The notes under the pieces are model-generated. The model made no database searches, was not told where the DNA came from, and was given only the letters and a program-made list of their open reading frames with translations. A stretch of 64,000 bases of DNA from a virus: positions 31,849 through 95,848 of IMG/VR virus record IMGVR_UViG_3300032308_001684; one strand, given 5' to 3'. Below are positions 1 through 64,000 of this stretch, in pieces (positions within the stretch are counted from its first letter, which is position 1; every line of letters begins with the position of its first letter). The position numbers were made by a program, and so were the translations under genes.

Positions 1-598
1 CTTGATCACTTTCCTCATCGCCGTTGCCATCACTGTCGCCTTCACCATCTAAATGGTCATCCAGCAATTTGTCAATCAAACTACCAATGTCAATTTTTTC
101 AGCATTCTCATACAAGATGTCATAGATTTCTTCTGAGCTCTTGTTTTCGTATTTTTGATCATACAGGCAAGGCACTGATGTAATGAACTCGCCCACACGA
201 TGTTTCTTCAAGTCTGCATTGACACAATAGTCATTGGCAATGTTGAACAGCATTGGGTCGCGATCGCCACGACGTCCAAAGTGATCATACACACAATGCA
301 GGACCTCATGCCCAAACAAGAATTCAATCTCTTTGGGTTTGAGCATTTCAATAAAACGGGTATTGTAATAAAAGTGGCGACCATCTGTGGCGGCAGTGCT
401 ACACCACTCATCTGCGTTTACCAACTTCAAACGGGTGGCCAAGTTACCAAAGAAACTGGCACGGAGCAACAAGCCCACACGAGCAGTGACCAATTTTTCA
501 CGCACAATCTTGTCCAGTTTGGGATCCATAGGACCCAGTAGATTGGCAAATTTTTTAGCGTCGTCTTTGTTTGTGGAAGTTGCGGTTTTTGTAGACAT
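1..598 (-). CDS. VWA-associated putative metallopeptidase (DUF2201-like), N-terminal part, truncated by the window edge
   Basis: Manual translation MSTKTATS...TAATDGRHFYYN...FGHEVLHCVYDH...NIANDYCVN contains HEXXH; AAGGAG RBS; near a MoxR ATPase. Confidence 0.8.
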   Translation of the reverse strand, partial: MSTKTATSTNKDDAKKFANLLGPMDPKLDKIVREKLVTARVGLLLRASFFGNLATRLKLVNADEWCSTAATDGRHFYYNTRFIEMLKPKEIEFLFGHEVLHCVYDHFGRRGDRDPMLFNIANDYCVNADLKKHRVGEFITSVPCLYDQKYENKSSEEIYDILYENAEKIDIGSLIDKLLDDHLDGEGDSDGNGDEESDQ

Positions 599-622
599 GA
601 ATGCTCCTTAACTGTATGTAAT

Positions 623-651
623 ATTATAGCAAAAATGCCATTATCGGTCAA
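623..651 (-). promoter_or_regulatory. sigma70-type early promoter
   Basis: TTGACC-N17-TATAAT. Confidence 0.8.
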
Positions 652-994
652 CCGGGTACTTTAGGGTAAAAAGCGTGAGTTCTTGCTGGCTTTTTACGTA
701 GATACGTAGATCGTTGTGGCCATTGGTCCAACTCCAGTTGATGTTTACTGCATCAGGTTGGCTGGGCTCAGTGCCTGGATTACTGTACCTGTGGATCACA
801 GAGAGATATTCTTTGATGTCAGCCCATTGGCGTATTTCGGCACTCCAGCCATAGATGTCAAAAAAGTATTTCTGCGCTTCAGTAAAATGCATAGGGCCAT
901 TCCAGGCGCTCATGCGGTTAGAGAAGATTATCGCATATTCAAAATACTTGCGATAACTCCAGCGTCCGTCCAGTTTGACTATTTTATATTTCAT
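641..994 (-). CDS. hypothetical phage protein
   Basis: 117 aa ORF packed with neighbours on the coding strand. Confidence 0.65.
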   Translation of the reverse strand: MKYKIVKLDGRWSYRKYFEYAIIFSNRMSAWNGPMHFTEAQKYFFDIYGWSAEIRQWADIKEYLSVIHRYSNPGTEPSQPDAVNINWSWTNGHNDLRIYVKSQQELTLFTLKYPVDR

Positions 995-1230
995 CGTTGG
1001 TATTTAAGGCCAAAAATGATTGCATCATGCGGACTGGCAAAATAGAAATCTAACTGCCAAACATTGGTCTCATGTTTACCCAGTGCAGGTGTTAGATAAT
1101 GCCAACGATCACTGGGTCGACCAAAATCTTTGACCACAGCTCGAAGCATCGATTGTACTTCATTGTGATTGTATGGTGCAAAAACCACCCGGATGGGTGG
1201 TGGGTAAGAAGAGTGGGTTGAGTCCGACAT
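991..1230 (-). CDS. hypothetical phage protein
   Basis: ORF overlapping the next gene by 4 nt; start uncertain. Confidence 0.55.
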   Translation of the reverse strand: MSDSTHSSYPPPIRVVFAPYNHNEVQSMLRAVVKDFGRPSDRWHYLTPALGKHETNVWQLDFYFASPHDAIIFGLKYQR

Positions 1231-1274
1231 AGCCCTATGTCTCGTTTCCGATAGTGGACTCAACCCTGAACCAA

Positions 1275-2369
1275 TTAAGAGTTCTGACTTGCGCTGAGAA
1301 TGTACTTGCCGTACCGCTGGTGAAACTCGTCAAAGTTCTTGAGTTTGGTAGGCTGGAACGGTAAGTTGTATGTGGTCAGTGCAATACGAGCACCCATCAC
1401 AACCAACTCTGTTTCAAAATTGTCCATCATGTAGCGGAAGAAATTGTCCGACATGGCATGGAAGTCCTTGTCAGCAACCTTGCGTTCAATGGCACCCTTG
1501 AGCTCGTAGCACATGCTGATAACCAAACTGTACATGGCTGACACTTCTTTGATCTGCAGATCCTTGACCTTGCCTGCTAGAATATCTTCAGGCTTGGGCA
1601 TGCGACCAGCAATCTTGCGGTGTGCCATGAACTTCACTGCCAGACCTTCGCCCACAGCACCAGCAATCAAGTCAGTGTAAGTGGTTTCGTCCACATCTTC
1701 ATCGGCTAACAATTCACTGACAAAGGTCCACGAACGTGGTGTGGCAAAACTACGGCTTGCAGATTTTGCATCAAAGTCGTACAAATCTTGCTTGGCAAAA
1801 CTCAAGTAACCAACCACGTCTTTGTGGATGTCATTGCTTACTGCCCACTCTTGCCACACAGGAAAGTCAACTCGCATTTCCAAGTGAACGAAACGGTTTG
1901 CCAGTGGAGTGGGCATACGATAGGTAACGCCTTTGTCACTCTCACGATTACCAGCCGCAACCATGACCACATTGTCAGGCAACATGTATTTGCCCACACG
2001 GCGATTCAGCACCAGCTGATAGGCCGCGGCCTGTACAGCAGGAGCCGCAGAGTTCATCTCGTCCAGGAACAATACTACCACAGGATACTGAGCAGCCGTT
2101 TCTGCATCGGGCAAGTCAATGGGAGGAGCCCAGTCCATGACATTCTTTTCTTTGTTATAGAAAGGAATACCGCGGATGTCTGTGGGGTCCATCTGTCCCA
2201 AACGCAGGTCGATCATGAGACCGCCAAGTTCGCGAGTGATGTCTGCCACAACTTCTGATTTGCCAATACCGGGAGGGCCCCAGAGGAATAGTGGACGCTT
2301 TTTAGAAAAGCATTTTTTGATGGATTTGCGGGCACCAGTCGCGGTTACGGTGCGGTGTTCAAATGACAT
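1275..2369 (-). CDS. MoxR-like AAA+ ATPase
   Basis: Walker A GPPGIGKS, Walker B LFLDE, AAGNR, LANRF. Confidence 0.9.
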   Translation of the reverse strand: MSFEHRTVTATGARKSIKKCFSKKRPLFLWGPPGIGKSEVVADITRELGGLMIDLRLGQMDPTDIRGIPFYNKEKNVMDWAPPIDLPDAETAAQYPVVVLFLDEMNSAAPAVQAAAYQLVLNRRVGKYMLPDNVVMVAAGNRESDKGVTYRMPTPLANRFVHLEMRVDFPVWQEWAVSNDIHKDVVGYLSFAKQDLYDFDAKSASRSFATPRSWTFVSELLADEDVDETTYTDLIAGAVGEGLAVKFMAHRKIAGRMPKPEDILAGKVKDLQIKEVSAMYSLVISMCYELKGAIERKVADKDFHAMSDNFFRYMMDNFETELVVMGARIALTTYNLPFQPTKLKNFDEFHQRYGKYILSASQNS

Positions 2370-2401
2370 AGGGCTTGGTCCTTGTTGTTGATGATTCTAC
2401 T

Positions 2402-2430
2402 ATTGTATGTGAAGTTGATTTTTCAGTCAA
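2402..2430 (-). promoter_or_regulatory. sigma70-type promoter
   Basis: TTGACT-N17-TACAAT. Confidence 0.75.
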
Positions 2431-2432
2431 CC

Positions 2433-2684
2433 TTAGCTAAACTCGTAAAATTTAACTGTGGGATCTAGACTACGAAGTTCTTGCGCCGCGGCAGTGAGTT
2501 GACGGTAGCGAGCTTGTACTTGACTGCGAGGCAGTTCGCCATCGCAAGTGAGATTTTCTGGTGAAAGATCGCTGTCGATCATGTTGGCAATGCGTTGATT
2601 GTCTTGACCAATGACCATGGGCTTGCCGCCAAAGATAGCGTTCCATTGATTCTTTTGATCTAGGTATTTTTGCAGTGATTTCAC
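2433..2684 (-). CDS. hypothetical phage protein
   Basis: 83 aa ORF, AGGAG RBS, GTG start, own promoter. Confidence 0.7.
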   Translation of the reverse strand: MKSLQKYLDQKNQWNAIFGGKPMVIGQDNQRIANMIDSDLSPENLTCDGELPRSQVQARYRQLTAAAQELRSLDPTVKFYEFS

Positions 2685-2716
2685 AGTAGGGCTCCTGTTT
2701 GTTTAACTTAGCCTAT

Positions 2717-2745
2717 AGTATAGCAAAATGGGTATTTCTGGTCAA
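2717..2745 (-). promoter_or_regulatory. sigma70-type promoter
   Basis: TTGACC-N17-TATACT. Confidence 0.75.
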
Positions 2746-2750
2746 CCCCG

Positions 2751-2776
2751 TAAAAAACCCTGCATACAGCAGGGTT
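2751..2776 (-). terminator. intrinsic terminator
   Basis: AACCCTGC/GCAGGGTT hairpin followed by a U tract. Confidence 0.7.
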
Positions 2777-3986
2777 ATTCTAGGTAATACTTTATTTGTA
2801 ATCGTTTGATGCCTTGTTCTAAGCCGCCTCTGTGTTTGACCCACTCGTCAGGTAAAGCACTGTAAGTTTTTATATAACCGTTAAACCAATTCTTGGTTTC
2901 ATTGGGAGCTTGTTTTTGCATCCATTTGTACGACGGGTGTATAAGTCGACCACCTTGTTTGTCCTCGTGATAAGTCAAAAAATTCCAATCGGGATAAATG
3001 GTGCAGTTGATGGCATTTCGATCCAGCCACCACTTCTTGTCATTAAACCAAGTGTTGACATGCAGTGCTCTGGCAGTTTTGATATCGAATCCTCTAGGCC
3101 CAATTATAGGAACAGATTTGTCTTTTTCAAAATCAACAAAGATGTCTGTGCGATAGCGTATCTGTGACAACGTTTTCAACAAAAGATGACATTGTTTTAT
3201 CTTCAACTCAGGATGGTCGGGATCGTCATAGAACTGTTCGTGATGCACCAACGGATCGGGATTTTCTTGATCTCTAGGCTGTGGAGCATGAGCATAATGA
3301 TCTTCAAAATAAAAATAATGCTTCTGTGCATCAATATCGTAATCTATATGTGGCTTGGCTTCTCCCCAGACAAAGCAGATTTTTTTACCTTGTTGTCTAA
3401 CCTTGTGCCATCTTTCAAATCGATTTTCTAAATCGTAGTGTACATGTATCTGTCCAAGATTATGAATGTTATTGCATTCTCGATATGAACGTTGTCGTAG
3501 ATCTGAATCTTGAATACATGACAACATCAAATCACTTATGTCATTGACAGTGACCAATGTTTCAGAATCCGCAGGTAGTTTTTGTTCTAGGTAAGGCAGT
3601 GCCGCTTGAAATATTTCGCTAGCCATGAATTGATCCTCACCACCCAGTCCTTTGGCCCAATGTTGTAGATATATTTCGTCAATGTGTATACCATTGTTAA
3701 TAAAGCTATCCAGTACTGTGGTACTGTCTGCGCCACCACTGAACATGATAACCACATAATCAAATTGATCTCTAATGGCCTGCGCTCGTTCGCGATACAT
3801 TGTTCTGATATCTTTTTCTGGCTCTGCGGTCCAGTCTTGTTTAGAAAAAACTTCATTGTTAAAATTCCAGGCAACTTCTTGACCTGTGGCCATGCTGTGT
3901 TTGATAGCATCTAGTTTGCTATAGAACTTTTCTTCGCCTACTTCAAAGAATCCATGTTTGTTTAAGTGACTGTTGGTGTGAAACAT
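2775..3986 (-). CDS. PP-loop (adenine nucleotide alpha-hydrolase-like) protein
   Basis: MFSGGADS motif; paralog of 20819-22003. Confidence 0.7.
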   Translation of the reverse strand: MFHTNSHLNKHGFFEVGEEKFYSKLDAIKHSMATGQEVAWNFNNEVFSKQDWTAEPEKDIRTMYRERAQAIRDQFDYVVIMFSGGADSTTVLDSFINNGIHIDEIYLQHWAKGLGGEDQFMASEIFQAALPYLEQKLPADSETLVTVNDISDLMLSCIQDSDLRQRSYRECNNIHNLGQIHVHYDLENRFERWHKVRQQGKKICFVWGEAKPHIDYDIDAQKHYFYFEDHYAHAPQPRDQENPDPLVHHEQFYDDPDHPELKIKQCHLLLKTLSQIRYRTDIFVDFEKDKSVPIIGPRGFDIKTARALHVNTWFNDKKWWLDRNAINCTIYPDWNFLTYHEDKQGGRLIHPSYKWMQKQAPNETKNWFNGYIKTYSALPDEWVKHRGGLEQGIKRLQIKYYLE

Positions 3987-3987
3987 A

Positions 3988-4899
3988 TCAGTATTTTAAA
4001 AAGGCTACCAAGCCGACACGATGCTGATCAGTGGTTTTTTTAACTCCGTGAAAAGTTGCAGGGGTCATGCACTGTGCTTGATCACAGTAATCAAATCCAG
4101 GAAACAATATGATTTGTTTGCGCTGGTCAAACAAAGAATCTATGGGACGAGCAGGTTCTTCATGCTCCTGGCCCAAATCAATAAATCCCCCAGGTTGATT
4201 TTCAAACACCCATGCAGTGAGTATGCTGTTGTCAGCGTGACGGTTGACCAGTGAATCATCAACAAAAACACTTCCTGGTGGATTGTGATTGAGTCTGAAC
4301 ATGAGATTAGACCTCAGAATATTAGCACTCATGCCTATCTTGCTTGCCACAGGCTCTAATATATCAACTAACTGATCAAACAGTTTTTGAAACTCTGTGT
4401 ATAGTGTTTGATGTGCTGGTCCAGGCGCCGCCGGCATTTCTTGGCCAAATTGATACCAGTGTCTTTTTACCGAATCAAAATATCCATGATCACGATCGTG
4501 AAACTTGTAACTGTAACGATGACTAAACTTTGGCAGACTTTGATATAACTCAAGATACATGTTGATCAACTGACTGGCGTCAAATGCCCAGGGTTTGGGA
4601 ACAACTGCATATCCATTTTTAAACACAGGATCAGCTGAGTTATACAGAGTTGCAGATGAGTCGACGATCACTGTGGAGTAGTGTTTTTCGATGATGTGCT
4701 TGACAGCTACACTACGGCTAACAGGCTCACCGTTGTTGACCAAGCACACAGAGTGATCTGTTGGAATCTTGTCTAAAAACTCTGACAGATATTTCTGTGT
4801 GCCATGGCTGTATTGATTGTAACTATTTCCAAAGTAAGGCAAATGCAAATCATAGTTTGAATGCATTGGCCTTGGATGAACATTGACTCGTGTGGTCAC
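3988..4899 (-). CDS. putative 2OG-Fe(II) oxygenase-domain protein
   Basis: RHAD...TFHGV...HR pattern in the C-terminal half. Confidence 0.5.
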   Translation of the reverse strand: MTTRVNVHPRPMHSNYDLHLPYFGNSYNQYSHGTQKYLSEFLDKIPTDHSVCLVNNGEPVSRSVAVKHIIEKHYSTVIVDSSATLYNSADPVFKNGYAVVPKPWAFDASQLINMYLELYQSLPKFSHRYSYKFHDRDHGYFDSVKRHWYQFGQEMPAAPGPAHQTLYTEFQKLFDQLVDILEPVASKIGMSANILRSNLMFRLNHNPPGSVFVDDSLVNRHADNSILTAWVFENQPGGFIDLGQEHEEPARPIDSLFDQRKQIILFPGFDYCDQAQCMTPATFHGVKKTTDQHRVGLVAFLKY

Positions 4900-4900
4900 T

Positions 4901-5797
4901 TTATTTTTTGAAGGACTTGAAATAGTCTTCTACCAGCTTGAACTGTTGTGCAGGAGTTGCCCCAGCTGGCACACCACGTTTGTCTGCACCTGTGGCAAAG
5001 TGTTGCACAAATACTGGGTTTTTGTCGATGACATTGGTGATGATAGGACGAATTTTATCAGTGTCAACGTTTAATCCAACTGCCACACCCATGTACCCGG
5101 CACCGGCCACAGAGCTATTTTTGCGAAAATCGTCAATGCTGATTTGATTGTTGCGGGCGGCCTTGCCAATGCCAGCTGTGGTAAAGAAACATGTGCCACC
5201 AGCTTGCACCACAGATGCCGCGTTGGAGAACTGTCCAACAAAATCAACTTCTTTGGAAATCAAGGCCTGCATGAGTGCAGGGTTTCCTTTGTATTTGACC
5301 ACTTGGATATTTTTGTTGACATCGGCCACGATCTGTTCTGCAATGGAGCCATTGATGTCAGGCGCGGCAGTGATGCCCAATTTGCCCTTGCCACTCTTCC
5401 ATTGATCCATGGCGTCACGCACAGGTTTCATGCTACAGGCCTGAAACTGACTTTGATAGGTAATGACCAACACTGTTTTTTCTGTCAGTGGCACAGTGCA
5501 TGCGCCAGGATGACCTGGTTCAATCATGCCCAAAGCCTGATTGCCAAGTAGATATTCAAACACAGCAGGCTTGTCGGAGTTGGACTTGATCCAGTTTTCC
5601 AGTCCTTTACAGTTGTCAAATCTAACTAAATTAGTTTTGTATCCATTTTTTTCCAACTCATCCTTGAAGGCCAAGTTGATTCTATCTGTCAGCCCACCTG
5701 GCGGCAAGCTAACAATTACATTGATTGGCTCCTGCGCCATCACAGTCATTGCCATTACGGACAATAGTCCAGTTAAAAAAAGTTTAAGTGCTTTCAT
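4901..5797 (-). CDS. TctC/Bug-like periplasmic binding protein
   Basis: Signal peptide, PPGGLTD, YKGNPALMQALISKEVD. Confidence 0.75.
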   Translation of the reverse strand: MKALKLFLTGLLSVMAMTVMAQEPINVIVSLPPGGLTDRINLAFKDELEKNGYKTNLVRFDNCKGLENWIKSNSDKPAVFEYLLGNQALGMIEPGHPGACTVPLTEKTVLVITYQSQFQACSMKPVRDAMDQWKSGKGKLGITAAPDINGSIAEQIVADVNKNIQVVKYKGNPALMQALISKEVDFVGQFSNAASVVQAGGTCFFTTAGIGKAARNNQISIDDFRKNSSVAGAGYMGVAVGLNVDTDKIRPIITNVIDKNPVFVQHFATGADKRGVPAGATPAQQFKLVEDYFKSFKK

Positions 5798-5805
5798 TTT
5801 TTTCC

Positions 5806-7119
5806 TTAAAAGTAAAGTTGTATCAAGTTGTAAACCACGGATTGCATACTGGCTCCTAAAACAAATACAAACACCATGGGCATGACGTCTTTGTTACGCA
5901 GAGCAAATCCCACAATCAAGCTCACAATTAGGGTTGATAGATACAGCAGTAGTTTCTGTGAGGACCATGCTTCCACACCCAAACTTAAAACTATCACAGC
6001 TATCAACATCCATATAAATCTCTTATCCAAGAGTTTTTGTGCCACGGTTCGACCCAGGGTAGCCAAGGGCCAAGACAGTGTCAGTCCCACAGCACAAGCT
6101 GCCATGAACCATGACGCTAGTATAACATAATTATTGATCAAGAACGACCCCAGTGTAAAAATTGCACCAGAATCAATCATGAGATCATAGATAATGGCTT
6201 CGCTGGCAATGATAGGAATACCAAACAACAACAGTGGAATCAGCACACTCATGGATCCGGCATTGCTGGCTGTTTCACTAGCCACAACAGCGGCTAGATT
6301 GGGGTTTTGTTTGCTGGGACGGTGTTTCTGCAACCATTTTTCAGATGTGTATGCGGCACTGCTACCCATGATGTAACTCATTCCAGGCACCAGGCCTAGA
6401 ACGTAACCTATCACAGAACCTCTGATCATTGGGCCGACATACTGTTTGTGATGATCCACAGTGCGTATTTCATTGTTGGATGGTTTGATTTCTAAGTTTC
6501 TCAACAGTTGAGGTATGACATAGATGCCGATTAGAAATGGCAACAAGGGTAGGCCACTGTACAAGTCTGCCCATCCGCCGGTAAAGTAAATTTTTTGAGT
6601 GTAGTAGTTATAGCCCACAGCACTGAGCGCAAATCCTGTCAGCATAAATGCAGTGTTTTCCCACCAGCGATTGGCGCCTGACAGTGCAATACAGATCACT
6701 GTGACAGTGTAAAAAACTATCTGCCAACGGCTGGCAAAGATTTCTGGAAACGACAACAACCAGCTGACAATAAAATAACTGGCACCCAGCGCAATCACAC
6801 TGCCCAACATTCTGCCCAGAGCAGTGAGTTGGATGGCATGTTGGGTAAGACCGGCCTGTGCTAGATTACTGCTTTCCTTGCTGGCCGGTATGGCGCTGAC
6901 TTCGCCCGGTACCCCAAAATACAAACTGGGGATGATGTCAACAAAGTTTGATATGGTAATATAAGCCACATAGAAGATCATGAGATGCAGTGGGTTCCAT
7001 CCCACCATCCATGTGTACAAGATGGCCAATAGATGTGCAGGCCCCAGCCCAGGCACAATGCCAGTGGCCACTCCAGCCAGACAACCGGCAACAAATATAG
7101 ATATAGTAATCAGATCCAT
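5806..7119 (-). CDS. tctA: tripartite tricarboxylate transporter permease TctA-like
   Basis: Polytopic; GIVPGLG, GVPGE, GLVPGM, ETASNA, LLFGIP motifs. Confidence 0.85.
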   Translation of the reverse strand: MDLITISIFVAGCLAGVATGIVPGLGPAHLLAILYTWMVGWNPLHLMIFYVAYITISNFVDIIPSLYFGVPGEVSAIPASKESSNLAQAGLTQHAIQLTALGRMLGSVIALGASYFIVSWLLSFPEIFASRWQIVFYTVTVICIALSGANRWWENTAFMLTGFALSAVGYNYYTQKIYFTGGWADLYSGLPLLPFLIGIYVIPQLLRNLEIKPSNNEIRTVDHHKQYVGPMIRGSVIGYVLGLVPGMSYIMGSSAAYTSEKWLQKHRPSKQNPNLAAVVASETASNAGSMSVLIPLLLFGIPIIASEAIIYDLMIDSGAIFTLGSFLINNYVILASWFMAACAVGLTLSWPLATLGRTVAQKLLDKRFIWMLIAVIVLSLGVEAWSSQKLLLYLSTLIVSLIVGFALRNKDVMPMVFVFVLGASMQSVVYNLIQLYF

Positions 7120-7180
7120 AAAACTTATATATAGGAACAGGTGCACAAGGCACCTGTTTTTGTCATTCTAAAAATTCAAA

Positions 7181-8329
7181 TTAGAATGTGTGTGTGATAC
7201 CTACACCATACGCTGTTTGCTTGCCACCTGCATTTACTACAGATTGATACTGGCTGGAGCTCAAACTATTAACGTTTGCACCACCACCACCGTAGGCAGC
7301 AAATCCAGCTGTACCGTTGTTGTCTTGCTGAGAAACAAGAGCGTAAATTTTGGTACGCTTGCTCAAGTCCTTTTCAACGCCAGTGCTCCACATCTTGCTT
7401 TGGTTGGCAGTTGTGACTTTATCGTTGAACTGATAGTGACCCAAGAACACAGCGGTATCAGATGTTACTTGATAACGAGTGCTGAGCTGTTTGAGATCAA
7501 ACTCGGAATTGGCCTGTCCTGAGATTGAAGGATTTTCAATCTGTGTGTAACCACCGCGCACGATCCAACGATCAGTGATACGATAGCCGCCGCCCAGGAA
7601 CTGATACTGGCCAGTTTTTACACCTGTGGCGCTCTTGACTTCGTAGTAACCTGCTGTGGCAATATACGGGCCTTTATCATACAAAGCACCAATGCCAATG
7701 CGCTGACCGTAGTCCATGTCGCCGGCTGTGTTACCAAAACCATACATGGTACGCACAGTGAGACCGTTCCAGTTGGGTGATTGCCAAGAAGCAATGTTAG
7801 AACCATATGTTCCACCGGTCATTGCGCTGACACCAGTTTTGGCAGTGGCAGTGCCGTTGAAGGTAGAACCATCGGCAAAGTACACCAATGAGCTACCAAA
7901 TCCCATGCCACCACGAACGTCCTGCGCATTGAAATATTGATAGATTGGCATGACCTGACGACCCAGGCGCAGTGTACCTAGATCTTTGTTGGCCAAAAAC
8001 ACATTGGATTCACGAGCAAATACACCATTGGCAGCGCCTGTACCAGAGCTGACACCTTGTGTACCATCAGCTGGATTGATTTGGCTTTCAAGCAAGAAAC
8101 CTGCTGAGTTGCCGCCACCAAGATCTTCTGTGCCACGGAATCCTAAGAAACTGGTAGAAATAGGTGAGCTGGTGATGTGTGTAAGACTTTGCTTGTTTGT
8201 TCCCACGTTGTTGGCATTGATGACTCCTAAATCAAGTCGACCAAATACTTGAACATTGGATGATTGTGCTAGGGCAGAGCCTGCAACGGCCGTTGCCATG
8301 GCACCTGCGATAACGAGTTTTTTAAACAT
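7181..8329 (-). CDS. Gram-negative (betaproteobacterial-type) porin
   Basis: Signal peptide, GFRGTEDLGGG, LSKRT, C-terminal GITHTF. Confidence 0.9.
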   Translation of the reverse strand: MFKKLVIAGAMATAVAGSALAQSSNVQVFGRLDLGVINANNVGTNKQSLTHITSSPISTSFLGFRGTEDLGGGNSAGFLLESQINPADGTQGVSSGTGAANGVFARESNVFLANKDLGTLRLGRQVMPIYQYFNAQDVRGGMGFGSSLVYFADGSTFNGTATAKTGVSAMTGGTYGSNIASWQSPNWNGLTVRTMYGFGNTAGDMDYGQRIGIGALYDKGPYIATAGYYEVKSATGVKTGQYQFLGGGYRITDRWIVRGGYTQIENPSISGQANSEFDLKQLSTRYQVTSDTAVFLGHYQFNDKVTTANQSKMWSTGVEKDLSKRTKIYALVSQQDNNGTAGFAAYGGGGANVNSLSSSQYQSVVNAGGKQTAYGVGITHTF

Positions 8330-8371
8330 TAAATTTTCCTTTCGAAAGTTGTTAAAATTACTACCAAAGTA

Positions 8372-8400
8372 ATTCTAACAGATTACTTACCAGGAGTCAA
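8372..8400 (-). promoter_or_regulatory. sigma70-type promoter of the porin-tctA-tctC operon
   Basis: TTGACT-N17-TAGAAT. Confidence 0.7.
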
Positions 8401-8428
8401 GCACTGGCAGTAATTTTTCTTTAGGAAA

Positions 8429-9001
8429 TTAGCCAAAGGTAAACAGCACACTTTCTCTGCTGAGTCCTGGCGCTATACGGCGTGTTCCGTGGGCTTTTTT
8501 AATGGTATTGTCATTGACGTAGCCTGCGTTGGGTGCATAAGGACTTTCTACAATGTCCAACCCAGACATATCTACAATGGAGTCCACTCCGTGCTGGGAA
8601 AATAAACTAGGGTTTTTATCACCCACATACCACTGTGTGCCCATGTTGGGCTGAGCAATGTCACCACAGTAGACTTGTAGCAATACCCGATAGTTGTTGT
8701 TGTCAAAGTGCCAGGTCAGTTGATGTCCTGGGAGATCAATGAATATTTCTTGATTGAGTGGGCGCAGTTGATGCCCTGTGAGTTCGCTGACAGCGAGATT
8801 GATGTCCATGGCTACATCTTGGAGATAGCTGTAGTCTGGATTGTTTGGCAGGCTCATGAGCCTGTTGGGCACAAGACATTGCCATCCTGTCACAGTTTCT
8901 CGATAACATTGACGTATCTCCCGATAGGTCTGATTATCAAAAACTTGAGATAGATACCAAAGTCCTGGACCCAAGGTCTGAGCAGTTTCTGTGTGTAGCA
9001 T
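8429..9001 (-). CDS. 2OG-Fe(II) oxygenase-like protein
   Basis: WHFD...HG...RES facial-triad pattern. Confidence 0.6.
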   Translation of the reverse strand: MLHTETAQTLGPGLWYLSQVFDNQTYREIRQCYRETVTGWQCLVPNRLMSLPNNPDYSYLQDVAMDINLAVSELTGHQLRPLNQEIFIDLPGHQLTWHFDNNNYRVLLQVYCGDIAQPNMGTQWYVGDKNPSLFSQHGVDSIVDMSGLDIVESPYAPNAGYVNDNTIKKAHGTRRIAPGLSRESVLFTFG

Positions 9002-9005
9002 GCCT

Positions 9006-9239
9006 TTATTTAATACGGCCTGCTAGTCTTTCTACTATAAATGTTTCTTTGGCAAGATACTCGTATTCGTCTATTGGATCTCCAGGCCCTGTGATAAAGA
9101 TGTTGCCGCGATAACACCATTCCCACCATATTCTACGATGAGTAAGTTCACAACGTCGAGGCCATATAACAAATACAAGATCCCATTTGATTACTCGATT
9201 GTACAGAGCCCAATGGTCGTCCATGCCGGGTATGGGCAA
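9006..9239 (-). CDS. hypothetical phage protein
   Basis: 77 aa ORF in the operon. Confidence 0.55.
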   Translation of the reverse strand: MPIPGMDDHWALYNRVIKWDLVFVIWPRRCELTHRRIWWEWCYRGNIFITGPGDPIDEYEYLAKETFIVERLAGRIK

Positions 9240-9398
9240 TTACTTGCGATCGCCTTTGGGTTGACGTACTTGCTGTTGGCTGGCCAGTTCAGCCTGCACA
9301 GTGCCTCTCTTGATTTCGCCTCGTTTGTGAGTATCAACGATTGTTGCTAGATATCGTTTGCTTTGTTTAGACATTTTGAAGTTTGAGCCCGATTTCAT
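9240..9398 (-). CDS. small basic hypothetical protein (52 aa)
   Basis: MKSGSNFKMSKQSKRY...; AAGGA RBS; below the ORF-track cutoff. Confidence 0.55.
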   Translation of the reverse strand: MKSGSNFKMSKQSKRYLATIVDTHKRGEIKRGTVQAELASQQQVRQPKGDRK

Positions 9399-9417
9399 GA
9401 TTTTCCTTTACGGTAGT

Positions 9418-9491
9418 TGGTGCCCCTTGACAGAATCGAACTGCCAATTGATGATTACAAATCAACTGTTATACCATTTAACTAAAAGGGC
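9418..9491 (-). tRNA. tRNA-Thr(TGT)
   Basis: Cloverleaf, TTCGA T-loop, encoded CCA. Confidence 0.9.
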
Positions 9492-9497
9492 TGTGTG

Positions 9498-9692
9498 TTA
9501 TTCTGACGCTGGTTGTTCTTGAATTGGTGCCACATATCCAAAGTGAGTGAGCCTACGACTAATTTTGGCTTTGATTTTTTTCTTTTGTGTACGATCTAGC
9601 TCGGCGACAAGTTGCTTGACGCTCATGCTAACAATCTTGGCCACACCTGCTTTGGTAAATCCGGGTTTTTTACGATTAAGTTTTTTTGACAT
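9498..9692 (-). CDS. small basic hypothetical protein
   Basis: 64 aa, GAGG RBS. Confidence 0.6.
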   Translation of the reverse strand: MSKKLNRKKPGFTKAGVAKIVSMSVKQLVAELDRTQKKKIKAKISRRLTHFGYVAPIQEQPASE

Positions 9693-9754
9693 ATTATCCT
9701 CGCTCTAAGCAGTAATTATATACTACTACAGACAGAGATGCAACCATTGATATT

Positions 9755-9882
9755 GCCGGTTACCCAGTCCGGCGCAGTCTTGTGGTATCTGCGGCTCTTG
9801 TTACCTCGCGGTAATCGTCACCCAATCATTTCGCTATCAGCACTTATTGACGTTGGCCGAGTGAGCGAGGCTGATTGCCACC
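9755..9882 (-). ncRNA. candidate structured RNA
   Basis: GC-rich intergenic block with hairpins TTACC-GCGA-GGTAA, GCCGG/CCGGC, CAATCA/TGATTG. Confidence 0.4.
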
Positions 9883-10032
9883 TTAGCTGGGAATTATATG
9901 TGGAATGTAAGGAACATTCCTGGGGCCATGCCGCTGTTCCAGCAGTTGCCGTGCTTCTTGTAAATCCTTGGCATATACACGATCTTTCTTATCGCCTTGG
10001 GGTGTTCTCACAGTTGCTTCATACATTGGCAT
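9883..10032 (-). CDS. small hypothetical protein (49 aa)
   Basis: MPMYEATVRTPQG...; AAGGAG RBS. Confidence 0.6.
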   Translation of the reverse strand: MPMYEATVRTPQGDKKDRVYAKDLQEARQLLEQRHGPRNVPYIPHIIPS

Positions 10033-10042
10033 TGCATGCTCC

Positions 10043-10627
10043 TTACATTGTTGGCCCGTTACCGTTTTGAAAACCTACTACACCACCTTCTGCTTCAATG
10101 CGTTTGATTACGTCCTCAAACAGGATGGGTGCAAAATCAGTTTGTTCTACACAAACACAGTGATAGCGTGGATCAATCATGTCAGGACGGTATGCCGGTG
10201 GCATGGCCTTCATCACACGATTGGCATGCAAGTGTCCGTGAATGTTGACACCAAAACGACCAAGACTTTCTGGGTGAATAGGAATATGACTCAAGATCAT
10301 TCCATTCATTACATGATAAGCCCGAAGCTCACGAAAGTGTTCACGATATTCTTCATCACGAAAGATGTCGTGGTTACCGCGTATCAACACCTTGTCGCCG
10401 TTGAGCCTGCGCATGATACCCAAGGCCTTGCGGTTAATAACCACATCGCCCAAATGGTAAACTTTATCAGTGGGCCGGACTCGCTCGTTCCAGGCCTTGA
10501 CCATGAACTCATCCATTTCATCTGCGTTGTCCCATGGACGCAATTTTGTAACACCATCGTTGCGTGTGAAGCGACATACACCTGCGTGACCAAAGTGCGT
10601 GTCGCTGACTAAAAATACGCTAGGCAT
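10043..10627 (-). CDS. calcineurin-like metallophosphoesterase
   Basis: SDTHFGH, HLGD, RGNHD, HGHLH. Confidence 0.9.
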   Translation of the reverse strand: MPSVFLVSDTHFGHAGVCRFTRNDGVTKLRPWDNADEMDEFMVKAWNERVRPTDKVYHLGDVVINRKALGIMRRLNGDKVLIRGNHDIFRDEEYREHFRELRAYHVMNGMILSHIPIHPESLGRFGVNIHGHLHANRVMKAMPPAYRPDMIDPRYHCVCVEQTDFAPILFEDVIKRIEAEGGVVGFQNGNGPTM

Positions 10628-10648
10628 AATGTGCTCCTTTCATGTCGG

Positions 10649-10810
10649 TTAATGAACTGCTTCTTTTACTTCGCATTCTACCACCCAGTTTTCAAACTGA
10701 GTAGCACCCGATACATCTACTCCCAACCCCACTGCTTCATGCACAAAATGTTTTAGCAGTGCATTATACAGCTCGTCGGGCATGGTATCTTTGCTAAATT
10801 GAATTTTCAA
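10649..10810 (-). CDS. small hypothetical protein (53 aa)
   Basis: TTG start with GGAG RBS. Confidence 0.5.
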   Translation of the reverse strand: MKIQFSKDTMPDELYNALLKHFVHEAVGLGVDVSGATQFENWVVECEVKEAVH

Positions 10811-10819
10811 TCTATACTC

Positions 10820-11173
10820 CTACTCTTGTTGTTTTAAATATTTTCTCTGAAACTTTAAATGGTGCTTCATGGCCGCCGCACATGAAAACTGATCGTTCTT
10901 TTTAAACTTGACACCATTCAATGAAAATGGTTTTAACACACGATCTCCGTTCCACCAGCCTCGTTCGACCTGTATGTATCCATCACGCTCTAGTTGTTCG
11001 CGAAGCTGGGCAAACTCAGGGTGATCTTTGGTACCAACGCTGACCATGGAACTGGGATTTTTAATCACTGAAATTAGTTCTTCTGCAGTGAGATCTGTGC
11101 GATCGTTGTAGCAAGGATATTCAGTCCGCACTACAACATCAGTAATATATGATTCGTCTATGTAAAAGTCCAT
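10820..11173 (-). CDS. hypothetical phage protein
   Basis: 117 aa ORF directly after a promoter. Confidence 0.65.
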   Translation of the reverse strand: MDFYIDESYITDVVVRTEYPCYNDRTDLTAEELISVIKNPSSMVSVGTKDHPEFAQLREQLERDGYIQVERGWWNGDRVLKPFSLNGVKFKKNDQFSCAAAMKHHLKFQRKYLKQQE

Positions 11174-11179
11174 GCAAGT

Positions 11180-11208
11180 ATTATACTGGCAAAGACATTT
11201 CTAGTCAA
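11180..11208 (-). promoter_or_regulatory. sigma70-type promoter, probably leaderless transcript
   Basis: TTGACT-N17-TATAAT with ATG 6 nt downstream. Confidence 0.75.
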
Positions 11209-11213
11209 CCGTT

Positions 11214-11381
11214 TTATCGGCCGCGTCCGGTGACTTTTTTAACAGGTTTTCCTGTGACCACAGGCACGGGTCGTTTGGTCTTTGATTTGCCATCTTCTTT
11301 GGCATCCGACTTGGTGTCAGGATGTGCCGCGGCATGTTTTTTCTCCAGCGCGGCCTTTAGAGTGTCTGTTAATTTGCTCAT
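11214..11381 (-). CDS. small basic hypothetical protein (55 aa)
   Basis: MSKLTDTLKAALEKK...GRGR; ATGA coupling with the upstream gene. Confidence 0.55.
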   Translation of the reverse strand: MSKLTDTLKAALEKKHAAAHPDTKSDAKEDGKSKTKRPVPVVTGKPVKKVTGRGR

Positions 11382-11812
11382 GCCAGTATGTATTCGTAGT
11401 TCACAGTGCTGTCATTTTCTCTCAACACATGAGCACCATTTTTGATATGGAAGCGTCGAGCCATTTCAGTTTTTGGACTCAGTGTAACAAAGCGGGTGAC
11501 AGTGGGAAACTGTCTGCGTATTTCATCCACAGTGGCAAACAACAGTTCACCAGCCGCGCCAGGCACATAGCTCCAAATGGTGTAGAATATGGCTGTGTTG
11601 GGTTCGGTGGAATCTTGAGATAAATCTTCCACAGTTTCAGGTACAAAATCATGTAGGCTTACACACACCATGGCTCTAGGCTTTTCTTCTACCAGCGCCG
11701 AAACAAAACGCTGACCGCTTACACGGAACTCGCGTGAAATTTCAGGACGCACAGGGTCGTCTTTGAGATAGTCTAGCAAGGGATCGGTGAGTTCGTGAAT
11801 GAATGACAGCAT
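11378..11812 (-). CDS. malonyl-CoA decarboxylase-like / GNAT-fold small protein
   Basis: TAIFYTIWS and FVTLSP resemble MCD catalytic-domain motifs. Confidence 0.55.
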   Translation of the reverse strand: MLSFIHELTDPLLDYLKDDPVRPEISREFRVSGQRFVSALVEEKPRAMVCVSLHDFVPETVEDLSQDSTEPNTAIFYTIWSYVPGAAGELLFATVDEIRRQFPTVTRFVTLSPKTEMARRFHIKNGAHVLRENDSTVNYEYILA

Positions 11813-11843
11813 AATATGTGTATATATCTCTTTTGTTGAAAAT

Positions 11844-12071
11844 CTATGATTTACGAGATTTTTTATCAACGTATTGGCTCTTGTAGAGATAGTCGCGGCC
11901 AATATGACCTTGTTCAACTTCTCTAATGGCCTTGACCACGGTGGTGTCATCTGTTGTGATATGAGGAGCATAGCCGTTGGACAACTCACGAGCTCGACGA
12001 CTAGCGATCAACACTAGATCATAACGATTACCTACTTGTTCTACTGCTTTTTCTGATGTGATTCTTGCCAT
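11844..12071 (-). CDS. rpoZ: RNA polymerase omega subunit homolog
   Basis: MARITSEKAVEQVGNRYDLVLIASRRARELSNG...AIREVEQG. Confidence 0.9.
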   Translation of the reverse strand: MARITSEKAVEQVGNRYDLVLIASRRARELSNGYAPHITTDDTTVVKAIREVEQGHIGRDYLYKSQYVDKKSRKS

Positions 12072-12094
12072 GCTATTCTCCTTGGTTATTAAAA

Positions 12095-12445
12095 TGCTCT
12101 GCGACCCTCGGCGGTATAAAAATTAGCGACCTGGTTGGATTTTGTATCTACCTTCCACCCATCGGCTTCCGGTCCCTCAGTAGGTCAATCAAAGGCTAAA
12201 ATTTACCCGCTTCCCGACGGGGCCCGTTCTCGCATTGCCAGCGGCCTTTCGGTTGGAAGACTACCACCCGTGGTTGCTACACCACTTCTTGTCATCTGGG
12301 TCAGACTAGCTGTTGCTACACAGCACGTAAAGTAGCTCAGGCGGCGCTTGAATCCACGGTAGCCCTACTCTTCATGGCCGGTCCTTGTACATGGTCGACA
12401 TTGACAAGTATTTCGGTGTTCCACTGTAGCTACTACCTGAGCAAA
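12095..12445 (-). ncRNA. candidate structured RNA(s) downstream of tRNA-Gly
   Basis: No credible ORF; closing helices GCTCAGG/CCTGAGC and TGACCC/GGGTCG; two hairpins with the same TGTAGCAA loop. Confidence 0.55.
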
Positions 12446-12447
12446 CT

Positions 12448-12521
12448 TGGAGCAGGGTAAGAGAATCGAACTCTCCGCATCAGCTTGGAAGGCTGAGGTA
12501 TTACCACTATACGAACCCTGC
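12448..12521 (-). tRNA. tRNA-Gly(TCC)
   Basis: Cloverleaf with CCA. Confidence 0.9.
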
Positions 12522-12527
12522 ACTGCT

Positions 12528-12601
12528 TGGTTGCGGAGGAGGGAATCGAACCCCCAACACCAGCTTATGAGACTGGTAAGATACCGTTTCTATACTCCGC
12601 G
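12528..12601 (-). tRNA. tRNA-Met(CAT), initiator-like
   Basis: C1:A72 mismatch; CAT anticodon. Confidence 0.85.
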
Positions 12602-12604
12602 ATA

Positions 12605-13189
12605 TTAGTTCCGCTTACGATTATGCGGAGTCTGTGTTGATGCTCAGTGACCTGCGATGCAGAGGACCAGCTGTTCAGGCCAATCATACAGAGCACAGAG
12701 TGTAGCCCAGACCGATTTGGGTTGCGAGAGGCTAGAAAACTACCGTATACTCGGATCGATCTAGCGTCGCTAAACATAGCAGTGAGTGGCCCGGGCTTGT
12801 GTAGCGCCTGGAATATAGTATGCATCACTGTGTGTCTATGTTGAAATAGTAAATGGCACCATCACGTGTTTAAGGTCCAGACATTTTGTCCAGGGTTCCA
12901 GCCTGGTGCCCAGTCCCCCTTGGCATGCTGATCTCGTAGCCAACGAGTACGTCTCAAATTGAGTTGCAGGAGCCCAGGGTGGTGATCTCCCCTGATGGTT
13001 GGGATATTGCTGGCGAAGCATTCTTTCGCTCACACCATTTACCATATGTAAGTGCTGAGAAATACCAATTTAGGCGTCCGGCGCTAACCGTGCCACAGCC
13101 GAGGTCTGTTGTGTCAGGACCCGTCCCCGGCCGGGAGGGCCCGAATAGTGTACACGTCTGCACACGATACCAGTATCAGCACTTACATA
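12605..13189 (-). ncRNA. candidate large or multi-domain structured RNA between tRNA-Glu and tRNA-fMet
   Basis: Three domains bounded by long helices, including a perfect 19-bp inverted repeat (13040-13058/13176-13194). Confidence 0.55.
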
Positions 13190-13264
13190 TGGTACACGGT
13201 AGGGGAATCGAACCCCTCTTCCTGCCGTGAAAGGGCAGTGTCCTAACCGATAGACGAACCGTGC
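13190..13264 (-). tRNA. tRNA-Glu(TTC)
   Basis: Cloverleaf with CCA. Confidence 0.9.
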
Positions 13265-13279
13265 ATCGAATCAATAGAT

Positions 13280-13327
13280 TGTTAATGAGCAAGTATGTAT
13301 TATAATATATTTTGAGTTGCGTGTCAA
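13280..13327 (-). promoter_or_regulatory. sigma70 promoter followed by a boxA-like site
   Basis: TTGACA-N17-TATAAT (13299-13327), then TGCTCATTAACA (13280-13291). Confidence 0.75.
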
Positions 13328-13342
13328 CCTGTAAATAGATTC

Positions 13343-14242
13343 ATGCACAAACTTTTTATAGCTACCTATTCTGGAGATCTTGCCCAGTTTGAACTGTGTT
13401 GCCATTGCATTAACAAAAACTGGAAAGGCAATCGATTCATCACAATATCCTGGGGACAACCAAATCCCTTGCAACAGGGTCAGATTTTTAATATAGAATC
13501 ACTCACTAGTCTGGTAACAGACATTTTTGACAGCGACTGGCAGATAGAAATAGTAGATGGCGCTGTGCCAGGAATGTCAGGCTACTGTGAACAACAGGTC
13601 AACAAAGTTAGATTTTCTATTGATCCTAGGTTTCAAGATACCATAGTGTTTGACTGTAAAGATTTTTTACTCAAACCTACGGGCATTGATTTTTTCAAAC
13701 CCAACGGTGTTTATCGTGTGGCATATTTTAAAAATGGCAACACATTTAAAGAACAATACATATCTGCATTGGACATCATTGATCAGGTACCCAACAATGT
13801 TCCTACACCTTTTAACACTACTCCTTGGATATGGGCCGGCGGAGAGCTTGAAAAGTTTTGGTCTTACATGCAATCAAGATTTGGCCCATATCAATCCTGG
13901 AGAACTTTTCCTGGTGCAACAGAATGGTCAAACTTTTATATCTTCAACTACTGCGACCCAGAGTCAATGATGCCCATGACTAGTGCCGAATACGAGTTTG
14001 TTAACTTTTGTGGTGTATGGCAAACTCTCAGCCTTGAAGATATACAGCAACAAATCGTTGATTTTGATGTCTGGGATTCTATGCGCATATGGAAACATAC
14101 CAGAAAAGATTCTACTCTCCAAAAGGTCGAGCTCACAGAGCAGGTACTTAAAAAATATGGAATAGAACAATCAGTGATTGATCAATGGAAACAACAACAT
14201 CTTGCTGAAATCTTGCAGTCTGATTATTCTAAAGAATTTTGA
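13343..14242 (+). CDS. hypothetical protein, possibly glycosyltransferase-like
   Basis: 299 aa reverse-oriented ORF; QQVNK...VFDCKDFLLKP; TAAATA just upstream. Confidence 0.6.
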   Translation: MHKLFIATYSGDLAQFELCCHCINKNWKGNRFITISWGQPNPLQQGQIFNIESLTSLVTDIFDSDWQIEIVDGAVPGMSGYCEQQVNKVRFSIDPRFQDTIVFDCKDFLLKPTGIDFFKPNGVYRVAYFKNGNTFKEQYISALDIIDQVPNNVPTPFNTTPWIWAGGELEKFWSYMQSRFGPYQSWRTFPGATEWSNFYIFNYCDPESMMPMTSAEYEFVNFCGVWQTLSLEDIQQQIVDFDVWDSMRIWKHTRKDSTLQKVELTEQVLKKYGIEQSVIDQWKQQHLAEILQSDYSKEF

Positions 14243-14578
14243 CCGGGTATTCTGTTACGAGGAACCCGGCAAACCCTAGGTTACCTTAGATCAGGCAGCC
14301 AATGCGTAAACTTCATCGTTTGCGTTTACTTTGATTTGCTTCTACGACCAGGTTACCCCAATCCTACGGGTTCTGCTTTCCCGTGTTGCCGTCTTTTCTA
14401 GCTCGCCATGTCGAAACCGGTCGAGCCCATCATAAAAAGACATGTATGCAAACAAACGCAATCAACAGTATGACTACTATAGTGTACGATGTGTTAACCA
14501 TATATCTCCTTATGGTGGACCCGGGGAGAATCGAACTCCCGTCCACAGCGCCTTCAAATTGAAGGATATACAACAATT
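14243..14578 (-). ncRNA. ssrA: circularly permuted (two-piece) tmRNA
   Basis: Acceptor piece ending GGGTCCACCA (14513) precedes the coding piece starting GGGCTCGAC (14428); G3-U70 pair; tag ANDEVYALAA* at 14291-14323. Confidence 0.9.
14430..14501 (-). CDS. 23-aa hydrophobic micropeptide in the tmRNA intervening segment
   Basis: TAAGGAG RBS, MVNTSYTIVVILLIAFVCIHVFL*. Confidence 0.5.
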   Translation of the reverse strand: MVNTSYTIVVILLIAFVCIHVFL

Positions 14579-14703
14579 CTTTCACGAGACTATCAGGACT
14601 TGAAGGCCCTCGCGTGGCCTAGGGACTCACACCCTATCAACATTCCAGCAGATAAATCAGCGCCACTGGGTGTATACTCCTGCTAGTTGTTTACTTATCA
14701 TCA

Positions 14704-14777
14704 TGGTGGAGGATGAGAGAATCGAACTCTCAATCTCGGCTTGCAAAGCCGATGTTATCCCATTTAACTAATCCCCC
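14704..14777 (-). tRNA. tRNA-Ala(TGC)
   Basis: Cloverleaf, G3-U70, CCA. Confidence 0.9.
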
Positions 14778-14989
14778 AAAGAAAAAACCTGAGTCATCCC
14801 CAGGTTTCTTCGTACTTCTTCATGGCCAGTTGCCTGGCCAACCACAACCTAAACTTTACATAATCACTGAGTTCAACGTCAACTGAATTATGTATTACTT
14901 CGGGTCTACGGTATCCTACATGTAGGTAATCATCTCCTTCATATACATACTCGCAATCATCGATTGTAAGTACAATGATGTGAGCAGGA

Positions 14990-15181
14990 TTACTTTTTAG
15001 GAGCGTCGGCTTTTTTGTCGTCTTTCTTAGCGTCGCTTTTGGTAGCGTCAGCGGCCTTCTTTTCAGCAGGCTTAGCAGGTGCTGCCGCGGCTGGCTTGGC
15101 TTCTTCTTTCTTGGCAGCAGGTGCCTGTGCGAAAGCGGATACAGCGAACAATGATGCGATTAGTGTAGCTACGAGTTTCAT
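14990..15181 (-). CDS. small secreted Ala/Lys/Pro-rich protein
   Basis: Signal peptide ending SAFA; AAGGAG RBS. Confidence 0.75.
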   Translation of the reverse strand: MKLVATLIASLFAVSAFAQAPAAKKEEAKPAAAAPAKPAEKKAADATKSDAKKDDKKADAPKK

Positions 15182-15278
15182 AAAAGTCTCCTTTTGGTTA
15201 TGAAATGTAGAGAATCAACCTCTACACTATAATAACGCCTGTGTTGACATCTACGTTGACACATTTGGCAAATATTTT

Positions 15279-15353
15279 TGGTACCCAAGGGTGGGAACGA
15301 TCCACCGACCCTCGCCTTATCAAGACGATGCTCTACCACTGAGCTACTTGGGC
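15279..15353 (-). tRNA. tRNA-Ile(GAT)
   Basis: Cloverleaf with CCA; atypical T-loop. Confidence 0.85.
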
Positions 15354-15359
15354 ATGTCA

Positions 15360-15436
15360 TGGCCGGCCCTGAGAGATTTGAACTCCCAACTTCCAGTTTC
15401 GAAGACTGGCACTCTATCCAATTGAGTTAAGGACCG
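15360..15436 (-). tRNA. tRNA-Arg(TCG)
   Basis: Cloverleaf with CCA. Confidence 0.9.
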
Positions 15437-15441
15437 ATGAT

Positions 15442-15516
15442 TGGTCCGGCCTGCAGGAATCGAACCCACATTCACGGTGTAGAAGACCGCTGTATTATCC
15501 ATTATACTAAGGCCGG
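15442..15516 (-). tRNA. tRNA-Arg(TCT)
   Basis: Cloverleaf with CCA. Confidence 0.9.
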
Positions 15517-15521
15517 ATATT

Positions 15522-15596
15522 TGGTGGTAATGGTAAGAGTCGAACTTACACTGAACACCGTATGAAGGTGGAGCACTACCATTATGCTACATTACC
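15522..15596 (-). tRNA. tRNA-Met(CAT), probably elongator
   Basis: Cloverleaf with CCA, paired 1:72. Confidence 0.8.
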
Positions 15597-16311
15597 AAAA
15601 AATATGTTCGCGGATGTATTGAGCGTAGGCCACATGAGCCGGACGTAGAAAATGTCCCCCGGGTGCTCTAGCAAAATTACGATCCATAGCAAAATTACAA
15701 AAATCTACATTGCCCACAGGCCTGAATATGTTGTCGTTCCAGTTAAAATCTATCACTGCTTGGAAACTGTCTATGTTGATAACCGATATCGATCGATCCA
15801 GGGCTAATTTGTTCAAGGCCAGGATGTTTTTTATTTTGTTGATACGTCCGCGGTGATCGTGTCCTTCAAACATGATCCATTCACGTCCGTATCTCTCATA
15901 ACGTTCGCGATTCTTTATTAGTGGGCCTATGTTGATGCCTTGCTGTAAAACAGGATTTCCCACACGAGCATGACTGATTCCATCGCCGTAATTGATGGGT
16001 ATCCAGTATTGATGTTCTTCGTGCCATACTTCGCCACGATCACAACCAGTCCAGCAGGCTATCACGATGTCTTGATCTGTAAGACCGTCAATCTGTTCCA
16101 ACAACACACGGAACATAGCATCGTTGCTACCGCCCGATATAGCATGATTTATAGACTCGTAGCCCAGTGCATCGGCCAGTAATACAGGATAACTGTTTTT
16201 GGCGCCATATTCAACCTGCATGACAGGATGCTGGATATTGTTACTGGGTTCAGACCATATCTCAGCACCTGTGGCATGACTGCATCCTAGTATAATCGCT
16301 TTGTTCATCAT
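15592..16311 (-). CDS. SGNH-hydrolase-like hypothetical protein
   Basis: GCSH...GGSND...WT...GH; paralogs at 37683 and 39618. Confidence 0.55.
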   Translation of the reverse strand: MMNKAIILGCSHATGAEIWSEPSNNIQHPVMQVEYGAKNSYPVLLADALGYESINHAISGGSNDAMFRVLLEQIDGLTDQDIVIACWTGCDRGEVWHEEHQYWIPINYGDGISHARVGNPVLQQGINIGPLIKNRERYERYGREWIMFEGHDHRGRINKIKNILALNKLALDRSISVINIDSFQAVIDFNWNDNIFRPVGNVDFCNFAMDRNFARAPGGHFLRPAHVAYAQYIREHIFW

Positions 16312-16323
16312 GATACTTACCAA

Positions 16324-16399
16324 TGGTAGGACGTGCGGGATTCGAACCCACCACCAATAGATTAAAAGTCTACTGCTCTACCCAATGAGCTAACGTCCC
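16324..16399 (-). tRNA. tRNA-Lys(TTT)
   Basis: Cloverleaf with CCA. Confidence 0.9.
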
Positions 16400-16405
16400 G
16401 ATGTC

Positions 16406-16479
16406 TGGCAGAGGGTATAGGAATCGAACCTATAATAACGGAATCAAAATCCGTGGTTATACCATTTAACTAACCCCCA
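16406..16479 (-). tRNA. tRNA-Gln(TTG)
   Basis: Cloverleaf with CCA. Confidence 0.88.
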
Positions 16480-16487
16480 ACTGTGAT

Positions 16488-16563
16488 TGGTGCCGTCCCC
16501 TGGGATCGAACCAGGTTCCTCGGTGCTTCAAACCGGTGCTATGACCACATCAGCTAAAACGGC
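16488..16563 (-). tRNA. tRNA-Phe(GAA)
   Basis: Cloverleaf with CCA. Confidence 0.88.
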
Positions 16564-16565
16564 AT

Positions 16566-16639
16566 TGGTACCTCGTGACAGAATCGAACTGCCGCAACCG
16601 CCGTGTAAAAGCGGAGTTCTACCATTAAACTAACGAGGC
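16566..16639 (-). tRNA. tRNA-Val(TAC)
   Basis: Cloverleaf with CCA. Confidence 0.9.
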
Positions 16640-16712
16640 AAAAAAGAAAACCCAGACGCAGTTTGCCGACATCAACGAGAGATCTATAACCGGAGGTCTG
16701 GGCCATAATACT

Positions 16713-16787
16713 TGGAGCAGGTAGTCGGGGTCGAACCGACGGCATTCTCGTTGGCAACGAGACATTCTACCACTGAATTATACCTGC
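16713..16787 (-). tRNA. tRNA-Gly(GCC)
   Basis: Cloverleaf with CCA. Confidence 0.9.
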
Positions 16788-16790
16788 ATA

Positions 16791-16872
16791 TGGTACCCCT
16801 GCCCGGATTCGAACCGGGAAACATAGTCACTCCTTTTGAGAGAGCCGCCTTTTCCAATTTGGCCACAGGGGC
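16791..16872 (-). tRNA. tRNA-Leu(CAA)
   Basis: Class II cloverleaf with CCA. Confidence 0.85.
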
Positions 16873-16880
16873 AATAAACT

Positions 16881-16957
16881 TGGTCGGAGTACAAGGATTC
16901 GAACCTTGGACCCCCTGGTCCCAAACCAGGTGCGCTACCAGGCTGCGCCACACTCCG
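16881..16957 (-). tRNA. tRNA-Pro(TGG)
   Basis: Cloverleaf with CCA. Confidence 0.92.
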
Positions 16958-16963
16958 AATAAC

Positions 16964-17049
16964 TGGTACGACTGGCCGGACTCGAACCGGCACGCCATTA
17001 AAGACGACAGATTTTAAGTCTGTTGCGGCTACCATTACGCCACAGTCGC
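16964..17049 (-). tRNA. tRNA-Leu(TAA)
   Basis: Class II cloverleaf with CCA. Confidence 0.9.
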
Positions 17050-17056
17050 AAACATT

Positions 17057-17139
17057 TGGTGCCCCAGGTCGGACTCGAACCGACACGCACTAGGCACTGG
17101 CTTCTAAGACCAGCGTGGCTACCATTACACCACCGGGGC
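17057..17139 (-). tRNA. tRNA-Leu(TAG)
   Basis: Class II cloverleaf with CCA. Confidence 0.9.
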
Positions 17140-17148
17140 AAAATTACA

Positions 17149-17224
17149 TGGGGAGAAGTATGGGAATCGAACCCATGCTAACGGAATCACAATCCGTGGT
17201 GCTGACCGCTACACTAACGACTCC
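17149..17224 (-). tRNA. tRNA-His(GTG)
   Basis: Cloverleaf, encoded G-1, CCA. Confidence 0.88.
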
Positions 17225-17230
17225 ATTGAT

Positions 17231-17320
17231 TGGCGGAGAGACTGGGACTTGAACCCAGAAAGCGGCTTTCACCACTCGACGGATTAGCAATCCGCTCCAA
17301 TACCATTATGGGACCTCTCC
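17231..17320 (-). tRNA. tRNA-Ser(GCT)
   Basis: Class II cloverleaf with CCA. Confidence 0.9.
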
Positions 17321-17325
17321 ATGTT

Positions 17326-17543
17326 TGGTGTAGGCTACGTTTCCACATCGCCCCTACTTGAGTTGACTTCTCTGTCACTGTGTTTTATTCTCTGCCTAGT
17401 TACAGTTCTAGTCAGCGGTTCGGACTCCCTTATCTTCTATCTTACTGTAGAAAGACAGATGGGCACTCTTCTTAACGGGTCACCGCCCCCGACCCCTCTA
17501 ACGACGGGCCACCGGTACAGATCACGTTCTGTACTGACGGGAT
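17326..17543 (-). ncRNA. candidate pseudoknotted RNA ending in ACCA
   Basis: Six hairpins, complementary loops TACAGT/ACTGTA, terminal GTAGG/CCTAC-ACCA. Confidence 0.55.
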
Positions 17544-17631
17544 TGGCGGAAGCGGTGAGATTCGAACTCACGGTACCTTTCGATACGCTGGTTTTCAAGA
17601 CCAGAGCCATAGACCACTCGACCACACTTCC
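17544..17631 (-). tRNA. tRNA-Ser(TGA)
   Basis: Class II cloverleaf with CCA. Confidence 0.9.
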
Positions 17632-17636
17632 TTACA

Positions 17637-17714
17637 TGGAGCAACAGGTAGGATTCGAACCTACGACTTTACGGGTTTGCAATCCGTTGCATTTGACCAC
17701 TCTGCCACTGTTGC
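17637..17714 (-). tRNA. tRNA-Cys(GCA)
   Basis: Cloverleaf, U73, CCA. Confidence 0.88.
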
Positions 17715-17720
17715 GTTGTT

Positions 17721-17797
17721 TGGCGACCCGGGAAGGATTTGAACCTCCGACATTTGGTTTTGGAGACCAACGTTCTGCCAGACTGAACTACCGAGCC
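17721..17797 (-). tRNA. tRNA-Trp(CCA)
   Basis: Cloverleaf with CCA. Confidence 0.88.
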
Positions 17798-17803
17798 ATT
17801 GTT

Positions 17804-17895
17804 TGGTACCCCCAGCGGGAGTCGAACCCACATGAACCAATTATCTGTTGCTTACGGGATATAAATCCGCCGTTTTACCATTAAACTATAGGGGC
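17804..17895 (-). tRNA. atypical tRNA-Ile(TAT) with long variable region
   Basis: Acceptor, D and T arms normal; TAT anticodon; about 22-nt variable region. Confidence 0.7.
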
Positions 17896-17901
17896 TATAT
17901 T

Positions 17902-17978
17902 TGGCTCCTCAGGGTGGGCTCGAACCACCGACACCTTGATTAACAGTCAAGTGCTTCTACCGACTGAGCTACTGAGGA
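17902..17978 (-). tRNA. tRNA-Asn(GTT)
   Basis: Cloverleaf with CCA. Confidence 0.9.
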
Positions 17979-17985
17979 ATAAACT

Positions 17986-18060
17986 TGGCGGTCCCAAGGG
18001 GAATCGAACCCCTGCCGACGGCGTGACAAGCCGCTATACTTACCGCTATACTATGGGACC
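17986..18060 (-). tRNA. tRNA-Asp(GTC)
   Basis: Cloverleaf with CCA. Confidence 0.9.
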
Positions 18061-18066
18061 AAGAAC

Positions 18067-18150
18067 TGGTGGAGACGGATGGATTCGAACCACCGTGCTG
18101 TTAAGAACAGATTTACAGTCTGCCGCAATCGACCACTCTGCCACATCTCC
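18067..18150 (-). tRNA. tRNA-Tyr(GTA)
   Basis: Class II cloverleaf with CCA. Confidence 0.9.
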
Positions 18151-18345
18151 AGATTTTTAACACACTGTCGCCAGTGTGTGTATCGAAGCACACTACTCAT
18201 CTGCTGACGCAATTTGATTGTTCGGCAATGTGCTTCGATACTCTGTGATTTTTCACACTACAAGAAGTGCTCCATCCCACAGGCCGCCCGTTCGTCCATG
18301 TTTAGAGTGCAGACTGGGACCTCGTTTCCCTTAACACTTTTGCTA

Positions 18346-18519
18346 TCAATTTACACTAAACGTTGGCGCTTTGGCTAACGATTCGCGATATAGTCTAGCA
18401 CGTTCAAACTTATCTTGAATAAGTTTTTGAAGCTGTTCTTGAGAGATTTCTCCAAAAGCAGTTTCATAAGCCTGTTCAACGATGCGTTCGTTTAATTTTT
18501 CGTAATCTATCTTTTCCAT
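18346..18519 (-). CDS. 57-aa hypothetical protein, first gene after the attenuator
   Basis: MEKIDYEKLNERIVEQAYETAFG...; AAGGA RBS. Confidence 0.65.
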   Translation of the reverse strand: MEKIDYEKLNERIVEQAYETAFGEISQEQLQKLIQDKFERARLYRESLAKAPTFSVN

Positions 18520-18532
18520 TTTTCCTTTTTGT

Positions 18533-18571
18533 ATAAAAACAAAGCCCCGGAGTGTTTAGTTCCGGGGCTCT
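18533..18571 (-). terminator. intrinsic terminator of the leader attenuator
   Basis: AGAGCCCCGGA-9 nt loop-TCCGGGGCTTT then GTTTTT. Confidence 0.85.
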
Positions 18572-18612
18572 GTGTAGAATAAGTTACTATCTGACTTCTA
18601 CTCAGAACCCCC
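18564..18612 (-). promoter_or_regulatory. antiterminator helix
   Basis: GGGGTTCTGAGTAGAA pairs with TTCTACACAGAGCCCC (15 of 16 positions) and sequesters the terminator 5' arm. Confidence 0.8.
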
Positions 18613-18714
18613 GACCCCGATCGCATCATTACGTAGGCAGGTAGGATGCCACAAGAGACTTGTTGGCTCCATCTGTTTAAATGATATTGAATAGGATCTT
18701 TGTGTGTTCATCAT
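18598..18714 (-). CDS. attenuator leader peptide containing all 20 amino acids
   Basis: MMNTQRSYSISFKQMEPTSLLWHPTCLRNDAIGVGGSE*. Confidence 0.75.
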   Translation of the reverse strand: MMNTQRSYSISFKQMEPTSLLWHPTCLRNDAIGVGGSE

Positions 18715-18721
18715 AGTATCT

Positions 18722-18750
18722 ATTGTATGCGTTTATTTATTCCTGGTCAA
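18722..18750 (-). promoter_or_regulatory. tRNA operon promoter
   Basis: TTGACC-N17-TACAAT, ATG 7 nt downstream; TAAATA inside the spacer. Confidence 0.8.
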
Positions 18751-18770
18751 CCCCTGGTTTACCTTTTTAC

Positions 18771-18806
18771 AACAAAAAACCCTACACAAGGTAGGGTTTT
18801 TGTTTT
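18771..18806. terminator. bidirectional intrinsic terminator
   Basis: AACAAAAAACCCTAC-ACAAG-GTAGGGTTTTTGTTTT. Confidence 0.8.
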
Positions 18807-18819
18807 GCTTGTCTACCTA

Positions 18820-19779
18820 TCAAGCCTTGCGTTCAATTGCCTCAACCAGTCCTGGTGTGAACGTGTCACGGAACTGATCATAGACACCTGACAATGCTAC
18901 CTTAGCGGCGTCGCGTTGTTCTTGTGTCCACTTGACAATGTTGGCACCTTCTTCTTGAACTAGACGCTGTTCGGCACGAGCACCATCACGGATGGTCTCA
19001 GCACGTTCTTCACGTCCTGCAAGAATAGCGGCTTGCTTGATCACGGCCTGAACTTCAGGGCTCATTGTGGCCCAGAACTTGTCACCAATGATCATTGATG
19101 TGAGGAACAAGCTGTGGCCTGTGTCAATCACTGACTTGGTAACTTCATTCTGACGCAATGGGTACATACGTGGGTAGTTGGTTTCGCCACCTTCGGCTTC
19201 GCCGTCGACCACTACTTGGCGCAGGTCTTCTACTTCAGCAACAACAGGCTTCATGCCCAGTGCAGAAATAGTTGCTTGTGCAACAGGGTTACGGTTTGAA
19301 CGAACTGCTGTACCAGCAAGCTCTTCTAAAGTGCTAACTTTCTTGTTAGCAATCATCTGACGGAAACCGCCAGAGTATGTGAAACTCAATCCACGTACAT
19401 TAGACTTGTCAGTGAGTTTGTTGAGAAGAGTCTCTCCAACTTCACCTTCTAGCACACGGGTAGCATGCTCATGATCTTTAAACAAGAAAGGAAGATCAAA
19501 TACCAAGAAGTCTTGTTCATACTTCTCAGCAAGCCATGTGGTGTACATCTGGCTCATTTCAATCTTGCCTGCTTCCATGAGATCTAGCAAATCATGCTTG
19601 GTGACCACAACACCATCGTTATAACGCTGGCTGTACTCTGAAAGAGTCATGATTTCAACTTCGATCTTGTGCTCGCTTTGTTGTTCGTTTACACGACGCT
19701 CAAAGTCTTCAGCGGCACGAAGGAAAAGGTTTAAAGGCTCATGGGCGATAACCCAACGAATCTTAGTAGTTTTGCTCAT
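18820..19779 (-). CDS. dctP: TRAP transporter substrate-binding protein, DctP-like, no evident signal peptide
   Basis: VFDLPFLFKDHEH, GFRQ, conserved Arg (AVRS), GGETN. Confidence 0.8.
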   Translation of the reverse strand: MSKTTKIRWVIAHEPLNLFLRAAEDFERRVNEQQSEHKIEVEIMTLSEYSQRYNDGVVVTKHDLLDLMEAGKIEMSQMYTTWLAEKYEQDFLVFDLPFLFKDHEHATRVLEGEVGETLLNKLTDKSNVRGLSFTYSGGFRQMIANKKVSTLEELAGTAVRSNRNPVAQATISALGMKPVVAEVEDLRQVVVDGEAEGGETNYPRMYPLRQNEVTKSVIDTGHSLFLTSMIIGDKFWATMSPEVQAVIKQAAILAGREERAETIRDGARAEQRLVQEEGANIVKWTQEQRDAAKVALSGVYDQFRDTFTPGLVEAIERKA

Positions 19780-19922
19780 TTTTTATATCCAAATTTGGTA
19801 GTTTAAATGTGCTCGCGATTGCTCGCTACGGTTCGGCGTTCTAGGCATAACATGCTAGTAAATGGGTTTTACCCAAGGCGTCGTTGTAACCGGCGTCGAT
19901 CACCTGACCGGCGCTGCCATTA

Positions 19923-20822
19923 TTATTTAGCCAGTTTCACACCTTGGCTCAGGCGTTTCCACAGGGTAACTTGTGAATCAAACCAACGCTGTGTGGCGGT
20001 AGCGTCAAGATTGCTGGGCTCGCAGTAGTCCACAGCATAAGCTCGTTGTACGCTGGCAGCTTTGGCAGCTTCAACAACCATGCCACGAAGTTCATTGTAC
20101 TGTGTGTCGGGCATGGATCGGGGTACTTGTAAGCTGTGCATGTTGACCACTTCGCCTACTCCAGCAAAGCCCTGACTTTCTAAAGTAGGAACTCCACGCA
20201 CAGTTCGACGTCCAGAGATGCCCAGGGCATGTAGATCGCCTTTGTCTAAGAATCCTTCAACTTCTCCCAGGAATGCCACACTGAGTTCAATGTTGCCTGA
20301 GATGACATCCATGCTGGCTTCACGTGTGCCTTTGTAGGGCACTGGCTGTGCATTGGGGAAACGCTTGACAATCTCCATGGCCATCAAGTGCGATGTAGCA
20401 CCCAAACCAGAGATACCAATGTTGATGGGCTTTGACTTGTCAACTTCCTGCCAGCTACGATATTTTTTGCTCACAATGACCATGGGTGCGGCACACTGTG
20501 TCATCAATGGCCGGAAGTCTGCCACTGAGTGACTTTCTTCAGGATAAAAGTTTGGGCGAACAAAGAAGGCAGTAGATGCACTCAATACAGTGTTAGGGGT
20601 GGTTGCTACGTGTTTGGCACCAATGGTTGCTCCTGCTCCTGGTTTGTTTTCCAAGATGAATGTGTATTTCTTTTGATTCTTGTTGAGCTCTTCAACAAGA
20701 CTACGGCTGTATTGTGCTTGTGTGTCGCCCATGCCAAAGGGCCATATGATAGATACGGTCTGTTGTGCTTGAGACGAAAGCGATGCCAATGTGACGGCAC
20801 TGGCGATTAAAAACTTTTTCAT
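19923..20822 (-). CDS. TctC/Bug periplasmic binding protein
   Basis: Signal peptide, ENKPGAGATIG, VPYKG, VPTLES. Confidence 0.85.
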   Translation of the reverse strand: MKKFLIASAVTLASLSSQAQQTVSIIWPFGMGDTQAQYSRSLVEELNKNQKKYTFILENKPGAGATIGAKHVATTPNTVLSASTAFFVRPNFYPEESHSVADFRPLMTQCAAPMVIVSKKYRSWQEVDKSKPINIGISGLGATSHLMAMEIVKRFPNAQPVPYKGTREASMDVISGNIELSVAFLGEVEGFLDKGDLHALGISGRRTVRGVPTLESQGFAGVGEVVNMHSLQVPRSMPDTQYNELRGMVVEAAKAASVQRAYAVDYCEPSNLDATATQRWFDSQVTLWKRLSQGVKLAK

Positions 20823-22003
20823 TTGAGTAATCCTTGTATGATGTCGGTATTTACATAGTCTGTGGGGCCCAGGTCATAGAACTTGTCCATGAACCCAACA
20901 AAGCCCACAGCACGACCCTGTTCGTAGGTAAAGAACTTAGAGTCAATGGTGTTGACCATGTGGGCTAATCCTGCTTCCCATACTTGATAGAAGCGAGTGT
21001 CTTTGAAGTTCTTAAAGAACCACCAAGTCATTTCTGAGTAGAAGTTATTGGTTGACTTTGTGGTTTGCCAAGTTGTTGGATCGTAGTCAGGATAGATCAG
21101 CGGCTTGGCCAGTTGTTCGTAGGCACCTCGCTGTGCCACTGAGTGATTAGGCCAGCGTACCAAGAACTGCAAATGCTTGGCATGGTCTGTCATAAACCAG
21201 TTACGTATGGTATGTGCTTGTTTGATAATGAGTTCTGGCAAATCAGCTTGCCAGTAAAAATACTCTGTGGTAATGTTGTTGTAAGGACCACGTTGATTTT
21301 GACTGTGGTTGGCCTGGATGTCAAGAAAGTACATGTACCAACGACCGTCTTTGATACAGACCTTGGGCTTGTCAACACCATAAAGAACACAGATTTGTTT
21401 GCCTGATTCTGCCAACAGTTTGTGACTGCTCATGCCCAACGGATCGTGTTTGAATGTGTGTTCAGGATGTAAGTAATCTTTGGCGTTGTTGACCCAGGAC
21501 TCATCACCTTTATAATCAAGTATGTTTTGACTAAAGTCATGCATGGTGATCTTGATGTTAGGGTGTGTGACCGCTAGTTTTTGTAATATGGGCTTGGCCG
21601 CAAAGTGCCACTCTGACAAAGTGTTCTCAGCTTTCATATTTTTGGCATCAGGGCCAAGATTTTTATCGCCCTGTGCTGGATAGCGAAACACCACTTCGTC
21701 TAGGTGTATGTTGTTGTTGATAAAACTGTAGAGCACTGTAGCAGAGTCTGAACCACCTGAGAACTCTAGTCGAATGTAATCGTATCGATCTCTCAACTGT
21801 TGCGCTCGCATGCGATAGAGTTCTCGCAAGCTCAGTTGTGGTTCCTTGGTTGTGTCCATACGAGAAAAAACTTCTCGGTTAAAGTTCCAAGTTGGAAACT
21901 GGCCAGTGGCCGTGGCCTCTAGCAGAGCTTGAGGTTTGGAATAGAAGTTTTTACCATTGACTGTGTAAAAACCAAGTTTGGGATTGTTTTCGAGAAGTTC
22001 CAT
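20819..22003 (-). CDS. PP-loop protein
   Basis: EFSGGSDS; paralog of 2775-3986. Confidence 0.7.
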   Translation of the reverse strand: MELLENNPKLGFYTVNGKNFYSKPQALLEATATGQFPTWNFNREVFSRMDTTKEPQLSLRELYRMRAQQLRDRYDYIRLEFSGGSDSATVLYSFINNNIHLDEVVFRYPAQGDKNLGPDAKNMKAENTLSEWHFAAKPILQKLAVTHPNIKITMHDFSQNILDYKGDESWVNNAKDYLHPEHTFKHDPLGMSSHKLLAESGKQICVLYGVDKPKVCIKDGRWYMYFLDIQANHSQNQRGPYNNITTEYFYWQADLPELIIKQAHTIRNWFMTDHAKHLQFLVRWPNHSVAQRGAYEQLAKPLIYPDYDPTTWQTTKSTNNFYSEMTWWFFKNFKDTRFYQVWEAGLAHMVNTIDSKFFTYEQGRAVGFVGFMDKFYDLGPTDYVNTDIIQGLLK

Positions 22004-22014
22004 GAGCGGAGTAT

Positions 22015-22800
22015 TTAAAGATCAAAGCCCGTGGAGGAAACATTTAGCACTTGATTTGTTTTGGACATGTCGGCACAGGTATATCTTTGATAGCTGTTTC
22101 TAAGCTGTTCAGGCAATGGTATTTCTTCAATGGGCACATCAAACTGTTCAGCAATTTCATAAAAGCTCTTGGTCTTTCCTGTGCCTACATTAAACACACC
22201 ACTGGCTGACACTTTTAAAAACTTTAGATGCATTTCAACAACTTCCTGCACAGGAATAAAATCTCGGCAAGACTCTCTACTGCCTTCAAACACCTGTATG
22301 CGGCCAGTCTCTCGAGCTTGTTTGGCAAACTGAGAAAATGGACTGGCCTGCGAGCCTTTATGGTCTTCGCCAGTACCATACACATTAAAGTATCGAAATC
22401 CTTGTACTGTGTTCTTGCCTTGATTTCTAGCATGATGCCGTTCAAACAGATATTTAGACCAAGCATAGGGAGTTCTTGGATCTGCTGGAGCATCTTCTGT
22501 AAACACAGTACCAAGCCCATACACGCTGGCACTGCTGGAATACTGCATGTTTACCTCATAGAATCTGCAGGCATCAAACAGCTGGCGACTAAAGTCATAG
22601 TTCTGTGTGAGTATTTTGTCAATGTCTCGCTCTGTGGTACTGCTGATGGCACCCATGTGTATGACCCAATCTTGTTCAGCCACACTGGGCATGTTTCCAT
22701 CATTCCAATCATAGGTTGAAACAGAATGGCCTTCGCGCTCAAGAGCCTGGAGCATGTTACTACCAATAAATCCTCTGTGTCCTGTAAGCAATATTTTCAT
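22015..22800 (-). CDS. hldD: ADP-L-glycero-D-manno-heptose 6-epimerase-like
   Basis: GHRGFIG, GAISSTTE, YAWSK, RYFNVYG..EDHKG, YQRYTCAD. Confidence 0.8.
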   Translation of the reverse strand: MKILLTGHRGFIGSNMLQALEREGHSVSTYDWNDGNMPSVAEQDWVIHMGAISSTTERDIDKILTQNYDFSRQLFDACRFYEVNMQYSSSASVYGLGTVFTEDAPADPRTPYAWSKYLFERHHARNQGKNTVQGFRYFNVYGTGEDHKGSQASPFSQFAKQARETGRIQVFEGSRESCRDFIPVQEVVEMHLKFLKVSASGVFNVGTGKTKSFYEIAEQFDVPIEEIPLPEQLRNSYQRYTCADMSKTNQVLNVSSTGFDL

Positions 22801-23156
22801 TGTTGACTGTCCCCTGGCACGATTCGATAGTTGTCTTCAACAGAATCAGCAGTGCTGATCTCAAGTATGGTACCAGCTTCTAGACAAGTAACACGATGTG
22901 GCACCATGGGATCATTGTGATGTGTGGCACCTTGTTGTAATATTTTTTTAGTGATTGTAGCATTGGCAGTATTGATAGTTTCTACTTCAAACTTTCCGCT
23001 TTGAACATACCATGTTTCCATCTTATCTCTATGGAAGTGCATGCTGAACTGACCGCCTGTTTCAAAGTTTAGAAACTTACCGCAATAGCAATCGTTAGTA
23101 GCCCAGATATATTCAGAACCCCATCCTTTTGGCACTAGACCTTTTAACTGTGTCAT
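22797..23156 (-). CDS. cupin-domain sugar isomerase-like protein
   Basis: KGWG.E, SMHFH..K.E, EIST.D. Confidence 0.7.
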   Translation of the reverse strand: MTQLKGLVPKGWGSEYIWATNDCYCGKFLNFETGGQFSMHFHRDKMETWYVQSGKFEVETINTANATITKKILQQGATHHNDPMVPHRVTCLEAGTILEISTADSVEDNYRIVPGDSQQ

Positions 23157-23917
23157 TGTATCTCCTCCAAGGTAGGAGCATACACTCCTAGATGTTGTAC
23201 TGTGATGCCCGCGGCGCGATTAGCAAACTCAATGGCTGTCTGCATTTCTCCAGTGATTAAAAACTGGTAGCACAATGCCGCTAAAAAAGTATCTCCTGCA
23301 CCAGTGACATCTGTTATCTCTACTCGCTGTGCAGAACACTGCCAACCATTCCATTCAGCACCTTGATCACCATGTGTGATCACTAGCCATTGAGAATCGG
23401 GCAAAGTTTTTAACAAACTATGTTCAAGTTCGTTGATCTTGATGTAACAACCATTGAGCCGTGCTAGATCAGTCTTTTTGGTATCAATAAAGATTGGAAT
23501 GGTAACTGCGTTGATCAACTCTTCAATCAGGTCGTAGCTGATCGTACCTTTGTTGTAGTCACTGATCACAATGGCATCGTAAACATTGGGGATCTCAGAA
23601 TCAAACTCTATGGGATTACTGATTGCATCTTGGTCAATGCGCACAATATGTTGTTTGGTACGTTGATCAATCAGTCGAGTTTTCTTGCTGATTTGGCCGT
23701 GCAAAAAATCCACATCGCATCCTAATGTTTTTAGATTTTTGCTGACATTATTGGCCATGCCGCCCAGTGTGATTTCGTTGATTGGCTCAAACACAGGCAC
23801 AGGAGCTTCAGGGCTAATACGATGAACTGCTCCATAGATATAGGTATCTATGCAAGCATCACCGATTAATAATATCTTGAATTTTTTTAGTGGTTGAGTA
23901 TTCATTGAGTCGATCAA
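23153..23917 (-). CDS. heptose-7-phosphate kinase (RfaE/HldE domain I, PfkB family)
   Basis: RISPEAPVPV, SDYNKG, DVTGAGDTF. Confidence 0.85.
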   Translation of the reverse strand: MIDSMNTQPLKKFKILLIGDACIDTYIYGAVHRISPEAPVPVFEPINEITLGGMANNVSKNLKTLGCDVDFLHGQISKKTRLIDQRTKQHIVRIDQDAISNPIEFDSEIPNVYDAIVISDYNKGTISYDLIEELINAVTIPIFIDTKKTDLARLNGCYIKINELEHSLLKTLPDSQWLVITHGDQGAEWNGWQCSAQRVEITDVTGAGDTFLAALCYQFLITGEMQTAIEFANRAAGITVQHLGVYAPTLEEIQ

Positions 23918-24251
23918 AAAATATCAGTTGTTTGGCGTGAGTCTTGCCGATTACAGATTGGTCTTGATAATCACTGCCTTTGACCAAAATATCTGCACTG
24001 CTGATGATATCTATCAAGTCTTGGTCAGTGTCGAATATTTTTACTTCATCCACTGCCCGAAGATTCCTCAGCATTTCTTGACGCTCATACTCATTGTTGA
24101 CAGGCCTAGTTGGCCCTTTGAGCTCTTTGACTCTACGGTCAGAATCTATAGCTACCAAAAGATGATCTCCCAAACTCCGGGCATGATTTAGCAAAGCCAA
24201 ATGCCCGGAGTGCAGGATGTCAAATGTTCCATTGACTACTACTTGTTTCAT
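23859..24251 (-). CDS. heptose-1-phosphate adenylyltransferase (RfaE/HldE domain II)
   Basis: NGTFDILHSGH, LKGPTRP, VKGSDY, YSTT. Confidence 0.85.
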   Translation of the reverse strand: MKQVVVNGTFDILHSGHLALLNHARSLGDHLLVAIDSDRRVKELKGPTRPVNNEYERQEMLRNLRAVDEVKIFDTDQDLIDIISSADILVKGSDYQDQSVIGKTHAKQLIFFDRLNEYSTTKKIQDIINR

Positions 24252-24763
24252 TAGCTGTTAAGCACACGAGCCACAGAAGTAATCACAGACGCAATGCGAC
24301 CAATGTCACGAAGTTGCTCTACAGAGTAACCTTCTTTTCTCAAGGTTTCGTAGTGCGCTTTTACGCAGAAGTGGCACTTGCCAACGATACTGGCGGCTAG
24401 ACTGTAGCTCTCAAAACGAGCCTTGGTTGTTCCACCATGGGAGCTGATAGCATTCATGCGTAACTGCGCTGGCAAACCTGTGAGTCGCTCGTCCTCGGCC
24501 ATTTCAACGTAGGGATACCATACATTGTTCATGGCCATCAAACTGGCCGCAGTCAAGGCCGCGTCTCTTTCAGTGGCATCTTCAATGCCTGACTGTATAA
24601 ATGTAACGAGTTTTCCATTGCCTGTTGCCATAGCGGCTGCGAGAGCACAGCCATTGGCTTCAACAGGATCAAGAGTGCTACGATTAACAACGCTGTCAAG
24701 ATTGAGACGTGTGTCTTTTGCATATTCAGGCAATGCCTCTTTGATTTGATCTACCCATGACAT
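24251..24763 (-). CDS. ahpD: alkyl hydroperoxide reductase AhpD
   Basis: LPEYAKD.RLNL, MAMNNVWY, CHFCVKAH. Confidence 0.92.
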   Translation of the reverse strand: MSWVDQIKEALPEYAKDTRLNLDSVVNRSTLDPVEANGCALAAAMATGNGKLVTFIQSGIEDATERDAALTAASLMAMNNVWYPYVEMAEDERLTGLPAQLRMNAISSHGGTTKARFESYSLAASIVGKCHFCVKAHYETLRKEGYSVEQLRDIGRIASVITSVARVLNS

Positions 24764-25317
24764 TACAATGTCTCTCCGCCCACTGCACGGTTACAAGCAC
24801 ACTTCTCGCCAGTTTGCAATGCGTCTAATACACGCAATGTTTCTTCTGGGCTACGACCCACGTTCAAGTTATTCACAGTAACGTGTTGGATAACGTTGTC
24901 TGGATCAACGATAAATGTAGCACGAAGTGCGGCACCTGCTGGAGCATAGAACACGCCTAGTTGTTCAATCAAACTTACACCACCGCGTTCTTCGCCGGGC
25001 TGATGACGTGCAGTATCTGCAAATTGAATGTGACGGATCTTGCCCAAATCTTCATGACTACGTTGCCATGCCAGTTTGCAGAACTCATTGTCTGTGCTAC
25101 CTGTCAGCAATACTGCATCACGGTCAGCAAAGTCCTGGAACAGCTTATCGTATGCAACAATCTCAGTTGGACATACAAATGTAAAGTCCTTTGGATAGTA
25201 AACGATTACTTTCCACTTGCCAGCAAATGATTCTTCAGTGATGGTAAAGAAATCATCTTTACCTGGGTTAACGCCAGTGATGGCAAACTTTTCGATTTTA
25301 TTTCCTACTGTTTTCAT
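24763..25317 (-). CDS. ahpC: peroxiredoxin AhpC
   Basis: YPKDFTFVCPTE, VGRS..E.LR.LDALQ. Confidence 0.95.
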   Translation of the reverse strand: MKTVGNKIEKFAITGVNPGKDDFFTITEESFAGKWKVIVYYPKDFTFVCPTEIVAYDKLFQDFADRDAVLLTGSTDNEFCKLAWQRSHEDLGKIRHIQFADTARHQPGEERGGVSLIEQLGVFYAPAGAALRATFIVDPDNVIQHVTVNNLNVGRSPEETLRVLDALQTGEKCACNRAVGGETL

Positions 25318-25372
25318 AACTTCTCCTTAGTGTTAAAAATTTGAAAGCTCTCAGTGTTTATACTGATGCTTT

Positions 25373-25458
25373 ATTGTAATAGTATATACCTACAAAATCA
25401 ACGATTCTAATAGATTTTTTCTGAATATTTTTTAATGTCAATCATAGAAAAAATCAAT
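25373..25458 (-). promoter_or_regulatory. ahpC promoter with upstream OxyR-like site
   Basis: TTGATT-N17-TACAAT; ATAG-N7-CTGA and TAAT-N7-ATAG-N7-CAAT at 25410-25458. Confidence 0.5.
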
Positions 25459-26020
25459 AATCTTCGTCGGGATCAGTGACCACAGCCCAGCCTAGTTTTT
25501 GCAAATCTGCTTGTATTTCGTCGGTGACTACACTTTCTGGGACATATCCGTTTGGGTAGGCTATGTTTAATTCTGGATCGTAATTGTTATCGTTTCGAAT
25601 GCCACTACAGTACCAGTCAATGTAGTCACCTTCGCCACGCATGTCAGCAATGATCCCACCAGCATGGCGCCATGAGCAAGCATACTTCTGATCTTTGAGT
25701 ACAGGCCAAACATCCTGACTCTGAAAATCATTGTTACACAAGGCCGCATAGAGATTTTGAGCATAGCTCTCATTGGCACGAACCTTCTCTACCATCCAAT
25801 CAGTACTACGAAGATCGTATTCAAGATTGTTCTTTTGCCACTCAGGATCAGCTTCTTGCTTTTGAGATTCTTCGCTCCAGGAATCATACCAGTGGATCAT
25901 GGCCTTGACATCAGGATCGTCTAGACTGCGACCTTCTTTGAGTTGTCTCTCAATGTAACCGTCACGCTGAAACGTGTTTCTTTGAGGACTTGCGCTGAGT
26001 TTTGGAAGTTTTTGACTCAT
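25454..26020 (-). CDS. hypothetical phage protein
   Basis: 188 aa; YAQNLYAALCNN, GDYIDWYCSG. Confidence 0.75.
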   Translation of the reverse strand: MSQKLPKLSASPQRNTFQRDGYIERQLKEGRSLDDPDVKAMIHWYDSWSEESQKQEADPEWQKNNLEYDLRSTDWMVEKVRANESYAQNLYAALCNNDFQSQDVWPVLKDQKYACSWRHAGGIIADMRGEGDYIDWYCSGIRNDNNYDPELNIAYPNGYVPESVVTDEIQADLQKLGWAVVTDPDEDY

Positions 26021-26231
26021 CTGTTTTTTTAAATTCTTTATCGATATAATAGCTGACCAGTTGTCGTTGCATCATGGTGATTAGCTCACCCTCGGCTTCG
26101 CCTACTACAAATCGTACCGGACAGCCGCCCCAGGTTCTATTTCTTTGAAAATCTGCAAACCACTTGCGATGTTGTTTGTTTGTGACATCAAATACCACCC
26201 AGGGGCGTCCCCAGTAACTAAGTCTACTCAT
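25962..26231 (-). CDS. hypothetical phage protein
   Basis: ORF in a coupled operon. Confidence 0.6.
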   Translation of the reverse strand: MSRLSYWGRPWVVFDVTNKQHRKWFADFQRNRTWGGCPVRFVVGEAEGELITMMQRQLVSYYIDKEFKKTDESKTSKTQRKSSKKHVSA

Positions 26232-26560
26232 TGTAGTCGGTTCTTTCTCTCATCTAAGTGAATATCATTCAATGCTTGTAGTACTATTTCTCGTTCTGTG
26301 GGATCCATGTCTGCAATGTCTTCATCAGTGAGTTGCCTGCTGTTGGCCTCAAGCTCTTCTTTGGACATTGTGGCAAACATGCTAGTGAGTTCAGCCATGA
26401 TGGCATCTAGTTCTTCTTGACTGTCAACATCAAGATGATCAAAGCAACCCGGTGCAAACTCAACTTTTAACGGTTCGCCTTCTACAGGCTTGACTCGGGC
26501 CTTGGCCGAGAGTTTGAGTTTTTTGTTTTCAGACATTGGGTTCTTTCTTGTCTTGATCAT
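26228..26560 (-). CDS. acidic hypothetical protein
   Basis: ORF in a coupled operon. Confidence 0.6.
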   Translation of the reverse strand: MIKTRKNPMSENKKLKLSAKARVKPVEGEPLKVEFAPGCFDHLDVDSQEELDAIMAELTSMFATMSKEELEANSRQLTDEDIADMDPTEREIVLQALNDIHLDERKNRLQ

Positions 26561-26786
26561 ACTGCATGACCATGCGAGTCAGGGGTTCCATGCGTTCTTG
26601 GAAAACTTCCGGGCAAGCATCTGCGGCACGTTTCATATCATATGATCCAGGGTAATGTCGCAAACAACCTGAAGCACGTTGACGAATATTTTTTGGTACC
26701 CGAGGTGTCTTTGACGCATCACAGAGATCTTTGAGTAGTTGTTCTGCCTGCTTAACAGCTCGATATCTTTCGTCTGGCAATGTCAT
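26529..26786 (-). CDS. hypothetical phage protein
   Basis: MTLPDERYRAV...TPRVP...LRHYP; AAGGA RBS. Confidence 0.7.
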   Translation of the reverse strand: MTLPDERYRAVKQAEQLLKDLCDASKTPRVPKNIRQRASGCLRHYPGSYDMKRAADACPEVFQERMEPLTRMVMQYDQDKKEPNV

Positions 26787-26800
26787 ATGTTTCCTTAATA

Positions 26801-26877
26801 TGGTGGGCCCACCAGGACTTGAACCTGGGACCAAAGGATTATGAGTCCTCTGCTCTAACCAACTGAGCTATAGGCCC
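26801..26877 (-). tRNA. tRNA-Ile2(CAT), lysidine type
   Basis: GGGCCTATAGCTCAG body typical of Ile2; CAT anticodon; own promoter. Confidence 0.8.
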
Positions 26878-26885
26878 ATGTGTAT

Positions 26886-26914
26886 ATTGTAGCAGACTAG
26901 AGATTATTTGTCAA
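26886..26914 (-). promoter_or_regulatory. sigma70-type promoter
   Basis: TTGACA-N17-TACAAT. Confidence 0.8.
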
Positions 26915-26943
26915 CAAAAAAATAGGACCCAATTGGGTCCTAT
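26915..26943 (-). terminator. intrinsic terminator
   Basis: ATAGGACCC-AATT-GGGTCCTAT then U tract. Confidence 0.75.
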
Positions 26944-26983
26944 ACTGGTAACTTATCCTATTTTACGCCACCAGCCGGGCGAG

Positions 26984-27976
26984 TTACTTTACTAGGTTAT
27001 CTCTAAAGATTTCCCATGCTCTTTCCCATGTCCAGCGTTGGCTCCCTTGGGCCACTAGATTTCGATCCATGAGCAGACACTGATCCACAGCCGTGCGCAG
27101 GTTGGGTACCATGTATCCGGTTATGCCTTGATCAATGACATCTTCTGGACCTTGCACAGGGTAAGCCGCCACTGGTGTGCCACAGGCCATGGCTTCAATC
27201 ATCACAATACCAAATGTTTCCCAACAGCTGGGAAATACAAATACGTCGGCCATGCGATAGTAATCAGCAAGATCCTTGCCTGTTTTGAATCCTACAAATT
27301 CTACATCAGGATACTGTTGCTGATATTGTTCACGCATGGGGCCATCTCCGACCATGATCTTGCGGGCACCAGGGTAATCTAATGAAAAAAAGTCTTCCAA
27401 GTTCTTTTCTTTACTCACACGACTCACGCACAATAGCATGGGATTTTGATTAGGACCTCGAGGGTTAGGATAAAATACATCACGATCAACACCACGAGTC
27501 CACGAAATAACTTCTCCATCAAACCCATGTGCCTGCAACTCTGCAACCATTGTGTCAGTGGTAGTCAACACTCTACCTGAGTGCTTGTGAAACCAGCGTA
27601 CTAGAGGCCAAGTAAGAGCCTCAGGGATTCCAAATAAGGCTCTAAGTCCTTCAGGGAACTTAGTATGATAAGCAGTATTGTAGCGAATACCATGTTTTGA
27701 AAGATATTTTCTAGCAGACAGACCAACAGGACCCTCTGTGGCGATATGGTAATAATCCGCACCGATCTCCTCAATCTTCTGGCCCATCGCCCTGGGATAG
27801 GCAATCTTGACTTCGTTGTAGCCAGGACAATCAAAGTGGCGGAAGTCCCCGGGAGTAATGTAAACAACGCGATAACCATCCAGAACCGCACAAGCCTCAA
27901 TGTTTTTGTAAGTTGTAACCACGCCATTGATCTGCTCCGGTAAGTTATCAGTTATTATCAATATCTTCTTTGTCAT
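26984..27976 (-). CDS. GT4 glycosyltransferase, Agt-like glycolipid synthase
   Basis: PEQINGVV, HIATEGPVG, YHTKFPE, RGVD, ETFGIVMIEAMACG. Confidence 0.8.
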   Translation of the reverse strand: MTKKILIITDNLPEQINGVVTTYKNIEACAVLDGYRVVYITPGDFRHFDCPGYNEVKIAYPRAMGQKIEEIGADYYHIATEGPVGLSARKYLSKHGIRYNTAYHTKFPEGLRALFGIPEALTWPLVRWFHKHSGRVLTTTDTMVAELQAHGFDGEVISWTRGVDRDVFYPNPRGPNQNPMLLCVSRVSKEKNLEDFFSLDYPGARKIMVGDGPMREQYQQQYPDVEFVGFKTGKDLADYYRMADVFVFPSCWETFGIVMIEAMACGTPVAAYPVQGPEDVIDQGITGYMVPNLRTAVDQCLLMDRNLVAQGSQRWTWERAWEIFRDNLVK

Positions 27977-28724
27977 TCTGTTTAGTCCATGTAACAATTT
28001 CCCATGTACCATCATGATGTTCTACCAATGCAGTACAGCTTTCAACCCAGTCTCCGTCATTCATGTATGTGACGCCGTCTATGATTTTAATTTCAGCATG
28101 ATGAATATGTCCACATATGACACCATCGTAGCCACGTTTTTTGCAGTATCCTGCTAGATTCTTTTCGAATTGAAACATAAAGTCGCTGGCCTTCTTGACT
28201 CTGTGCTTGAGATACTTGCTAAGACTCCAGTATCCAAAGCCCAGTTTATGACGTATCCAATTGAACTTGCTGTTCCAGGATAACACTAGGTCGTACAGTT
28301 TGTCGCCCAAAAATGCCAGCCACGGAGCAAGACGAGTAATACCGTCGAATAAATCACCATGTGTGACCAAATAGTGTCGACCATCGGCGCCTATGTGTTC
28401 GGTCTGATTTTGTATTTCAATTAGACCAAATGAAAAACCATAGGGTATCATTGGCCTTAAAAACTCATCATGATTGCCTGCTACGTAGATTACTCGTGTG
28501 CCACGTTTGGCATGTCCAAGTATACGGCGGACAACATTGGTGTGGCTTTGTTTCCAACGCCACTTGTTTTGTTGTATCTTCCACGCATCGATGATATCTC
28601 CTACAAGATACAGTGTGTCGCAGGTGTTGTGTTTGAGAAAGTTGTTGAGCTTGTCTGCTTGACAGTCTCTAGTACCAAGATGCACATCAGAAATAAAGAT
28701 AGATCTGTAGATTTTTTCTGGCAT
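27948..28724 (-). CDS. plcP: PlcP-like phospholipase C (LpxH-like metallophosphoesterase)
   Basis: FISDVHLG, YLVGDIID.W, GNHD, HGDLFD, CGHIH, YMNDGDWVESCTA. Confidence 0.75.
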   Translation of the reverse strand: MPEKIYRSIFISDVHLGTRDCQADKLNNFLKHNTCDTLYLVGDIIDAWKIQQNKWRWKQSHTNVVRRILGHAKRGTRVIYVAGNHDEFLRPMIPYGFSFGLIEIQNQTEHIGADGRHYLVTHGDLFDGITRLAPWLAFLGDKLYDLVLSWNSKFNWIRHKLGFGYWSLSKYLKHRVKKASDFMFQFEKNLAGYCKKRGYDGVICGHIHHAEIKIIDGVTYMNDGDWVESCTALVEHHDGTWEIVTWTKQNDKEDIDNN

Positions 28725-28756
28725 GCACTTATTTACTGCGATGCCAGAAAAAGTTT

Positions 28757-28774
28757 ATGACTGTTGTGTTACAG
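28757..28774 (-). promoter_or_regulatory. Pho box-like site
   Basis: CTGTAAC-ACAA-CAGTCAT, 11-bp period, upstream of plcP. Confidence 0.55.
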
Positions 28775-28780
28775 TCTATG

Positions 28781-28939
28781 TTAGACGTTTACCAGCGTCC
28801 ATTTGGTTGTAAATGGTTTGCCTTCGGCCTTGTGTTTCGCAATCTTGCGGAATTCTTCTTGTTGAAGTTTTGCAATCTTTTTGGCATCGTGGTCGACGCA
28901 AGCCTTGTACAGTTCAACTAGTAGTTTACTCTGTTTCAT
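28781..28939 (-). CDS. small hypothetical protein
   Basis: AGGAGG RBS before MKQSKL. Confidence 0.6.
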
Positions 28940-28982
28940 GGTTGTGTCCTCCTGACAAATATTTATGTAAAAATTTCTTTTA

Positions 28983-29186
28983 CTATCTGTCTGTGCCGTT
29001 GATCTTTTGTTGCCGTGTGATTTTTTCAAAATCCTCACCGCATTCTTTGGAACAAAATGCACCTGGGGTCGGCTCTTCACAGACCAGGCAGTACCCAGTG
29101 AGAGCTGGTACCTTGGGTCTACGGTTTAGGTTTGCTTGTAGCCAAAGTTCGGTTGCGGCATCTGCATCATCAAATAAATCACTCAT
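28983..29186 (-). CDS. TraR/DksA-like C4 zinc-finger protein
   Basis: N-terminal DLFDDA (DxxDxA), CLVC...CSKEC. Confidence 0.6.
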
Positions 29187-29460
29187 CAGTTTTTAGTCCA
29201 TTACTTTTTCGGTCAGTGGGTGTGTCAATGTCTTGAAACAGTCGTTTTTCTTGCACTGTGGGCTCTTTGAAAAACTTTCTAGGATTACCACACATGGCAC
29301 AGTTGGGATCGCCGCAGGTTGTGGCATGAACTTTGGCTAGTCTATGTTCTGGACCTGTTGGAAATCCATGGGCCTTGGCAATCTTAGATTGTTTTTTAAT
29401 AGCATTGTCATCCTTTAACAAACGCCGTGAATGCTTGATTTTATCTTCGTCTTTGCTCAT
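29179..29460 (-). CDS. hypothetical protein with Cys cluster
   Basis: CGDPNCAMCGNPRK. Confidence 0.65.
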   Translation of the reverse strand: MSKDEDKIKHSRRLLKDDNAIKKQSKIAKAHGFPTGPEHRLAKVHATTCGDPNCAMCGNPRKFFKEPTVQEKRLFQDIDTPTDRKSNGLKTDE

Positions 29461-29486
29461 ACCAATATTTAACCTCCTGTCATAAT

Positions 29487-29759
29487 TTACAAGATTTCCA
29501 GCTCTCGAGCTTGTAGTTTGATCCATGTTAGCTCCTTGGGCCGGATTTTTTCATGAGTGTCTCGTCCGTGTTGTCTTACAAGCACAGCACCATTGGCATT
29601 TTCCAACCATATACGAGTGGCATGCTCATAGCATTGTCCGTGCAAAGTACGCTGATACTGAGTACTGTATTCTGGATGATACCCACGCTGGATAGCATAT
29701 CGTGTGGGTTGGTCAAACATCTTTATTCCCTGAGGAAACTCGTAATAATAATCAATCAT
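29487..29759 (-). CDS. hypothetical phage protein
   Basis: Packed ORF. Confidence 0.55.
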   Translation of the reverse strand: MIDYYYEFPQGIKMFDQPTRYAIQRGYHPEYSTQYQRTLHGQCYEHATRIWLENANGAVLVRQHGRDTHEKIRPKELTWIKLQARELEIL

Positions 29760-30003
29760 GCTTACTCCATCTCAATGCAAACAACATGGCATCATGCGGG
29801 TTTTCAAAACGAAAAGCAAATCCTTCTGTTGATTTCCAACCGTGTAAATGATAACATTTTCCAGGAGTTTTGTCAAGCCATTTGATTATATTGTTAGGAG
29901 CATGGTCTGCATTCTCCAGCATGGTCTGCCAAGAAACCACTATTTCTGTCCAATCTTCAGGAGGTGGCCATGTTTCAATCTGTGTCACGTAGTTGATCTG
30001 CAA
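29752..30003 (-). CDS. hypothetical phage protein
   Basis: Ends DAMLFALRW, similar to 991-1230. Confidence 0.55.
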   Translation of the reverse strand: MQINYVTQIETWPPPEDWTEIVVSWQTMLENADHAPNNIIKWLDKTPGKCYHLHGWKSTEGFAFRFENPHDAMLFALRWSKHD

Positions 30004-30277
30004 ACTTGATCAGGAACCAGCTTCGAGCTGACTCATTGTAAAAGTCTAGCACAGTGTATTCTTGATAGAATCCATAGGCTTGTCCGTTTTCTCTCTTACC
30101 TGTTTCTACCCACTGTTTGTGATAACGCTGAGTAAATCCTAACACCCGACGCATCTTGCTTCTAATCAGCAGAACGCTGGGTTCATTGAGATACTCTTGT
30201 GTGAGTACCAACATGATGTCCTGCCACACTTGATGTGGCATTGTGATCATGCCGTTTGTTTTTTTGATAGTTCGCAT
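29975..30277 (-). CDS. hypothetical phage protein
   Basis: Packed ORF. Confidence 0.55.
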   Translation of the reverse strand: MRTIKKTNGMITMPHQVWQDIMLVLTQEYLNEPSVLLIRSKMRRVLGFTQRYHKQWVETGKRENGQAYGFYQEYTVLDFYNESARSWFLIKFADQLRDTD

Positions 30278-30723
30278 ACCAGTAAAAAATGATCATAGGC
30301 TCGGCGAACACTTTCGTGTTCCATGAGTTTGTCTGCTTCTGCAATCATGGCCTGCACACCTGCTTCTGCACAGTCGTGAACACTGAGTCCTCTGAGAGTG
30401 GTAAGCTCGTCACCAAATGCTTCTGCCAACTCCTCCCAGGCCTTTTTCTGTCGTGGGGTCAATGGTATACGTTGCGGGCGCAGTTCACTGGCACGGCTGA
30501 TGGCACGGCAAATGGCATCTTCGGCCACTCGCCCAGCCGCAATCATGGGAGCCAATGCAGGATCGATGTTGAAACGTCGACTTTGCCCACCCGGGTAACA
30601 CATCACAAGATGTGTGCCCTTGGGAAAACTGTCTATGGCTTCGTTGCTGTATTCAGCAACAGGCTCATATCTACGTCCAACTTTTTTGTATAATGTGGTC
30701 ATGGTCGATTCAGCTGACTCCAT
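30247..30723 (-). CDS. hypothetical phage protein
   Basis: LYKKVGRRYEPV...; packed ORF. Confidence 0.65.
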   Translation of the reverse strand: MESAESTMTTLYKKVGRRYEPVAEYSNEAIDSFPKGTHLVMCYPGGQSRRFNIDPALAPMIAAGRVAEDAICRAISRASELRPQRIPLTPRQKKAWEELAEAFGDELTTLRGLSVHDCAEAGVQAMIAEADKLMEHESVRRAYDHFLLVCELSKKQTA

Positions 30724-30902
30724 GTTAAGAATTCTTTCATAGCATTATACACTATTTCAGCTTCTCTGTCATCCTGTTCAACCTTGACACCACGTACCCA
30801 AAAGCCGTCAGGACCTATTCGTAGCATTTCTTCACTGCCTGCCAGGCAGGTTATGGTGTTGGGTTGATTAGAACTCTGTAGAGTGTATTCTTCTTGATTC
30901 AC
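30699..30902 (-). CDS. hypothetical phage protein
   Basis: GGAG RBS, GTG start. Confidence 0.55.
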   Translation of the reverse strand: MNQEEYTLQSSNQPNTITCLAGSEEMLRIGPDGFWVRGVKVEQDDREAEIVYNAMKEFLTWSQLNRP

Positions 30903-31055
30903 TATTCAACTCCGAGGTAGGTCGTACAATATTCGCCACACAGTGTCAGTGAGTTTATACATTCCAAAACGCTTGCCGCTAGGAAATCTTTTACCATCAT
31001 TCAAATAATACAATAATTTAGGTTTCATTCTTCAACTCCAAAATGTTGTTTAATC

Positions 31056-31334
31056 TCATCTCTGATTTGTTTCAATGATCCTGCCGTAGTACACAGCCTG
31101 CAACTCTTCACCTTTTTGCTTTGCTCGACCGTTACGAATGTCTACCCAAGTCAGTGCATTAAAATGTGATTCAAACTCTTTTTCTTCCTTGACCTTTGTC
31201 AAGTTAGGTTCACCCAGTTCTACGGGGTGAACATAAACGATGTGAACATATCGGGTCATTGTTAACTCCTTGTTTGCTTTTTCAGCAAGTTCTCGAATTC
31301 GTTCGTTCATAAAAACCATTCCCGGATGTGCCAA
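31056..31334 (-). CDS. hypothetical protein with MNERI-type N-terminal fragment
   Basis: Internal AAGGAG-ATG before MTRYVH. Confidence 0.5.
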   Translation of the reverse strand: MAHPGMVFMNERIRELAEKANKELTMTRYVHIVYVHPVELGEPNLTKVKEEKEFESHFNALTWVDIRNGRAKQKGEELQAVYYGRIIETNQR

Positions 31335-31422
31335 ACCGCAATGGCAACAATATTAAACCATAAAGCAAACAACGCCGTATAGAGATATATCATAGCCCAG
31401 CGTCCTGCTCGTTCTCCTTCGG

Positions 31423-31629
31423 TCATGATTCAACTCCAAAATGTTCTCGAATCAAATCACCCTGTGTCCCACCACCTTCAGCAAGTATCCAATCAACTCG
31501 GCCGGCACATTCTCGAACAATCAACTCGGCAAACTTTTCCAAAGAAGCTTCCCATTTAGCTCGATCCAGGCCAAGAGCATACACATCGATATGGCTTTCT
31601 CTTTCAAATGTTCTAATACGTTCGTTCAT
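31423..31629 (-). CDS. small MNERI...HFGVE-type phage protein
   Basis: MNERIR...KFAELIVREC...REHFGVES. Confidence 0.6.
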   Translation of the reverse strand: MNERIRTFERESHIDVYALGLDRAKWEASLEKFAELIVRECAGRVDWILAEGGGTQGDLIREHFGVES

Positions 31630-32300
31630 TACCAAGATCCTGGCCAAGCACAATAGCGATTGATTGCTGTATAAGCAGAACACATCTTTTTGGCCATGTC
31701 ACTCTTGTGACGTCGACTCCAATAGCGATCAGCAATCTTGACAAGATCTTCTAGATCTTCTCTAGAGCCAGACCATTTGATATTGGCCACAGCAAGAGGT
31801 CGTCCGCGCCAGGCCGCAAAGCCATGATCCCAAATGCGCTGTATAATATCCTGACGATTGGTCAGTCTGGTGCCAGTGGCCAAGTCATAGATGCCGTGTG
31901 TTTTGCGTGTGGCAAAAGCACGACGCCAAGTTCTAAAACTGTGACAAAAACTCTGCCCAGAGTCTTGTACAGCAAAATCTAGATTTTTAGATTCCAACCA
32001 TTCTTGATATTGTTGAGTCCACTCCGTGGGCAAAAGGTCTTGTTCTATACCATTGGTGTCATCATTGGCTAGGTATTGGATTTTGTTTGCATGCAGAACA
32101 AGATGAGTAGCACTGTGCTTCTTGCCCAAGCTCAGCAAGAAATCCAAATTGTTGGCCGCATCTTCGTCGGCCTTGGGCCCAATGGTAAACATCAACAAGG
32201 CATCGCTGTCCTTGGTATGTTGTCCAGCGCCCCAGCGATAGCCTCGACGAAGGCGTTCTCCGGCATCACACACGGCATAGATATTTTCGTAGGCCAACAT
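31629..32300 (-). CDS. hypothetical phage protein
   Basis: 223 aa, TAATG coupling at both ends. Confidence 0.7.
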   Translation of the reverse strand: MLAYENIYAVCDAGERLRRGYRWGAGQHTKDSDALLMFTIGPKADEDAANNLDFLLSLGKKHSATHLVLHANKIQYLANDDTNGIEQDLLPTEWTQQYQEWLESKNLDFAVQDSGQSFCHSFRTWRRAFATRKTHGIYDLATGTRLTNRQDIIQRIWDHGFAAWRGRPLAVANIKWSGSREDLEDLVKIADRYWSRRHKSDMAKKMCSAYTAINRYCAWPGSW

Positions 32301-32530
32301 TATCGTACCCTTTCAATCACTTCTGCGGCATCTGGGAACTCTGTGACACCTTCCAGCCACTCTTCCAGCACTTCATGAATCAGCAAAGTCTTGAGACTGT
32401 GTGCTTGCTGACGATCTGCTGGAGGAAGACTGCGAACAAAGTTTTCAACGGATTTTTCGTCATCCAAGGCCCACATGATGTCCAGGAGAGCTACTTGCTT
32501 TTTGGTTAATCCTTGGATGTTATACTCCAT
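32300..32530 (-). CDS. hypothetical phage protein
   Basis: Packed ORF with RBS. Confidence 0.65.
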   Translation of the reverse strand: MEYNIQGLTKKQVALLDIMWALDDEKSVENFVRSLPPADRQQAHSLKTLLIHEVLEEWLEGVTEFPDAAEVIERVR

Positions 32531-32738
32531 GATTCAGCTCCTTGAGTTCGTATTCTGATAGGTCAATAATATCGCCGAGGTCTTTGGCCCCACGACGGAT
32601 GTATGCAGTACCACCATCTGTAAAGATGGCACCGCATTTACAGCTCACAAAGTCATGCCTGTTGGTGCTTTCAATGATATCTTCACATTGACGGCACTGG
32701 CAACGATTGCGTACTACACGATACAAAAGGTCATCCAT
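32520..32738 (-). CDS. small zinc-ribbon protein
   Basis: CRQC...HDFVSCKCG...DGG. Confidence 0.7.
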   Translation of the reverse strand: MDDLLYRVVRNRCQCRQCEDIIESTNRHDFVSCKCGAIFTDGGTAYIRRGAKDLGDIIDLSEYELKELNHGV

Positions 32739-33213
32739 GATGTTGCTCCTTGCTACAAGTTAATGCCGACAGCATGACATAGTTGCGCCATGCCTGTTGT
32801 ACAGCATCGGGTTGTTGAAATTCTTCATGGCCAATAGGCCCAGTGTCTACCCAGACATAAGGGCTACGTCTAGGGTGAGCACCAAACTTCCTAGGCTGGT
32901 GTAGCTTGCCAGTTTCCCAGAGTTCAATGCTGACACTACGGAATTGATCTTCGTTTGTATGGCCTGCCCACTCTGGATTGCTCTGGCTAAAAAAGCCTTG
33001 ACTGTAGGCATTTTCAGTACCACCACCGTAGCCAATCCAAATGCCTGCCCATTGTTCGTCGTCCCTGGGATCAAAATCAGTGCGGGAAATGATGATCAAT
33101 ACATCGTTGATATCAACATCTCCGTTGATAATGTCGCGAACACATCGACTGTAACTAAAACCAATCTTCATTGTACTTCCTTGTTGCGGTGTTTGGGCTG
33201 ACGCTGATACCAA
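32731..33213 (-). CDS. hypothetical phage protein
   Basis: MKIGFSYSRCVRDI...GKLHQPRKFG; start probably internal. Confidence 0.65.
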   Translation of the reverse strand: MVSASAQTPQQGSTMKIGFSYSRCVRDIINGDVDINDVLIIISRTDFDPRDDEQWAGIWIGYGGGTENAYSQGFFSQSNPEWAGHTNEDQFRSVSIELWETGKLHQPRKFGAHPRRSPYVWVDTGPIGHEEFQQPDAVQQAWRNYVMLSALTCSKEQHHG

Positions 33214-33300
33214 GTACGCACCCGCATGGTCACAGCACGATGATGATTGTGCTTGGCTACCCAGTTGCGAGTTTTTGGTGCGTCCTTGGCTTTGTTCATG

Positions 33301-33552
33301 TCAATCGTACTGCACGTCTGCTAGACGTCCTTCACGGAAAATGTAATAGCAATCTACCAGCCCATAACTGACCCAAATGCAATCATTGCCGGGGCGCATG
33401 GTATAGTTTTCAATGCCTTTGTCCTGCAGATCTTTTTGCACCAACAAGGCTTCCAATGAGTTTACTTCGTTCATTTCAATCCCAACTTTTTTTGTCACCA
33501 TAGCGTTCATTGTGATCGTACCCGGCATGGTAAGCCTCGATATCTGCATCAC
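33301..33552 (-). CDS. hypothetical phage protein
   Basis: Likely start at MNEVNS. Confidence 0.5.
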   Translation of the reverse strand: MMQISRLTMPGTITMNAMVTKKVGIEMNEVNSLEALLVQKDLQDKGIENYTMRPGNDCIWVSYGLVDCYYIFREGRLADVQYD

Positions 33553-33703
33553 TCATGATGTCTGCTGAAAGCTCTGGACTAGATCCAGTGGCGGCCAAAT
33601 ACAAATGAGGTCTGCGCGGACGGCCATAATAACTGTCTGCGGACCCACGGTCAAATGCGCCCCCATGGCGTGTGTCATATTCTGTGACTTGTGATACAAA
33701 CAT
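33476..33703 (-). CDS. hypothetical phage protein
   Basis: RHGGAFDRGSADSYYGR; AAGGAG RBS; promoter TTGACC-N17-TATAAT at 33725-33753. Confidence 0.7.
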   Translation of the reverse strand: MFVSQVTEYDTRHGGAFDRGSADSYYGRPRRPHLYLAATGSSPELSADIMSDADIEAYHAGYDHNERYGDKKSWD

Positions 33704-33910
33704 ATCTGCTCCTTATTTTTCTATATTATAACGCTGAATCCATTTCTGGTCAAGCGCCGTAGTACACTTCACGATCTGCATCGTCCAGTTGCTGAATCAA
33801 GACTTGAATGTCTTCCACTGACAGATCAAAGCGAGTGGCAACCTGTTCCACAGTGGCGCCTTTGGCCAGAGCTTCTTCAACGTCAATGGCCAAGTTTGAG
33901 AAATATCCCA

Positions 33911-34252
33911 TTATAGTGTCCTTTCACGTACATCTGTATTCAAGTTTGGGCGGTGAGTGCGAATCAATTCACGCTCAAGTTTATGAGCATCTGCTTTGCC
34001 ACGCACCACATCCAAGATACCATAATCAAAAGAGTCAGTGCCACGCTCACGCAAGGCTTCGTAAAGTGCCCAGGAGCGGTCTTCTGAGCGACTACGATAG
34101 AGATGCTTGTTCATACGAACTCGCAGGCTTTTTTGCACAGTGCTTTCTGTTTTGGCAGTGACACCAATGTAGAAGTCCTCGCCCGAGCGTATCACATAAA
34201 TGATATGCAAGCGATCTACACGTTTTTTGCGGGTTACTTTTTTACTGTTCAT
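33911..34252 (-). CDS. GIY-YIG nuclease family protein
   Basis: IIY...FYIG...R...H...E..LI....PNLN; promoter TTGACC-N17-TATAAT at 34259-34287. Confidence 0.75.
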   Translation of the reverse strand: MNSKKVTRKKRVDRLHIIYVIRSGEDFYIGVTAKTESTVQKSLRVRMNKHLYRSRSEDRSWALYEALRERGTDSFDYGILDVVRGKADAHKLERELIRTHRPNLNTDVRERTL

Positions 34253-34362
34253 ACATATATTATAACCGAAAACGCATTTCTGGTCAACCAGCAAAAATCC
34301 ACTAAGTTAGTGCGTACTAATCCTGCTTTTTAGGGGGTTTTTGGTGTTGTATTTTAGCCACA

Positions 34363-34391
34363 ATTATACAAAATAATGAATTACTTGTCAA
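34363..34391 (-). promoter_or_regulatory. sigma70-type promoter
   Basis: TTGACA-N17-TATAAT. Confidence 0.75.
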
Positions 34392-34394
34392 CCT

Positions 34395-35378
34395 ATGCCC
34401 AACTACACTGAACCAAACTTCAACAAAGCCATGATATTGCTACTGCGGGCTCGCGGGTTGGATTTTGAGTTTGTTCCTTGTGCGTTGGGACGTCCTATTG
34501 TAAGCAGTCGTTGGAACATAAATCTGCCTGAAATTTCACAACAAAGATGGAATCAAAAAAACTTTCGCCTGGTCATACATGCTCAGGATTTTATACACTG
34601 GTACAACAATCTCTGTGTGGAACTGCACTGGCTAGAGCAACAGTTTACTCCCGAACAACAGAGCAAGATTATATTTGTGGCCTGGGATCACAGACTGGCG
34701 GAAATCTATCAAGGCAATATTAAAATTGTCAACTTTGCCAGTCACAGTTACGAACTTGTACATCAGTTAAAAGCCCGATGGACGGAGTGGAAGGATGTAC
34801 ACAAAAAGAATATCAAATATAACTGGATCTGTTTGAATGGTCGTGCCCGAGAATATCGTCAGGAAGTCTACAACATGCTGAGACATGAATCATCTGGATT
34901 TTGCAGTCACAGCATTTTTAATCCCATTGACATACATCCCTATCAAGACTACAATTTTAACAATGTAGAAAATTTCATCAAGCTCCAGCCGGTGTATCAA
35001 TCAGCTCATGCCAGCGTGATCACTGAAAGTCTTTATCAAGATGTGGGCGGCATTGTCACAGAGAAAACACTGTTGGCCATAGCGGCTCGTCATCCATTCA
35101 TGTGCATTGGTCATAGATACTGTCACGAAGATGTTGCCCGCTTGGGATTTCAAAACTACAATGATGTATTTGATCTCAGCTACGACACAGAAGATTGTGC
35201 CACAAGAATGTATTCGGCAGTAAAAAACAATCAACAACGGTTGGCAGATTTGGTAGACATCGATCACTTGAGTGATAAAATCAATCAAAACTTTGACTAT
35301 CTCATGGGCAACTATGCTGACAGCATTCGTGCCCGTGCTGAAGAAGATCTAAGAATACTGTTTGAGAAACGCTGGTAG
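34395..35378 (+). CDS. hypothetical protein, glycosyltransferase-like C-terminus
   Basis: VITES...VTEKT...HPF...GF...FDLSYD. Confidence 0.65.
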   Translation: MPNYTEPNFNKAMILLLRARGLDFEFVPCALGRPIVSSRWNINLPEISQQRWNQKNFRLVIHAQDFIHWYNNLCVELHWLEQQFTPEQQSKIIFVAWDHRLAEIYQGNIKIVNFASHSYELVHQLKARWTEWKDVHKKNIKYNWICLNGRAREYRQEVYNMLRHESSGFCSHSIFNPIDIHPYQDYNFNNVENFIKLQPVYQSAHASVITESLYQDVGGIVTEKTLLAIAARHPFMCIGHRYCHEDVARLGFQNYNDVFDLSYDTEDCATRMYSAVKNNQQRLADLVDIDHLSDKINQNFDYLMGNYADSIRARAEEDLRILFEKRW

Positions 35379-35705
35379 GTCGCCGTAGAGATTGGCCAAC
35401 ATGGCTTCACGACTAGAAAACAATATCAATTGTTTTTTCTTAACATCAATGTAATAAGGCCATTGCAGTTTGTGATCAAGATCCAGCAATAATCTTTTGT
35501 TCAATCCACGCTTGCTGTCGGGCAGTGACACTGTCCAGGATTCGAGATTCAGTGTTTTTAAAACTGTGTAACCAATGGCAGTGAGTCGTAGACCACCCTG
35601 GGGTCGTATGTTCATGTACCATGTGGTCATGGCCTGATCAACATCAGTGGAGTCGGGCAACAACTCCAACAGCGTTTGTGTTATTTCTTTTTTATTGTTT
35701 GCCAT
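35349..35705 (-). CDS. hypothetical phage protein
   Basis: GGLRLT.G...WPYYI. Confidence 0.65.
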   Translation of the reverse strand: MANNKKEITQTLLELLPDSTDVDQAMTTWYMNIRPQGGLRLTAIGYTVLKTLNLESWTVSLPDSKRGLNKRLLLDLDHKLQWPYYIDVKKKQLILFSSREAMLANLYGDLPAFLKQYS

Positions 35706-35991
35706 CGGGATAGATCCTATCTCCCGATTTCAATAGCACCACAGTGAACTTGTCGCTCTTGAACTGTTGGTTGAGTTTCTTGGCTAGATTGATAGCATGG
35801 CCAGGATTTGAAAATGATACTTTTTTATACTTGGGTCCTGGATATTGCACCAGATAGTTGGAGGTCTTTAGATTGATGGGCTTGTCATCAAAGAACACTG
35901 CCCAGATACCTTCACTGGCCAATACTTGTTCAGTCTTGTAAGTGCTTTTGTTTGTGAGTTCTACAAGAACTCTGGGTTTTGGTCGGCTCAT
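35692..35991 (-). CDS. hypothetical phage protein
   Basis: MSRPKP...KYKKVSFSNPGHA; GGAG RBS. Confidence 0.7.
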   Translation of the reverse strand: MSRPKPRVLVELTNKSTYKTEQVLASEGIWAVFFDDKPINLKTSNYLVQYPGPKYKKVSFSNPGHAINLAKKLNQQFKSDKFTVVLLKSGDRIYPDGKQ

Positions 35992-36029
35992 AATAATCTC
36001 TCCAGTTTATTTATGATTAACTGGGTAGA

Positions 36030-36236
36030 TTAAAAAGAACCTCCATGCATTTCCACAGTGACAACTTCAGACTGTGATTGAGGTTGGGTACGCAACTGCT
36101 CAAGATCCAACAACAATTTGGTTATTTCACTGTGTAGCATTTTGGCTTCACTCAGGGGGCAACTAAAGTCTTTAGTGCCCCGGCTTTCAAAGTGTTGTAA
36201 GCGATCAATGAATTTCTTGATGTAAAGTCCACTCAT
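36030..36236 (-). CDS. hypothetical phage protein
   Basis: TAATG coupling. Confidence 0.6.
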   Translation of the reverse strand: MSGLYIKKFIDRLQHFESRGTKDFSCPLSEAKMLHSEITKLLLDLEQLRTQPQSQSEVVTVEMHGGSF

Positions 36237-36679
36237 TACTGGAATGTAAATGCATCAGGTGAATGTACAGGACCACGATATTCGTAGCGTTGCAACAGGA
36301 TCAATTTGGGACAGAATTCTGTGGTCCAATGCCCGTTGGCATTGACCTGATACCATCCTGCGGCAAACCAGCTCTTTGATTTTCTTTGTTTGGTGTATAT
36401 GGGCAAGCGACGTTGCACGTCATAGATAGCATTGTACGGCATGGAATCTGTGGCAAACCCATTGACTGCATGATCTTTGTTTTCTTTGCGCTTGGCAGGT
36501 GGATCTTCAAAGGTAATTTTCGTGCGATTTTTTATGGTGCGGATGGTTTTAAATTCCACAGCATCGTTGTACATACGCACAGTAAAGCCTTCGGTATTGG
36601 CTTCTACTGTGCCAATCTTTTGATCATTCTCTTTGAGAATCCAATATTTGTTTGCTATCACTGGTTTTGCTAGAATCAT
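36236..36679 (-). CDS. hypothetical phage protein
   Basis: 147 aa, coupled to the RNase H gene. Confidence 0.7.
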   Translation of the reverse strand: MILAKPVIANKYWILKENDQKIGTVEANTEGFTVRMYNDAVEFKTIRTIKNRTKITFEDPPAKRKENKDHAVNGFATDSMPYNAIYDVQRRLPIYTKQRKSKSWFAAGWYQVNANGHWTTEFCPKLILLQRYEYRGPVHSPDAFTFQ

Positions 36680-37677
36680 TTGTTCAACACTCCTTGATAT
36701 GTTTTATTGAGCCAACGTCCAAACTGTTCAGCATTTTCACTGGCACGATTCAACTCGTATTTACCGCAAAATTTCATGAAATGACTGCCCACTTGCCCAA
36801 CGTCTTTGTGACTGATTTGTTGCATAATTGCATCGTCTACTGCCGCTTTTACTGCATCGGGCTGGGCATTCAAGTCAATCAAACTGCGATTACGGTTGTA
36901 ATCATCCAGCACACGATGTTCTTCTCCATTGTGATCGGTCCAACGCTGTAACATCAAATTGTTCCAACTGTAGCCGCGAGCACCGCGATCTGCAAAGGCT
37001 TCTTGCAAACCCACCTTGTTCTTTGTGCCCTTGGTACGCACACCCGGAAAAGCAGAGAACACATTGTCTGACGTGTCGCCACGCATACATTTTTCAAACA
37101 ACAGCCATTCAGGATTGGGTATGGTCTTGGGCTCTTTGGTTTTCTTGTCAATCACTGCTTTGCCCTTGGCATCAAAAATACCTGTGGTGGTCAACAGTTC
37201 ATCTGTGATGCCATTGTACTGATGCACATTTTCTGCCAAGAGTTGCACAAAGTCTGTGTCGCTGGAAATGATATAGTGTTCATCCTGCGGATGCAGTGCA
37301 ATCCAACGAGCAATAACATCATCAGCTTCAGCATTGGGTTCACGAATCACAGAGCAGTTGGTACGTGTTTCCAAGTATTCTTTGAACATGTCAAAGGTTT
37401 CCCAAAACAACTTATCTTCTTCTTGCTCACGTTCAGTCAACGCCGCACGAGCGTCACTGCGATTCTTTTTGTATGGAGCATAATGATCCTTGCGCCAGCT
37501 ACGACCTTCTAGAGCAAACACCACATGATCTGCTTGAAACTTGTTGAATACCTTGTTCACAGCACTCAAGGTGATGTGTAGAGCATAGCCCACTTTTTCC
37601 CAGGGGTCCTCGGCACGGAATGCCACGTGACGAGCTCGGAAAAACATGTTGGCAGTGTCGATCAGTAAGTAGCGCAT
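36676..37677 (-). CDS. T4 RNase H-like 5'-3' exonuclease / flap endonuclease
   Basis: LIDTAN, SWRK..Y..YK.NR, EADD, SSDTDF.QL, GDTSDN. Confidence 0.9.
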   Translation of the reverse strand: MRYLLIDTANMFFRARHVAFRAEDPWEKVGYALHITLSAVNKVFNKFQADHVVFALEGRSWRKDHYAPYKKNRSDARAALTEREQEEDKLFWETFDMFKEYLETRTNCSVIREPNAEADDVIARWIALHPQDEHYIISSDTDFVQLLAENVHQYNGITDELLTTTGIFDAKGKAVIDKKTKEPKTIPNPEWLLFEKCMRGDTSDNVFSAFPGVRTKGTKNKVGLQEAFADRGARGYSWNNLMLQRWTDHNGEEHRVLDDYNRNRSLIDLNAQPDAVKAAVDDAIMQQISHKDVGQVGSHFMKFCGKYELNRASENAEQFGRWLNKTYQGVLNK

Positions 37678-37682
37678 AGGGC

Positions 37683-38387
37683 TCACAGAAATTTGTTGTT
37701 GATACAATATTGTAACATAAAACGTGCCCAAAAGCTATGAGCTGTCTTGCCATAATGATAGGAATTGGGTGCTACCGTTTCATGCCCATTTTGAGTAACA
37801 GTAGATGCAAAAGTTTGAGCAGAATCGTATGGATCAATATAGCTAGTACCCCAGTCTTTTCTTTCTGTAACGGAAGAAAAATCATTGTTGCCATTGAAAA
37901 ATACATGCGGTATTTTCTTTTCTGTCAGTTCTTGGTGAAATGTCCAAATCTTGTCATGAGCGTCTTGAGTTCGAGCTTGCCAATCTACGCCAAGGATATA
38001 GTTACGATATTTCTCTTGCAGTGACTGAGGCACTTGATCTTGCCCACTGGCATTGACTTGATAATAAGTGCCTTCATGCAACCACTCTTCACGCTCCCAA
38101 GTGGACCATTGAATTATCATCAGTGTGCGATACCAATCCTGTTGATTGTTGTCAACCCAGTCACGAGCAGTTCGTAAAATGCGATCGTTTGAGCTGGCAC
38201 TTTCTGCTTCGCACTTAAAAATAGCCTTGGCAGAGTCTGCTAAGATTCGTCCCCAGCTCACTGCTAGATTATCTGGATGCGGCAGTCTGCCTAGATATCT
38301 TAATGCGCCATCATCTTCGGCAAAGGCATGAGCATTTACAGCTTCTGCAGCCGCAGTATGACTATCACCGTTGACATATAATATCAT
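37683..38387 (-). CDS. SGNH-like hypothetical protein
   Basis: LYVNGDSH...SSNDRI.R...WS...H. Confidence 0.6.
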   Translation of the reverse strand: MILYVNGDSHTAAAEAVNAHAFAEDDGALRYLGRLPHPDNLAVSWGRILADSAKAIFKCEAESASSNDRILRTARDWVDNNQQDWYRTLMIIQWSTWEREEWLHEGTYYQVNASGQDQVPQSLQEKYRNYILGVDWQARTQDAHDKIWTFHQELTEKKIPHVFFNGNNDFSSVTERKDWGTSYIDPYDSAQTFASTVTQNGHETVAPNSYHYGKTAHSFWARFMLQYCINNKFL

Positions 38388-38860
38388 GATTTTGTGAGTA
38401 CTTTCATAGTTTCAGCCTCAGCCACACGTTTGCGTAGACTGCTGGAACTAAAAGAATGATCGCGACCATTGAATATAATTTCAATATTTCGTTGGTGACA
38501 TTCTGCTTTGCCAGAAAAATCCTTGTGTTCATACTCCACACCAAGCACACGAACATCTACCGGTAGTATCAACAACAAGTCACGTAAGTCTTGTTCGGTT
38601 TGATATACAACCACTTCATCCACATAACGACAAGCAGCCAATTGTATTTGACGTTCCACAATGCTTTGCACAGGATGGTTTTTGGTATCTGGGCGATCAA
38701 TAGTAGGATCTGTTTGCAAGCCGGCAATCAAGTAATCGCAATGATTTTTTGCTTCGGCCAACATGGCAATGTGACCGGCGTGTAGCATGTCAAAGGTAGA
38801 GAATGTTATACCAATCTTCTTGCCGTCTTCTTTGAGTTTTCTAATGTGATTGAATATCAT
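38384..38860 (-). CDS. cytidylyltransferase family protein (TagD-like)
   Basis: STFDMLHAGH, R.HSFSSSSLR. Confidence 0.85.
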   Translation of the reverse strand: MIFNHIRKLKEDGKKIGITFSTFDMLHAGHIAMLAEAKNHCDYLIAGLQTDPTIDRPDTKNHPVQSIVERQIQLAACRYVDEVVVYQTEQDLRDLLLILPVDVRVLGVEYEHKDFSGKAECHQRNIEIIFNGRDHSFSSSSLRKRVAEAETMKVLTKS

Positions 38861-39273
38861 GAATGCTCTCTACGTCCGTCGCCAATGTCCCTGCTCTGCG
38901 TAAACCGCATGGAGTTGTCAATGGCTTCTGATTGTTCGTATGTTTCCAATACCACATTGCGGCACACACTCTGAAACCATTGATCCACTAGATCAGCATC
39001 TGTTTTACCTTGATACCCTGCACGAGACAATTTGGAAATAAACTTGTCATTCCAATCAAATTCAAATGATCCAGCGTTGATATTGTTGGGATCTACATCC
39101 ATGCTGAGTATGGCAATATAGGGCTCGCCTTTTTGTGTGGCCATGTCTTTGTCGGACTTTTTCTTACTTTTTGGCGGTTCTGCAGACTTTTTTATATCTT
39201 CTCCAACTTTTTCGTTAGAAACAGCGGTTGGCTTGACTTTTTCTTTTGTTTTAAACAGATTAAATATTCCCAT
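38857..39273 (-). CDS. hypothetical phage protein
   Basis: Packed ORF. Confidence 0.65.
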   Translation of the reverse strand: MGIFNLFKTKEKVKPTAVSNEKVGEDIKKSAEPPKSKKKSDKDMATQKGEPYIAILSMDVDPNNINAGSFEFDWNDKFISKLSRAGYQGKTDADLVDQWFQSVCRNVVLETYEQSEAIDNSMRFTQSRDIGDGRREHS

Positions 39274-39625
39274 TTTCTTTCCTCTTAAGTTCTATCAGTA
39301 CTTGTAATTTATCATAGGCATCTTTCAGCGTGGGATCTTGTTGTATTGTACGTAGATCCTGTATCCATGATGCAGTTGAGGCCCACCCATCATCTCCGCC
39401 GTTGTTGCGATACACAGCATCGGCTTCGGTAAGATAGCTTTCATAGTGATCCACACTGATTCCAAAGAAAGCGTTGCCATCCAGCATGGCCAAGGTTTCA
39501 GCAATAGGACGTAATTTTTGTTTGTCTTCATCAGAAAAGAGCCTGCGCCACCCGCCATCGGGCTCTTCAATTTCGTACAGTATCTTGGCACGATTGTCTG
39601 GAGGCTCTATGTAAACTTTACTCAT
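39260..39625 (-). CDS. hypothetical phage protein
   Basis: LRPIAETLAMLDGNAFF. Confidence 0.65.
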   Translation of the reverse strand: MSKVYIEPPDNRAKILYEIEEPDGGWRRLFSDEDKQKLRPIAETLAMLDGNAFFGISVDHYESYLTEADAVYRNNGGDDGWASTASWIQDLRTIQQDPTLKDAYDKLQVLIELKRKENGNI

Positions 39626-40328
39626 TGATACGATTCTTTATAAAATTAGCTATCACCAACTGTGCCGACAATGCAGGATGTCCGTGGCTTTCAAATTTTA
39701 GTCCTTGACTCTGCGCCCATTGAGACAAGGTTGTTTTTGGTAGCCAAATCCAGCGATCTAAATTTATCTGTGCCACTAACTGTTTGATCTGATCAAGATC
39801 ATCTAGTCTTTTGTGAAACCATTTTTCATTTTTCACATTGAAATTGTGTTGCAAGGGCTGGCCTGGATAAGCGATATAATTATGATGAAATGCATTGAAC
39901 ATCCAGCAAGTGATATTGCGCATACGGCATAGGTCTTGCACAATCAATATCTGTCGCACTAATTGTTCAAAGCTCAACCACTCGTTGTGATTTTCCACAT
40001 ACCACGTTTTGTGTACTTGCCTAGTGATAGAATCTTGATCGTTTTCAAAACTAGTGCAATCTGCTCTAAGCCTCATGCGATCCCCATTGGCGCAAGGCAA
40101 TTCTTCTCGATCCAACCCAGTCCATCCTATCACAACAACATCGGGTGTATGTGTGTAAAGATAGTCTATGGTTGTACGAAAGATCCTTGTGTTTGATGCT
40201 CCAGACGCCGCTATGTTGTCATGAGACTCAAATATCAAAGCTGGCCAGTATTGTTGTTGCCATTGATTACTTTCTAACTCAAGATGGCTTTGTTCCACAA
40301 AACTGCAACCATTAAACATTGCAGTCAT
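39618..40328 (-). CDS. SGNH-like hypothetical protein
   Basis: NGCSF...GASN.RI.RTT...GWT...HP. Confidence 0.6.
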   Translation of the reverse strand: MTAMFNGCSFVEQSHLELESNQWQQQYWPALIFESHDNIAASGASNTRIFRTTIDYLYTHTPDVVVIGWTGLDREELPCANGDRMRLRADCTSFENDQDSITRQVHKTWYVENHNEWLSFEQLVRQILIVQDLCRMRNITCWMFNAFHHNYIAYPGQPLQHNFNVKNEKWFHKRLDDLDQIKQLVAQINLDRWIWLPKTTLSQWAQSQGLKFESHGHPALSAQLVIANFIKNRINE

Positions 40329-40807
40329 TCTATAACATTTCCTTGTTCATCTATTTCACACCAGGTATAGTCGCCCATCCATTTGACCTTGGCAATGTAT
40401 TGATAGTGATCTGGAGCACCCGTTGACCAGTCGTTGGGGCCAAGATGTGTGAGGATGACTCGCTGATGCTGGTGGTCATGTGCCAGCCAGTATGGTTGCC
40501 CGTGATAGGTTTGAAATTGATAGTAGGCCGAATGCACCATGTCTGTGATGTCTAGTCGACGCTTGATACCGGCAGCTTGTCGCTGTAGCACTTCGACCAG
40601 TTCAAGAATTCTGTTGTATTCTTGAGAAGCATGCATCCTGGCCACATTGACCATGATGTCTTTCTGTTTGGTAACAGGAACAAGATCAAACTTGGGCCCG
40701 CCGGCTTCTGTGGGATACGGAGTGATGTTTCTATTAAAGAACTCAACTACCACATTGCCAGTGGTTACATCAAAACTGTTTTGACCTTTGGCTCTGTTGT
40801 TTTCCAA
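40325..40807 (-). CDS. hypothetical protein (DUF2452-like)
   Basis: PYPT...PKF...GDYTW. Confidence 0.55.
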   Translation of the reverse strand: MENNRAKGQNSFDVTTGNVVVEFFNRNITPYPTEAGGPKFDLVPVTKQKDIMVNVARMHASQEYNRILELVEVLQRQAAGIKRRLDITDMVHSAYYQFQTYHGQPYWLAHDHQHQRVILTHLGPNDWSTGAPDHYQYIAKVKWMGDYTWCEIDEQGNVIE

Positions 40808-41689
40808 TCAAGTACCCCAGGCGTTACGCCAGATATCCACTTGCAGTCTGGGACTGTAGCGCCATCCTCGATCCAAGGCCAACTGCGCCACTTGTTCAGT
40901 GTTGAGATTGTATACGTCGGGCACACCGCCCATGGGCATCAAGTACACCGGCCCGCCAAATCCTGCTTCTCGATACTCTTCCACTGCACGTTCAGCGTCT
41001 GCTACGTCTTGTTTGGTAGCCACAACAAACTTTAGATAAGTCATTCCAACCATTTCGTAACTCTTGACAATCTTAGAGTTGATTGCTGACTCCCATGCTT
41101 CACCCGAACAAGGTAGTTTGGGACTCACTGAGAATGTCAGTTTGTCGTAGTCTCTACCATAACGTGTGAACTCTTCAAACAGGTATTCATATACATCAGA
41201 ATGCAAGGGCTGGCTGCCGTTGGTCTCAAAAGTAAGATTGCGTAAGCCGCGCTGGCGACAATATTCAATGAGATCGGGATACAGTTGCTGATATCCCAGC
41301 AAGGGTTCGCCGCCTGTGATCACAAGATGTACGTCATCGCCTATGCCTTGGTCCCAACGATTGTTAGGGATCATAGCATGCATCTTGTCCACAATATCTT
41401 CCACGCTGTCTTGCTCGTTGAAACGTTTGAATTCAGGATAGATGCTGGCATAGCTGTCACAGCCTGTTTTTGCTAGAGGCAAGTCTTCAAACTTTTTGTA
41501 TTGATCGATATTTTTAATAATCTCAATTACCTCAGGATTGTGTCCTTCCAGCTGTTCATCGCGAGGGCGACCAAATTTACGGCAACGGAAGTTGCATCCG
41601 TATGTGCGAAAGAATACCGACGGCACTCCGGCCCAGCGTCCTTCGCCTTGTAAACTGTAAAATATTTCTGTGTATGTGATTTTTTCCAT
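40808..41689 (-). CDS. queE: 7-carboxy-7-deazaguanine synthase (radical SAM)
   Basis: EIFYSLQGEG..GVPSVF.R..GCNFRC, CDS, ITGGEP, ETNG, SVSPKL, SPRLQ. Confidence 0.85.
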   Translation of the reverse strand: MEKITYTEIFYSLQGEGRWAGVPSVFFRTYGCNFRCRKFGRPRDEQLEGHNPEVIEIIKNIDQYKKFEDLPLAKTGCDSYASIYPEFKRFNEQDSVEDIVDKMHAMIPNNRWDQGIGDDVHLVITGGEPLLGYQQLYPDLIEYCRQRGLRNLTFETNGSQPLHSDVYEYLFEEFTRYGRDYDKLTFSVSPKLPCSGEAWESAINSKIVKSYEMVGMTYLKFVVATKQDVADAERAVEEYREAGFGGPVYLMPMGGVPDVYNLNTEQVAQLALDRGWRYSPRLQVDIWRNAWGT

Positions 41690-41697
41690 GATCGTAT

Positions 41698-42150
41698 TTA
41701 GATAGTTTCAAAAATTTCTTCTTGTAAATAGCGTTGCAATTCTTTGTCTGTGGGTTCTACGGCGTAGTTGCGTTTGAAAAATATCTCATAACTGTCCGAA
41801 CCGTATTTGCCAATGCCATATAACATTGTAGCATCTTCGTGTTGCCAAGTCAAGAAATCTTGGGTCATACCATGTAATCTTTTATATCGGACATTAACCA
41901 TTCCTAACGGCCATATAACATCCTTTACTTCTTCTTCAGAAGCCTTTAAGAATTTATTAGGAGTACTCCATTTATCCATAAAGATTGGAAATACTGTTTT
42001 AACTGGTATGCGTCCAGTTTGGTTCAACATGATCACAGCCACCATGTGTTGCCAAGCACCATTTACTGTGTGTCCGGCAGGTAATTGCTGTTGCACCATC
42101 AAATCATCTCGTAAAGGTTTGATCAGCTGTCCTGCCATGTCTGCCTCCAT
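41698..42150 (-). CDS. HhH-GPD DNA glycosylase (MBD4-like)
   Basis: IMLNQT, PLGM...R, LYGIGKYGSDSY.IF, PTDKEL. Confidence 0.8.
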   Translation of the reverse strand: MEADMAGQLIKPLRDDLMVQQQLPAGHTVNGAWQHMVAVIMLNQTGRIPVKTVFPIFMDKWSTPNKFLKASEEEVKDVIWPLGMVNVRYKRLHGMTQDFLTWQHEDATMLYGIGKYGSDSYEIFFKRNYAVEPTDKELQRYLQEEIFETI

Positions 42151-42656
42151 GAATATGACAATCTATCGCTGACATGATACTCTCTGTCAGCAGTAAAAAC
42201 TGCGGCTCGGGTTTGAGTCACGCATCTATCTGTATGCATTCCGCCGAACAACACTATTTTCGGATTCATATATGATATGATCATGGCAGTTTCTTCATCT
42301 GATGTGCTGACATGATCTTCGGGTCTCATGACGAGATTGTTGTTTGCGATCCGATCACCAAACTTTTTAAAGTATTGCCATCGTTGACCAAACTGCGACT
42401 CTGTAATCCTGGTGGTTTGATTGAGCAATCCACCATACCCTTCTTTAGTGATAAAGTCCAACTGATAAATCACGGGCCATGCTATATCTTGTAATTTTTG
42501 CACTAACTGGTCGCTGAATTCCTTCCATCTTACATTGGACTCATTGACATCAGGATCTGGCATGGACTCAAACAAGTGCACCATGACTACCACAACTTCA
42601 GACATGCTGTTCATTGGGATGCCACTTTTTCCACCACTCCTCCCAGGGAAAAACAA
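42123..42656 (-). CDS. hypothetical protein, isochorismatase-like fold possible
   Basis: VLFGGMHTDRCV; true start probably internal. Confidence 0.45.
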   Translation of the reverse strand: MFFPGRSGGKSGIPMNSMSEVVVVMVHLFESMPDPDVNESNVRWKEFSDQLVQKLQDIAWPVIYQLDFITKEGYGGLLNQTTRITESQFGQRWQYFKKFGDRIANNNLVMRPEDHVSTSDEETAMIISYMNPKIVLFGGMHTDRCVTQTRAAVFTADREYHVSDRLSYSWRQTWQDS

Positions 42657-43191
42657 TCCACTGCGGATCGTCTACTTTGTTCACTGTCTCTGCAGTGTAG
42701 TTCACATATATTTCAGCGGCGCTGGTTTCGTTGTCGTATAGTGTGGCAATACGTACATTGTGTCCCCATACATCTGCCCAGCGTGAGTCGTTGGGCAAAC
42801 ATGATTTTTGCCAGTCTTGACGTATCCAGTTTATAGTAGCACCCGAATCATTGATATCGTCTACAATGAGAATGTTTTTAGCATTGGCTCCGTGAGCCTT
42901 AATCAGCGCCATGCCAGCTTCAGTTGCAGTCAACTCGACAGGTTCGTAACCAAACGCATCTTCAGCCATCCACAAATTACTTTCGCATTCTGAATCATCG
43001 CCATCGCGCAATCTTACCTGCAGAGCATACATTGGGCAGTCTAAGTATTGACTGATAAGATTGGCTGGAGTTAGTCCTCCACGGGTAATACCTACAATGT
43101 AATCGGGTCTCCATTGATCCAAATACATCTGACGTATGATCTCTTGAGTTTGTCTTTGTACATCGGTCCAACTTACATAAACTTTTTTCAT
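42598..43191 (-). CDS. type I phosphoribosyltransferase (Gpt-like)
   Basis: GITRGG, LIVDDINDSGAT, WIVFPWE. Confidence 0.85.
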   Translation of the reverse strand: MKKVYVSWTDVQRQTQEIIRQMYLDQWRPDYIVGITRGGLTPANLISQYLDCPMYALQVRLRDGDDSECESNLWMAEDAFGYEPVELTATEAGMALIKAHGANAKNILIVDDINDSGATINWIRQDWQKSCLPNDSRWADVWGHNVRIATLYDNETSAAEIYVNYTAETVNKVDDPQWIVFPWEEWWKKWHPNEQHV

Positions 43192-43850
43192 GACAGCACA
43201 TACCAATCATCCCATTGGGACACATCTTGATGTTTTCTTCTGTAACCTTTGCTTGTAAGCAAATCAAAAATCTTTTCTCTCATGGGCGTGTAATTGTGCT
43301 CACAAGTGATCATTTTAACAGTGTATTGATCAAAATCAAAATTAGCAAGTATAGCAAATTCACTGCCTTCGGTGTCTATGGACAGATAGTCAATCTCTTG
43401 TGGTGCCTGATATTTTTTTAGGAGATCCAGCAGAGAGATAGTTTTCACAGGATATTTTTCCCCGTTGCGACGGCGGCCGGAATGTGGGTCACAGGAACTG
43501 AAAGTGTCAATGGTAGACAATTCAGGACCATAGGATGCCAGCGAGCTATCAACCTGATTGAACATCAATTCCAGATTGGTCTCGCTCCACACACAGTCGG
43601 TGGTGATGTGTGCTGTGCGATTCTGCATGAGGCTGTTGTGCCAATGCCGAGAAGGTTCTGCCAGTATTCCTTGCCAGCCAAATTCTGTTTCCAGCAACCA
43701 AGTATTGCTGATATCGACGCCGTTGGTGGCCCCAAACTCTACAAAGTAACCTTGCTGTTTCAATCCCAGTTCATCCAGCACAAAGAGATCCTGCCCCAGC
43801 TGAGATTTAGTCTTGGCCAATTTTGGGTCAGTTGAAGAAGAAATATACAT
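43188..43850 (-). CDS. FkbM family methyltransferase
   Basis: SQLGQD, FVEFGA.NG, IDYLSIDTEGSE. Confidence 0.85.
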   Translation of the reverse strand: MYISSSTDPKLAKTKSQLGQDLFVLDELGLKQQGYFVEFGATNGVDISNTWLLETEFGWQGILAEPSRHWHNSLMQNRTAHITTDCVWSETNLELMFNQVDSSLASYGPELSTIDTFSSCDPHSGRRRNGEKYPVKTISLLDLLKKYQAPQEIDYLSIDTEGSEFAILANFDFDQYTVKMITCEHNYTPMREKIFDLLTSKGYRRKHQDVSQWDDWYVLS

Positions 43851-43851
43851 A

Positions 43852-44712
43852 TTAGATCGTACCTTTCAGTGCCATGCCCACTCCTTGTTCCAAGGATATC
43901 TTGGGCGTGTAAAATTGTAACATCTTTGAGTTGTCACTGCAACGATAGTCCACTCCTTTTGGGGCACCAATGATGTGTCGTATCTCAGGCGTGTAACCCA
44001 TTTGATCACAAACAATCTTGCACAGTTCATTGAATGATGTTGGTCTGCCCCAGCCCAAATTCACCGGTCCTGCGATGTCTTGTTGTATGGCTTGATCAAC
44101 TGCTTCTACCACATCTGTGATGTGTATGAAATCTCGCACCTGAGTACCATCGCCCCAGATCTCAAAAGGATCGGCACGATTTCTTCCACGCTGGATATAA
44201 CTAGGGAATGGATAGTCTAAGTCTTGGTCTGTGCCATATCCGCTGAACGGACGGAAAACATGTGTGCGAATACCTTCTGCTTCCAGGAACTGCAGGCAGT
44301 ATTCACCAGTGAGTTTGGCCCAACCATAGGTCATGTCCGGATTTCTAACATCATTGAGATTGATGTCGGTTTCTTTCAATTGATAGGGTTGAGTTTGCAA
44401 CTGTGTAGGGTAGGCCGCACTGGAACTAAAATACACCACTCGGCCAGGCCGAGTCCTCAGTGCCCATTGGCACATCTCGGCATCAATGCTGAGATCGTTG
44501 GCCACACTAAGCGGAGAACCTTCAATGGTAGCACGGCCTCCTACAATAGCGGCCAGGTGTATGATCATGTCAAATCGTTGATCACTCTGGCGGAACAGAT
44601 CTCTGCAATCATTGCCATCCTTAAGATCTACTCCAGTGATATCATGGTCTTGGTATTTTTTTACAAAATATTTCCCAACAAATCCTTGGTGCCCTGTAAT
44701 CAAAATTTTCAT
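43852..44712 (-). CDS. NAD-dependent epimerase/dehydratase
   Basis: GHQGFVG, YGWAK, GDGTQVRDFIH. Confidence 0.88.
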   Translation of the reverse strand: MKILITGHQGFVGKYFVKKYQDHDITGVDLKDGNDCRDLFRQSDQRFDMIIHLAAIVGGRATIEGSPLSVANDLSIDAEMCQWALRTRPGRVVYFSSSAAYPTQLQTQPYQLKETDINLNDVRNPDMTYGWAKLTGEYCLQFLEAEGIRTHVFRPFSGYGTDQDLDYPFPSYIQRGRNRADPFEIWGDGTQVRDFIHITDVVEAVDQAIQQDIAGPVNLGWGRPTSFNELCKIVCDQMGYTPEIRHIIGAPKGVDYRCSDNSKMLQFYTPKISLEQGVGMALKGTI

Positions 44713-44715
44713 TTG

Positions 44716-45618
44716 TTATCCTTGTTGATTGTTCCATTGGTCAAACTCTACGTCTTGGAATCCCCAGTTGAGATCTTCATCGGCTAGTTGAGCTGTTGCC
44801 AACACAGCCGCAGGATCCCACGCTCCAGGTAGCATATTCCTGTCGTGATCTTGATGTAATGTAAAGCAAGGAAATTTGAATATGCCTTGCTTTACTCCTC
44901 GGCTGATGAATCGCAACATAGACACACTGTCATGATGACCTGCACATGCCAGACCTTGATAGAATCCACCCACTGATTCTGCAGTGGCCTTGGATATCAG
45001 CATGAAATCGCCAGCACCGTTGGTGTGTATGGTTTTTTCATTGTATGACGATACAGGTATCTGATCCGTGGGCATTTTGATATCTGCTGTAATACTCTGC
45101 TGACCTTGCATTCCATGCAATTGGAAGATACGCTGGAAAGCGTATCTGATGTAGTCACTTGGTTGTACAGATTCAATTCCATCTCCGTCAAAATCATATC
45201 TGTCACAACGATATACTATGCCATCTGTGAGATTCTGTTGTGCCAGGTAATCTACCAGCTCATGAGAAAACAAGATGTCTGGATTGGATATCAACACAAA
45301 CTGTCCCTTAGCTCTACGTAATCCAACATTTTTGGCTGGAAATTCTGCCAAAGGCCTACGTGTACCAGTGCGTAGATGATATTCATTGGGCACTGTGATT
45401 ATCCTTATAGGGAGGTCAGTGCATGAAGGAATGATCGTGCTCAATGGTTCTTGATCTGTGGGTGGATTCCACTCCACAATGACTAACTCAAACAATCCGG
45501 GATATTTTTGTTGACATTGGTCCAGCCCTTGCACAAACATGTCAAGACGCCGTCGCATGTTCTCACCGTAGTTGTCATTGCGTGTGGTAACCACTACGGA
45601 GATATAAGGATCGGTCAA
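44716..45618 (-). CDS. GT2-like glycosyltransferase
   Basis: SVVVTTRND, KNVGLRRAKG, NPD, GDF. Confidence 0.7.
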   Translation of the reverse strand: MTDPYISVVVTTRNDNYGENMRRRLDMFVQGLDQCQQKYPGLFELVIVEWNPPTDQEPLSTIIPSCTDLPIRIITVPNEYHLRTGTRRPLAEFPAKNVGLRRAKGQFVLISNPDILFSHELVDYLAQQNLTDGIVYRCDRYDFDGDGIESVQPSDYIRYAFQRIFQLHGMQGQQSITADIKMPTDQIPVSSYNEKTIHTNGAGDFMLISKATAESVGGFYQGLACAGHHDSVSMLRFISRGVKQGIFKFPCFTLHQDHDRNMLPGAWDPAAVLATAQLADEDLNWGFQDVEFDQWNNQQG

Positions 45619-46403
45619 AGTTTCTTTGCCTTTACTAACAGATGCCAGCCAAGATATTCTTTTACTGCCTGGCGCACTTCGTCGGGCATGGCTTCAAACC
45701 AAGGTTCAAGTTCATAGTTCCCAGACTTGTAGGCAGGCACATTGTACATGAAACAATGATCTTGACGCAGTCTCTCTATGTGAAACTGTCCTTCCAGCAT
45801 GCGATGGATGTCTTCTCTCGAATAAGCCTGTGCATAAGGACAACCGCTCTGTGCTTCAAACTGATCTAGGCCTTTTTGTATCATGGCATACTTCCAGGAA
45901 TTTTTGGCATAGACCATGAAACGAAACTCACCGCCAGGTTTTAAAATTTCATGTACATTGTTGATAATAGTGTCAATGGCCGGGAAGTGATGGATAACTC
46001 CATAACTGTACACAAGATCAAATTTTCCCAGTGCCGACAATGCAGTGGTATCGCTGGCATCAATGTTATGGAACTCTCCTTCAAGTTCCAAAACTTTAAA
46101 TCGTTGTCGAGCAATCTCCACACTTTGATCGCTGTAGTCTACACCCACATATTCGGCTCCACGCTTGGCAAACTCTTCAGCATCACTGCCAATGCCTGAC
46201 CCAATCTCTAACACACGTTTTCCGGCCCAGAGATGAAACCCAGCAAATTCTCTAATGTGTGGCTCCACACGATATCTACGTTCCGACACTTCCTGATAGA
46301 ACTCAGGGGTGCCTAGTTCGCTACGACCGTGTAAGATATTGCATGGTTGACGATTCCAGTAGGACTTGATTTTATCCAACAGGTGTTGATCTGCATTATG
46401 CAT
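45615..46403 (-). CDS. class I SAM-dependent methyltransferase
   Basis: VLEIGSGIG, FDLVYSYGVIHH, LKPGG. Confidence 0.88.
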   Translation of the reverse strand: MHNADQHLLDKIKSYWNRQPCNILHGRSELGTPEFYQEVSERRYRVEPHIREFAGFHLWAGKRVLEIGSGIGSDAEEFAKRGAEYVGVDYSDQSVEIARQRFKVLELEGEFHNIDASDTTALSALGKFDLVYSYGVIHHFPAIDTIINNVHEILKPGGEFRFMVYAKNSWKYAMIQKGLDQFEAQSGCPYAQAYSREDIHRMLEGQFHIERLRQDHCFMYNVPAYKSGNYELEPWFEAMPDEVRQAVKEYLGWHLLVKAKKL

Positions 46404-47253
46404 GTACGCTCACCTGATTATTTGGATCTTGTTCCTTGCCAATCATGTATTCCCAAGGGTCTTGCTTGCCCAGCATCACTTGTTCATACCAGTCATTGGG
46501 CTGACCAATGCGTTGTAGATACCAGGCAATCTTGTTGGCATCGTTCATTCGTTTGTTACGGAAAGTTACGTGATTGAAATCACGAGGATCATCGGGGCGG
46601 CCTTCCAGCATGGGACGATTCTTAAATGTGGCATCCTGGTTATTGCCAGTGATGTCAAATCTGTCGTGTAGAACCTCAACATCGATGTTTTGCATGATAC
46701 CCACAATGTAGGATATCTGACTGATGGTGGCATCTGTGAGTTGATGATTGCTGAGATGACCCAGTAGGTAATACCAGTCTCTTGGCACTATAGGAAATAT
46801 GGCATAAGGATGTTGATTATGTGTGGGCATGCGGAGACACAAGAATTTTCCATTGTGTTCGGTAATGCGTTGATCCCAATCTTTGGTCTGCATCACAGCG
46901 TCATCGTTCCAAAACATCAACCATTCACCGTTGGCTAATCCGGCCAGAGCATTTAGATACTCGTGCAGTCGAAGATACCCCAGCGGTGTAAATTCAATCA
47001 CAGTGGCGTCTACACCTCTGTCTTCTAACTCAGGAAACACATATTGCTGGCACCATTCAAGAGATTGTTTGTCATCATTGTCAAAGGCCAACATGATTTC
47101 TATCTCAGAAGGGTCATGAGCTAGATCCAGCAAACTTAACAAACTTCGTTTCAGCATGTCCGTTCTACCACGTGTGGGCAGTAGTACTGATATCTGATGA
47201 CTAGGCTTTTGCGCCCAAATTTTGCTTATGCCTACTGCTGTTTTTGTGCTCAT
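46396..47253 (-). CDS. GT2 glycosyltransferase
   Basis: ISVLLPTRGR, FWNDD. Confidence 0.75.
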   Translation of the reverse strand: MSTKTAVGISKIWAQKPSHQISVLLPTRGRTDMLKRSLLSLLDLAHDPSEIEIMLAFDNDDKQSLEWCQQYVFPELEDRGVDATVIEFTPLGYLRLHEYLNALAGLANGEWLMFWNDDAVMQTKDWDQRITEHNGKFLCLRMPTHNQHPYAIFPIVPRDWYYLLGHLSNHQLTDATISQISYIVGIMQNIDVEVLHDRFDITGNNQDATFKNRPMLEGRPDDPRDFNHVTFRNKRMNDANKIAWYLQRIGQPNDWYEQVMLGKQDPWEYMIGKEQDPNNQVSVHA

Positions 47254-47254
47254 A

Positions 47255-47794
47255 TTATCCTTCATATACTGCCGAATTGCCAGCATGTTCAAACACTTCC
47301 GCACTGCGTAAACGTACACCCTGGCCCACAGGATATCGACATTTGAATTCTTGTAAAGTGTCTCCGTTCTCTGCTACCAGGAACCAAGAATTACCTGCTT
47401 GAAATGCCTTGAGAATATTTTCCATGGTTGTGTAAGCAAGTTCAGCAAACTTTTCGCAACCCACACCCTCGACAATTCTGAGGTCACACACTCCGCCTTG
47501 ATCTTGTAATCCAAACATGGCCATGGTCTCAAACAATTTCAAATGTGGATCATCCTTGGCCACAACCAGGGTGTGATCAAACACATATTCGCTCCATTCT
47601 TTAAATGCTTTGAGTCCACCAAAGTCCATGACCCAGTTACGGTCGTCCAAGGTTTCACTTTCAAATACAAGTTTGATACCAATTGAATATCCATGTAATA
47701 GACTGCAATGACTGTGCGTACTACGCCACTGTCTAAAACAGCATGATAAGCCGCGGTCAGTGCCGTATGTTTTTGTTGAAAGATATTTTGCCAT
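47255..47794 (-). CDS. queD: 6-carboxy-5,6,7,8-tetrahydropterin synthase
   Basis: HCSLLHGY, WVMDFGGLK, FDH, GCE, EH. Confidence 0.85.
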   Translation of the reverse strand: MAKYLSTKTYGTDRGLSCCFRQWRSTHSHCSLLHGYSIGIKLVFESETLDDRNWVMDFGGLKAFKEWSEYVFDHTLVVAKDDPHLKLFETMAMFGLQDQGGVCDLRIVEGVGCEKFAELAYTTMENILKAFQAGNSWFLVAENGDTLQEFKCRYPVGQGVRLRSAEVFEHAGNSAVYEG

Positions 47795-47874
47795 TTGTTT
47801 CTCCTATGTTAGATTATAGCATAGGCTTGCAGAATTTGTAAAGCGGGATGAATGCCGGAAAGGCCGCTGTGAAT

Positions 47875-48294
47875 CTATTTACCAGGGTTATAATCTGGCT
47901 TTTTATAGTTGGCTTGGCCAGGGATAACGCCACGCACACCGCCCACCGGATCTTCAACATCACCATGCCGTCTTGGAATCATGTGTACATGAGGATACAG
48001 CACTGTTTGCCCGGCAGCCGTACCGCAGTTCATTCCAATGTTGTAAGCATCAGCATCGCCCTTGAGTACTACCCATTCGCCATAGCGTTGGGCGGCCCGA
48101 AAACAATCTATAATGTTATCGGGTGTATTGACTTTGGGCACGAACAACAAATGCCCCTGGCTCACTGGATAACGGTCTCGAAAGATCCAGAATTTCTTGT
48201 CTTCGAAATACGCATCATCCCAGGGAGCAATACCTTGCTCCTGTGCTTGTTTGAGAGTGGCTGTCATATTAGTTAAAACTCCATAATAGTTCAT
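47875..48294 (-). CDS. HIT family hydrolase
   Basis: YPVSQGH, AAGQTV.YPHVHMIPR. Confidence 0.9.
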   Translation of the reverse strand: MNYYGVLTNMTATLKQAQEQGIAPWDDAYFEDKKFWIFRDRYPVSQGHLLFVPKVNTPDNIIDCFRAAQRYGEWVVLKGDADAYNIGMNCGTAAGQTVLYPHVHMIPRRHGDVEDPVGGVRGVIPGQANYKKPDYNPGK

Positions 48295-50644
48295 TCATAA
48301 TGCGGTATTGCCCTATGGTACTCACAGCCGCATTAAATCTAAATTGGGTACCTTTGTTAATCTGTTTGTTATAAACTCCTCGCATGTAATATGTAGGAGT
48401 TTTTAGAATATCAAGATTCTGTTTAGTATAAACTAATTGCCCTGAGCTGTCAAATGAACTGGGCACATTGGCCTCGACTTGACCACTGAGTACACGGGGC
48501 GCCTGCCCGAGATAGATACCCATATCGTTTTTCTTATCGCCCCAACGATATCCTGCTTCGGCCCAAGTGCCCAGGGTAGGACTCACACGAGTAATCAGTC
48601 CTGGGTTGATATCTGTGGTTACATACATCAAACTGGCCTTGGCAACAAAGCCGCCTTGGCGGTATGATACAACGTTGTCAAACACTGAGGATGATCGTAC
48701 CGTGCCCCAGACTCCACTGAAACTAACCCAAGGGTTGAAATTGAGCCGCGTGTATTGTGACCCAAACGCCCAAGCATCTTTTTTCCATACCGCAGGAATG
48801 CCTATACTGTACTGTCCTCCTCCAGGATCGTTGGGAGATTGATCCCCAGCAATACGCAACCCATTTACAACATTGGCCCTGACACCAGTTAAAAATTCAG
48901 CAGGGCTGGCAAGATCGTGATCGGCGCCCATGAAGTTGTTTCTTTGGAAAGCATCAAGTCCTGTGACATTCATTGGTCTAGCGTTGATCATGAACGGTCT
49001 TTGTAAAGCGTCCATGGCTATCATCTGTCCTGATCCTATGTCTACACCACTCACATGCCCTGACAGCATCTTTGCACCTATTGAAAGAGCACCTATGGGT
49101 CTCAATGCGGCTTCTAGATCTATCACACTGCCGTTCCAATAAGTGGCCGCTGTTTGTGCCAGCACAGCATTGGCCGCGGCTGTGCTCATGTACGGCCACT
49201 TCTGTTTGATTAGATCCACAGCGGCCTGTGCTGTTAATGTGGTTTGTGTACCCATTTGACTCATGTACACAGCCATCTTCTTGTCATTGTTGGCCTCATA
49301 CACAATCATGGTCACTAGATACATCTTGCCATCTGGAGCTTGAAAAATGTTTACTGTGCTGTTGGCTTCATTGGCACCCGTGCCCAGGCTGGTAGTCATT
49401 GCGGCAGCCTGTTTCAAAAAGTCCGTGAATATTTTTTGATGTGCGGCTACATATTTGCCATCACTGCTCTTTAACAGTACCTGTGTGCTATTATGATTGC
49501 CTGAAAAGTCTGTGGCACTGACCATGATATCGGTGCGGCCGTCACCATTGACATCCAAGAATCTAGGGTTATAGGTAGAATAGGTATTGGTATCATACCC
49601 AACCAATGTGTCTGCAGTCACATCTTGGAACACAGCCGACCCATTGTTTTTTAGGAACTGGATGGCACTTTGTTTAGCGTGAAAACCAAGACGGCTAAAA
49701 ACAATGGCATCTGGTCGTCCATCTTCGTTGAAATCGTGCGACACTACTCTCACATTGTGATCCAACAATGGTGCAGGAAGATCTGCTATGTATTGATAAT
49801 TCAGTTGCCCTCCGACAATGGTGTAACTGTACATCTTGGTGGTGCGGGCGTCACTGCATGCGGCGTTAGTTGTGTTACAAGCATTGTCTGTGACAATGAT
49901 TTGTTTTTGACCGTTGCCTAAAAAATTATCTGCAACAATACTTGAACCGCCCCATCGCAAATCGCCAGCATGGCCTCTACTGTCTATGTAAGGAGTAAAA
50001 TTGTTTACACGGTTGTTGATGGCCAGTGTGGTGTTGGGTCCATAGTCCACAAACAATAAATCTTTAAAACCGTCGCCATCCATGTCGGCAATGGCGCTGT
50101 CATGCGCCCAGACATTGGTCAATGGAATAGAGATACGATTAAAGTGAGTGCCCTGGTTGGAAAAAACATATCCAGGGCCATAGTGTTGCATGTCCGTGCT
50201 GGGTGCTACCAGCATGTCTTTTCGTCCTGTGTTGAACAAATCCGCAAACTTCACACTGGGTTCTGTGCCCAGGATTTCGTTGATACCGCCTGGAAACCAC
50301 TGTGCGGTACGGTCAATCAAGGTACCGTTTTCCCAGGCCAGCAAAGTAAGTCGACTATTGCTCCAGGTTTCGGGGGTGGCATACTGTGTTTGTCGTCCGG
50401 CCAGTATGATATCGTTGCCACTGCCAGTGATATTGGCATCAAAGATATCAAACACTGGAGCCGCACCATCTACTTTGGTCAGAGGATCAATAGTGGCAAC
50501 TCTCACAGGAGTGTGATATGGAACCTCGGCTCTTAAATATCCACCACCACCTGGGCCTCCTCCACCACCACCACCACCGCACCCAGCAAGGCCAGCGGCA
50601 AATGCTGATATTGAAACAAATAGTATCGTTCTTTTAAACGTCAT
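48269..50644 (-). CDS. lipoprotein with FG-GAP/VCBS repeats and probable C-terminal beta-barrel
   Basis: LAGC lipobox, Gly linker, four D-x-[ND]-x-[DT]-G-x-x-D repeats, aromatic C-terminus. Confidence 0.7.
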   Translation of the reverse strand: MTFKRTILFVSISAFAAGLAGCGGGGGGGGPGGGGYLRAEVPYHTPVRVATIDPLTKVDGAAPVFDIFDANITGSGNDIILAGRQTQYATPETWSNSRLTLLAWENGTLIDRTAQWFPGGINEILGTEPSVKFADLFNTGRKDMLVAPSTDMQHYGPGYVFSNQGTHFNRISIPLTNVWAHDSAIADMDGDGFKDLLFVDYGPNTTLAINNRVNNFTPYIDSRGHAGDLRWGGSSIVADNFLGNGQKQIIVTDNACNTTNAACSDARTTKMYSYTIVGGQLNYQYIADLPAPLLDHNVRVVSHDFNEDGRPDAIVFSRLGFHAKQSAIQFLKNNGSAVFQDVTADTLVGYDTNTYSTYNPRFLDVNGDGRTDIMVSATDFSGNHNSTQVLLKSSDGKYVAAHQKIFTDFLKQAAAMTTSLGTGANEANSTVNIFQAPDGKMYLVTMIVYEANNDKKMAVYMSQMGTQTTLTAQAAVDLIKQKWPYMSTAAANAVLAQTAATYWNGSVIDLEAALRPIGALSIGAKMLSGHVSGVDIGSGQMIAMDALQRPFMINARPMNVTGLDAFQRNNFMGADHDLASPAEFLTGVRANVVNGLRIAGDQSPNDPGGGQYSIGIPAVWKKDAWAFGSQYTRLNFNPWVSFSGVWGTVRSSSVFDNVVSYRQGGFVAKASLMYVTTDINPGLITRVSPTLGTWAEAGYRWGDKKNDMGIYLGQAPRVLSGQVEANVPSSFDSSGQLVYTKQNLDILKTPTYYMRGVYNKQINKGTQFRFNAAVSTIGQYRIMNELLWSFN

Positions 50645-50721
50645 AAAAATTCCAGACTAGTTATACTAAGAACAGTATAACAAAATCTGGAATTTCTGGT
50701 CAACTCGTAGACTTACCTAAC

Positions 50722-51396
50722 TCAAAACTTGTAAATTGGCAAGTAATAGTTTGAATCGGTCCAGCATTTGCGTTTGAATTTAATTTCAATTCTGCTTTTA
50801 CTGTTGTAATAATGCAAATCGGCAAAATCCGAGTCCACTAAATTGTGAAACTTGATTGTTGTGCCAGTAAATCTGTGCCCATTCTCTTGCAAAGTAGTGG
50901 TGGTATCGATTACTTTGAACCCACACAGGCAACAATCAAGAGTGGCTTTGTCTCGGATAATTCCCAACATATAGTATTCTTTGATTGTGGCAATTTTGCT
51001 CAACCATCCCTGCACATGAATGTTCCAGACTCCTTGAACATTCTGTTGGGAAAAGTGTGTTTTAGCATCCTGATCAAAATTTTGAAACACACTGGCTTCT
51101 GTAGTCAGTTTGGATTTTTCTTGTTTGCTTACACTCTTGACATCAATGCCAATGTCTGTGCCAATTTTTACATCAATCAAACTATGACCAGCACCATTCC
51201 ATACAGCACCAGGTATGCTGTCACTCACAGCATATTCCCATAACTCTTTTCCAAGACTCAGTGGACGACCCAGAGCAATGTGTCTACGCAATGGTGCAAG
51301 TATACTGTCCATCTCTGTTTGAAATGCAGTAGAAAAATTAGCACCAACCAGGGTGCTAATTTCTGTTGTTGTCATTGGTTCAAGACAATATGTCAT
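50722..51396 (-). CDS. restriction endonuclease-like PD-(D/E)xK protein
   Basis: WE...IDVKIG..IDVKS spacing. Confidence 0.5.
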   Translation of the reverse strand: MTYCLEPMTTTEISTLVGANFSTAFQTEMDSILAPLRRHIALGRPLSLGKELWEYAVSDSIPGAVWNGAGHSLIDVKIGTDIGIDVKSVSKQEKSKLTTEASVFQNFDQDAKTHFSQQNVQGVWNIHVQGWLSKIATIKEYYMLGIIRDKATLDCCLCGFKVIDTTTTLQENGHRFTGTTIKFHNLVDSDFADLHYYNSKSRIEIKFKRKCWTDSNYYLPIYKF

Positions 51397-52163
51397 CTAG
51401 GAGCAAATTCCTGCTGTAGCTTGATATTGTCCATGAACTCTTTTTTTACCCCTGGGTCTGTTTTAAACACCCCAGTTAATACTGTGGTTTGTGTCAGTGA
51501 GCTATGTGCCATGATACCACGATTCTCGCAACATCCGTGTGTGGCTTGAATATAAACTCCTACGTTTTCACTGTCTGTGGCTCGCATGATTTCACGTGCT
51601 ATGTCGTTGCACAGTTCTTCTTGTAACGTGCCGCGCCGAGCACACCATTGGGCAATGCGTGTGTACTTCGACAATCCGATAAGCTTCTGCGCGGCAATGA
51701 TTCCAATATAGGCGACTCCTGAAACTGGTTGATGATGATGACTGCACATACTACGCAACTCACTGCGAACAACAAGCATACCGCTATAACGATCATTGCC
51801 ATCATTTGGAAAAGCGGTTGCATCAGGTGCTGGATCATATCTTCCTGCCATAATTTCGTTAAAGTACATTTTGGCCAAGCGACGTGCTGTGCCTTGTGAG
51901 TTAGGATCGTTTTCACGATCAATTAGTAATCGATCAAGCACAGTTTCAAATGCTGGTGTGGCTTCGTTGATTAGTTTTTCTATATCGCCATCATGTAGAT
52001 AATCACTGATATTGTCGCCTGCCCAAAAGCGTTTGCCGTCACGTTTCATTTTAAAACGGATATGGTCGCCTAAGTATGCTTCTTTATAGTTTTTGTCGTC
52101 ATCGCCTTGCTGTTCTGCGCCAGCAAGTGCGTTTTTTAAATCATCTGATGTAAATGTTGTCAA
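51393..52163 (-). CDS. folE: GTP cyclohydrolase I
   Basis: SMCSHHH, IGLSK, RRGTLQEE, HGCCENRG. Confidence 0.92.
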   Translation of the reverse strand: MTTFTSDDLKNALAGAEQQGDDDKNYKEAYLGDHIRFKMKRDGKRFWAGDNISDYLHDGDIEKLINEATPAFETVLDRLLIDRENDPNSQGTARRLAKMYFNEIMAGRYDPAPDATAFPNDGNDRYSGMLVVRSELRSMCSHHHQPVSGVAYIGIIAAQKLIGLSKYTRIAQWCARRGTLQEELCNDIAREIMRATDSENVGVYIQATHGCCENRGIMAHSSLTQTTVLTGVFKTDPGVKKEFMDNIKLQQEFAPR

Positions 52164-52209
52164 TTTTTTCTCCGAGTTATTAAGGTCGTGGATGACCAGT
52201 CTTGCTATC

Positions 52210-52238
52210 AGTATAACAACTATTTAGACTGCTGTCAA
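52210..52238 (-). promoter_or_regulatory. folE promoter
   Basis: TTGACA-N17-TATACT. Confidence 0.75.
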
Positions 52239-52828
52239 GTGATTATATGAATTTTACGGCAATCAGGATACACTACTTTTTGATTTTGAGGAACAATGTT
52301 GAGCAACATCTCAAGACCTTTGACTGCATCTTCTATGGCAGGACGGTAATGATACCCAACCATGAACTCTTGTTGTTCTTGCCAAGGGCTAATTGACAAA
52401 TCTCTGCCATCATAGCGTTGGCGTAAAATAGTTTGGTATGCTGTTGCATCGTCAAGTAGTATAGCGCCGCCGTGCCCAATTTCCAAAGGTTTAGAATATC
52501 CAAAACTTAAACACATCATTGATCCTACTCGATACATATCTGGCTCAAGTCGTCTGGCACTGTCCCATATACGGGTGTTAATAAATTGATATTCGCCTAC
52601 CCACTGCTGAGTGTCTTGATCAAGATAGGTAAACTCAATACCTAGTTTGTGCATGGTCATGGGAATACTAAGATACGTATATGGCGTAAATGAACAATTA
52701 GTGATGTTATCATACCGTAAACATAATTCAATAGCGTGTGTGCAACAATCAGTCATGATTGCGTAAGTGGCGCCAGTGTACTCTGCCAGCAGTTTTTCAA
52801 ATTCTAAGATAGTATCAAACAATTTCAT
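52235..52828 (-). CDS. short DegT/DnrJ/EryC1-like PLP enzyme
   Basis: FE..LAEYTGA.YA, DSA, SFGYSKPL..G.GGAI. Confidence 0.7.
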   Translation of the reverse strand: MKLFDTILEFEKLLAEYTGATYAIMTDCCTHAIELCLRYDNITNCSFTPYTYLSIPMTMHKLGIEFTYLDQDTQQWVGEYQFINTRIWDSARRLEPDMYRVGSMMCLSFGYSKPLEIGHGGAILLDDATAYQTILRQRYDGRDLSISPWQEQQEFMVGYHYRPAIEDAVKGLEMLLNIVPQNQKVVYPDCRKIHIIT

Positions 52829-53184
52829 TCTGACAGATGATCCTTTTTGATTTCTCTTACAGGGCAAGATAGTTTTTCTGCCATGGTGTTTTTAATACCA
52901 ACCCGCTTGTTATTCCAGTCTCTTATTTTTATAGCACGACGTCCAATCTCTTCCAGCGGAAGTTCCATTTCTCGTCCACTTTTGAGTTCTTTTTCCAACT
53001 CCCAAATTTCATTGTGTATCTGTTGCAATTTGTTCAGATCGTCCTCAACCAACGACAACTCTAAATGTGTAGCTTGAGAGTTATAAAAATCAAGCTCGAC
53101 TTGATTGTTACCGATACGTTGGTGCTTGACTCTGGCAATGGCCAGACGATCCAGTAGTTCAACAACAGGAAATTGTGGCATCAT
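52825..53184 (-). CDS. hypothetical protein
   Basis: ELLDRLAI..K...IWELE...N.KR..IKN. Confidence 0.65.
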   Translation of the reverse strand: MMPQFPVVELLDRLAIARVKHQRIGNNQVELDFYNSQATHLELSLVEDDLNKLQQIHNEIWELEKELKSGREMELPLEEIGRRAIKIRDWNNKRVGIKNTMAEKLSCPVREIKKDHLSE

Positions 53185-54209
53185 AGATATAGTTGCTCAA
53201 TAGTTTTTGGATTGTCTAAAATAGACTGTATGTCATTGTTGGTAGAGTTGGGCCTGCAAGGTTTACACAATGTCACATTGGTTTTATCGTAGATGTCGTG
53301 GTGTCGTTGACTCAACCATAAATCTCGAAAATCTCCTTGATCCCAACGACCAATGCTAAACTGCGGGTTGCCTTTGTTATCGCAACATACATAGATATAC
53401 CCCTCGGCACAAAATACAGGAAAATGATACATCTGGTGACAACGTTTGTATTGTCGAGGTTGAGTTTTGTTTTCATTGATCCAGTAAGGAATACTGGTCC
53501 GATCACTGGCTTGTTTAATAAAAGATTTAAGCTCTTCAGTTATTACATGAGCTTGATTGTTATAAATCACCGGACGAAAGTACAGCATACGCCCACGGAC
53601 TTCTTTAACGTAATCAAAAAGATCGTTTATGGCCTGTTGATTATCGTTGTAAGGATTGATCAAACATTTAAAATCTACATTTATGCCGGCAGCAATAAAC
53701 TCTTTAGCATTTTCTTTTACACGGCTAAACAAACTTTTTGATGTAAGACTTCTGCGTATTTTTTCATATAGATCTTCTGTGCCAGCATCAATATCAATAC
53801 CAATCCAGGCTAGTTTTTTTAGTTTACTTACTGACACACCATCCAATAGCCGATCAAGTTTAGAACCGTTGGTAGTGATACTGGTAAGAAATCCTAGATC
53901 AATGGTATGTTCAATTACGTGTTCGTATCCTGACAGCACAGTGGGTTCGCCACCACCAGGATAAGTGATGGTATGAGTTGTTCCGTAGCTGTCAGGGGTA
54001 TGAGATCGCCAGGTAGACAGTTTGTCTAGTAGTTTAATATATTCTGTGTATTTTTTCTGTACTGGAGCCGCAGATCTATGATCTGCACTGTTGCAGTAGT
54101 AACAATCTTGATTACAGATATTAGTAAGATCAATGTCTACCTGGGCCGGAAGTATGGCTTTGGTGTCACAATTTTGCATCCAATGGACAAGTTCGGCGGT
54201 GTGATACAT
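53181..54209 (-). CDS. radical SAM / SPASM (Twitch) domain protein
   Basis: CNQDCYYC, GGGEP, C-terminal C...CC...CKPC. Confidence 0.88.
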   Translation of the reverse strand: MYHTAELVHWMQNCDTKAILPAQVDIDLTNICNQDCYYCNSADHRSAAPVQKKYTEYIKLLDKLSTWRSHTPDSYGTTHTITYPGGGEPTVLSGYEHVIEHTIDLGFLTSITTNGSKLDRLLDGVSVSKLKKLAWIGIDIDAGTEDLYEKIRRSLTSKSLFSRVKENAKEFIAAGINVDFKCLINPYNDNQQAINDLFDYVKEVRGRMLYFRPVIYNNQAHVITEELKSFIKQASDRTSIPYWINENKTQPRQYKRCHQMYHFPVFCAEGYIYVCCDNKGNPQFSIGRWDQGDFRDLWLSQRHHDIYDKTNVTLCKPCRPNSTNNDIQSILDNPKTIEQLYL

Positions 54210-54212
54210 GGA

Positions 54213-55163
54213 TTACTTATTGTACCAGTTCCACCCATGCGTGATTATCTCTTCAATATCATATTGAGGTATCCAACCTGTGAGATTATTAAACTTGTCT
54301 GCACTGGCAGTGAGCACAGCCGGGTCTCCGCTTCTTGCTGGTCCGGTAATCAAATTGACTTTTTTACCAGTGACTTTTTCAGCTAATGTTACAATTTCTT
54401 TATTACTGTGTCCTGTATTAGTACCAAGATTGTAAACACCGCTGGGAACAGAAGAATCTATTGCCATGACATGCGCTCTTGCAATATCGTCGACATGAAT
54501 GTAATCACGAACACACGTTCCATCATCAGTGGGGTAGTCAGTGCCATATAGTGTAAAGTTTGTGCCGTTTTTGATACTTTCTAATACTCGAGCAATAATG
54601 TGTGTTGCTCCTGCTGGTTGACCGTGTCGAGCTTGACTGTCTGCACCACATGCATTGAAGTAACGAAATGACACAAAATCTAGATCATATGCACGTTGAT
54701 AACTTTGCAACATCCAGTCAACCATGAGCTTGCTTTGACCATACGGACTGATAGGATCAGCGGGATCAACTTCGTTTACCGGAGTCATTACAGGATTGCC
54801 ATATGTTGCGGCACTGCTACTAAAAATTATTCTAATGTTGGTCAGCTTGTGTTTAACAATATAGTCCAGCATGATCTTGGTCTTGACAAAGTTGTTGTCG
54901 TAGTATTCTTCTGGATTGGCTATGCTGGGCCCTACAAGACTGGTGCCAGCACAGTGAATAATTGCATCTGGGTTGAATTTTTTTATTGATTCAAGTGCAA
55001 CTTCCCCACTAAAATCTCCTGTACACCAGGTAGCGCCAGACTCTAGTAGAAGTTCTTCAGGCACAGTACGATCAATGGCATATACACTGTGTCCGGCATC
55101 TAATAATTTAAGAACTGTTTCTCCGCCAATGTAGCCGGCACCTCCGGTTACTATTACTCTCAT
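54213..55163 (-). CDS. galE: UDP-glucose 4-epimerase
   Basis: TGGAGYIG, FSSSAATYG, PYGQSK, RYFN, DGTCVRDYIHV. Confidence 0.88.
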   Translation of the reverse strand: MRVIVTGGAGYIGGETVLKLLDAGHSVYAIDRTVPEELLLESGATWCTGDFSGEVALESIKKFNPDAIIHCAGTSLVGPSIANPEEYYDNNFVKTKIMLDYIVKHKLTNIRIIFSSSAATYGNPVMTPVNEVDPADPISPYGQSKLMVDWMLQSYQRAYDLDFVSFRYFNACGADSQARHGQPAGATHIIARVLESIKNGTNFTLYGTDYPTDDGTCVRDYIHVDDIARAHVMAIDSSVPSGVYNLGTNTGHSNKEIVTLAEKVTGKKVNLITGPARSGDPAVLTASADKFNNLTGWIPQYDIEEIITHGWNWYNK

Positions 55164-56359
55164 TGTTCAATTTTCCTTACAGCGTACTTGGCATGAGCAA
55201 CATGGTCTCGATACCGAGCACCTGTACGCAACCATTGTTCGCCATTGCCTTGAAGAATATCAACCACACGATCCACAGTACTGTTGTTCCAGTCTGAGAT
55301 CAAGCCCATGTTGTGATGTGGTTTTTCTAACAACAAAGCCAACTTGTTAAATGGGTCGTCTTCGCTCCAGGGTATGTAAAGACGATCTGGATCGTTGGCA
55401 AAAGTTTCTGGAAACGATCGATACGCAGGATACAGAACATTACAACCAAGAGTGTCAGCTTCACTTACTGTATTAGATACCCAGTCTTGTAGCGCACAGT
55501 TGAACAGCACACGGCTATCGTTGACAAGAGCATAGTATTCGTTCTTTGAAAGATTTTCAAAGATTTGCAATGTACCTTCGTCACTCATCTTGCGAGCACG
55601 TTTAACAAAGTCAGGATTGTTTGAGCGTAACGGTCCTCCAGAGAACACAGCAAAACTCACGTCCTTGTAAACCTTTTGATACTCTTCAGCTAGATCCATA
55701 AAGAAGCCAGGTTGTTTTTCTTGGTCAAAGCGAGCGGCAAAGCCCACACGCTTTTGTCTTTGTTCAAACGGTTTAATTTTATCCGCACCGCCGATGCGTT
55801 CTAATACTTCTTCTTTGCCAAATGCCAGTCCTGAAATATTATAGATCGGAGCAGTCCATCCAGCAATACGCATGTGAGCTACCATCTCTTCGTTTGTGGC
55901 CAACACTCCGGTTACAAAGCAGTTGACCATCTTTTCATACGTCGACATCCACTCTGCCATGCCCCAGACATGAACAAAGTCATCAGGATCAATGGCTTGA
56001 GCAAGACAACGAACATAAATGCGAGGACGCTGAGCAGGATCCACTTGATCGAGAATATAAGGTAAGCTCTCGATACCAGGCTGAAACATGTCTTCAAAGT
56101 ATATAACATCTTCATTTGTGACCTTTCCATTGCGCATCATCTGAACCAAGTTCATCATTTGACTCATACTAAAGTAACTGCGACCGTGTGCATCTAATAC
56201 TTGTCCTACACTGATACTCTGTGTGTTGTCAATGGTATTGCCGGGCACATACACCACATCTAAGCCACGGCGATCAAACACACGACGATTCCACTCTGTG
56301 AGTTGTAGTGTGTATCGGGCTTCATAACTTTCTAGCCCCATGTAAAATAGTTTTCTCAT
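55160..56359 (-). CDS. GT-B fold glycosyltransferase
   Basis: ARFDQEKQP, ALQDWVSNTVSEA, YRSFPE. Confidence 0.7.
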   Translation of the reverse strand: MRKLFYMGLESYEARYTLQLTEWNRRVFDRRGLDVVYVPGNTIDNTQSISVGQVLDAHGRSYFSMSQMMNLVQMMRNGKVTNEDVIYFEDMFQPGIESLPYILDQVDPAQRPRIYVRCLAQAIDPDDFVHVWGMAEWMSTYEKMVNCFVTGVLATNEEMVAHMRIAGWTAPIYNISGLAFGKEEVLERIGGADKIKPFEQRQKRVGFAARFDQEKQPGFFMDLAEEYQKVYKDVSFAVFSGGPLRSNNPDFVKRARKMSDEGTLQIFENLSKNEYYALVNDSRVLFNCALQDWVSNTVSEADTLGCNVLYPAYRSFPETFANDPDRLYIPWSEDDPFNKLALLLEKPHHNMGLISDWNNSTVDRVVDILQGNGEQWLRTGARYRDHVAHAKYAVRKIEQ

Positions 56360-57021
56360 TGGTTTCCTTCGGGTATTATTATCAAACTAAAAGTAATACT
56401 ATCTTTTGGTATACAGGTATTTCGACGAAACGCATGTACAGTTTCTATATTATAATAGTCATAGTGGTCTGTGTCAAGTGGTTGCTCCCACCGATACATG
56501 TTACCTATACCATTTTTATCTGTGTTGACTGAGTAGTTTGCAGGCGGCATACCTGCAAAACTAAACCAATTGGGCGACCAATCTAAATGATACGCAGTGG
56601 TCATCATTTGCCACCCCTTGGTCAGTCGAGCTCGCCATGGCCAAAATATTACGGTAAGATCCCAAACATGTTTGCCATTAGCGTCTTTTTCATTCCACAT
56701 TGTGCCATACAGCATTTCTGGTACTACTATCCGGCGGCTGATTACATTTTGTTCTGAAGTGATATCCAGTGGCAGAGGAATGGTCCAACCTACGTTGCGT
56801 AGACCTTGTAATCCTTTGCAATACCTGGAGGTATGATTGTATCTCCAACTGTCATCTCTATAGGTAGAAAGATCACCTTTGAGATCTCGATACCATTGCG
56901 GTACAAAATCTCGTATAGGCTGTGGAGGCCCACAGTCAAAGTCCTGGAGAAAACTATCTACTCGAGCTGATTCCCAAGTTAAGTTTTCTGAAACCCTGAT
57001 TTCTGCGGGCTGATCTTTCAT
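56356..57021 (-). CDS. hypothetical protein
   Basis: 221 aa, P.WY...C.G...GW.IP. Confidence 0.6.
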   Translation of the reverse strand: MKDQPAEIRVSENLTWESARVDSFLQDFDCGPPQPIRDFVPQWYRDLKGDLSTYRDDSWRYNHTSRYCKGLQGLRNVGWTIPLPLDITSEQNVISRRIVVPEMLYGTMWNEKDANGKHVWDLTVIFWPWRARLTKGWQMMTTAYHLDWSPNWFSFAGMPPANYSVNTDKNGIGNMYRWEQPLDTDHYDYYNIETVHAFRRNTCIPKDSITFSLIIIPEGNQ

Positions 57022-57024
57022 TGG

Positions 57025-57297
57025 TTAAAACGGGCGTGGGCTTCTGTAAGGCTTACGTTCGTCACGTTTGAAGTCTGGACGATAGCCAGCAAATCTGCGG
57101 GTGTCTTCAAACCACATATTTTTAGGATCTTTTCCTGCTTCCAGCTTGCGGAACTGTTGAAACGGATAAGACTTGTTGTTGTAGAGATCTGCTGGATCAT
57201 AGCGATAGCCATAGTCCACACAGAAGTTGAGATACCGATCAAGGTCTTCCCAGACTTGGCGGCTACGAGGATTGGGTTTGAACAAGGTACGACCCAT
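57025..57297 (-). CDS. hypothetical phage protein
   Basis: AAGGA RBS; FCVDYGYRY. Confidence 0.65.
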   Translation of the reverse strand: MGRTLFKPNPRSRQVWEDLDRYLNFCVDYGYRYDPADLYNNKSYPFQQFRKLEAGKDPKNMWFEDTRRFAGYRPDFKRDERKPYRSPRPF

Positions 57298-57308
57298 GTT
57301 GATTTCCT

Positions 57309-57785
57309 TTAAATAACAATTGAAAGATTAGGACGGTGAGTATTATATTCAATGAGGCAGCCGTTCTCACCATCTTCGGCTACATCAATCCACACAGCAC
57401 GACCAGGATAGCGGTCTGCTATTTGTAGATACAGATCGTCTGCGATCATCTCGCAACTTTTCCAGTCAAGTTCTAAAACGGAACTCTCACCGTTATACAA
57501 CGACTCGAGCCATCGCTTGAACTGAATGAACTCAATGTCCCGGTCATTGTGGAACACATCGATCCACACCCGGAAATGAAAAATGTGCCTATGAGGACTA
57601 GCAAGAAACGATACATCATATTCTCCCGCGGTGCATAATGCTGGGTCTGTTGCCGCCGCTGGATATTTATGGATGCCTTCCTTGCGGAATGTTACCCAGA
57701 TCTTGCGTTCGGCACTTTGCATGATTCGGTCTATGGTTTCACGTTCACTGGCAATCATTCTGCGTTCCTCATTTCGTTGATCCAC
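57309..57785 (-). CDS. second QueD-like T-fold protein
   Basis: GIH, PHRHIFHF, DIEFIQFKR, SCEMIA, EDGENG. Confidence 0.6.
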   Translation of the reverse strand: MDQRNEERRMIASERETIDRIMQSAERKIWVTFRKEGIHKYPAAATDPALCTAGEYDVSFLASPHRHIFHFRVWIDVFHNDRDIEFIQFKRWLESLYNGESSVLELDWKSCEMIADDLYLQIADRYPGRAVWIDVAEDGENGCLIEYNTHRPNLSIVI

Positions 57786-57982
57786 TCATCTACACGAGTT
57801 TCGGCTTCGTCTTGACTCATAGCCGGTACTGTGATACAATATGGTGTACCCAGTCTATGACTGACATCATAGCGTATGGTTCCATTTAGGATCATATCGT
57901 TTTCATCACGCAACACAGTAAACTCCTGCAAGTTTTGAGCACGATAAATTGCTTGTTCTGCTATTTCTTTAACACTGTTCAT
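57755..57982 (-). CDS. hypothetical phage protein
   Basis: Packed ORF. Confidence 0.55.
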   Translation of the reverse strand: MNSVKEIAEQAIYRAQNLQEFTVLRDENDMILNGTIRYDVSHRLGTPYCITVPAMSQDEAETRVDEWINEMRNAE

Positions 57983-58494
57983 TTAGAGTCCTCAGTTGGA
58001 AAAGGCCAATCGGTTGATAGAGTCAATGGTGTGGGTGCTACATTTTCTTCTATAATTTCATTATATGCTTCTTCGTTAACAAGGTCAATCTTTATAGGAC
58101 CTAAAACGGCAACATGCTCATCTTCAATTTCCCAGTTGTGGTCGCCGTCATACAACCAAGCAGTACCGCAACGACCGTCTTCGTCTTCTTGTTCCCAACG
58201 CAAGATGGCTTCAATTTGTTCTTTTTCTTCTTCAGTGAAGCCGTCACTGAAGTTTACATACACAGCACACAAGTCATCCAATTCGCAACCCCAGCCAATG
58301 CCCGGCCGACAATGTACACGATCCATTTCCATATCCATCACAGGTTCGTCTAGTTCGCGGAATGCTTGCCCCCAACGCCATGTTTCCGTGACATCAAATC
58401 CACGGATGCTACCGTCGGGCATGCGTTCAAACACATCAACAAAATATTCCATTGACTTCTTTTCCAAGGGTGTAATGCGATATAGTTGTGCCAT
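57979..58494 (-). CDS. acidic hypothetical protein
   Basis: Start MAQLYRI right after the upstream stop. Confidence 0.65.
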   Translation of the reverse strand: MAQLYRITPLEKKSMEYFVDVFERMPDGSIRGFDVTETWRWGQAFRELDEPVMDMEMDRVHCRPGIGWGCELDDLCAVYVNFSDGFTEEEKEQIEAILRWEQEDEDGRCGTAWLYDGDHNWEIEDEHVAVLGPIKIDLVNEEAYNEIIEENVAPTPLTLSTDWPFPTEDSK

Positions 58495-58495
58495 T

Positions 58496-59008
58496 TTACA
58501 GTATCTCGTCTTGAGTGTATTTAGACCAGTCAGTGAACGCTGAACGTTTTTGTAACGCATGCAGACTATGGCACCACACTCCAGGATTGGTGGCTTTGAA
58601 ATCCTTGTCATCAATCTTGAGTGTGGCATTGTAACCAAACTGTTGTATGTAAGGTAGTTTGACACTGATCATTGGAATAAAGTTATGGTATTCGACCAAC
58701 ATACTTTCCAACAGGCCTTCTGCTTGATTGACGTCAATGTCCAGAGTGCAAAGACAGTCAGCATCCAAACACGGGCGAATCATACCTTCCCACGTTCTCC
58801 AACCTTCGCCGTCATTGGTGTCTAGCTTTGGAAAACTCTGGTTGGCTCCAAAATAAATATGTGTACATGAGTTGGCCAGTGCCATGTCCATCACAGTGTC
58901 GGCATCATGTACTCCCACCACAAACAAAGTTTTTTGTCCATACGCAGGAGAATGTTCAACTTCTGTGCCCACAAAGAAGTTTACTGTTTCGTGTCCAGGT
59001 CTATCCAT
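58496..59008 (-). CDS. hypothetical protein next to the TGT-like gene
   Basis: F.G.EVE...TLFV...HIYFGAN...IDD..F.A.NPGVW. Confidence 0.7.
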   Translation of the reverse strand: MDRPGHETVNFFVGTEVEHSPAYGQKTLFVVGVHDADTVMDMALANSCTHIYFGANQSFPKLDTNDGEGWRTWEGMIRPCLDADCLCTLDIDVNQAEGLLESMLVEYHNFIPMISVKLPYIQQFGYNATLKIDDKDFKATNPGVWCHSLHALQKRSAFTDWSKYTQDEIL

Positions 59009-59016
59009 TTTTATTC

Positions 59017-60552
59017 CTATGCGGTTTGAGTTTCCAGTGCATCCAACAAGGTTTCGTCAAATTCTTCTGCAACAATTTCTTCATCACCTACATCAAACAA
59101 ATTGTTGTATTGAGTGTGTGCATTGGTAGTTTTTTTACCAGTGAATCCTCGGGTACCAATGATCTGATCCCAAAACTTTGTGTTGCTGTCAATGATAGCC
59201 AAACTCTTTGCTCGATCCTGTTGTTTAAAAATAGTGTCAACTAAGTCTCTAAAGTATACACGATCAAAGGTTTCTTGTACAAGCATTCCGGGCACTAATC
59301 CTTGATCATATCTCCGATTTGCCTCTTGTACTGCCCGAATATGGTGCCAAACATTGTGACCCATCATTAGAGCATAGGAAAAAGAGTCCCAAGAGGTCTT
59401 TCCTTCTTTGCCAATCTTGTTCAAATCACCGGGTTTGTAAATGCACACATCCTTGATCAGCATTCTAGAAGAGATTGGCGAATCTTCAAATATGTCGTGT
59501 ATATGATCCTGTAGTACAGCATCACGGAATGTGCGAGTGTCTGTGGCATACTTTTTATTGTCTGCTGTGGGGCTCATCATGTAACTCCACTTGCCACGAT
59601 CCTCAGTTCTCAATTGAGTATAGATTTGTCCATTGGCAGTGGCTAGGAACGGTGACGCACAGTCAAACGAAATAGTAAAATTGGCATTGTGATAGTGTCG
59701 TATAGCACGTTGCACATCAGTGAGCAAACAGGCCCACTCTAGTTTTGATGTGCCCAGGAAGTGCATCCAATCATGCACACCTTTCTCTAATAGCCCATCA
59801 TGAATCAAGTGCACCAGGCGACGTAGCACCAGATGTACATCACACATGTTCTGTCCACCCATGCCCCAGCCATTGAAGTGACGATCTGGATATTTGTTAG
59901 GGTCTGAATAGTGTTTCATCAAGTCATACCAATGGTCAGCTTCGGCATGATTACCACCTTGCAGTACGTTTAGTATTTTGGTATCACCATAACGATTGGC
60001 AATCCAAAACTCGTTGTTGTATTGTGTGGCACTGACTGCATCTTCGTAGCTATGAATGCCCGATGCCTTGGCTGCCACTGGATCTCGAAACGTCCATGTG
60101 GGTATGTCCATGGTCATACCGTGTGTGGCAATGCCCATCTGCCATTTGAGAACTTTTTCTCTTTGCTGTTCAGATTTTTTATCTGTGGGATCTGCCCAAC
60201 GTCCAGGCCATACACCCTTGGCAATCTGGAATCCACCTGAGTCTGCCAGCATGATGGTGTTGGGGTCTCTATTACGAACCATGTCTTCTTTGGCATCAAA
60301 CTTGTTTAAATCCAAGTTGGCATGTCCTGCAGAGTACAGACTCCAGCGGTAAGGAAACAACGACTTGGTAGAATTCAACCAATTCATACCTTCCATGTCG
60401 CCAATGCCCGACGGAAGTCGTCCTGCGTCAAGTCCTACGTTGTGTCGTTCGCGACCAATGTATCCAGCGTAGAAACTGCTGATGGCTGGAAGAAACACAG
60501 CATAGTCGCTTTGTTGTGCTGTTAAATTGTCTTGTACTAGTTCTCGGTCCAT
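59017..60552 (-). CDS. tRNA-guanine transglycosylase-like (TGT/DpdA superfamily) protein
   Basis: LADSGGFQ, MDIP, VLQG, HFLG, FDCASP, HN. Confidence 0.8.
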   Translation of the reverse strand: MDRELVQDNLTAQQSDYAVFLPAISSFYAGYIGRERHNVGLDAGRLPSGIGDMEGMNWLNSTKSLFPYRWSLYSAGHANLDLNKFDAKEDMVRNRDPNTIMLADSGGFQIAKGVWPGRWADPTDKKSEQQREKVLKWQMGIATHGMTMDIPTWTFRDPVAAKASGIHSYEDAVSATQYNNEFWIANRYGDTKILNVLQGGNHAEADHWYDLMKHYSDPNKYPDRHFNGWGMGGQNMCDVHLVLRRLVHLIHDGLLEKGVHDWMHFLGTSKLEWACLLTDVQRAIRHYHNANFTISFDCASPFLATANGQIYTQLRTEDRGKWSYMMSPTADNKKYATDTRTFRDAVLQDHIHDIFEDSPISSRMLIKDVCIYKPGDLNKIGKEGKTSWDSFSYALMMGHNVWHHIRAVQEANRRYDQGLVPGMLVQETFDRVYFRDLVDTIFKQQDRAKSLAIIDSNTKFWDQIIGTRGFTGKKTTNAHTQYNNLFDVGDEEIVAEEFDETLLDALETQTA

Positions 60553-61175
60553 TTATGATTCTTTGCTCGTGTTATCAATCTGTATCCACCGTTGTCTATG
60601 GGAGCCCATACAAAGAAATCATCATGTATTTCTTGAGTAGTTGGTGGTCTTTTGTCTTCAGTTTGTATGCTCCAGTCAGGAAAGATATGAAATCTATGGT
60701 TGGGTATTTCTACCAATTTGTCCACGCCCAACGGTCCGTAATGTATGCATTTTCCCCAGGCACTTCCAAGTATGATCCAATCCTGTATTTCTGGCCAATA
60801 ATAATGTCCTTGATGTATGAATGTTTCTCTTCTACTTAGATGCACAGTGGTGTGGTCAAACAATTTTTCATGCACCAGCTGATTGCTACGACAACTTCCG
60901 GCACTTTTAATCAAATCAAGCATGACATTGTCATTGACCTGAGAACTGATGGTGTCGGCTGCCCAATGATAGTTCTTTAGTGTATTGTACACACTCTTGT
61001 CAGCATAGTCAATCACTAAATCGGTTGTGCAATTTACCACGCCAGCAATGGAATACTGAGACAACTGTGCAAGAGCATTTTCGTAAAATTCGTTGTTGAC
61101 ATTGTCTTGCCAAATGTCAATACAAAGTACCCCCCAATGGGGAGGTGCAGTGTATCTTACAACGTCTCTGATCAC
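60537..61175 (-). CDS. hypothetical protein, isochorismatase-like fold possible
   Basis: IDIW...G.AW..C.H.GPLG. Confidence 0.5.
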   Translation of the reverse strand: MIRDVVRYTAPPHWGVLCIDIWQDNVNNEFYENALAQLSQYSIAGVVNCTTDLVIDYADKSVYNTLKNYHWAADTISSQVNDNVMLDLIKSAGSCRSNQLVHEKLFDHTTVHLSRRETFIHQGHYYWPEIQDWIILGSAWGKCIHYGPLGVDKLVEIPNHRFHIFPDWSIQTEDKRPPTTQEIHDDFFVWAPIDNGGYRLITRAKNHKWTEN

Positions 61176-61915
61176 TTGGTCAGGGCTGGCAAAATGTATT
61201 CATATACAGCTATGCCAGAATCCACTGTAATCTTAGCGGCTCCATCATCACTGATGCGAACAGTTTTGTCCCCAGTTAGATTCATAATAGCAATAAACTG
61301 CGACACTGGCCACAACCATGAACGTGAAAGTTTACCTGTTGTGCCTGGGTGAAACACAAAGTTACCGGCATGAGTTGAATGATCACCAAAATAAAACTTG
61401 AGATCACCATTTTCAGTTTTGGCCATAAAGTTAGGTTCTTCAGCATTGGCCTGCGCCTGCATCTTGAGGCGTTGAATGGCAGCCACTGTGGGTTCAAATT
61501 CCACGTGCCATGTCAGCGGTTTCATCTTGGCAGTCTTGAGTTTGTCGTTGACAATTTCAGACACCATGAAACGATAATCATTTTTAAAGTCGCCAGTTTT
61601 GTTTTCAAAGTGCAATCCTACTGGCGAGTCAACTCCGTTGCGATTTTGACTAGTCACAGTAATCTGTGCATCTTCTTTGTATTCCTGTAGGTTCAGCAAG
61701 ATTTTCAACTTGCTCAAGTTTGGCATGCCAAATGTGCCAATGAATTCTGCCACAGGGGTAGCAAACTTTGCCTGTAATACCACGCTTTTGTTTTCGGCCA
61801 AGCCGTCCACTGTGGTCTCTTTGTCTGTGCCTGTTACCTTGATCAAGTCAATGCAACCAAGGTCGTAACTGTGTTCTACTAAATCCAGTAAATAATCTCT
61901 CATCGTTTTCTCCAT
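61172..61915 (-). CDS. putative DNA polymerase sliding clamp
   Basis: 247 aa beta-rich protein ending YEYILPA, downstream of the polymerase. Confidence 0.55.
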   Translation of the reverse strand: MEKTMRDYLLDLVEHSYDLGCIDLIKVTGTDKETTVDGLAENKSVVLQAKFATPVAEFIGTFGMPNLSKLKILLNLQEYKEDAQITVTSQNRNGVDSPVGLHFENKTGDFKNDYRFMVSEIVNDKLKTAKMKPLTWHVEFEPTVAAIQRLKMQAQANAEEPNFMAKTENGDLKFYFGDHSTHAGNFVFHPGTTGKLSRSWLWPVSQFIAIMNLTGDKTVRISDDGAAKITVDSGIAVYEYILPALTK

Positions 61916-62860
61916 TTAAATGTTTTGTATTCTGCCCAATGCTTGCCCGCCACGCAAACTGGTTCTTGTTCCTGGTCTCTGTATCTCTAACCAACTCACG
62001 TTGTTTTCAAGATCAAAACTAGCGGCTACTTTAAATCCCATACGTTCGCACATGGCTTTGATTTCTCGGCCCGGTGTATAACAATAATAGGAATTCTCAA
62101 AATTGTCAACCCCAATTGGGTAATCGCAATTATTATAGGTAAAAATTGCCACACCCCCGGGTCTCAGCAAGTTAAAAATTTCTTCAAGATAGCGTTTTAT
62201 AAGTTCCAGTGGCCTAAAGTTAAAAAAATCCACTGCTACCACAATACCAAACTGCATGGCCGGCAACTGATGCAGTATTCGCTTGTCTGTTTCGTTCACC
62301 GAATAATATCGTAACCGTTGTTGATACTCAGGTGTCCATTTTTGTTTGACATATTTAAACATGTCCCGGTGTGTGTCAACAAGGTACAATGGATCACATG
62401 CTACCAAACTATCAGTTATTTCTCCGTGGCATGGTCTTATTTCCAAGGCAGGCCATTTCCAACTAGAGTGCATGAGCACTCGACTATTGAAGAATTCTCG
62501 AGTGTCTTCTTGGTACAACAATTTTTTAAAATTGTGTCGATCCAGTACATAGTCAGCTGGATCATTGAGACCTTCTTGATAAATGGTTCGACTTTTTTCG
62601 TAGTAAGGAGATTCTATGCCAGTTACAAATTCTTGTAGACGTTGTTTGAATGTCACAAGATCTGTGTTGATTTCTTGCAATTTTTCGAGCACTAATTCTT
62701 TGTTGACATCAATCTTGTGTTTGAGATTGTCAAAATCTATGTTTTGAATATTCAGATCAGTGCTGACATGCGTGAGCAAGGTCTCGATTTCGTCATGTAC
62801 ATGGTTCACAGTCAGGCCGTCGACCATGTGCTTATAAGTGATCAGTCTACTGAGTTTCAT
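61916..62860 (-). CDS. class I methyltransferase-like protein
   Basis: ALEIRP..G, LLRPGG. Confidence 0.6.
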   Translation of the reverse strand: MKLSRLITYKHMVDGLTVNHVHDEIETLLTHVSTDLNIQNIDFDNLKHKIDVNKELVLEKLQEINTDLVTFKQRLQEFVTGIESPYYEKSRTIYQEGLNDPADYVLDRHNFKKLLYQEDTREFFNSRVLMHSSWKWPALEIRPCHGEITDSLVACDPLYLVDTHRDMFKYVKQKWTPEYQQRLRYYSVNETDKRILHQLPAMQFGIVVAVDFFNFRPLELIKRYLEEIFNLLRPGGVAIFTYNNCDYPIGVDNFENSYYCYTPGREIKAMCERMGFKVAASFDLENNVSWLEIQRPGTRTSLRGGQALGRIQNI

Positions 62861-64000
62861 TCGAAATCAAACAGTGATTGAAACGTGTTGGCAGTGTTGG
62901 TAGCTGATTTTAAGTCCCAAGACAGCACTCCCAGCAAGTTATCTATTTTTTGATCCACCACAGTGGCTTCCATTTCTGCATCATCAAACGGCAATTCCTT
63001 GAACCATTGAGGTAGATGCATTTCATCTGTGGGATACCCAATTGATGTCCATCCCAGTGCATTGGGCTTGAGTTTGCAAACAATGGTTTTCATGCCATCG
63101 ACCACTTGCATGGAATAGTTGTCTGCGTTCATTCTTCGCAGATTGTTCCAGTTCAGTGCGGCTCGCACATGCCCGGGCATGTTGGCTTTGCCCTCTCGTT
63201 CTTCCTTCTTTTGATACGTGGTCAAGTTGTTGACACGCTTGGGACTACCTTTCTCCCAACCTGGCCTCTCTGTAAATTCGTACTTGAACTTTCTAATGAT
63301 TTCAACAATTTCTTCTTTATCTGCACCATTGAGCACACGTTCCAGCAAGTTCCACAAAAAGTCTTGAATAACCTTGGGTGTATCTGAACGTTTGAGATCC
63401 AGGCCCATGGCCTTGATGGATCCTGTTTTGCCGTCAACGTCTTTGCGTTTGCCTTCTTTGTCATAGATGTTTACTGCGTAGCGTTTTTTGGTAATGAACA
63501 AACTGCGTCCAGCCACCAACTCTCGACCACCTTTGATAATCTCGCCCATTTCTCTAGGACAATGAAATGCTCGTTCCATGAATCCTGGAAAACTTTGATT
63601 GACCTGGTCAGCAATGCTGTCATACAGTTGAACACATATTTCTTTGGACCACTCCATGCGTCCTTCTTCTACTTCTTTCTTTAGTACTGGCCAGGCCGAA
63701 AAGTAAACAGAGTCTGTGTCACCGTAGATAATGGCATCGCCCACATGGTCATACTTGCCAGTGATGCATTCGTTGACAAATGCATCCATATGGAAAGCAA
63801 TGGCTCGACCTGTGAGTGTGGTTGACTGTCCGATACGCTTGTCAAAGAATCTGCAACCAGGATTCAAAATAGCACCATACAAGCTGTTCAAGTTAATTTT
63901 CTTGACCAGTTGTCGCTTGTCCCAGAACTCCTGATCTTGCTTAGTAGTAGCTTCCTTCAAATTGGCCTGTAGTTCCTTGCGCTCTCTATACCATCGATCC
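62857..64000 (-). CDS. family B DNA polymerase, C-terminal part (truncated by the window edge)
   Basis: KINLNSLYG, YGDTDS, KKRY, MGL..KRSDTP. Confidence 0.95.
   Translation of the reverse strand, partial: DRWYRERKELQANLKEATTKQDQEFWDKRQLVKKINLNSLYGAILNPGCRFFDKRIGQSTTLTGRAIAFHMDAFVNECITGKYDHVGDAIIYGDTDSVYFSAWPVLKKEVEEGRMEWSKEICVQLYDSIADQVNQSFPGFMERAFHCPREMGEIIKGGRELVAGRSLFITKKRYAVNIYDKEGKRKDVDGKTGSIKAMGLDLKRSDTPKVIQDFLWNLLERVLNGADKEEIVEIIRKFKYEFTERPGWEKGSPKRVNNLTTYQKKEEREGKANMPGHVRAALNWNNLRRMNADNYSMQVVDGMKTIVCKLKPNALGWTSIGYPTDEMHLPQWFKELPFDDAEMEATVVDQKIDNLLGVLSWDLKSATNTANTFQSLFDFE

Follow-up and report, generated by a model that had tools for sequence, protein, structure and literature searches.

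Permuted, two-piece tmRNA genes are found in Alpha- and Betaproteobacteria, in cyanobacteria and in aquatic phages (PMC11915505; PMC9004378), and the two-piece tmRNAs known from phages are common in, and mostly come from, aquatic phages (PMC9004378). For the intervening sequences of such genes, a tmRNA database paper from 2025 reports a tRNA-Ala gene or a repeat element and no protein-coding ORF (PMC11915505). Our full-text literature searches turned up no account of a tmRNA spacer that contains a protein gene. The nearest analogue of the locus described here is the intervening sequence (IVS) of bacterial 23S rRNA, an ORF-bearing, stem-closed segment that is excised from the precursor of a stable RNA; its S23p ORF is present in Coxiella and Leptospira (PMC4990558). 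[quoted passage not shown] Here we analysed a phage tmRNA gene whose spacer, as comparison with its relatives suggests, very probably contains a genuine gene of 23 codons whose product is a small hydrophobic, predicted membrane peptide.

The window that we analysed is a stretch of 64,000 nt (positions 31,849 to 95,848) of the 95.8-kb IMG/VR virus record IMGVR_UViG_3300032308_001684, which represents an uncultured freshwater phage and is 28% complete according to CheckV. ARAGORN located 28 tRNA genes and one tmRNA gene on the minus strand of the window. The tmRNA gene (14221..14617, minus strand) matches the betaproteobacterial Rfam model RF01850 over this entire range with 121.6 bits (gathering score 84) and RF04321 at 14291-14575 with 115.6 bits (gathering score 47); its order is acceptor piece, spacer, coding piece. 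ARAGORN likewise reported a permuted tmRNA at 14200-14605, with the 3′ domain ahead of the 5′ domain and the tag ANDEVYALAA*. Rfam and ARAGORN place the acceptor piece, the 3′ half of the tRNA-like domain with the T arm, CGGGUCC and ACCA, at 14513..14575 (minus strand); its 3′ end reads GGGTCCACCA, and the final A is position 14513. The coding piece (14291..14428, minus strand) starts with G1 at 14428 and the 5′ acceptor strand GGGCUCG, and it contains the tag reading frame ANDEVYALAA, followed by a stop, at 14323-14291. GGGCUCG pairs with CGGGUCC so that G3 stands opposite U, and the G3:U70 wobble, the alanine identity pair, is present.

Several features in the vicinity of this gene were recorded. 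A 299-aa ORF without known family (13343-14242, plus strand) converges on the tmRNA gene and overlaps its predicted 3′ end by ~20-40 nt; it is kept beside the tmRNA in a related contig (L002, 81% identity) and in eight other viral contigs (29-39%). Within the tRNA array, between tRNA-Ala and tRNA-Ile, lies a 63-aa ORF (14990-15181, minus strand) with an AAGGAG SD, a signal-peptide-like N-terminus (MKLVATLIASLFAVSAFA) and an Ala/Lys/Pro-rich low-complexity tail, for which the PHROG matches were weak. A tRNA-Ile gene with anticodon TAT (17804-17895, minus strand) is, at 92 nt in the ARAGORN prediction, unusually long for tRNA-Ile. Farther away, a full-length TctA tricarboxylate-transporter subunit (E = 1.5e-56) adjoins a Porin_4 Gram-negative porin (E = 1.2e-38), the two genes lying side by side at 5806-7146 and 7181-8329 on the minus strand. 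These are unusual auxiliary genes, and they hint at a Gram-negative, possibly betaproteobacterial host.

The 84 nt that separate the 3′ half of the tRNA-like domain from its 5′ half (14512..14429, minus strand), delimited by the ARAGORN domain boundaries and by the Rfam insert, constitute the spacer, which by analogy with known two-piece tmRNAs would be missing from the mature tmRNA. Read on the minus strand, it consists of the SD-like TAAGGAG (14506..14512), ATAT (14505-14502), an ATG (14501-14499), 22 further codons, TGA (14430..14432) and a single T (14429), after which G1 follows. The preliminary description had reported this layout, that is, an 84-nt spacer that opens with TAAGGAG after the CCA, has an ATG 4 nt on and ends its TGA 1 nt before G1, and every detail was confirmed by the sequence, ARAGORN, Rfam and the ORF list. 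The resulting 23-codon ORF (14433..14501, with its stop 14501..14430, minus strand), which appears in the ORF list and is backed by relatives, encodes MVNTSYTIVVILLIAFVCIHVFL. Six polar residues are followed by 17 uncharged, mostly hydrophobic residues (T7-L23), the mean hydropathy being 2.26; a hydrophobic stretch of ~17 residues is short or borderline for a membrane span. The peptide had no match in Pfam, and the best PHROG match was to an unnamed family with E = 0.02. AAGGAG followed 3-9 nt on by a start codon occurs in 14 minus-strand cases in the window, 11 of which are the starts of ORFs of 46 aa or more. This arrangement is the usual start signal in this phage, and the SD of the spacer conforms to it. 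Two sets of competing frames were discarded: plus-strand ORFs across the tmRNA because they overlap a well-supported RNA gene, and a 51-aa frame from a GTG at 14585 because it crosses the T arm and lacks an SD.

With start and stop fixed, the ORF in the window remains open in 44% of dinucleotide shuffles. Its hydropathy compares with 1.28 +/- 0.38 in open shuffles, of which 0.45% match it. Taken singly the ORF is mildly unlikely, but considered together with its relatives it is far beyond chance. For this comparison about 100 phage two-piece tmRNA genes were fetched. A scan for a T-arm pattern, which is blind to the spacer, followed by ARAGORN, yielded about 65 phage permuted tmRNAs; the majority of their spacers are ORF-less hairpins, and a subset has an SD, an ATG, a hydrophobic ORF and a stop exactly 1 nt before G1. 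Scanning for CCA + TAAGGAG added 17 permuted tmRNAs. In all but one of these (16/17) an ATG or GTG lies 4-7 nt past the SD, and all 11 distinct hydrophobic ORFs of 22-24 codons (from 12 contigs) end 1 nt before G1. The start was in frame with the terminal stop in all 22-25-codon ORFs found, and the tmRNA backbone lineage of the window itself carries such ORFs in about 9-10 of 21 distinct spacers. The chance of an open frame, multiplied over ten representative ORFs, is about 7e-7, a figure that leaves the frame and start requirements uncounted and treats partly non-independent lineages as separate.

All relatives of the spacer come from uncultured viral contigs; blastn of the locus, tblastn of the peptide and blastn of a sister tmRNA retrieved no cultured phage with this spacer. 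In a metagenome scan with an SD-leader pattern, the sole match was unrelated. Viral matches to TCCACCA + SD (L431, L432, L443, L447, L462, L480 and others) were mostly not tmRNAs, and in these loci the SD and ATG seem to stand directly after a CCA-like end, for example with a conserved ORF whose product begins MGKIWSLLND. This suggests that these phages may commonly have genes that begin right at the end of a tRNA-type 3′ terminus.

Pooled over 19 related ORFs, the spacer frames have the composition of coding sequence. T occupies 63% of second codon positions, compared with 23% of first and 35% of third positions, and G occupies 37% of first positions, compared with 8% and 7% elsewhere. The chi-square p-value for this three-base periodicity is about 7e-59, which is an upper bound on significance because the pooled sequences are related. 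Among six sequences of an 89-nt family (MNDDLTPLAIGVVVVLVVFALVLL and relatives), pN/pS was 0.03-0.3 at a pS of 0.6-0.8 and the variable columns were distributed 11/3/18 by codon position, whereas the two alternative frames gave pN/pS near or above 1. An 83-nt family had a pN/pS of 0.18. In the family to which the window belongs, with ten distinct members (L001, which is the window, L202, L242, L246, L081, L245, L440, L441, L454 and L244), the ORFs have 22-25 codons, differ in length by whole codons and share a hydrophobic core without any charged residue. Their C-terminus is (C/L/I)(I/V/L)HVF(L/F), with one exception ending in HVYF, and in one sub-lineage of six contigs TTG replaces the in-frame ATG. 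For this family pN/pS was 0.2-0.6 in well-aligned pairs and near 1 in several distant pairs, and the three closest sequences had 7/4/7 variable sites by codon position. The family is more weakly constrained than the sister families, with a modest selection signal, and what is constrained is less the exact residues than the frame, the start, the stop and the hydrophobic character. The alignment of homologous phage spacers that the preliminary description had proposed therefore came out in its favour, as SD, start, frame, stop and hydrophobicity are all kept. Of its claim of a membrane micropeptide gene, the relatives support a selected hydrophobic coding sequence, and the membrane part is predicted from the hydrophobicity.

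The two ends of the spacer have a second role. Nearly all phage spacers of at least 50 nt, with or without an ORF, begin with (A/G/T)AAG and finish with (T/C)TGAT, and the end motifs of bacterial two-piece tmRNAs are close variants, starting with CAAGG... and ending with GAT or GGT. The Rhodocyclales spacers that we read are 24-49 nt long, have the form CAAGGGCAT...GTGTCCTTGCGAT and contain no ORF. TGAT is a near-complement of ACCA. According to the folds and a count over 54 distinct spacers, U-1 pairs with A73, A-2 faces C74, G-3 pairs with C75 and U-4 pairs with A76, and from there on spacer nucleotide k pairs with nucleotide -(4+k) over about 10-11 positions. In ORF-less spacers, positions 2-10 are paired in 85-100% of cases by many pair types, which amounts to covariation. 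The SD-type spacers follow the same register with mostly G:U instead of G:C at positions 4 and 5, which fits a weaker helix as well as Phe/Leu codons; as a point against the coding reading, the U-rich helix strand alone favours C-terminal Phe and Leu codons.

As observations on the bacterial loci, the acceptor end of the Rhodocyclales genes (L253, L262, L286, L306 and others) is encoded as CCC and not CCA, and their spacers are hairpins of 24-49 nt (CAAGGGCAT...CCTTGCGAT) with the same closing-helix plan as in phages. When the class to which an Azonexus genome belongs was searched for bacterial permuted tmRNAs, two of 151 genomes were above the cut-off; an unpublished genome in that sample is used for none of the claims made here.

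In the window, the SD-bearing 5′ strand UAAGGAGAUAU (14512-14502, minus strand) pairs in the folds with the 3′ strand AUGUCUUUUUA (14433..14443, minus strand), which comprises the codons for His-Val-Phe-Leu and is identified by the MFE and centroid folds and by the register over the 54 spacers. The TGA stop belongs to the conserved TGAT, the pairing partner of ACCA, and the closing helix of ~11-13 bp continues the acceptor stem. For the precursor context the predicted folding energy is -36.6 kcal/mol (z = -5.5). In the excised spacer the SD remains within an 11-bp helix (-19.3 kcal/mol), and a nascent spacer that is short of its final 16 nt is essentially unstructured (z = 0.2). Because both the SD and the AUG lie inside the 11-13 bp helix in the folded precursor as well as in the excised spacer, translation from these forms may be poor. 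What is new here is that the SD and the stop, to judge from these sequence comparisons, are co-opted strands of a covarying closing helix and pair with each other. The preliminary description had listed the SD right after the CCA and the TGA 1 nt before G1 as parts of the micropeptide gene. This needs correction: they are the two strands of the closing helix and not design features of the ORF, and these end motifs recur in ORF-less spacers. The perfect fit of the ORF to the spacer is explained by its having co-opted an existing processing and folding helix.

The same recurrence is what could be said for a spacer without coding function, whose ORF would be a by-product of the purine-rich helix strand, the UGAU leader and overall U-richness: the end motifs occur in ORF-less phage spacers and, as close variants, in bacteria, and almost half of the shuffles stay open. 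We disfavour this explanation as highly improbable, since a start codon stands at SD distance in nearly every TAAGGAG spacer, every ORF of 22-25 codons has its start in the frame of the terminal stop, the three-base periodicity is strong, the product of open-frame chances is very small, and the excess of synonymous change is confined to the real frame.

We consider it likely that the spacer ORF is a dual-use gene, that is, that the two-piece tmRNA precursor also serves as mRNA for a hydrophobic micropeptide of 23 residues, which the removed spacer encodes. As the sequence comparison shows, the 5′ strand of the helix has become a strong SD (UAAGGAG), the 3′ strand encodes the last four residues HVFL, and the UGA within the conserved UGAU leader serves as the stop codon. 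On the dual-use reading, the SD would be free only in nascent RNA, while the ~65 nt ahead of the anti-SD strand are being transcribed, or once the helix has been cut or melted. Because the SD is sequestered in the folds and the nascent spacer is unstructured, initiation is most plausible on nascent RNA or on a cut or melted helix. The template could be the nascent or unprocessed precursor as well as the excised spacer, which the preliminary description had proposed as a mini-mRNA. The kinetic window for translation would probably be short, each transcript being translated only a few times, and after termination the helix could close and block re-initiation. Given the known size of its footprint, a ribosome that has reached the stop would overlie both G1 and the 5′ acceptor strand, so that translation and maturation by RNase P should exclude each other on any one molecule. 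At the other end of the spacer, part of the SD, which directly abuts the CCA, could be lost when the acceptor piece is processed at its 3′ end. The peptide would most likely enter the inner membrane of the host as a single short helix and act during infection. The metatranscriptome runs share only 4-6% of sampled words, and for two of them, examined alongside two DNA runs, the contigs matched only the upstream flank or the tag region and left the spacer uncovered.

A peptide of this kind might also be a type-I-toxin-like or lysis-related membrane poison, with the pairing between the 5′ and 3′ ends of its message acting as a lock until the RNA is processed. Small hydrophobic toxins such as Ibs (about 19 aa), ShoB (26 aa) and TisB (29 aa) resemble it in size and composition, and in hok-type mRNAs the SD is likewise occluded by the distant 3′ end of the message, with which it pairs. 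We nevertheless give this explanation little chance: the peptide has no homology to known toxin families in Pfam or PHROG, and the same helix is present in spacers without an ORF, which indicates that the helix was not built as a lock.

The proposed dual-use gene has to be seen alongside what other phage tmRNA spacers contain. The spacer of the window is 88% identical to that of L202, whereas the acceptor pieces of the two share 71% and the coding pieces 67%. L081 and L021 have acceptor pieces that are 91% shared and peptides of different families, and a DNA contig from another freshwater sample has an acceptor piece identical to that of the window with the spacer replaced by 74 other letters. 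Related tmRNA backbones therefore bear different spacer cassettes.

Further spacers contain unrelated soluble ORFs of 50-100 aa. The 284-nt spacer of L376 encodes an 86-aa Cys-rich protein, and plus-strand ORFs were found at L103:6993-7184 (64 aa), L096:1969-2118 (50 aa) and L162:6881-7183 (101 aa), the products of which belong to no Pfam or PHROG family. Minus-strand ORFs of 55-61 codons at L180:156-338, L191:4654-4818 and L214:6429-6593 have a strong SD, do not share the frame of the terminal TGA and have no stop before G1. They extend 27-81 nt into the tmRNA coding piece, and because they read past G1, cleavage by RNase P would leave them without a stop codon. The L191 protein matched the unnamed family phrog_16066 (E = 1.3e-4); the longer spacer ORFs of related loci gave no family match in seven of eight cases.

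These soluble ORFs bear on the possibility that the frame is a cis-acting regulatory device, in which the act of translation opens the helix, covers the RNase P site and thereby times or gates tmRNA maturation, a role that the preliminary description had named as an alternative and with which a functional peptide would still be compatible. The geometry is suggestive, as SD, AUG and stop lie within or abut a helix that adjoins the acceptor stem and the stop stands 1 nt before the RNase P site, where, given the footprint, a terminating ribosome must cover G1; the many hydrophobic-to-hydrophobic replacements tolerated by the window's family agree with it too. However, the sister families keep their amino acids at saturating synonymous divergence (pN/pS 0.03-0.3), which a cis role would not need, and a uniformly hydrophobic composition has no obvious cis role. 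Over half of the distinct phage spacers and all Rhodocyclales spacers seen mature without an ORF, and the unrelated soluble ORFs in other spacers point to a gene slot rather than a regulatory frame. We thus regard the cis-acting device as unlikely.

More speculatively, and with a joint claim on which we would not insist, the stem-closed spacer could be a general, exchangeable expression slot in aquatic phages. Small genes would be born in it from the SD-like and stop-like strands of the helix or be swapped in; RNA folding and tRNA-type processing would set a brief translation window; about one dose of membrane peptide would be made per precursor, alongside the tmRNA, in host takeover; and stop-less cassettes would become non-stop messages and, as such, substrates of their own tmRNA. 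We put this set of proposals forward as tentative and, taken together, rather doubtful.

Two-piece tmRNA spacers have been regarded as waste RNA, and a gene of 23 codons that is nested in an RNA gene escapes automatic annotation. Should the peptide be produced, precursors of stable RNAs in phages double as messengers, and a new gene can arise from a conserved processing helix that provides both a ribosome-binding site and a stop codon. The peptides would then constitute an unrecognised class of phage membrane micropeptides that is produced in step with the ribosome-rescue RNA. The locus is also a compact natural system for the competition of RNA folding, RNase P processing and translation on one molecule.

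In comparison with the known two-piece tmRNAs, the gene has the same order of acceptor, intervening and coding segments, the G3:U70 pair, the tag ANDEVYALAA and a helix that begins with the AAG after the CCA. It differs in that published accounts treat the intervening sequence as discarded RNA, and the short hairpins that form the Rhodocyclales spacers leave no room for an ORF. With the 23S rRNA IVS the phage spacer shares an SD-like region in or beside the closing stem. The IVS, however, resides in rRNA and is excised by RNase III, and compared with the Coxiella IVS the phage spacer has a strong SD and an ORF family under coding constraint. The spacer in the window is not itself a member of the 23S IVS/S23p group, as its host RNA is tmRNA and its peptide belongs to no Pfam or PHROG family.

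Parallels of a more general kind exist for the individual elements. Delayed long-range pairing restricts translation to nascent RNA in the maturation-protein gene of MS2 and in hok mRNA, and the sequestration of the SD by a distant complementary strand would be the same in the phage spacer, where it is predicted from folding. The likeness to type I toxin-antitoxin systems is limited to peptide size, hydrophobicity and the occluded SD. In the tRNA punctuation of mitochondrial transcripts, coding segments are bounded by tRNA-type processing sites, and the mini-cistron in the spacer is similarly flanked by a CCA end on its 5′ side and an RNase P site on its 3′ side. Here, in contrast, the setting is phage or bacterial, a single mini-cistron is nested in a split tRNA-like domain, and its release in translatable form is a prediction. 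Finally, dual-function RNAs such as SgrS/SgrT, RNAIII/delta-haemolysin and SR1/SR1P combine a non-coding and a small-peptide role in a single transcript, as the tmRNA precursor probably does; in those RNAs the mature molecule performs both jobs, whereas in the phage the coding part would be the very piece that is removed from the functional RNA.

Follow-up and report, generated by a model that had tools for sequence, protein, structure and literature searches.

A candidate leader-peptide attenuator with a complete amino-acid set in front of a phage tRNA array

Introduction

For fifty years leader-peptide attenuation has been the textbook example of a device that senses one amino acid, or at most three. 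What, then, would be sensed by a leader peptide that contains all 20 amino acids and that stands in front of tRNA genes which between them also cover all 20? The question is raised by an IMG/VR virus record of 95.8 kb (IMGVR_UViG_3300032308_001684), from a giant, uncultured phage of a lake, that is estimated to be ~28% complete, corresponding to a genome of roughly 300 kb. We analysed a stretch of 64,000 nucleotides of this record, referred to here as the window, whose minus strand carries 28 tRNA genes covering all 20 amino acids and a tmRNA gene. An earlier sequence-only reading of the window had proposed that a leader ORF containing every amino acid gates the expression of these tRNAs. Here, we examine this proposal through the composition of the leader, its evolution in related phages and the RNA structures that it could form.

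Results

Anatomy of the locus

The attenuator locus sits between a phage dctP-like gene (PF03480) and the first tRNA gene. The sequence-only reading had described an insulating terminator, a promoter, a short ORF, a terminator, a 57-aa ORF and tRNA genes, and all of these elements are present on the minus strand. In the direction of transcription, with positions counted in the window, they are:

18771–18806, minus strand: hairpin with a T-run (core listed as 18775–18801), directly 3' of the dctP stop codon
18722–18750, minus strand: sigma-70-type promoter by sequence match, TTGACC-N17-TACAAT
18598–18714, minus strand: leader ORF of 38 sense codons plus TAG (TAG at 18598–18600), encoding all 20 amino acids
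18596–18611, minus strand: 5' strand of the putative antiterminator, GGGGTTCTGAGTAGAA, spanning the stop and the four sense codons before it
18564–18579, minus strand: 3' strand of the putative antiterminator, TTCTACACAGAGCCCC, whose final 7 nt are the start of the terminator 5' arm
18533–18570, minus strand: intrinsic terminator, GAGCCCCGGA / TCCGGGGCTT plus T-run, comprising stem, loop and T-run
18346–18519, minus strand: 57-aa ORF with a Shine-Dalgarno sequence (AAGGA), the first gene behind the attenuator
18151–18345, minus strand: non-coding spacer of 195 nt, from the 57-aa ORF to tRNA-Tyr
16324–18150, minus strand: block 1 of the tRNA array, with 18 genes (tRNA-Tyr first, tRNA-Lys last)

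Beyond block 1 the array extends to position 9418 with 9 further tRNAs and the tmRNA, and one more tRNA-Met gene lies upstream of the locus (26801–26877). The hairpin at 18771–18806 reads as a bidirectional site resembling an intrinsic terminator that would shield the leader promoter from upstream transcription; it was found only in the window phage and a near relative (L113), the other loci having a different upstream context. At the 5' end of the leader the ATG begins 7 nt past the -10 hexamer and is not preceded by a Shine-Dalgarno sequence. The leader mRNA of the window copy is therefore predicted to be leaderless, with its transcript starting at or beside the AUG, and the missing Shine-Dalgarno sequence would be explained by this placement of the ATG near the promoter, the layout of the leaderless mRNA type.

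At the other end of the leader, the pairing that had been claimed between its last codons and the region of the terminator arm holds: 15 of the 16 positions of GGGGTTCTGAGTAGAA can pair with TTCTACACAGAGCCCC (one pair is G-U), and this hairpin alone has a predicted folding energy of -21.9 kcal/mol. The terminator has a G+C-rich stem of 10 bp (13 bp when extended into the U-tract) and a 9-nt loop, and its 10-bp core is predicted at -18.4 kcal/mol. Because 7 nt of TTCTACACAGAGCCCC are shared with the terminator 5' arm, the terminator and antiterminator would be mutually exclusive. Behind the switch, the 57-aa protein is predicted to be a two-helix hairpin; searches of Pfam and PHROG, and of the PDB with Foldseek, gave no match. 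The first ~115 nt of the spacer that follows its gene (18231–18345) are 83–96% identical among relatives and are predicted to be strongly structured.

Composition of the window leader

The second claim of the sequence-only reading concerned composition: that the leader holds all 20 amino acids and that 32 of its 38 sense codons are distinct. Both counts are correct, and the codons include AGA and CGT for Arg, TCN and AGT for Ser, TTG, CTA and CTC for Leu, and ATA and ATC for Ile. However, the diversity of codons does not exceed expectation, since the peptide by itself predicts 29.5 ± 1.8 distinct codons and the excess is not significant (P = 0.14). As for the amino acids, all 20 are found in 0.37% of the stop-free 38-codon segments of the 64-kb window and in 3 of its 179 ORFs of 30–45 aa. 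Judged on the window sequence alone, the complete set is unusual but not decisive. The leader also samples the decoding repertoire of the phage broadly. Under standard wobble, 24 of the 26 distinct phage anticodons find a codon in it, and the number rises to 26 if U34 is allowed to read an entire family box; among 2,114 segments of 38 codons from the phage's own genes the mean number of anticodons sampled was 17.3 and the maximum 25 (P ~0.001).

Homologous loci in freshwater phages

Using the 57-aa protein as a query, we recovered 45 loci from IMG/VR and a further 80 from JGI metagenome contigs, and removal of duplicates left 86 distinct upstream regions. All homologous loci are from freshwater and several lie on contigs of 260–356 kb; cultured phages (INPHARED), searched by DNA and by the 57-aa protein, contained no relative. 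The short ORF that the sequence-only reading expected upstream of tRNA arrays in related phages is present at all 86 loci, and so is the order of promoter, short ORF, antiterminator/terminator and 57-aa ORF. In these relatives the leader stop lies 40–140 nt ahead of the 57-aa gene. Among the 32 loci scanned, L022 is the only one in which no tRNA array was found behind that gene; in the others the array starts roughly 200–300 nt (up to about 900 nt) past it.

Signals for expression of the leader are equally regular. The promoter matches the consensus at no fewer than 10 of 12 positions in 86/86 loci, the median being a perfect TTGACA-17-TATAAT, and the leader frame is open in 86/86, whereas neither of the two alternative frames across this span is open at any locus (0/86). 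A 5' UTR of 20–67 nt is present in 73 of the 86 loci, with a Shine-Dalgarno-like tetramer in 68 of these 73, and in 13 of the 86, the window included, the ATG lies 6–10 nt past the -10 hexamer, as in the leaderless type. On this comparison, the leader frame is demonstrably maintained by selection and is equipped with signals for the start of translation. The region was also represented in metatranscriptomes: small shares of it occurred in 16 runs, four of which, all freshwater, were examined. In these four, contigs of relatives (88–95% alike) extend over the leader, 57-aa gene and spacer, and one contig bridges the terminator; such contigs reveal neither transcript ends nor strand nor level, and carry-over of DNA is possible.

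Selection for a complete amino-acid set

The 86 loci encode 75 distinct leader peptides of 34–51 aa. Their mean pairwise identity is 41% and a single Trp is the only invariant residue, whereas the mean column identity of the 57-aa protein is 78%, indicating that the leader evolves much faster than its neighbor. Despite this drift, all 20 amino acids are found in 65 of the 75 peptides, and the other 10 lack one to three amino acids (19 are present in five peptides, 18 in four and 17 in one). A sequence that drifts while its amino-acid set stays complete is what the sequence-only reading had anticipated for relatives, and it is far from what neutral expectations yield. Independent draws of the same lengths from the leaders' own flattened composition were complete in 0.1–5% of cases. 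We also used a tree-aware null in which evolution was simulated on the maximum-likelihood tree of the leaders from a complete root, under five settings with 400 runs. With site-specific residue pools, the conservative variant, 12–18 of the 75 tips were complete (maximum 63), and with global composition 3–8 were; 65 complete tips were reached in 0/400 runs under every setting.

The manner in which completeness is kept points in the same direction. On average 6.4 amino acids per leader peptide are present as a sole copy, and the columns that hold these sole copies wander through the alignment. The sole Cys is spread over 13 alignment columns and Cys is missing from only 3 of the 75 peptides; sole His residues occupy 13 columns, sole Tyr residues 8, and sole Phe and Lys residues 9 each. 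Within one close pair the positions have been exchanged, L017 having a Tyr beside the Trp and an Asn before the DR, and L091 a Ser beside the Trp and a Tyr before the DR. Two further loci, L047 and L048, are 94% identical to the window from inside the terminator through the 57-aa gene and carry a leader that has no detectable nucleotide similarity to that of the window, and yet this leader is complete. Such behavior is not expected of a functional micropeptide, but it fits a device that requires each amino acid at least once. Altogether these comparisons provide strong support for the idea that the complete amino-acid set is under selection. In contrast to the view from the single sequence, they place the composition of the leader far beyond chance. 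They also bear on the simplest alternative, that the ORF arose by chance inside an ordinary spacer between a promoter and a terminator. That 3 of the window's 179 short ORFs hold all 20 amino acids lends this idea some appeal; however, the retention of the ORF, of its completeness and of the competing helix across 86 loci contradicts it, and we regard it as so improbable that it can be set aside.

Not all of the leader drifts. The Trp and a block coding for ..DR(T/L)PE are fixed in position, and the block is conserved even at synonymous sites. These features represent extra constraints, at the level of RNA hairpins or of the peptide, that go beyond the attenuator model; we think that they probably reflect leader hairpins that pause the polymerase.

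Codon groups in the leaders

The sequence-only reading further suggested that separately decoded codon groups are each sampled, and relatives bear this out. Of the 79 distinct coding sequences for the leader, 65 use each of the six boxes for Leu, Ser and Arg, whereas redrawing synonymous codons according to phage usage gives an expectation of 27.8. When both Ile classes are added to the six boxes, 61 of the 79 leaders are still complete and the expectation from this synonymous resampling falls to 15.4. AGR codons occur in 71 of the 79 leaders and ATA in 70, with ~44 expected for each, and the sole carriers of Leu, Ser, Arg and Ile codon classes shift among 4–14 columns. These statistics, which ignore shared ancestry, are suggestive of selection at the level of the codon group.

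Covariation in the terminator/antiterminator switch

To compare structures among relatives we folded each of the 84 distinct leader-to-terminator sequences (of 86 loci) singly, from the leader tail to the terminator loop and with the 3' arm omitted. RNAalifold on the raw MAFFT alignment of the 84 was uninformative, as indels shift the terminator arms out of register, and per-sequence folding, a count of named structures and a sub-alignment of the long class were used in its place. A terminator hairpin of -10.5 to -23 kcal/mol followed by a T-run is present in 84/84, and in 84/84 the terminator 5' arm can pair (median 9 nt) within the last 3–28 nt of the ORF. The loci fall into two classes. In the short class, which includes the window, the partner strand ends 3–5 nt before the stop or contains the stop. 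In the long class it lies 15–28 nt before the stop, which is then in the apical part of the hairpin.

The covarying terminator and antiterminator that the sequence-only reading would lead one to expect are also found. Besides the alternative pairing in all 84 folded sequences, seven core antiterminator pairs covary (AU50/GC26/GU5, GC77/UA5, CG68/UA10). The number of double-change cells is 49, where column shuffles yield 18.5 ± 2.9 (0/500 reach the observed value) and slid controls give lower values. A second helix covaries as well (GC41/UA14; GU27/AU26/GC13), and a small covarying hairpin lies inside the leader ORF. The shared strand is particularly informative. Its variable C/U base forms G-C or A-U in the antiterminator, and C-G or U-G with an invariant G in the terminator; since the terminator partner does not change, the C/U variation tracks the antiterminator partner. 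Moreover, the frame in which the GGGTCC strand is read differs between clades (GGG-TCC in one, AGG-GTC-C in another), which argues that this strand is conserved as RNA and that the ORF needs only to pass through it.

These structures allow two other accounts of the locus to be weighed. The functional product could be the ~180-nt leader RNA itself, as a trans-acting sRNA, or a micropeptide, with the terminator merely ending the gene. A strong promoter, an efficient-looking terminator, conserved hairpins within the ORF and the fixed Trp and DR(T/L)PE block would all suit such a product, and some attenuator RNAs do have a further function, as rnTrpL does (PMC7968998). However, a simple terminator would not call for a covarying helix that competes with it and covers both the end of the ORF and the terminator arm. 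Nor does a functional peptide account for a requirement for all 20 amino acids, for peptides that are only 41% identical and have a C-terminal frame that varies by clade, or for the wholesale swapping of the leader between phages whose neighboring genes are 94% identical. We consider this account quite improbable, and note that the leader RNA or peptide may nonetheless have a second role beside attenuation.

Alternatively, the switch could be set by a protein or another ligand, for instance by the 57-aa protein if it bound RNA and regulated its own expression, and the ORF would then have no role in sensing. The 57-aa protein is indeed very conserved and always adjacent, and a conserved structured spacer lies behind its gene. 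This account leaves unexplained why the amino-acid set is complete, and it fits poorly with a frame that is open in 86/86 loci, has start signals and always has its stop in or beside the antiterminator. In addition, no riboswitch or T-box model matches; the T-box family (RF00230) had no match on 18100–18830 even at E <= 10. We judge a protein- or ligand-set switch to be very unlikely.

Ribosome positions and the sensing zone

How would a ribosome on the leader influence the choice between the two structures? In a simple footprint model, a ribosome keeps the RNA from -15 to +12 of the A-site codon single-stranded, and for every stall in the 84 sequences we calculated how probable the terminator stem is at equilibrium, P(terminator):

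No ribosome: mean P(terminator) 0.14; antiterminator 0.87
A site at least 13 codons before the stop: mean P(terminator) 0.13–0.38
Any of the last 11 sense codons: mean P(terminator) 0.85–1.0

According to this model, a ribosome that stalls within the last ~11 codons should lead to termination and not to read-through. The window copy behaves differently from the average in that P(terminator) without a ribosome is 0.98, the fold with a forced terminator having -58.6 kcal/mol versus -54.5 kcal/mol with a forced antiterminator (~4 kcal/mol), and some other copies of the short or leaderless type likewise favor the terminator at equilibrium without a ribosome. In the nascent RNA of the window, the antiterminator is the minimum-energy fold only until the terminator 3' arm is complete. 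In the model, read-through at the window locus must depend on co-transcriptional kinetics, or else would be limited to stalls at codons 13–18 and 28–31.

A zone in which stalls would be felt implies another in which they would not. The sequence-only reading had cautioned that the Gly and Val codons may lie too near the antiterminator strand to be sensed; the caveat is real and slightly wider than stated, as Ala31, Gly33 and Val34 of the window copy are all too near for read-through in the footprint model. Among relatives, one to three amino acids per copy are too close to the switch for sensing, and the read-through zone of the long class holds 19 of the 20 amino-acid types in 45 of 61 leaders, with mostly Glu at the border. 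A positional test of whether all 20 lie upstream of the masked tail gave a tail of 9.4 residues versus 4.7 in permutations, a trend toward the expected side that is not significant per sequence and comes from sequences that are not independent. Each amino acid is present once or a few times and not in runs, and sensitivity to mild starvation may accordingly be low, since a single codon offers less leverage than the codon runs of his or phe leaders.

These properties raise the possibility of a sensor of coupling like that of pyrBI, in which the presence or speed of the ribosome matters and the identity of the codons does not, the complete set being incidental or used for something else. Such a sensor would be consistent with default read-through of most relatives when there is no ribosome, with leader codons that are single and without runs, and with the weakness of the positional tests for a sensing zone. 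It does not predict that completeness is selected (65/75 versus 3–18), that sole residues are distributed over up to 13 columns, or that leaders contain the rare classes AGR and ATA more often than expected (71 and 70 of 79 versus ~44). We therefore regard a sensor indifferent to codon identity as unlikely.

Discussion

Comparison among related phages establishes the anatomy of this locus and its conservation, selection for an open leader frame and for a complete amino-acid set, and covariation of the antiterminator. Together they favor a model in which the locus is probably a ribosome-mediated (leader-peptide) transcription attenuator over an operon formed by the 57-aa gene and the tRNA array. 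What we infer beyond this is that the leader is translated, that the tRNA genes are co-transcribed, in which direction the switch would work and what would trigger it physiologically; the proposed direction is well motivated.

We envision a scenario in which host RNA polymerase starts at the strong sigma-70 promoter and a ribosome translates the 38-codon leader. A ribosome that proceeds unhindered to the last codons or the stop would mask the 5' strand of the antiterminator, so that the terminator forms and the transcript ends about 180 nt from its start. If the ribosome is absent or is held earlier, the antiterminator would form first and sequester the terminator 5' arm, and polymerase would go on to transcribe the 57-aa gene and the tRNA genes beyond it. 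Since no amino acid is missing from the leader, and since it mostly also has a codon for each separately decoded group for which there is a phage tRNA, a shortage of almost any charged tRNA would increase read-through. The phage tRNAs thus made would restore decoding, and the operon would be switched off again. Such negative feedback on decoding capacity is the natural reading of the arrangement because the downstream tRNAs cover all 20 amino acids. Plausible triggers are the shut-off of the host, a mismatch in codon usage and defenses that cleave tRNAs; phage tRNAs are known to counter tRNA-cleaving defenses (PMC11555353, PMC11464382).

The data on codon groups raise the more specific, and more tentative, possibility that the leader senses tRNA species, with at least one codon for each phage-encoded tRNA including those for AGR, AUA, UUR and AGY, and that the array is a self-limiting homeostat. 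We hold this refinement to be possible, though somewhat doubtful. In such a homeostat the host tRNA pool would be mismatched, decaying or cleaved by nucleases, and the array would be transcribed only until its own tRNAs have restored decoding of phage-type codons. If true, a single element would monitor the whole decoding system and would provide a built-in answer to defenses based on anticodon nucleases.

Confirmation of the attenuator would have several consequences. It would show how giant phages time the expression of large sets of tRNAs, a matter that bears on host shut-off and on tRNA-cleaving defenses (PMC11555353, PMC11464382), and it would be the first case of tRNA genes under attenuation by translational feedback. 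For synthetic biology, the element would be a compact and portable reporter of translational health. In addition, a selected complete set in which the sole residues wander is an unusually clean signature that can be searched for elsewhere. Our full-text literature search found no published leader with all amino acids and no attenuator of tRNA genes; the nearest system is the trn array of Anabaena.

The comparison with known systems helps to define what the phage element shares and what sets it apart. The Anabaena sp. PCC 7120 trn operon is a long inducible tRNA array (PMC8421152; PMC10272220) and resembles the phage array in that supernumerary tRNAs are held at a low level until an impairment of translation elongation induces them. 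However, it is cellular and not phage-borne, and its promoter is under the control of TrcR, a DNA-binding repressor; PMC10272220 makes no mention of a leader peptide or of attenuation. T-box riboswitches, like the phage element, are terminator/antiterminator switches that report tRNA charging in cis. They bind one uncharged tRNA through a specifier codon and the T-box sequence and do so without a ribosome, whereas the phage loci conserve an ORF. The pyrBI attenuator shares with the phage element the dependence of read-through on the distance between ribosome and polymerase, but it senses UTP-dependent pausing of the polymerase and places no demand on the composition of its leader peptide.

The closest likeness is to the leader-peptide attenuators of enterobacteria, namely trpL, hisL, pheL and leuL and the multivalent thrL (Thr and Ile) and ilvL (Leu, Val and Ile). 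As in these, a short ORF occupies the 5' leader of the phage locus and is followed by an intrinsic terminator whose 5' arm is partly shared with an antiterminator; the end of the ORF is so placed that a finishing ribosome would block the antiterminator and slow decoding would lead to read-through; and leader hairpins that could pause the polymerase are present. With regard to membership of this class, the locus thus has a selected ORF, a terminator, a covarying and exclusive antiterminator and an ORF end positioned for masking, and it does not have clustered regulatory codons for the operon's own amino acid or acids. Among the Rfam leader families, which include those for Trp, Leu and Phe, only two gave hits on 9000–27500 and 18100–18830, and both were below threshold (Thr_leader RF00506, 24.1 bits against 55; His_leader RF00514, 18 against 49). 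The differences are instructive. Instead of runs of regulatory codons, the phage leader contains every amino acid, usually in one to three copies, and the genes that it would gate encode tRNAs and not biosynthetic enzymes. Most of the phage relatives have no anti-antiterminator, so that the untranslated state would be ON and not super-attenuated. Finally, the element is phage-borne and some copies are on leaderless mRNAs. The comparative evidence supports the view that this is a pan-amino-acid version of leader-peptide attenuation that gates phage tRNA genes, and the phage attenuator is probably pan-tRNA in what it senses. A device known for sensing single amino acids thus appears to have been generalized to the whole pool of charged tRNAs and applied to the tRNA genes themselves.

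Conserved and apparently exchanged elements around the leader

The spacer between the 57-aa ORF and the tRNA array (18151-18345) opens with the following element.

18231-18345, minus strand: conserved spacer element, the first ~115 nt 3' of the 57-aa ORF

The element is 83-96% identical across 107 of 126 related loci, a level of conservation above that of the leader, and it is predicted to form long helices (-68.7 kcal/mol for the whole 195-nt spacer). One metatranscriptome contig of high word depth (386) overlaps positions 18248-18292, and no Rfam family matches the element. We consider it to be a conserved RNA element that heads the tRNA array, possibly as a processing or antitermination signal.

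Two related freshwater phage loci carry a leader of the other class, the long one with a 5' UTR, which lacks nucleotide similarity to the window leader. From the 3' arm of the terminator through the 57-aa gene, these loci (L047:1480-1749 and L048:1480-1749) are 94% identical to window positions 18543-18271, placing a mosaic boundary at the terminator. Leader modules seem to be swapped as cassettes between phages.

Among the leaders themselves, three pairs of metagenomic variants are nearly the same in sequence, and the one or two substitutions that separate the members of each pair eliminate residues occurring once per peptide: Tyr and Glu (L059 versus L080), Cys (L086 versus L061) and Lys (L046 versus L108). 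These are either mildly deleterious polymorphisms or else assembly errors, and the pairs provide natural test cases for the hypothesis that selection keeps all 20 amino acids in the leader peptide.

Upstream of the leader lie a solute-binding protein gene and, next to it, a gene that looks by eye like one of the Bug/TctC type; both would be unusual cargo for a phage.

18820-19779, minus strand: DctP-family solute-binding protein gene (PF03480, E = 3.5e-45)
19923-20822, minus strand: candidate Bug/TctC-type tripartite tricarboxylate binding protein gene

Organization of the tRNA array

17804-17895, minus strand: tRNA-Ile, anticodon TAT (AUA), 92 nt, with a long variable region
14200-14617, minus strand: phage-encoded permuted tmRNA (Rfam beta_tmRNA, 121.6 bits; tmRNA_permuted, 115.6 bits)
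13299-13327, minus strand: perfect promoter TTGACA-17-TATAAT, 35 nt upstream of tRNA-Glu (13190-13264)

Because a perfect promoter precedes tRNA-Glu, a separate promoter probably serves at least some of the distal tRNAs, which would then escape attenuator control. The 92-nt TAT-anticodon tRNA, which the window encodes besides three CAT tRNAs, is conserved across the phage group at many loci (for example, L002:6812-6903 and L008:7690-7781). Within the array of one relative, ARAGORN predicts a tRNA whose anticodon has four bases (ttga; L037:5105-5173); this tRNA may be of the frameshift type or may be a degenerate copy. In relatives L010, L011, L015, L025 and L041, tmRNAs lie upstream of the leaders and encode different, longer tag peptides.
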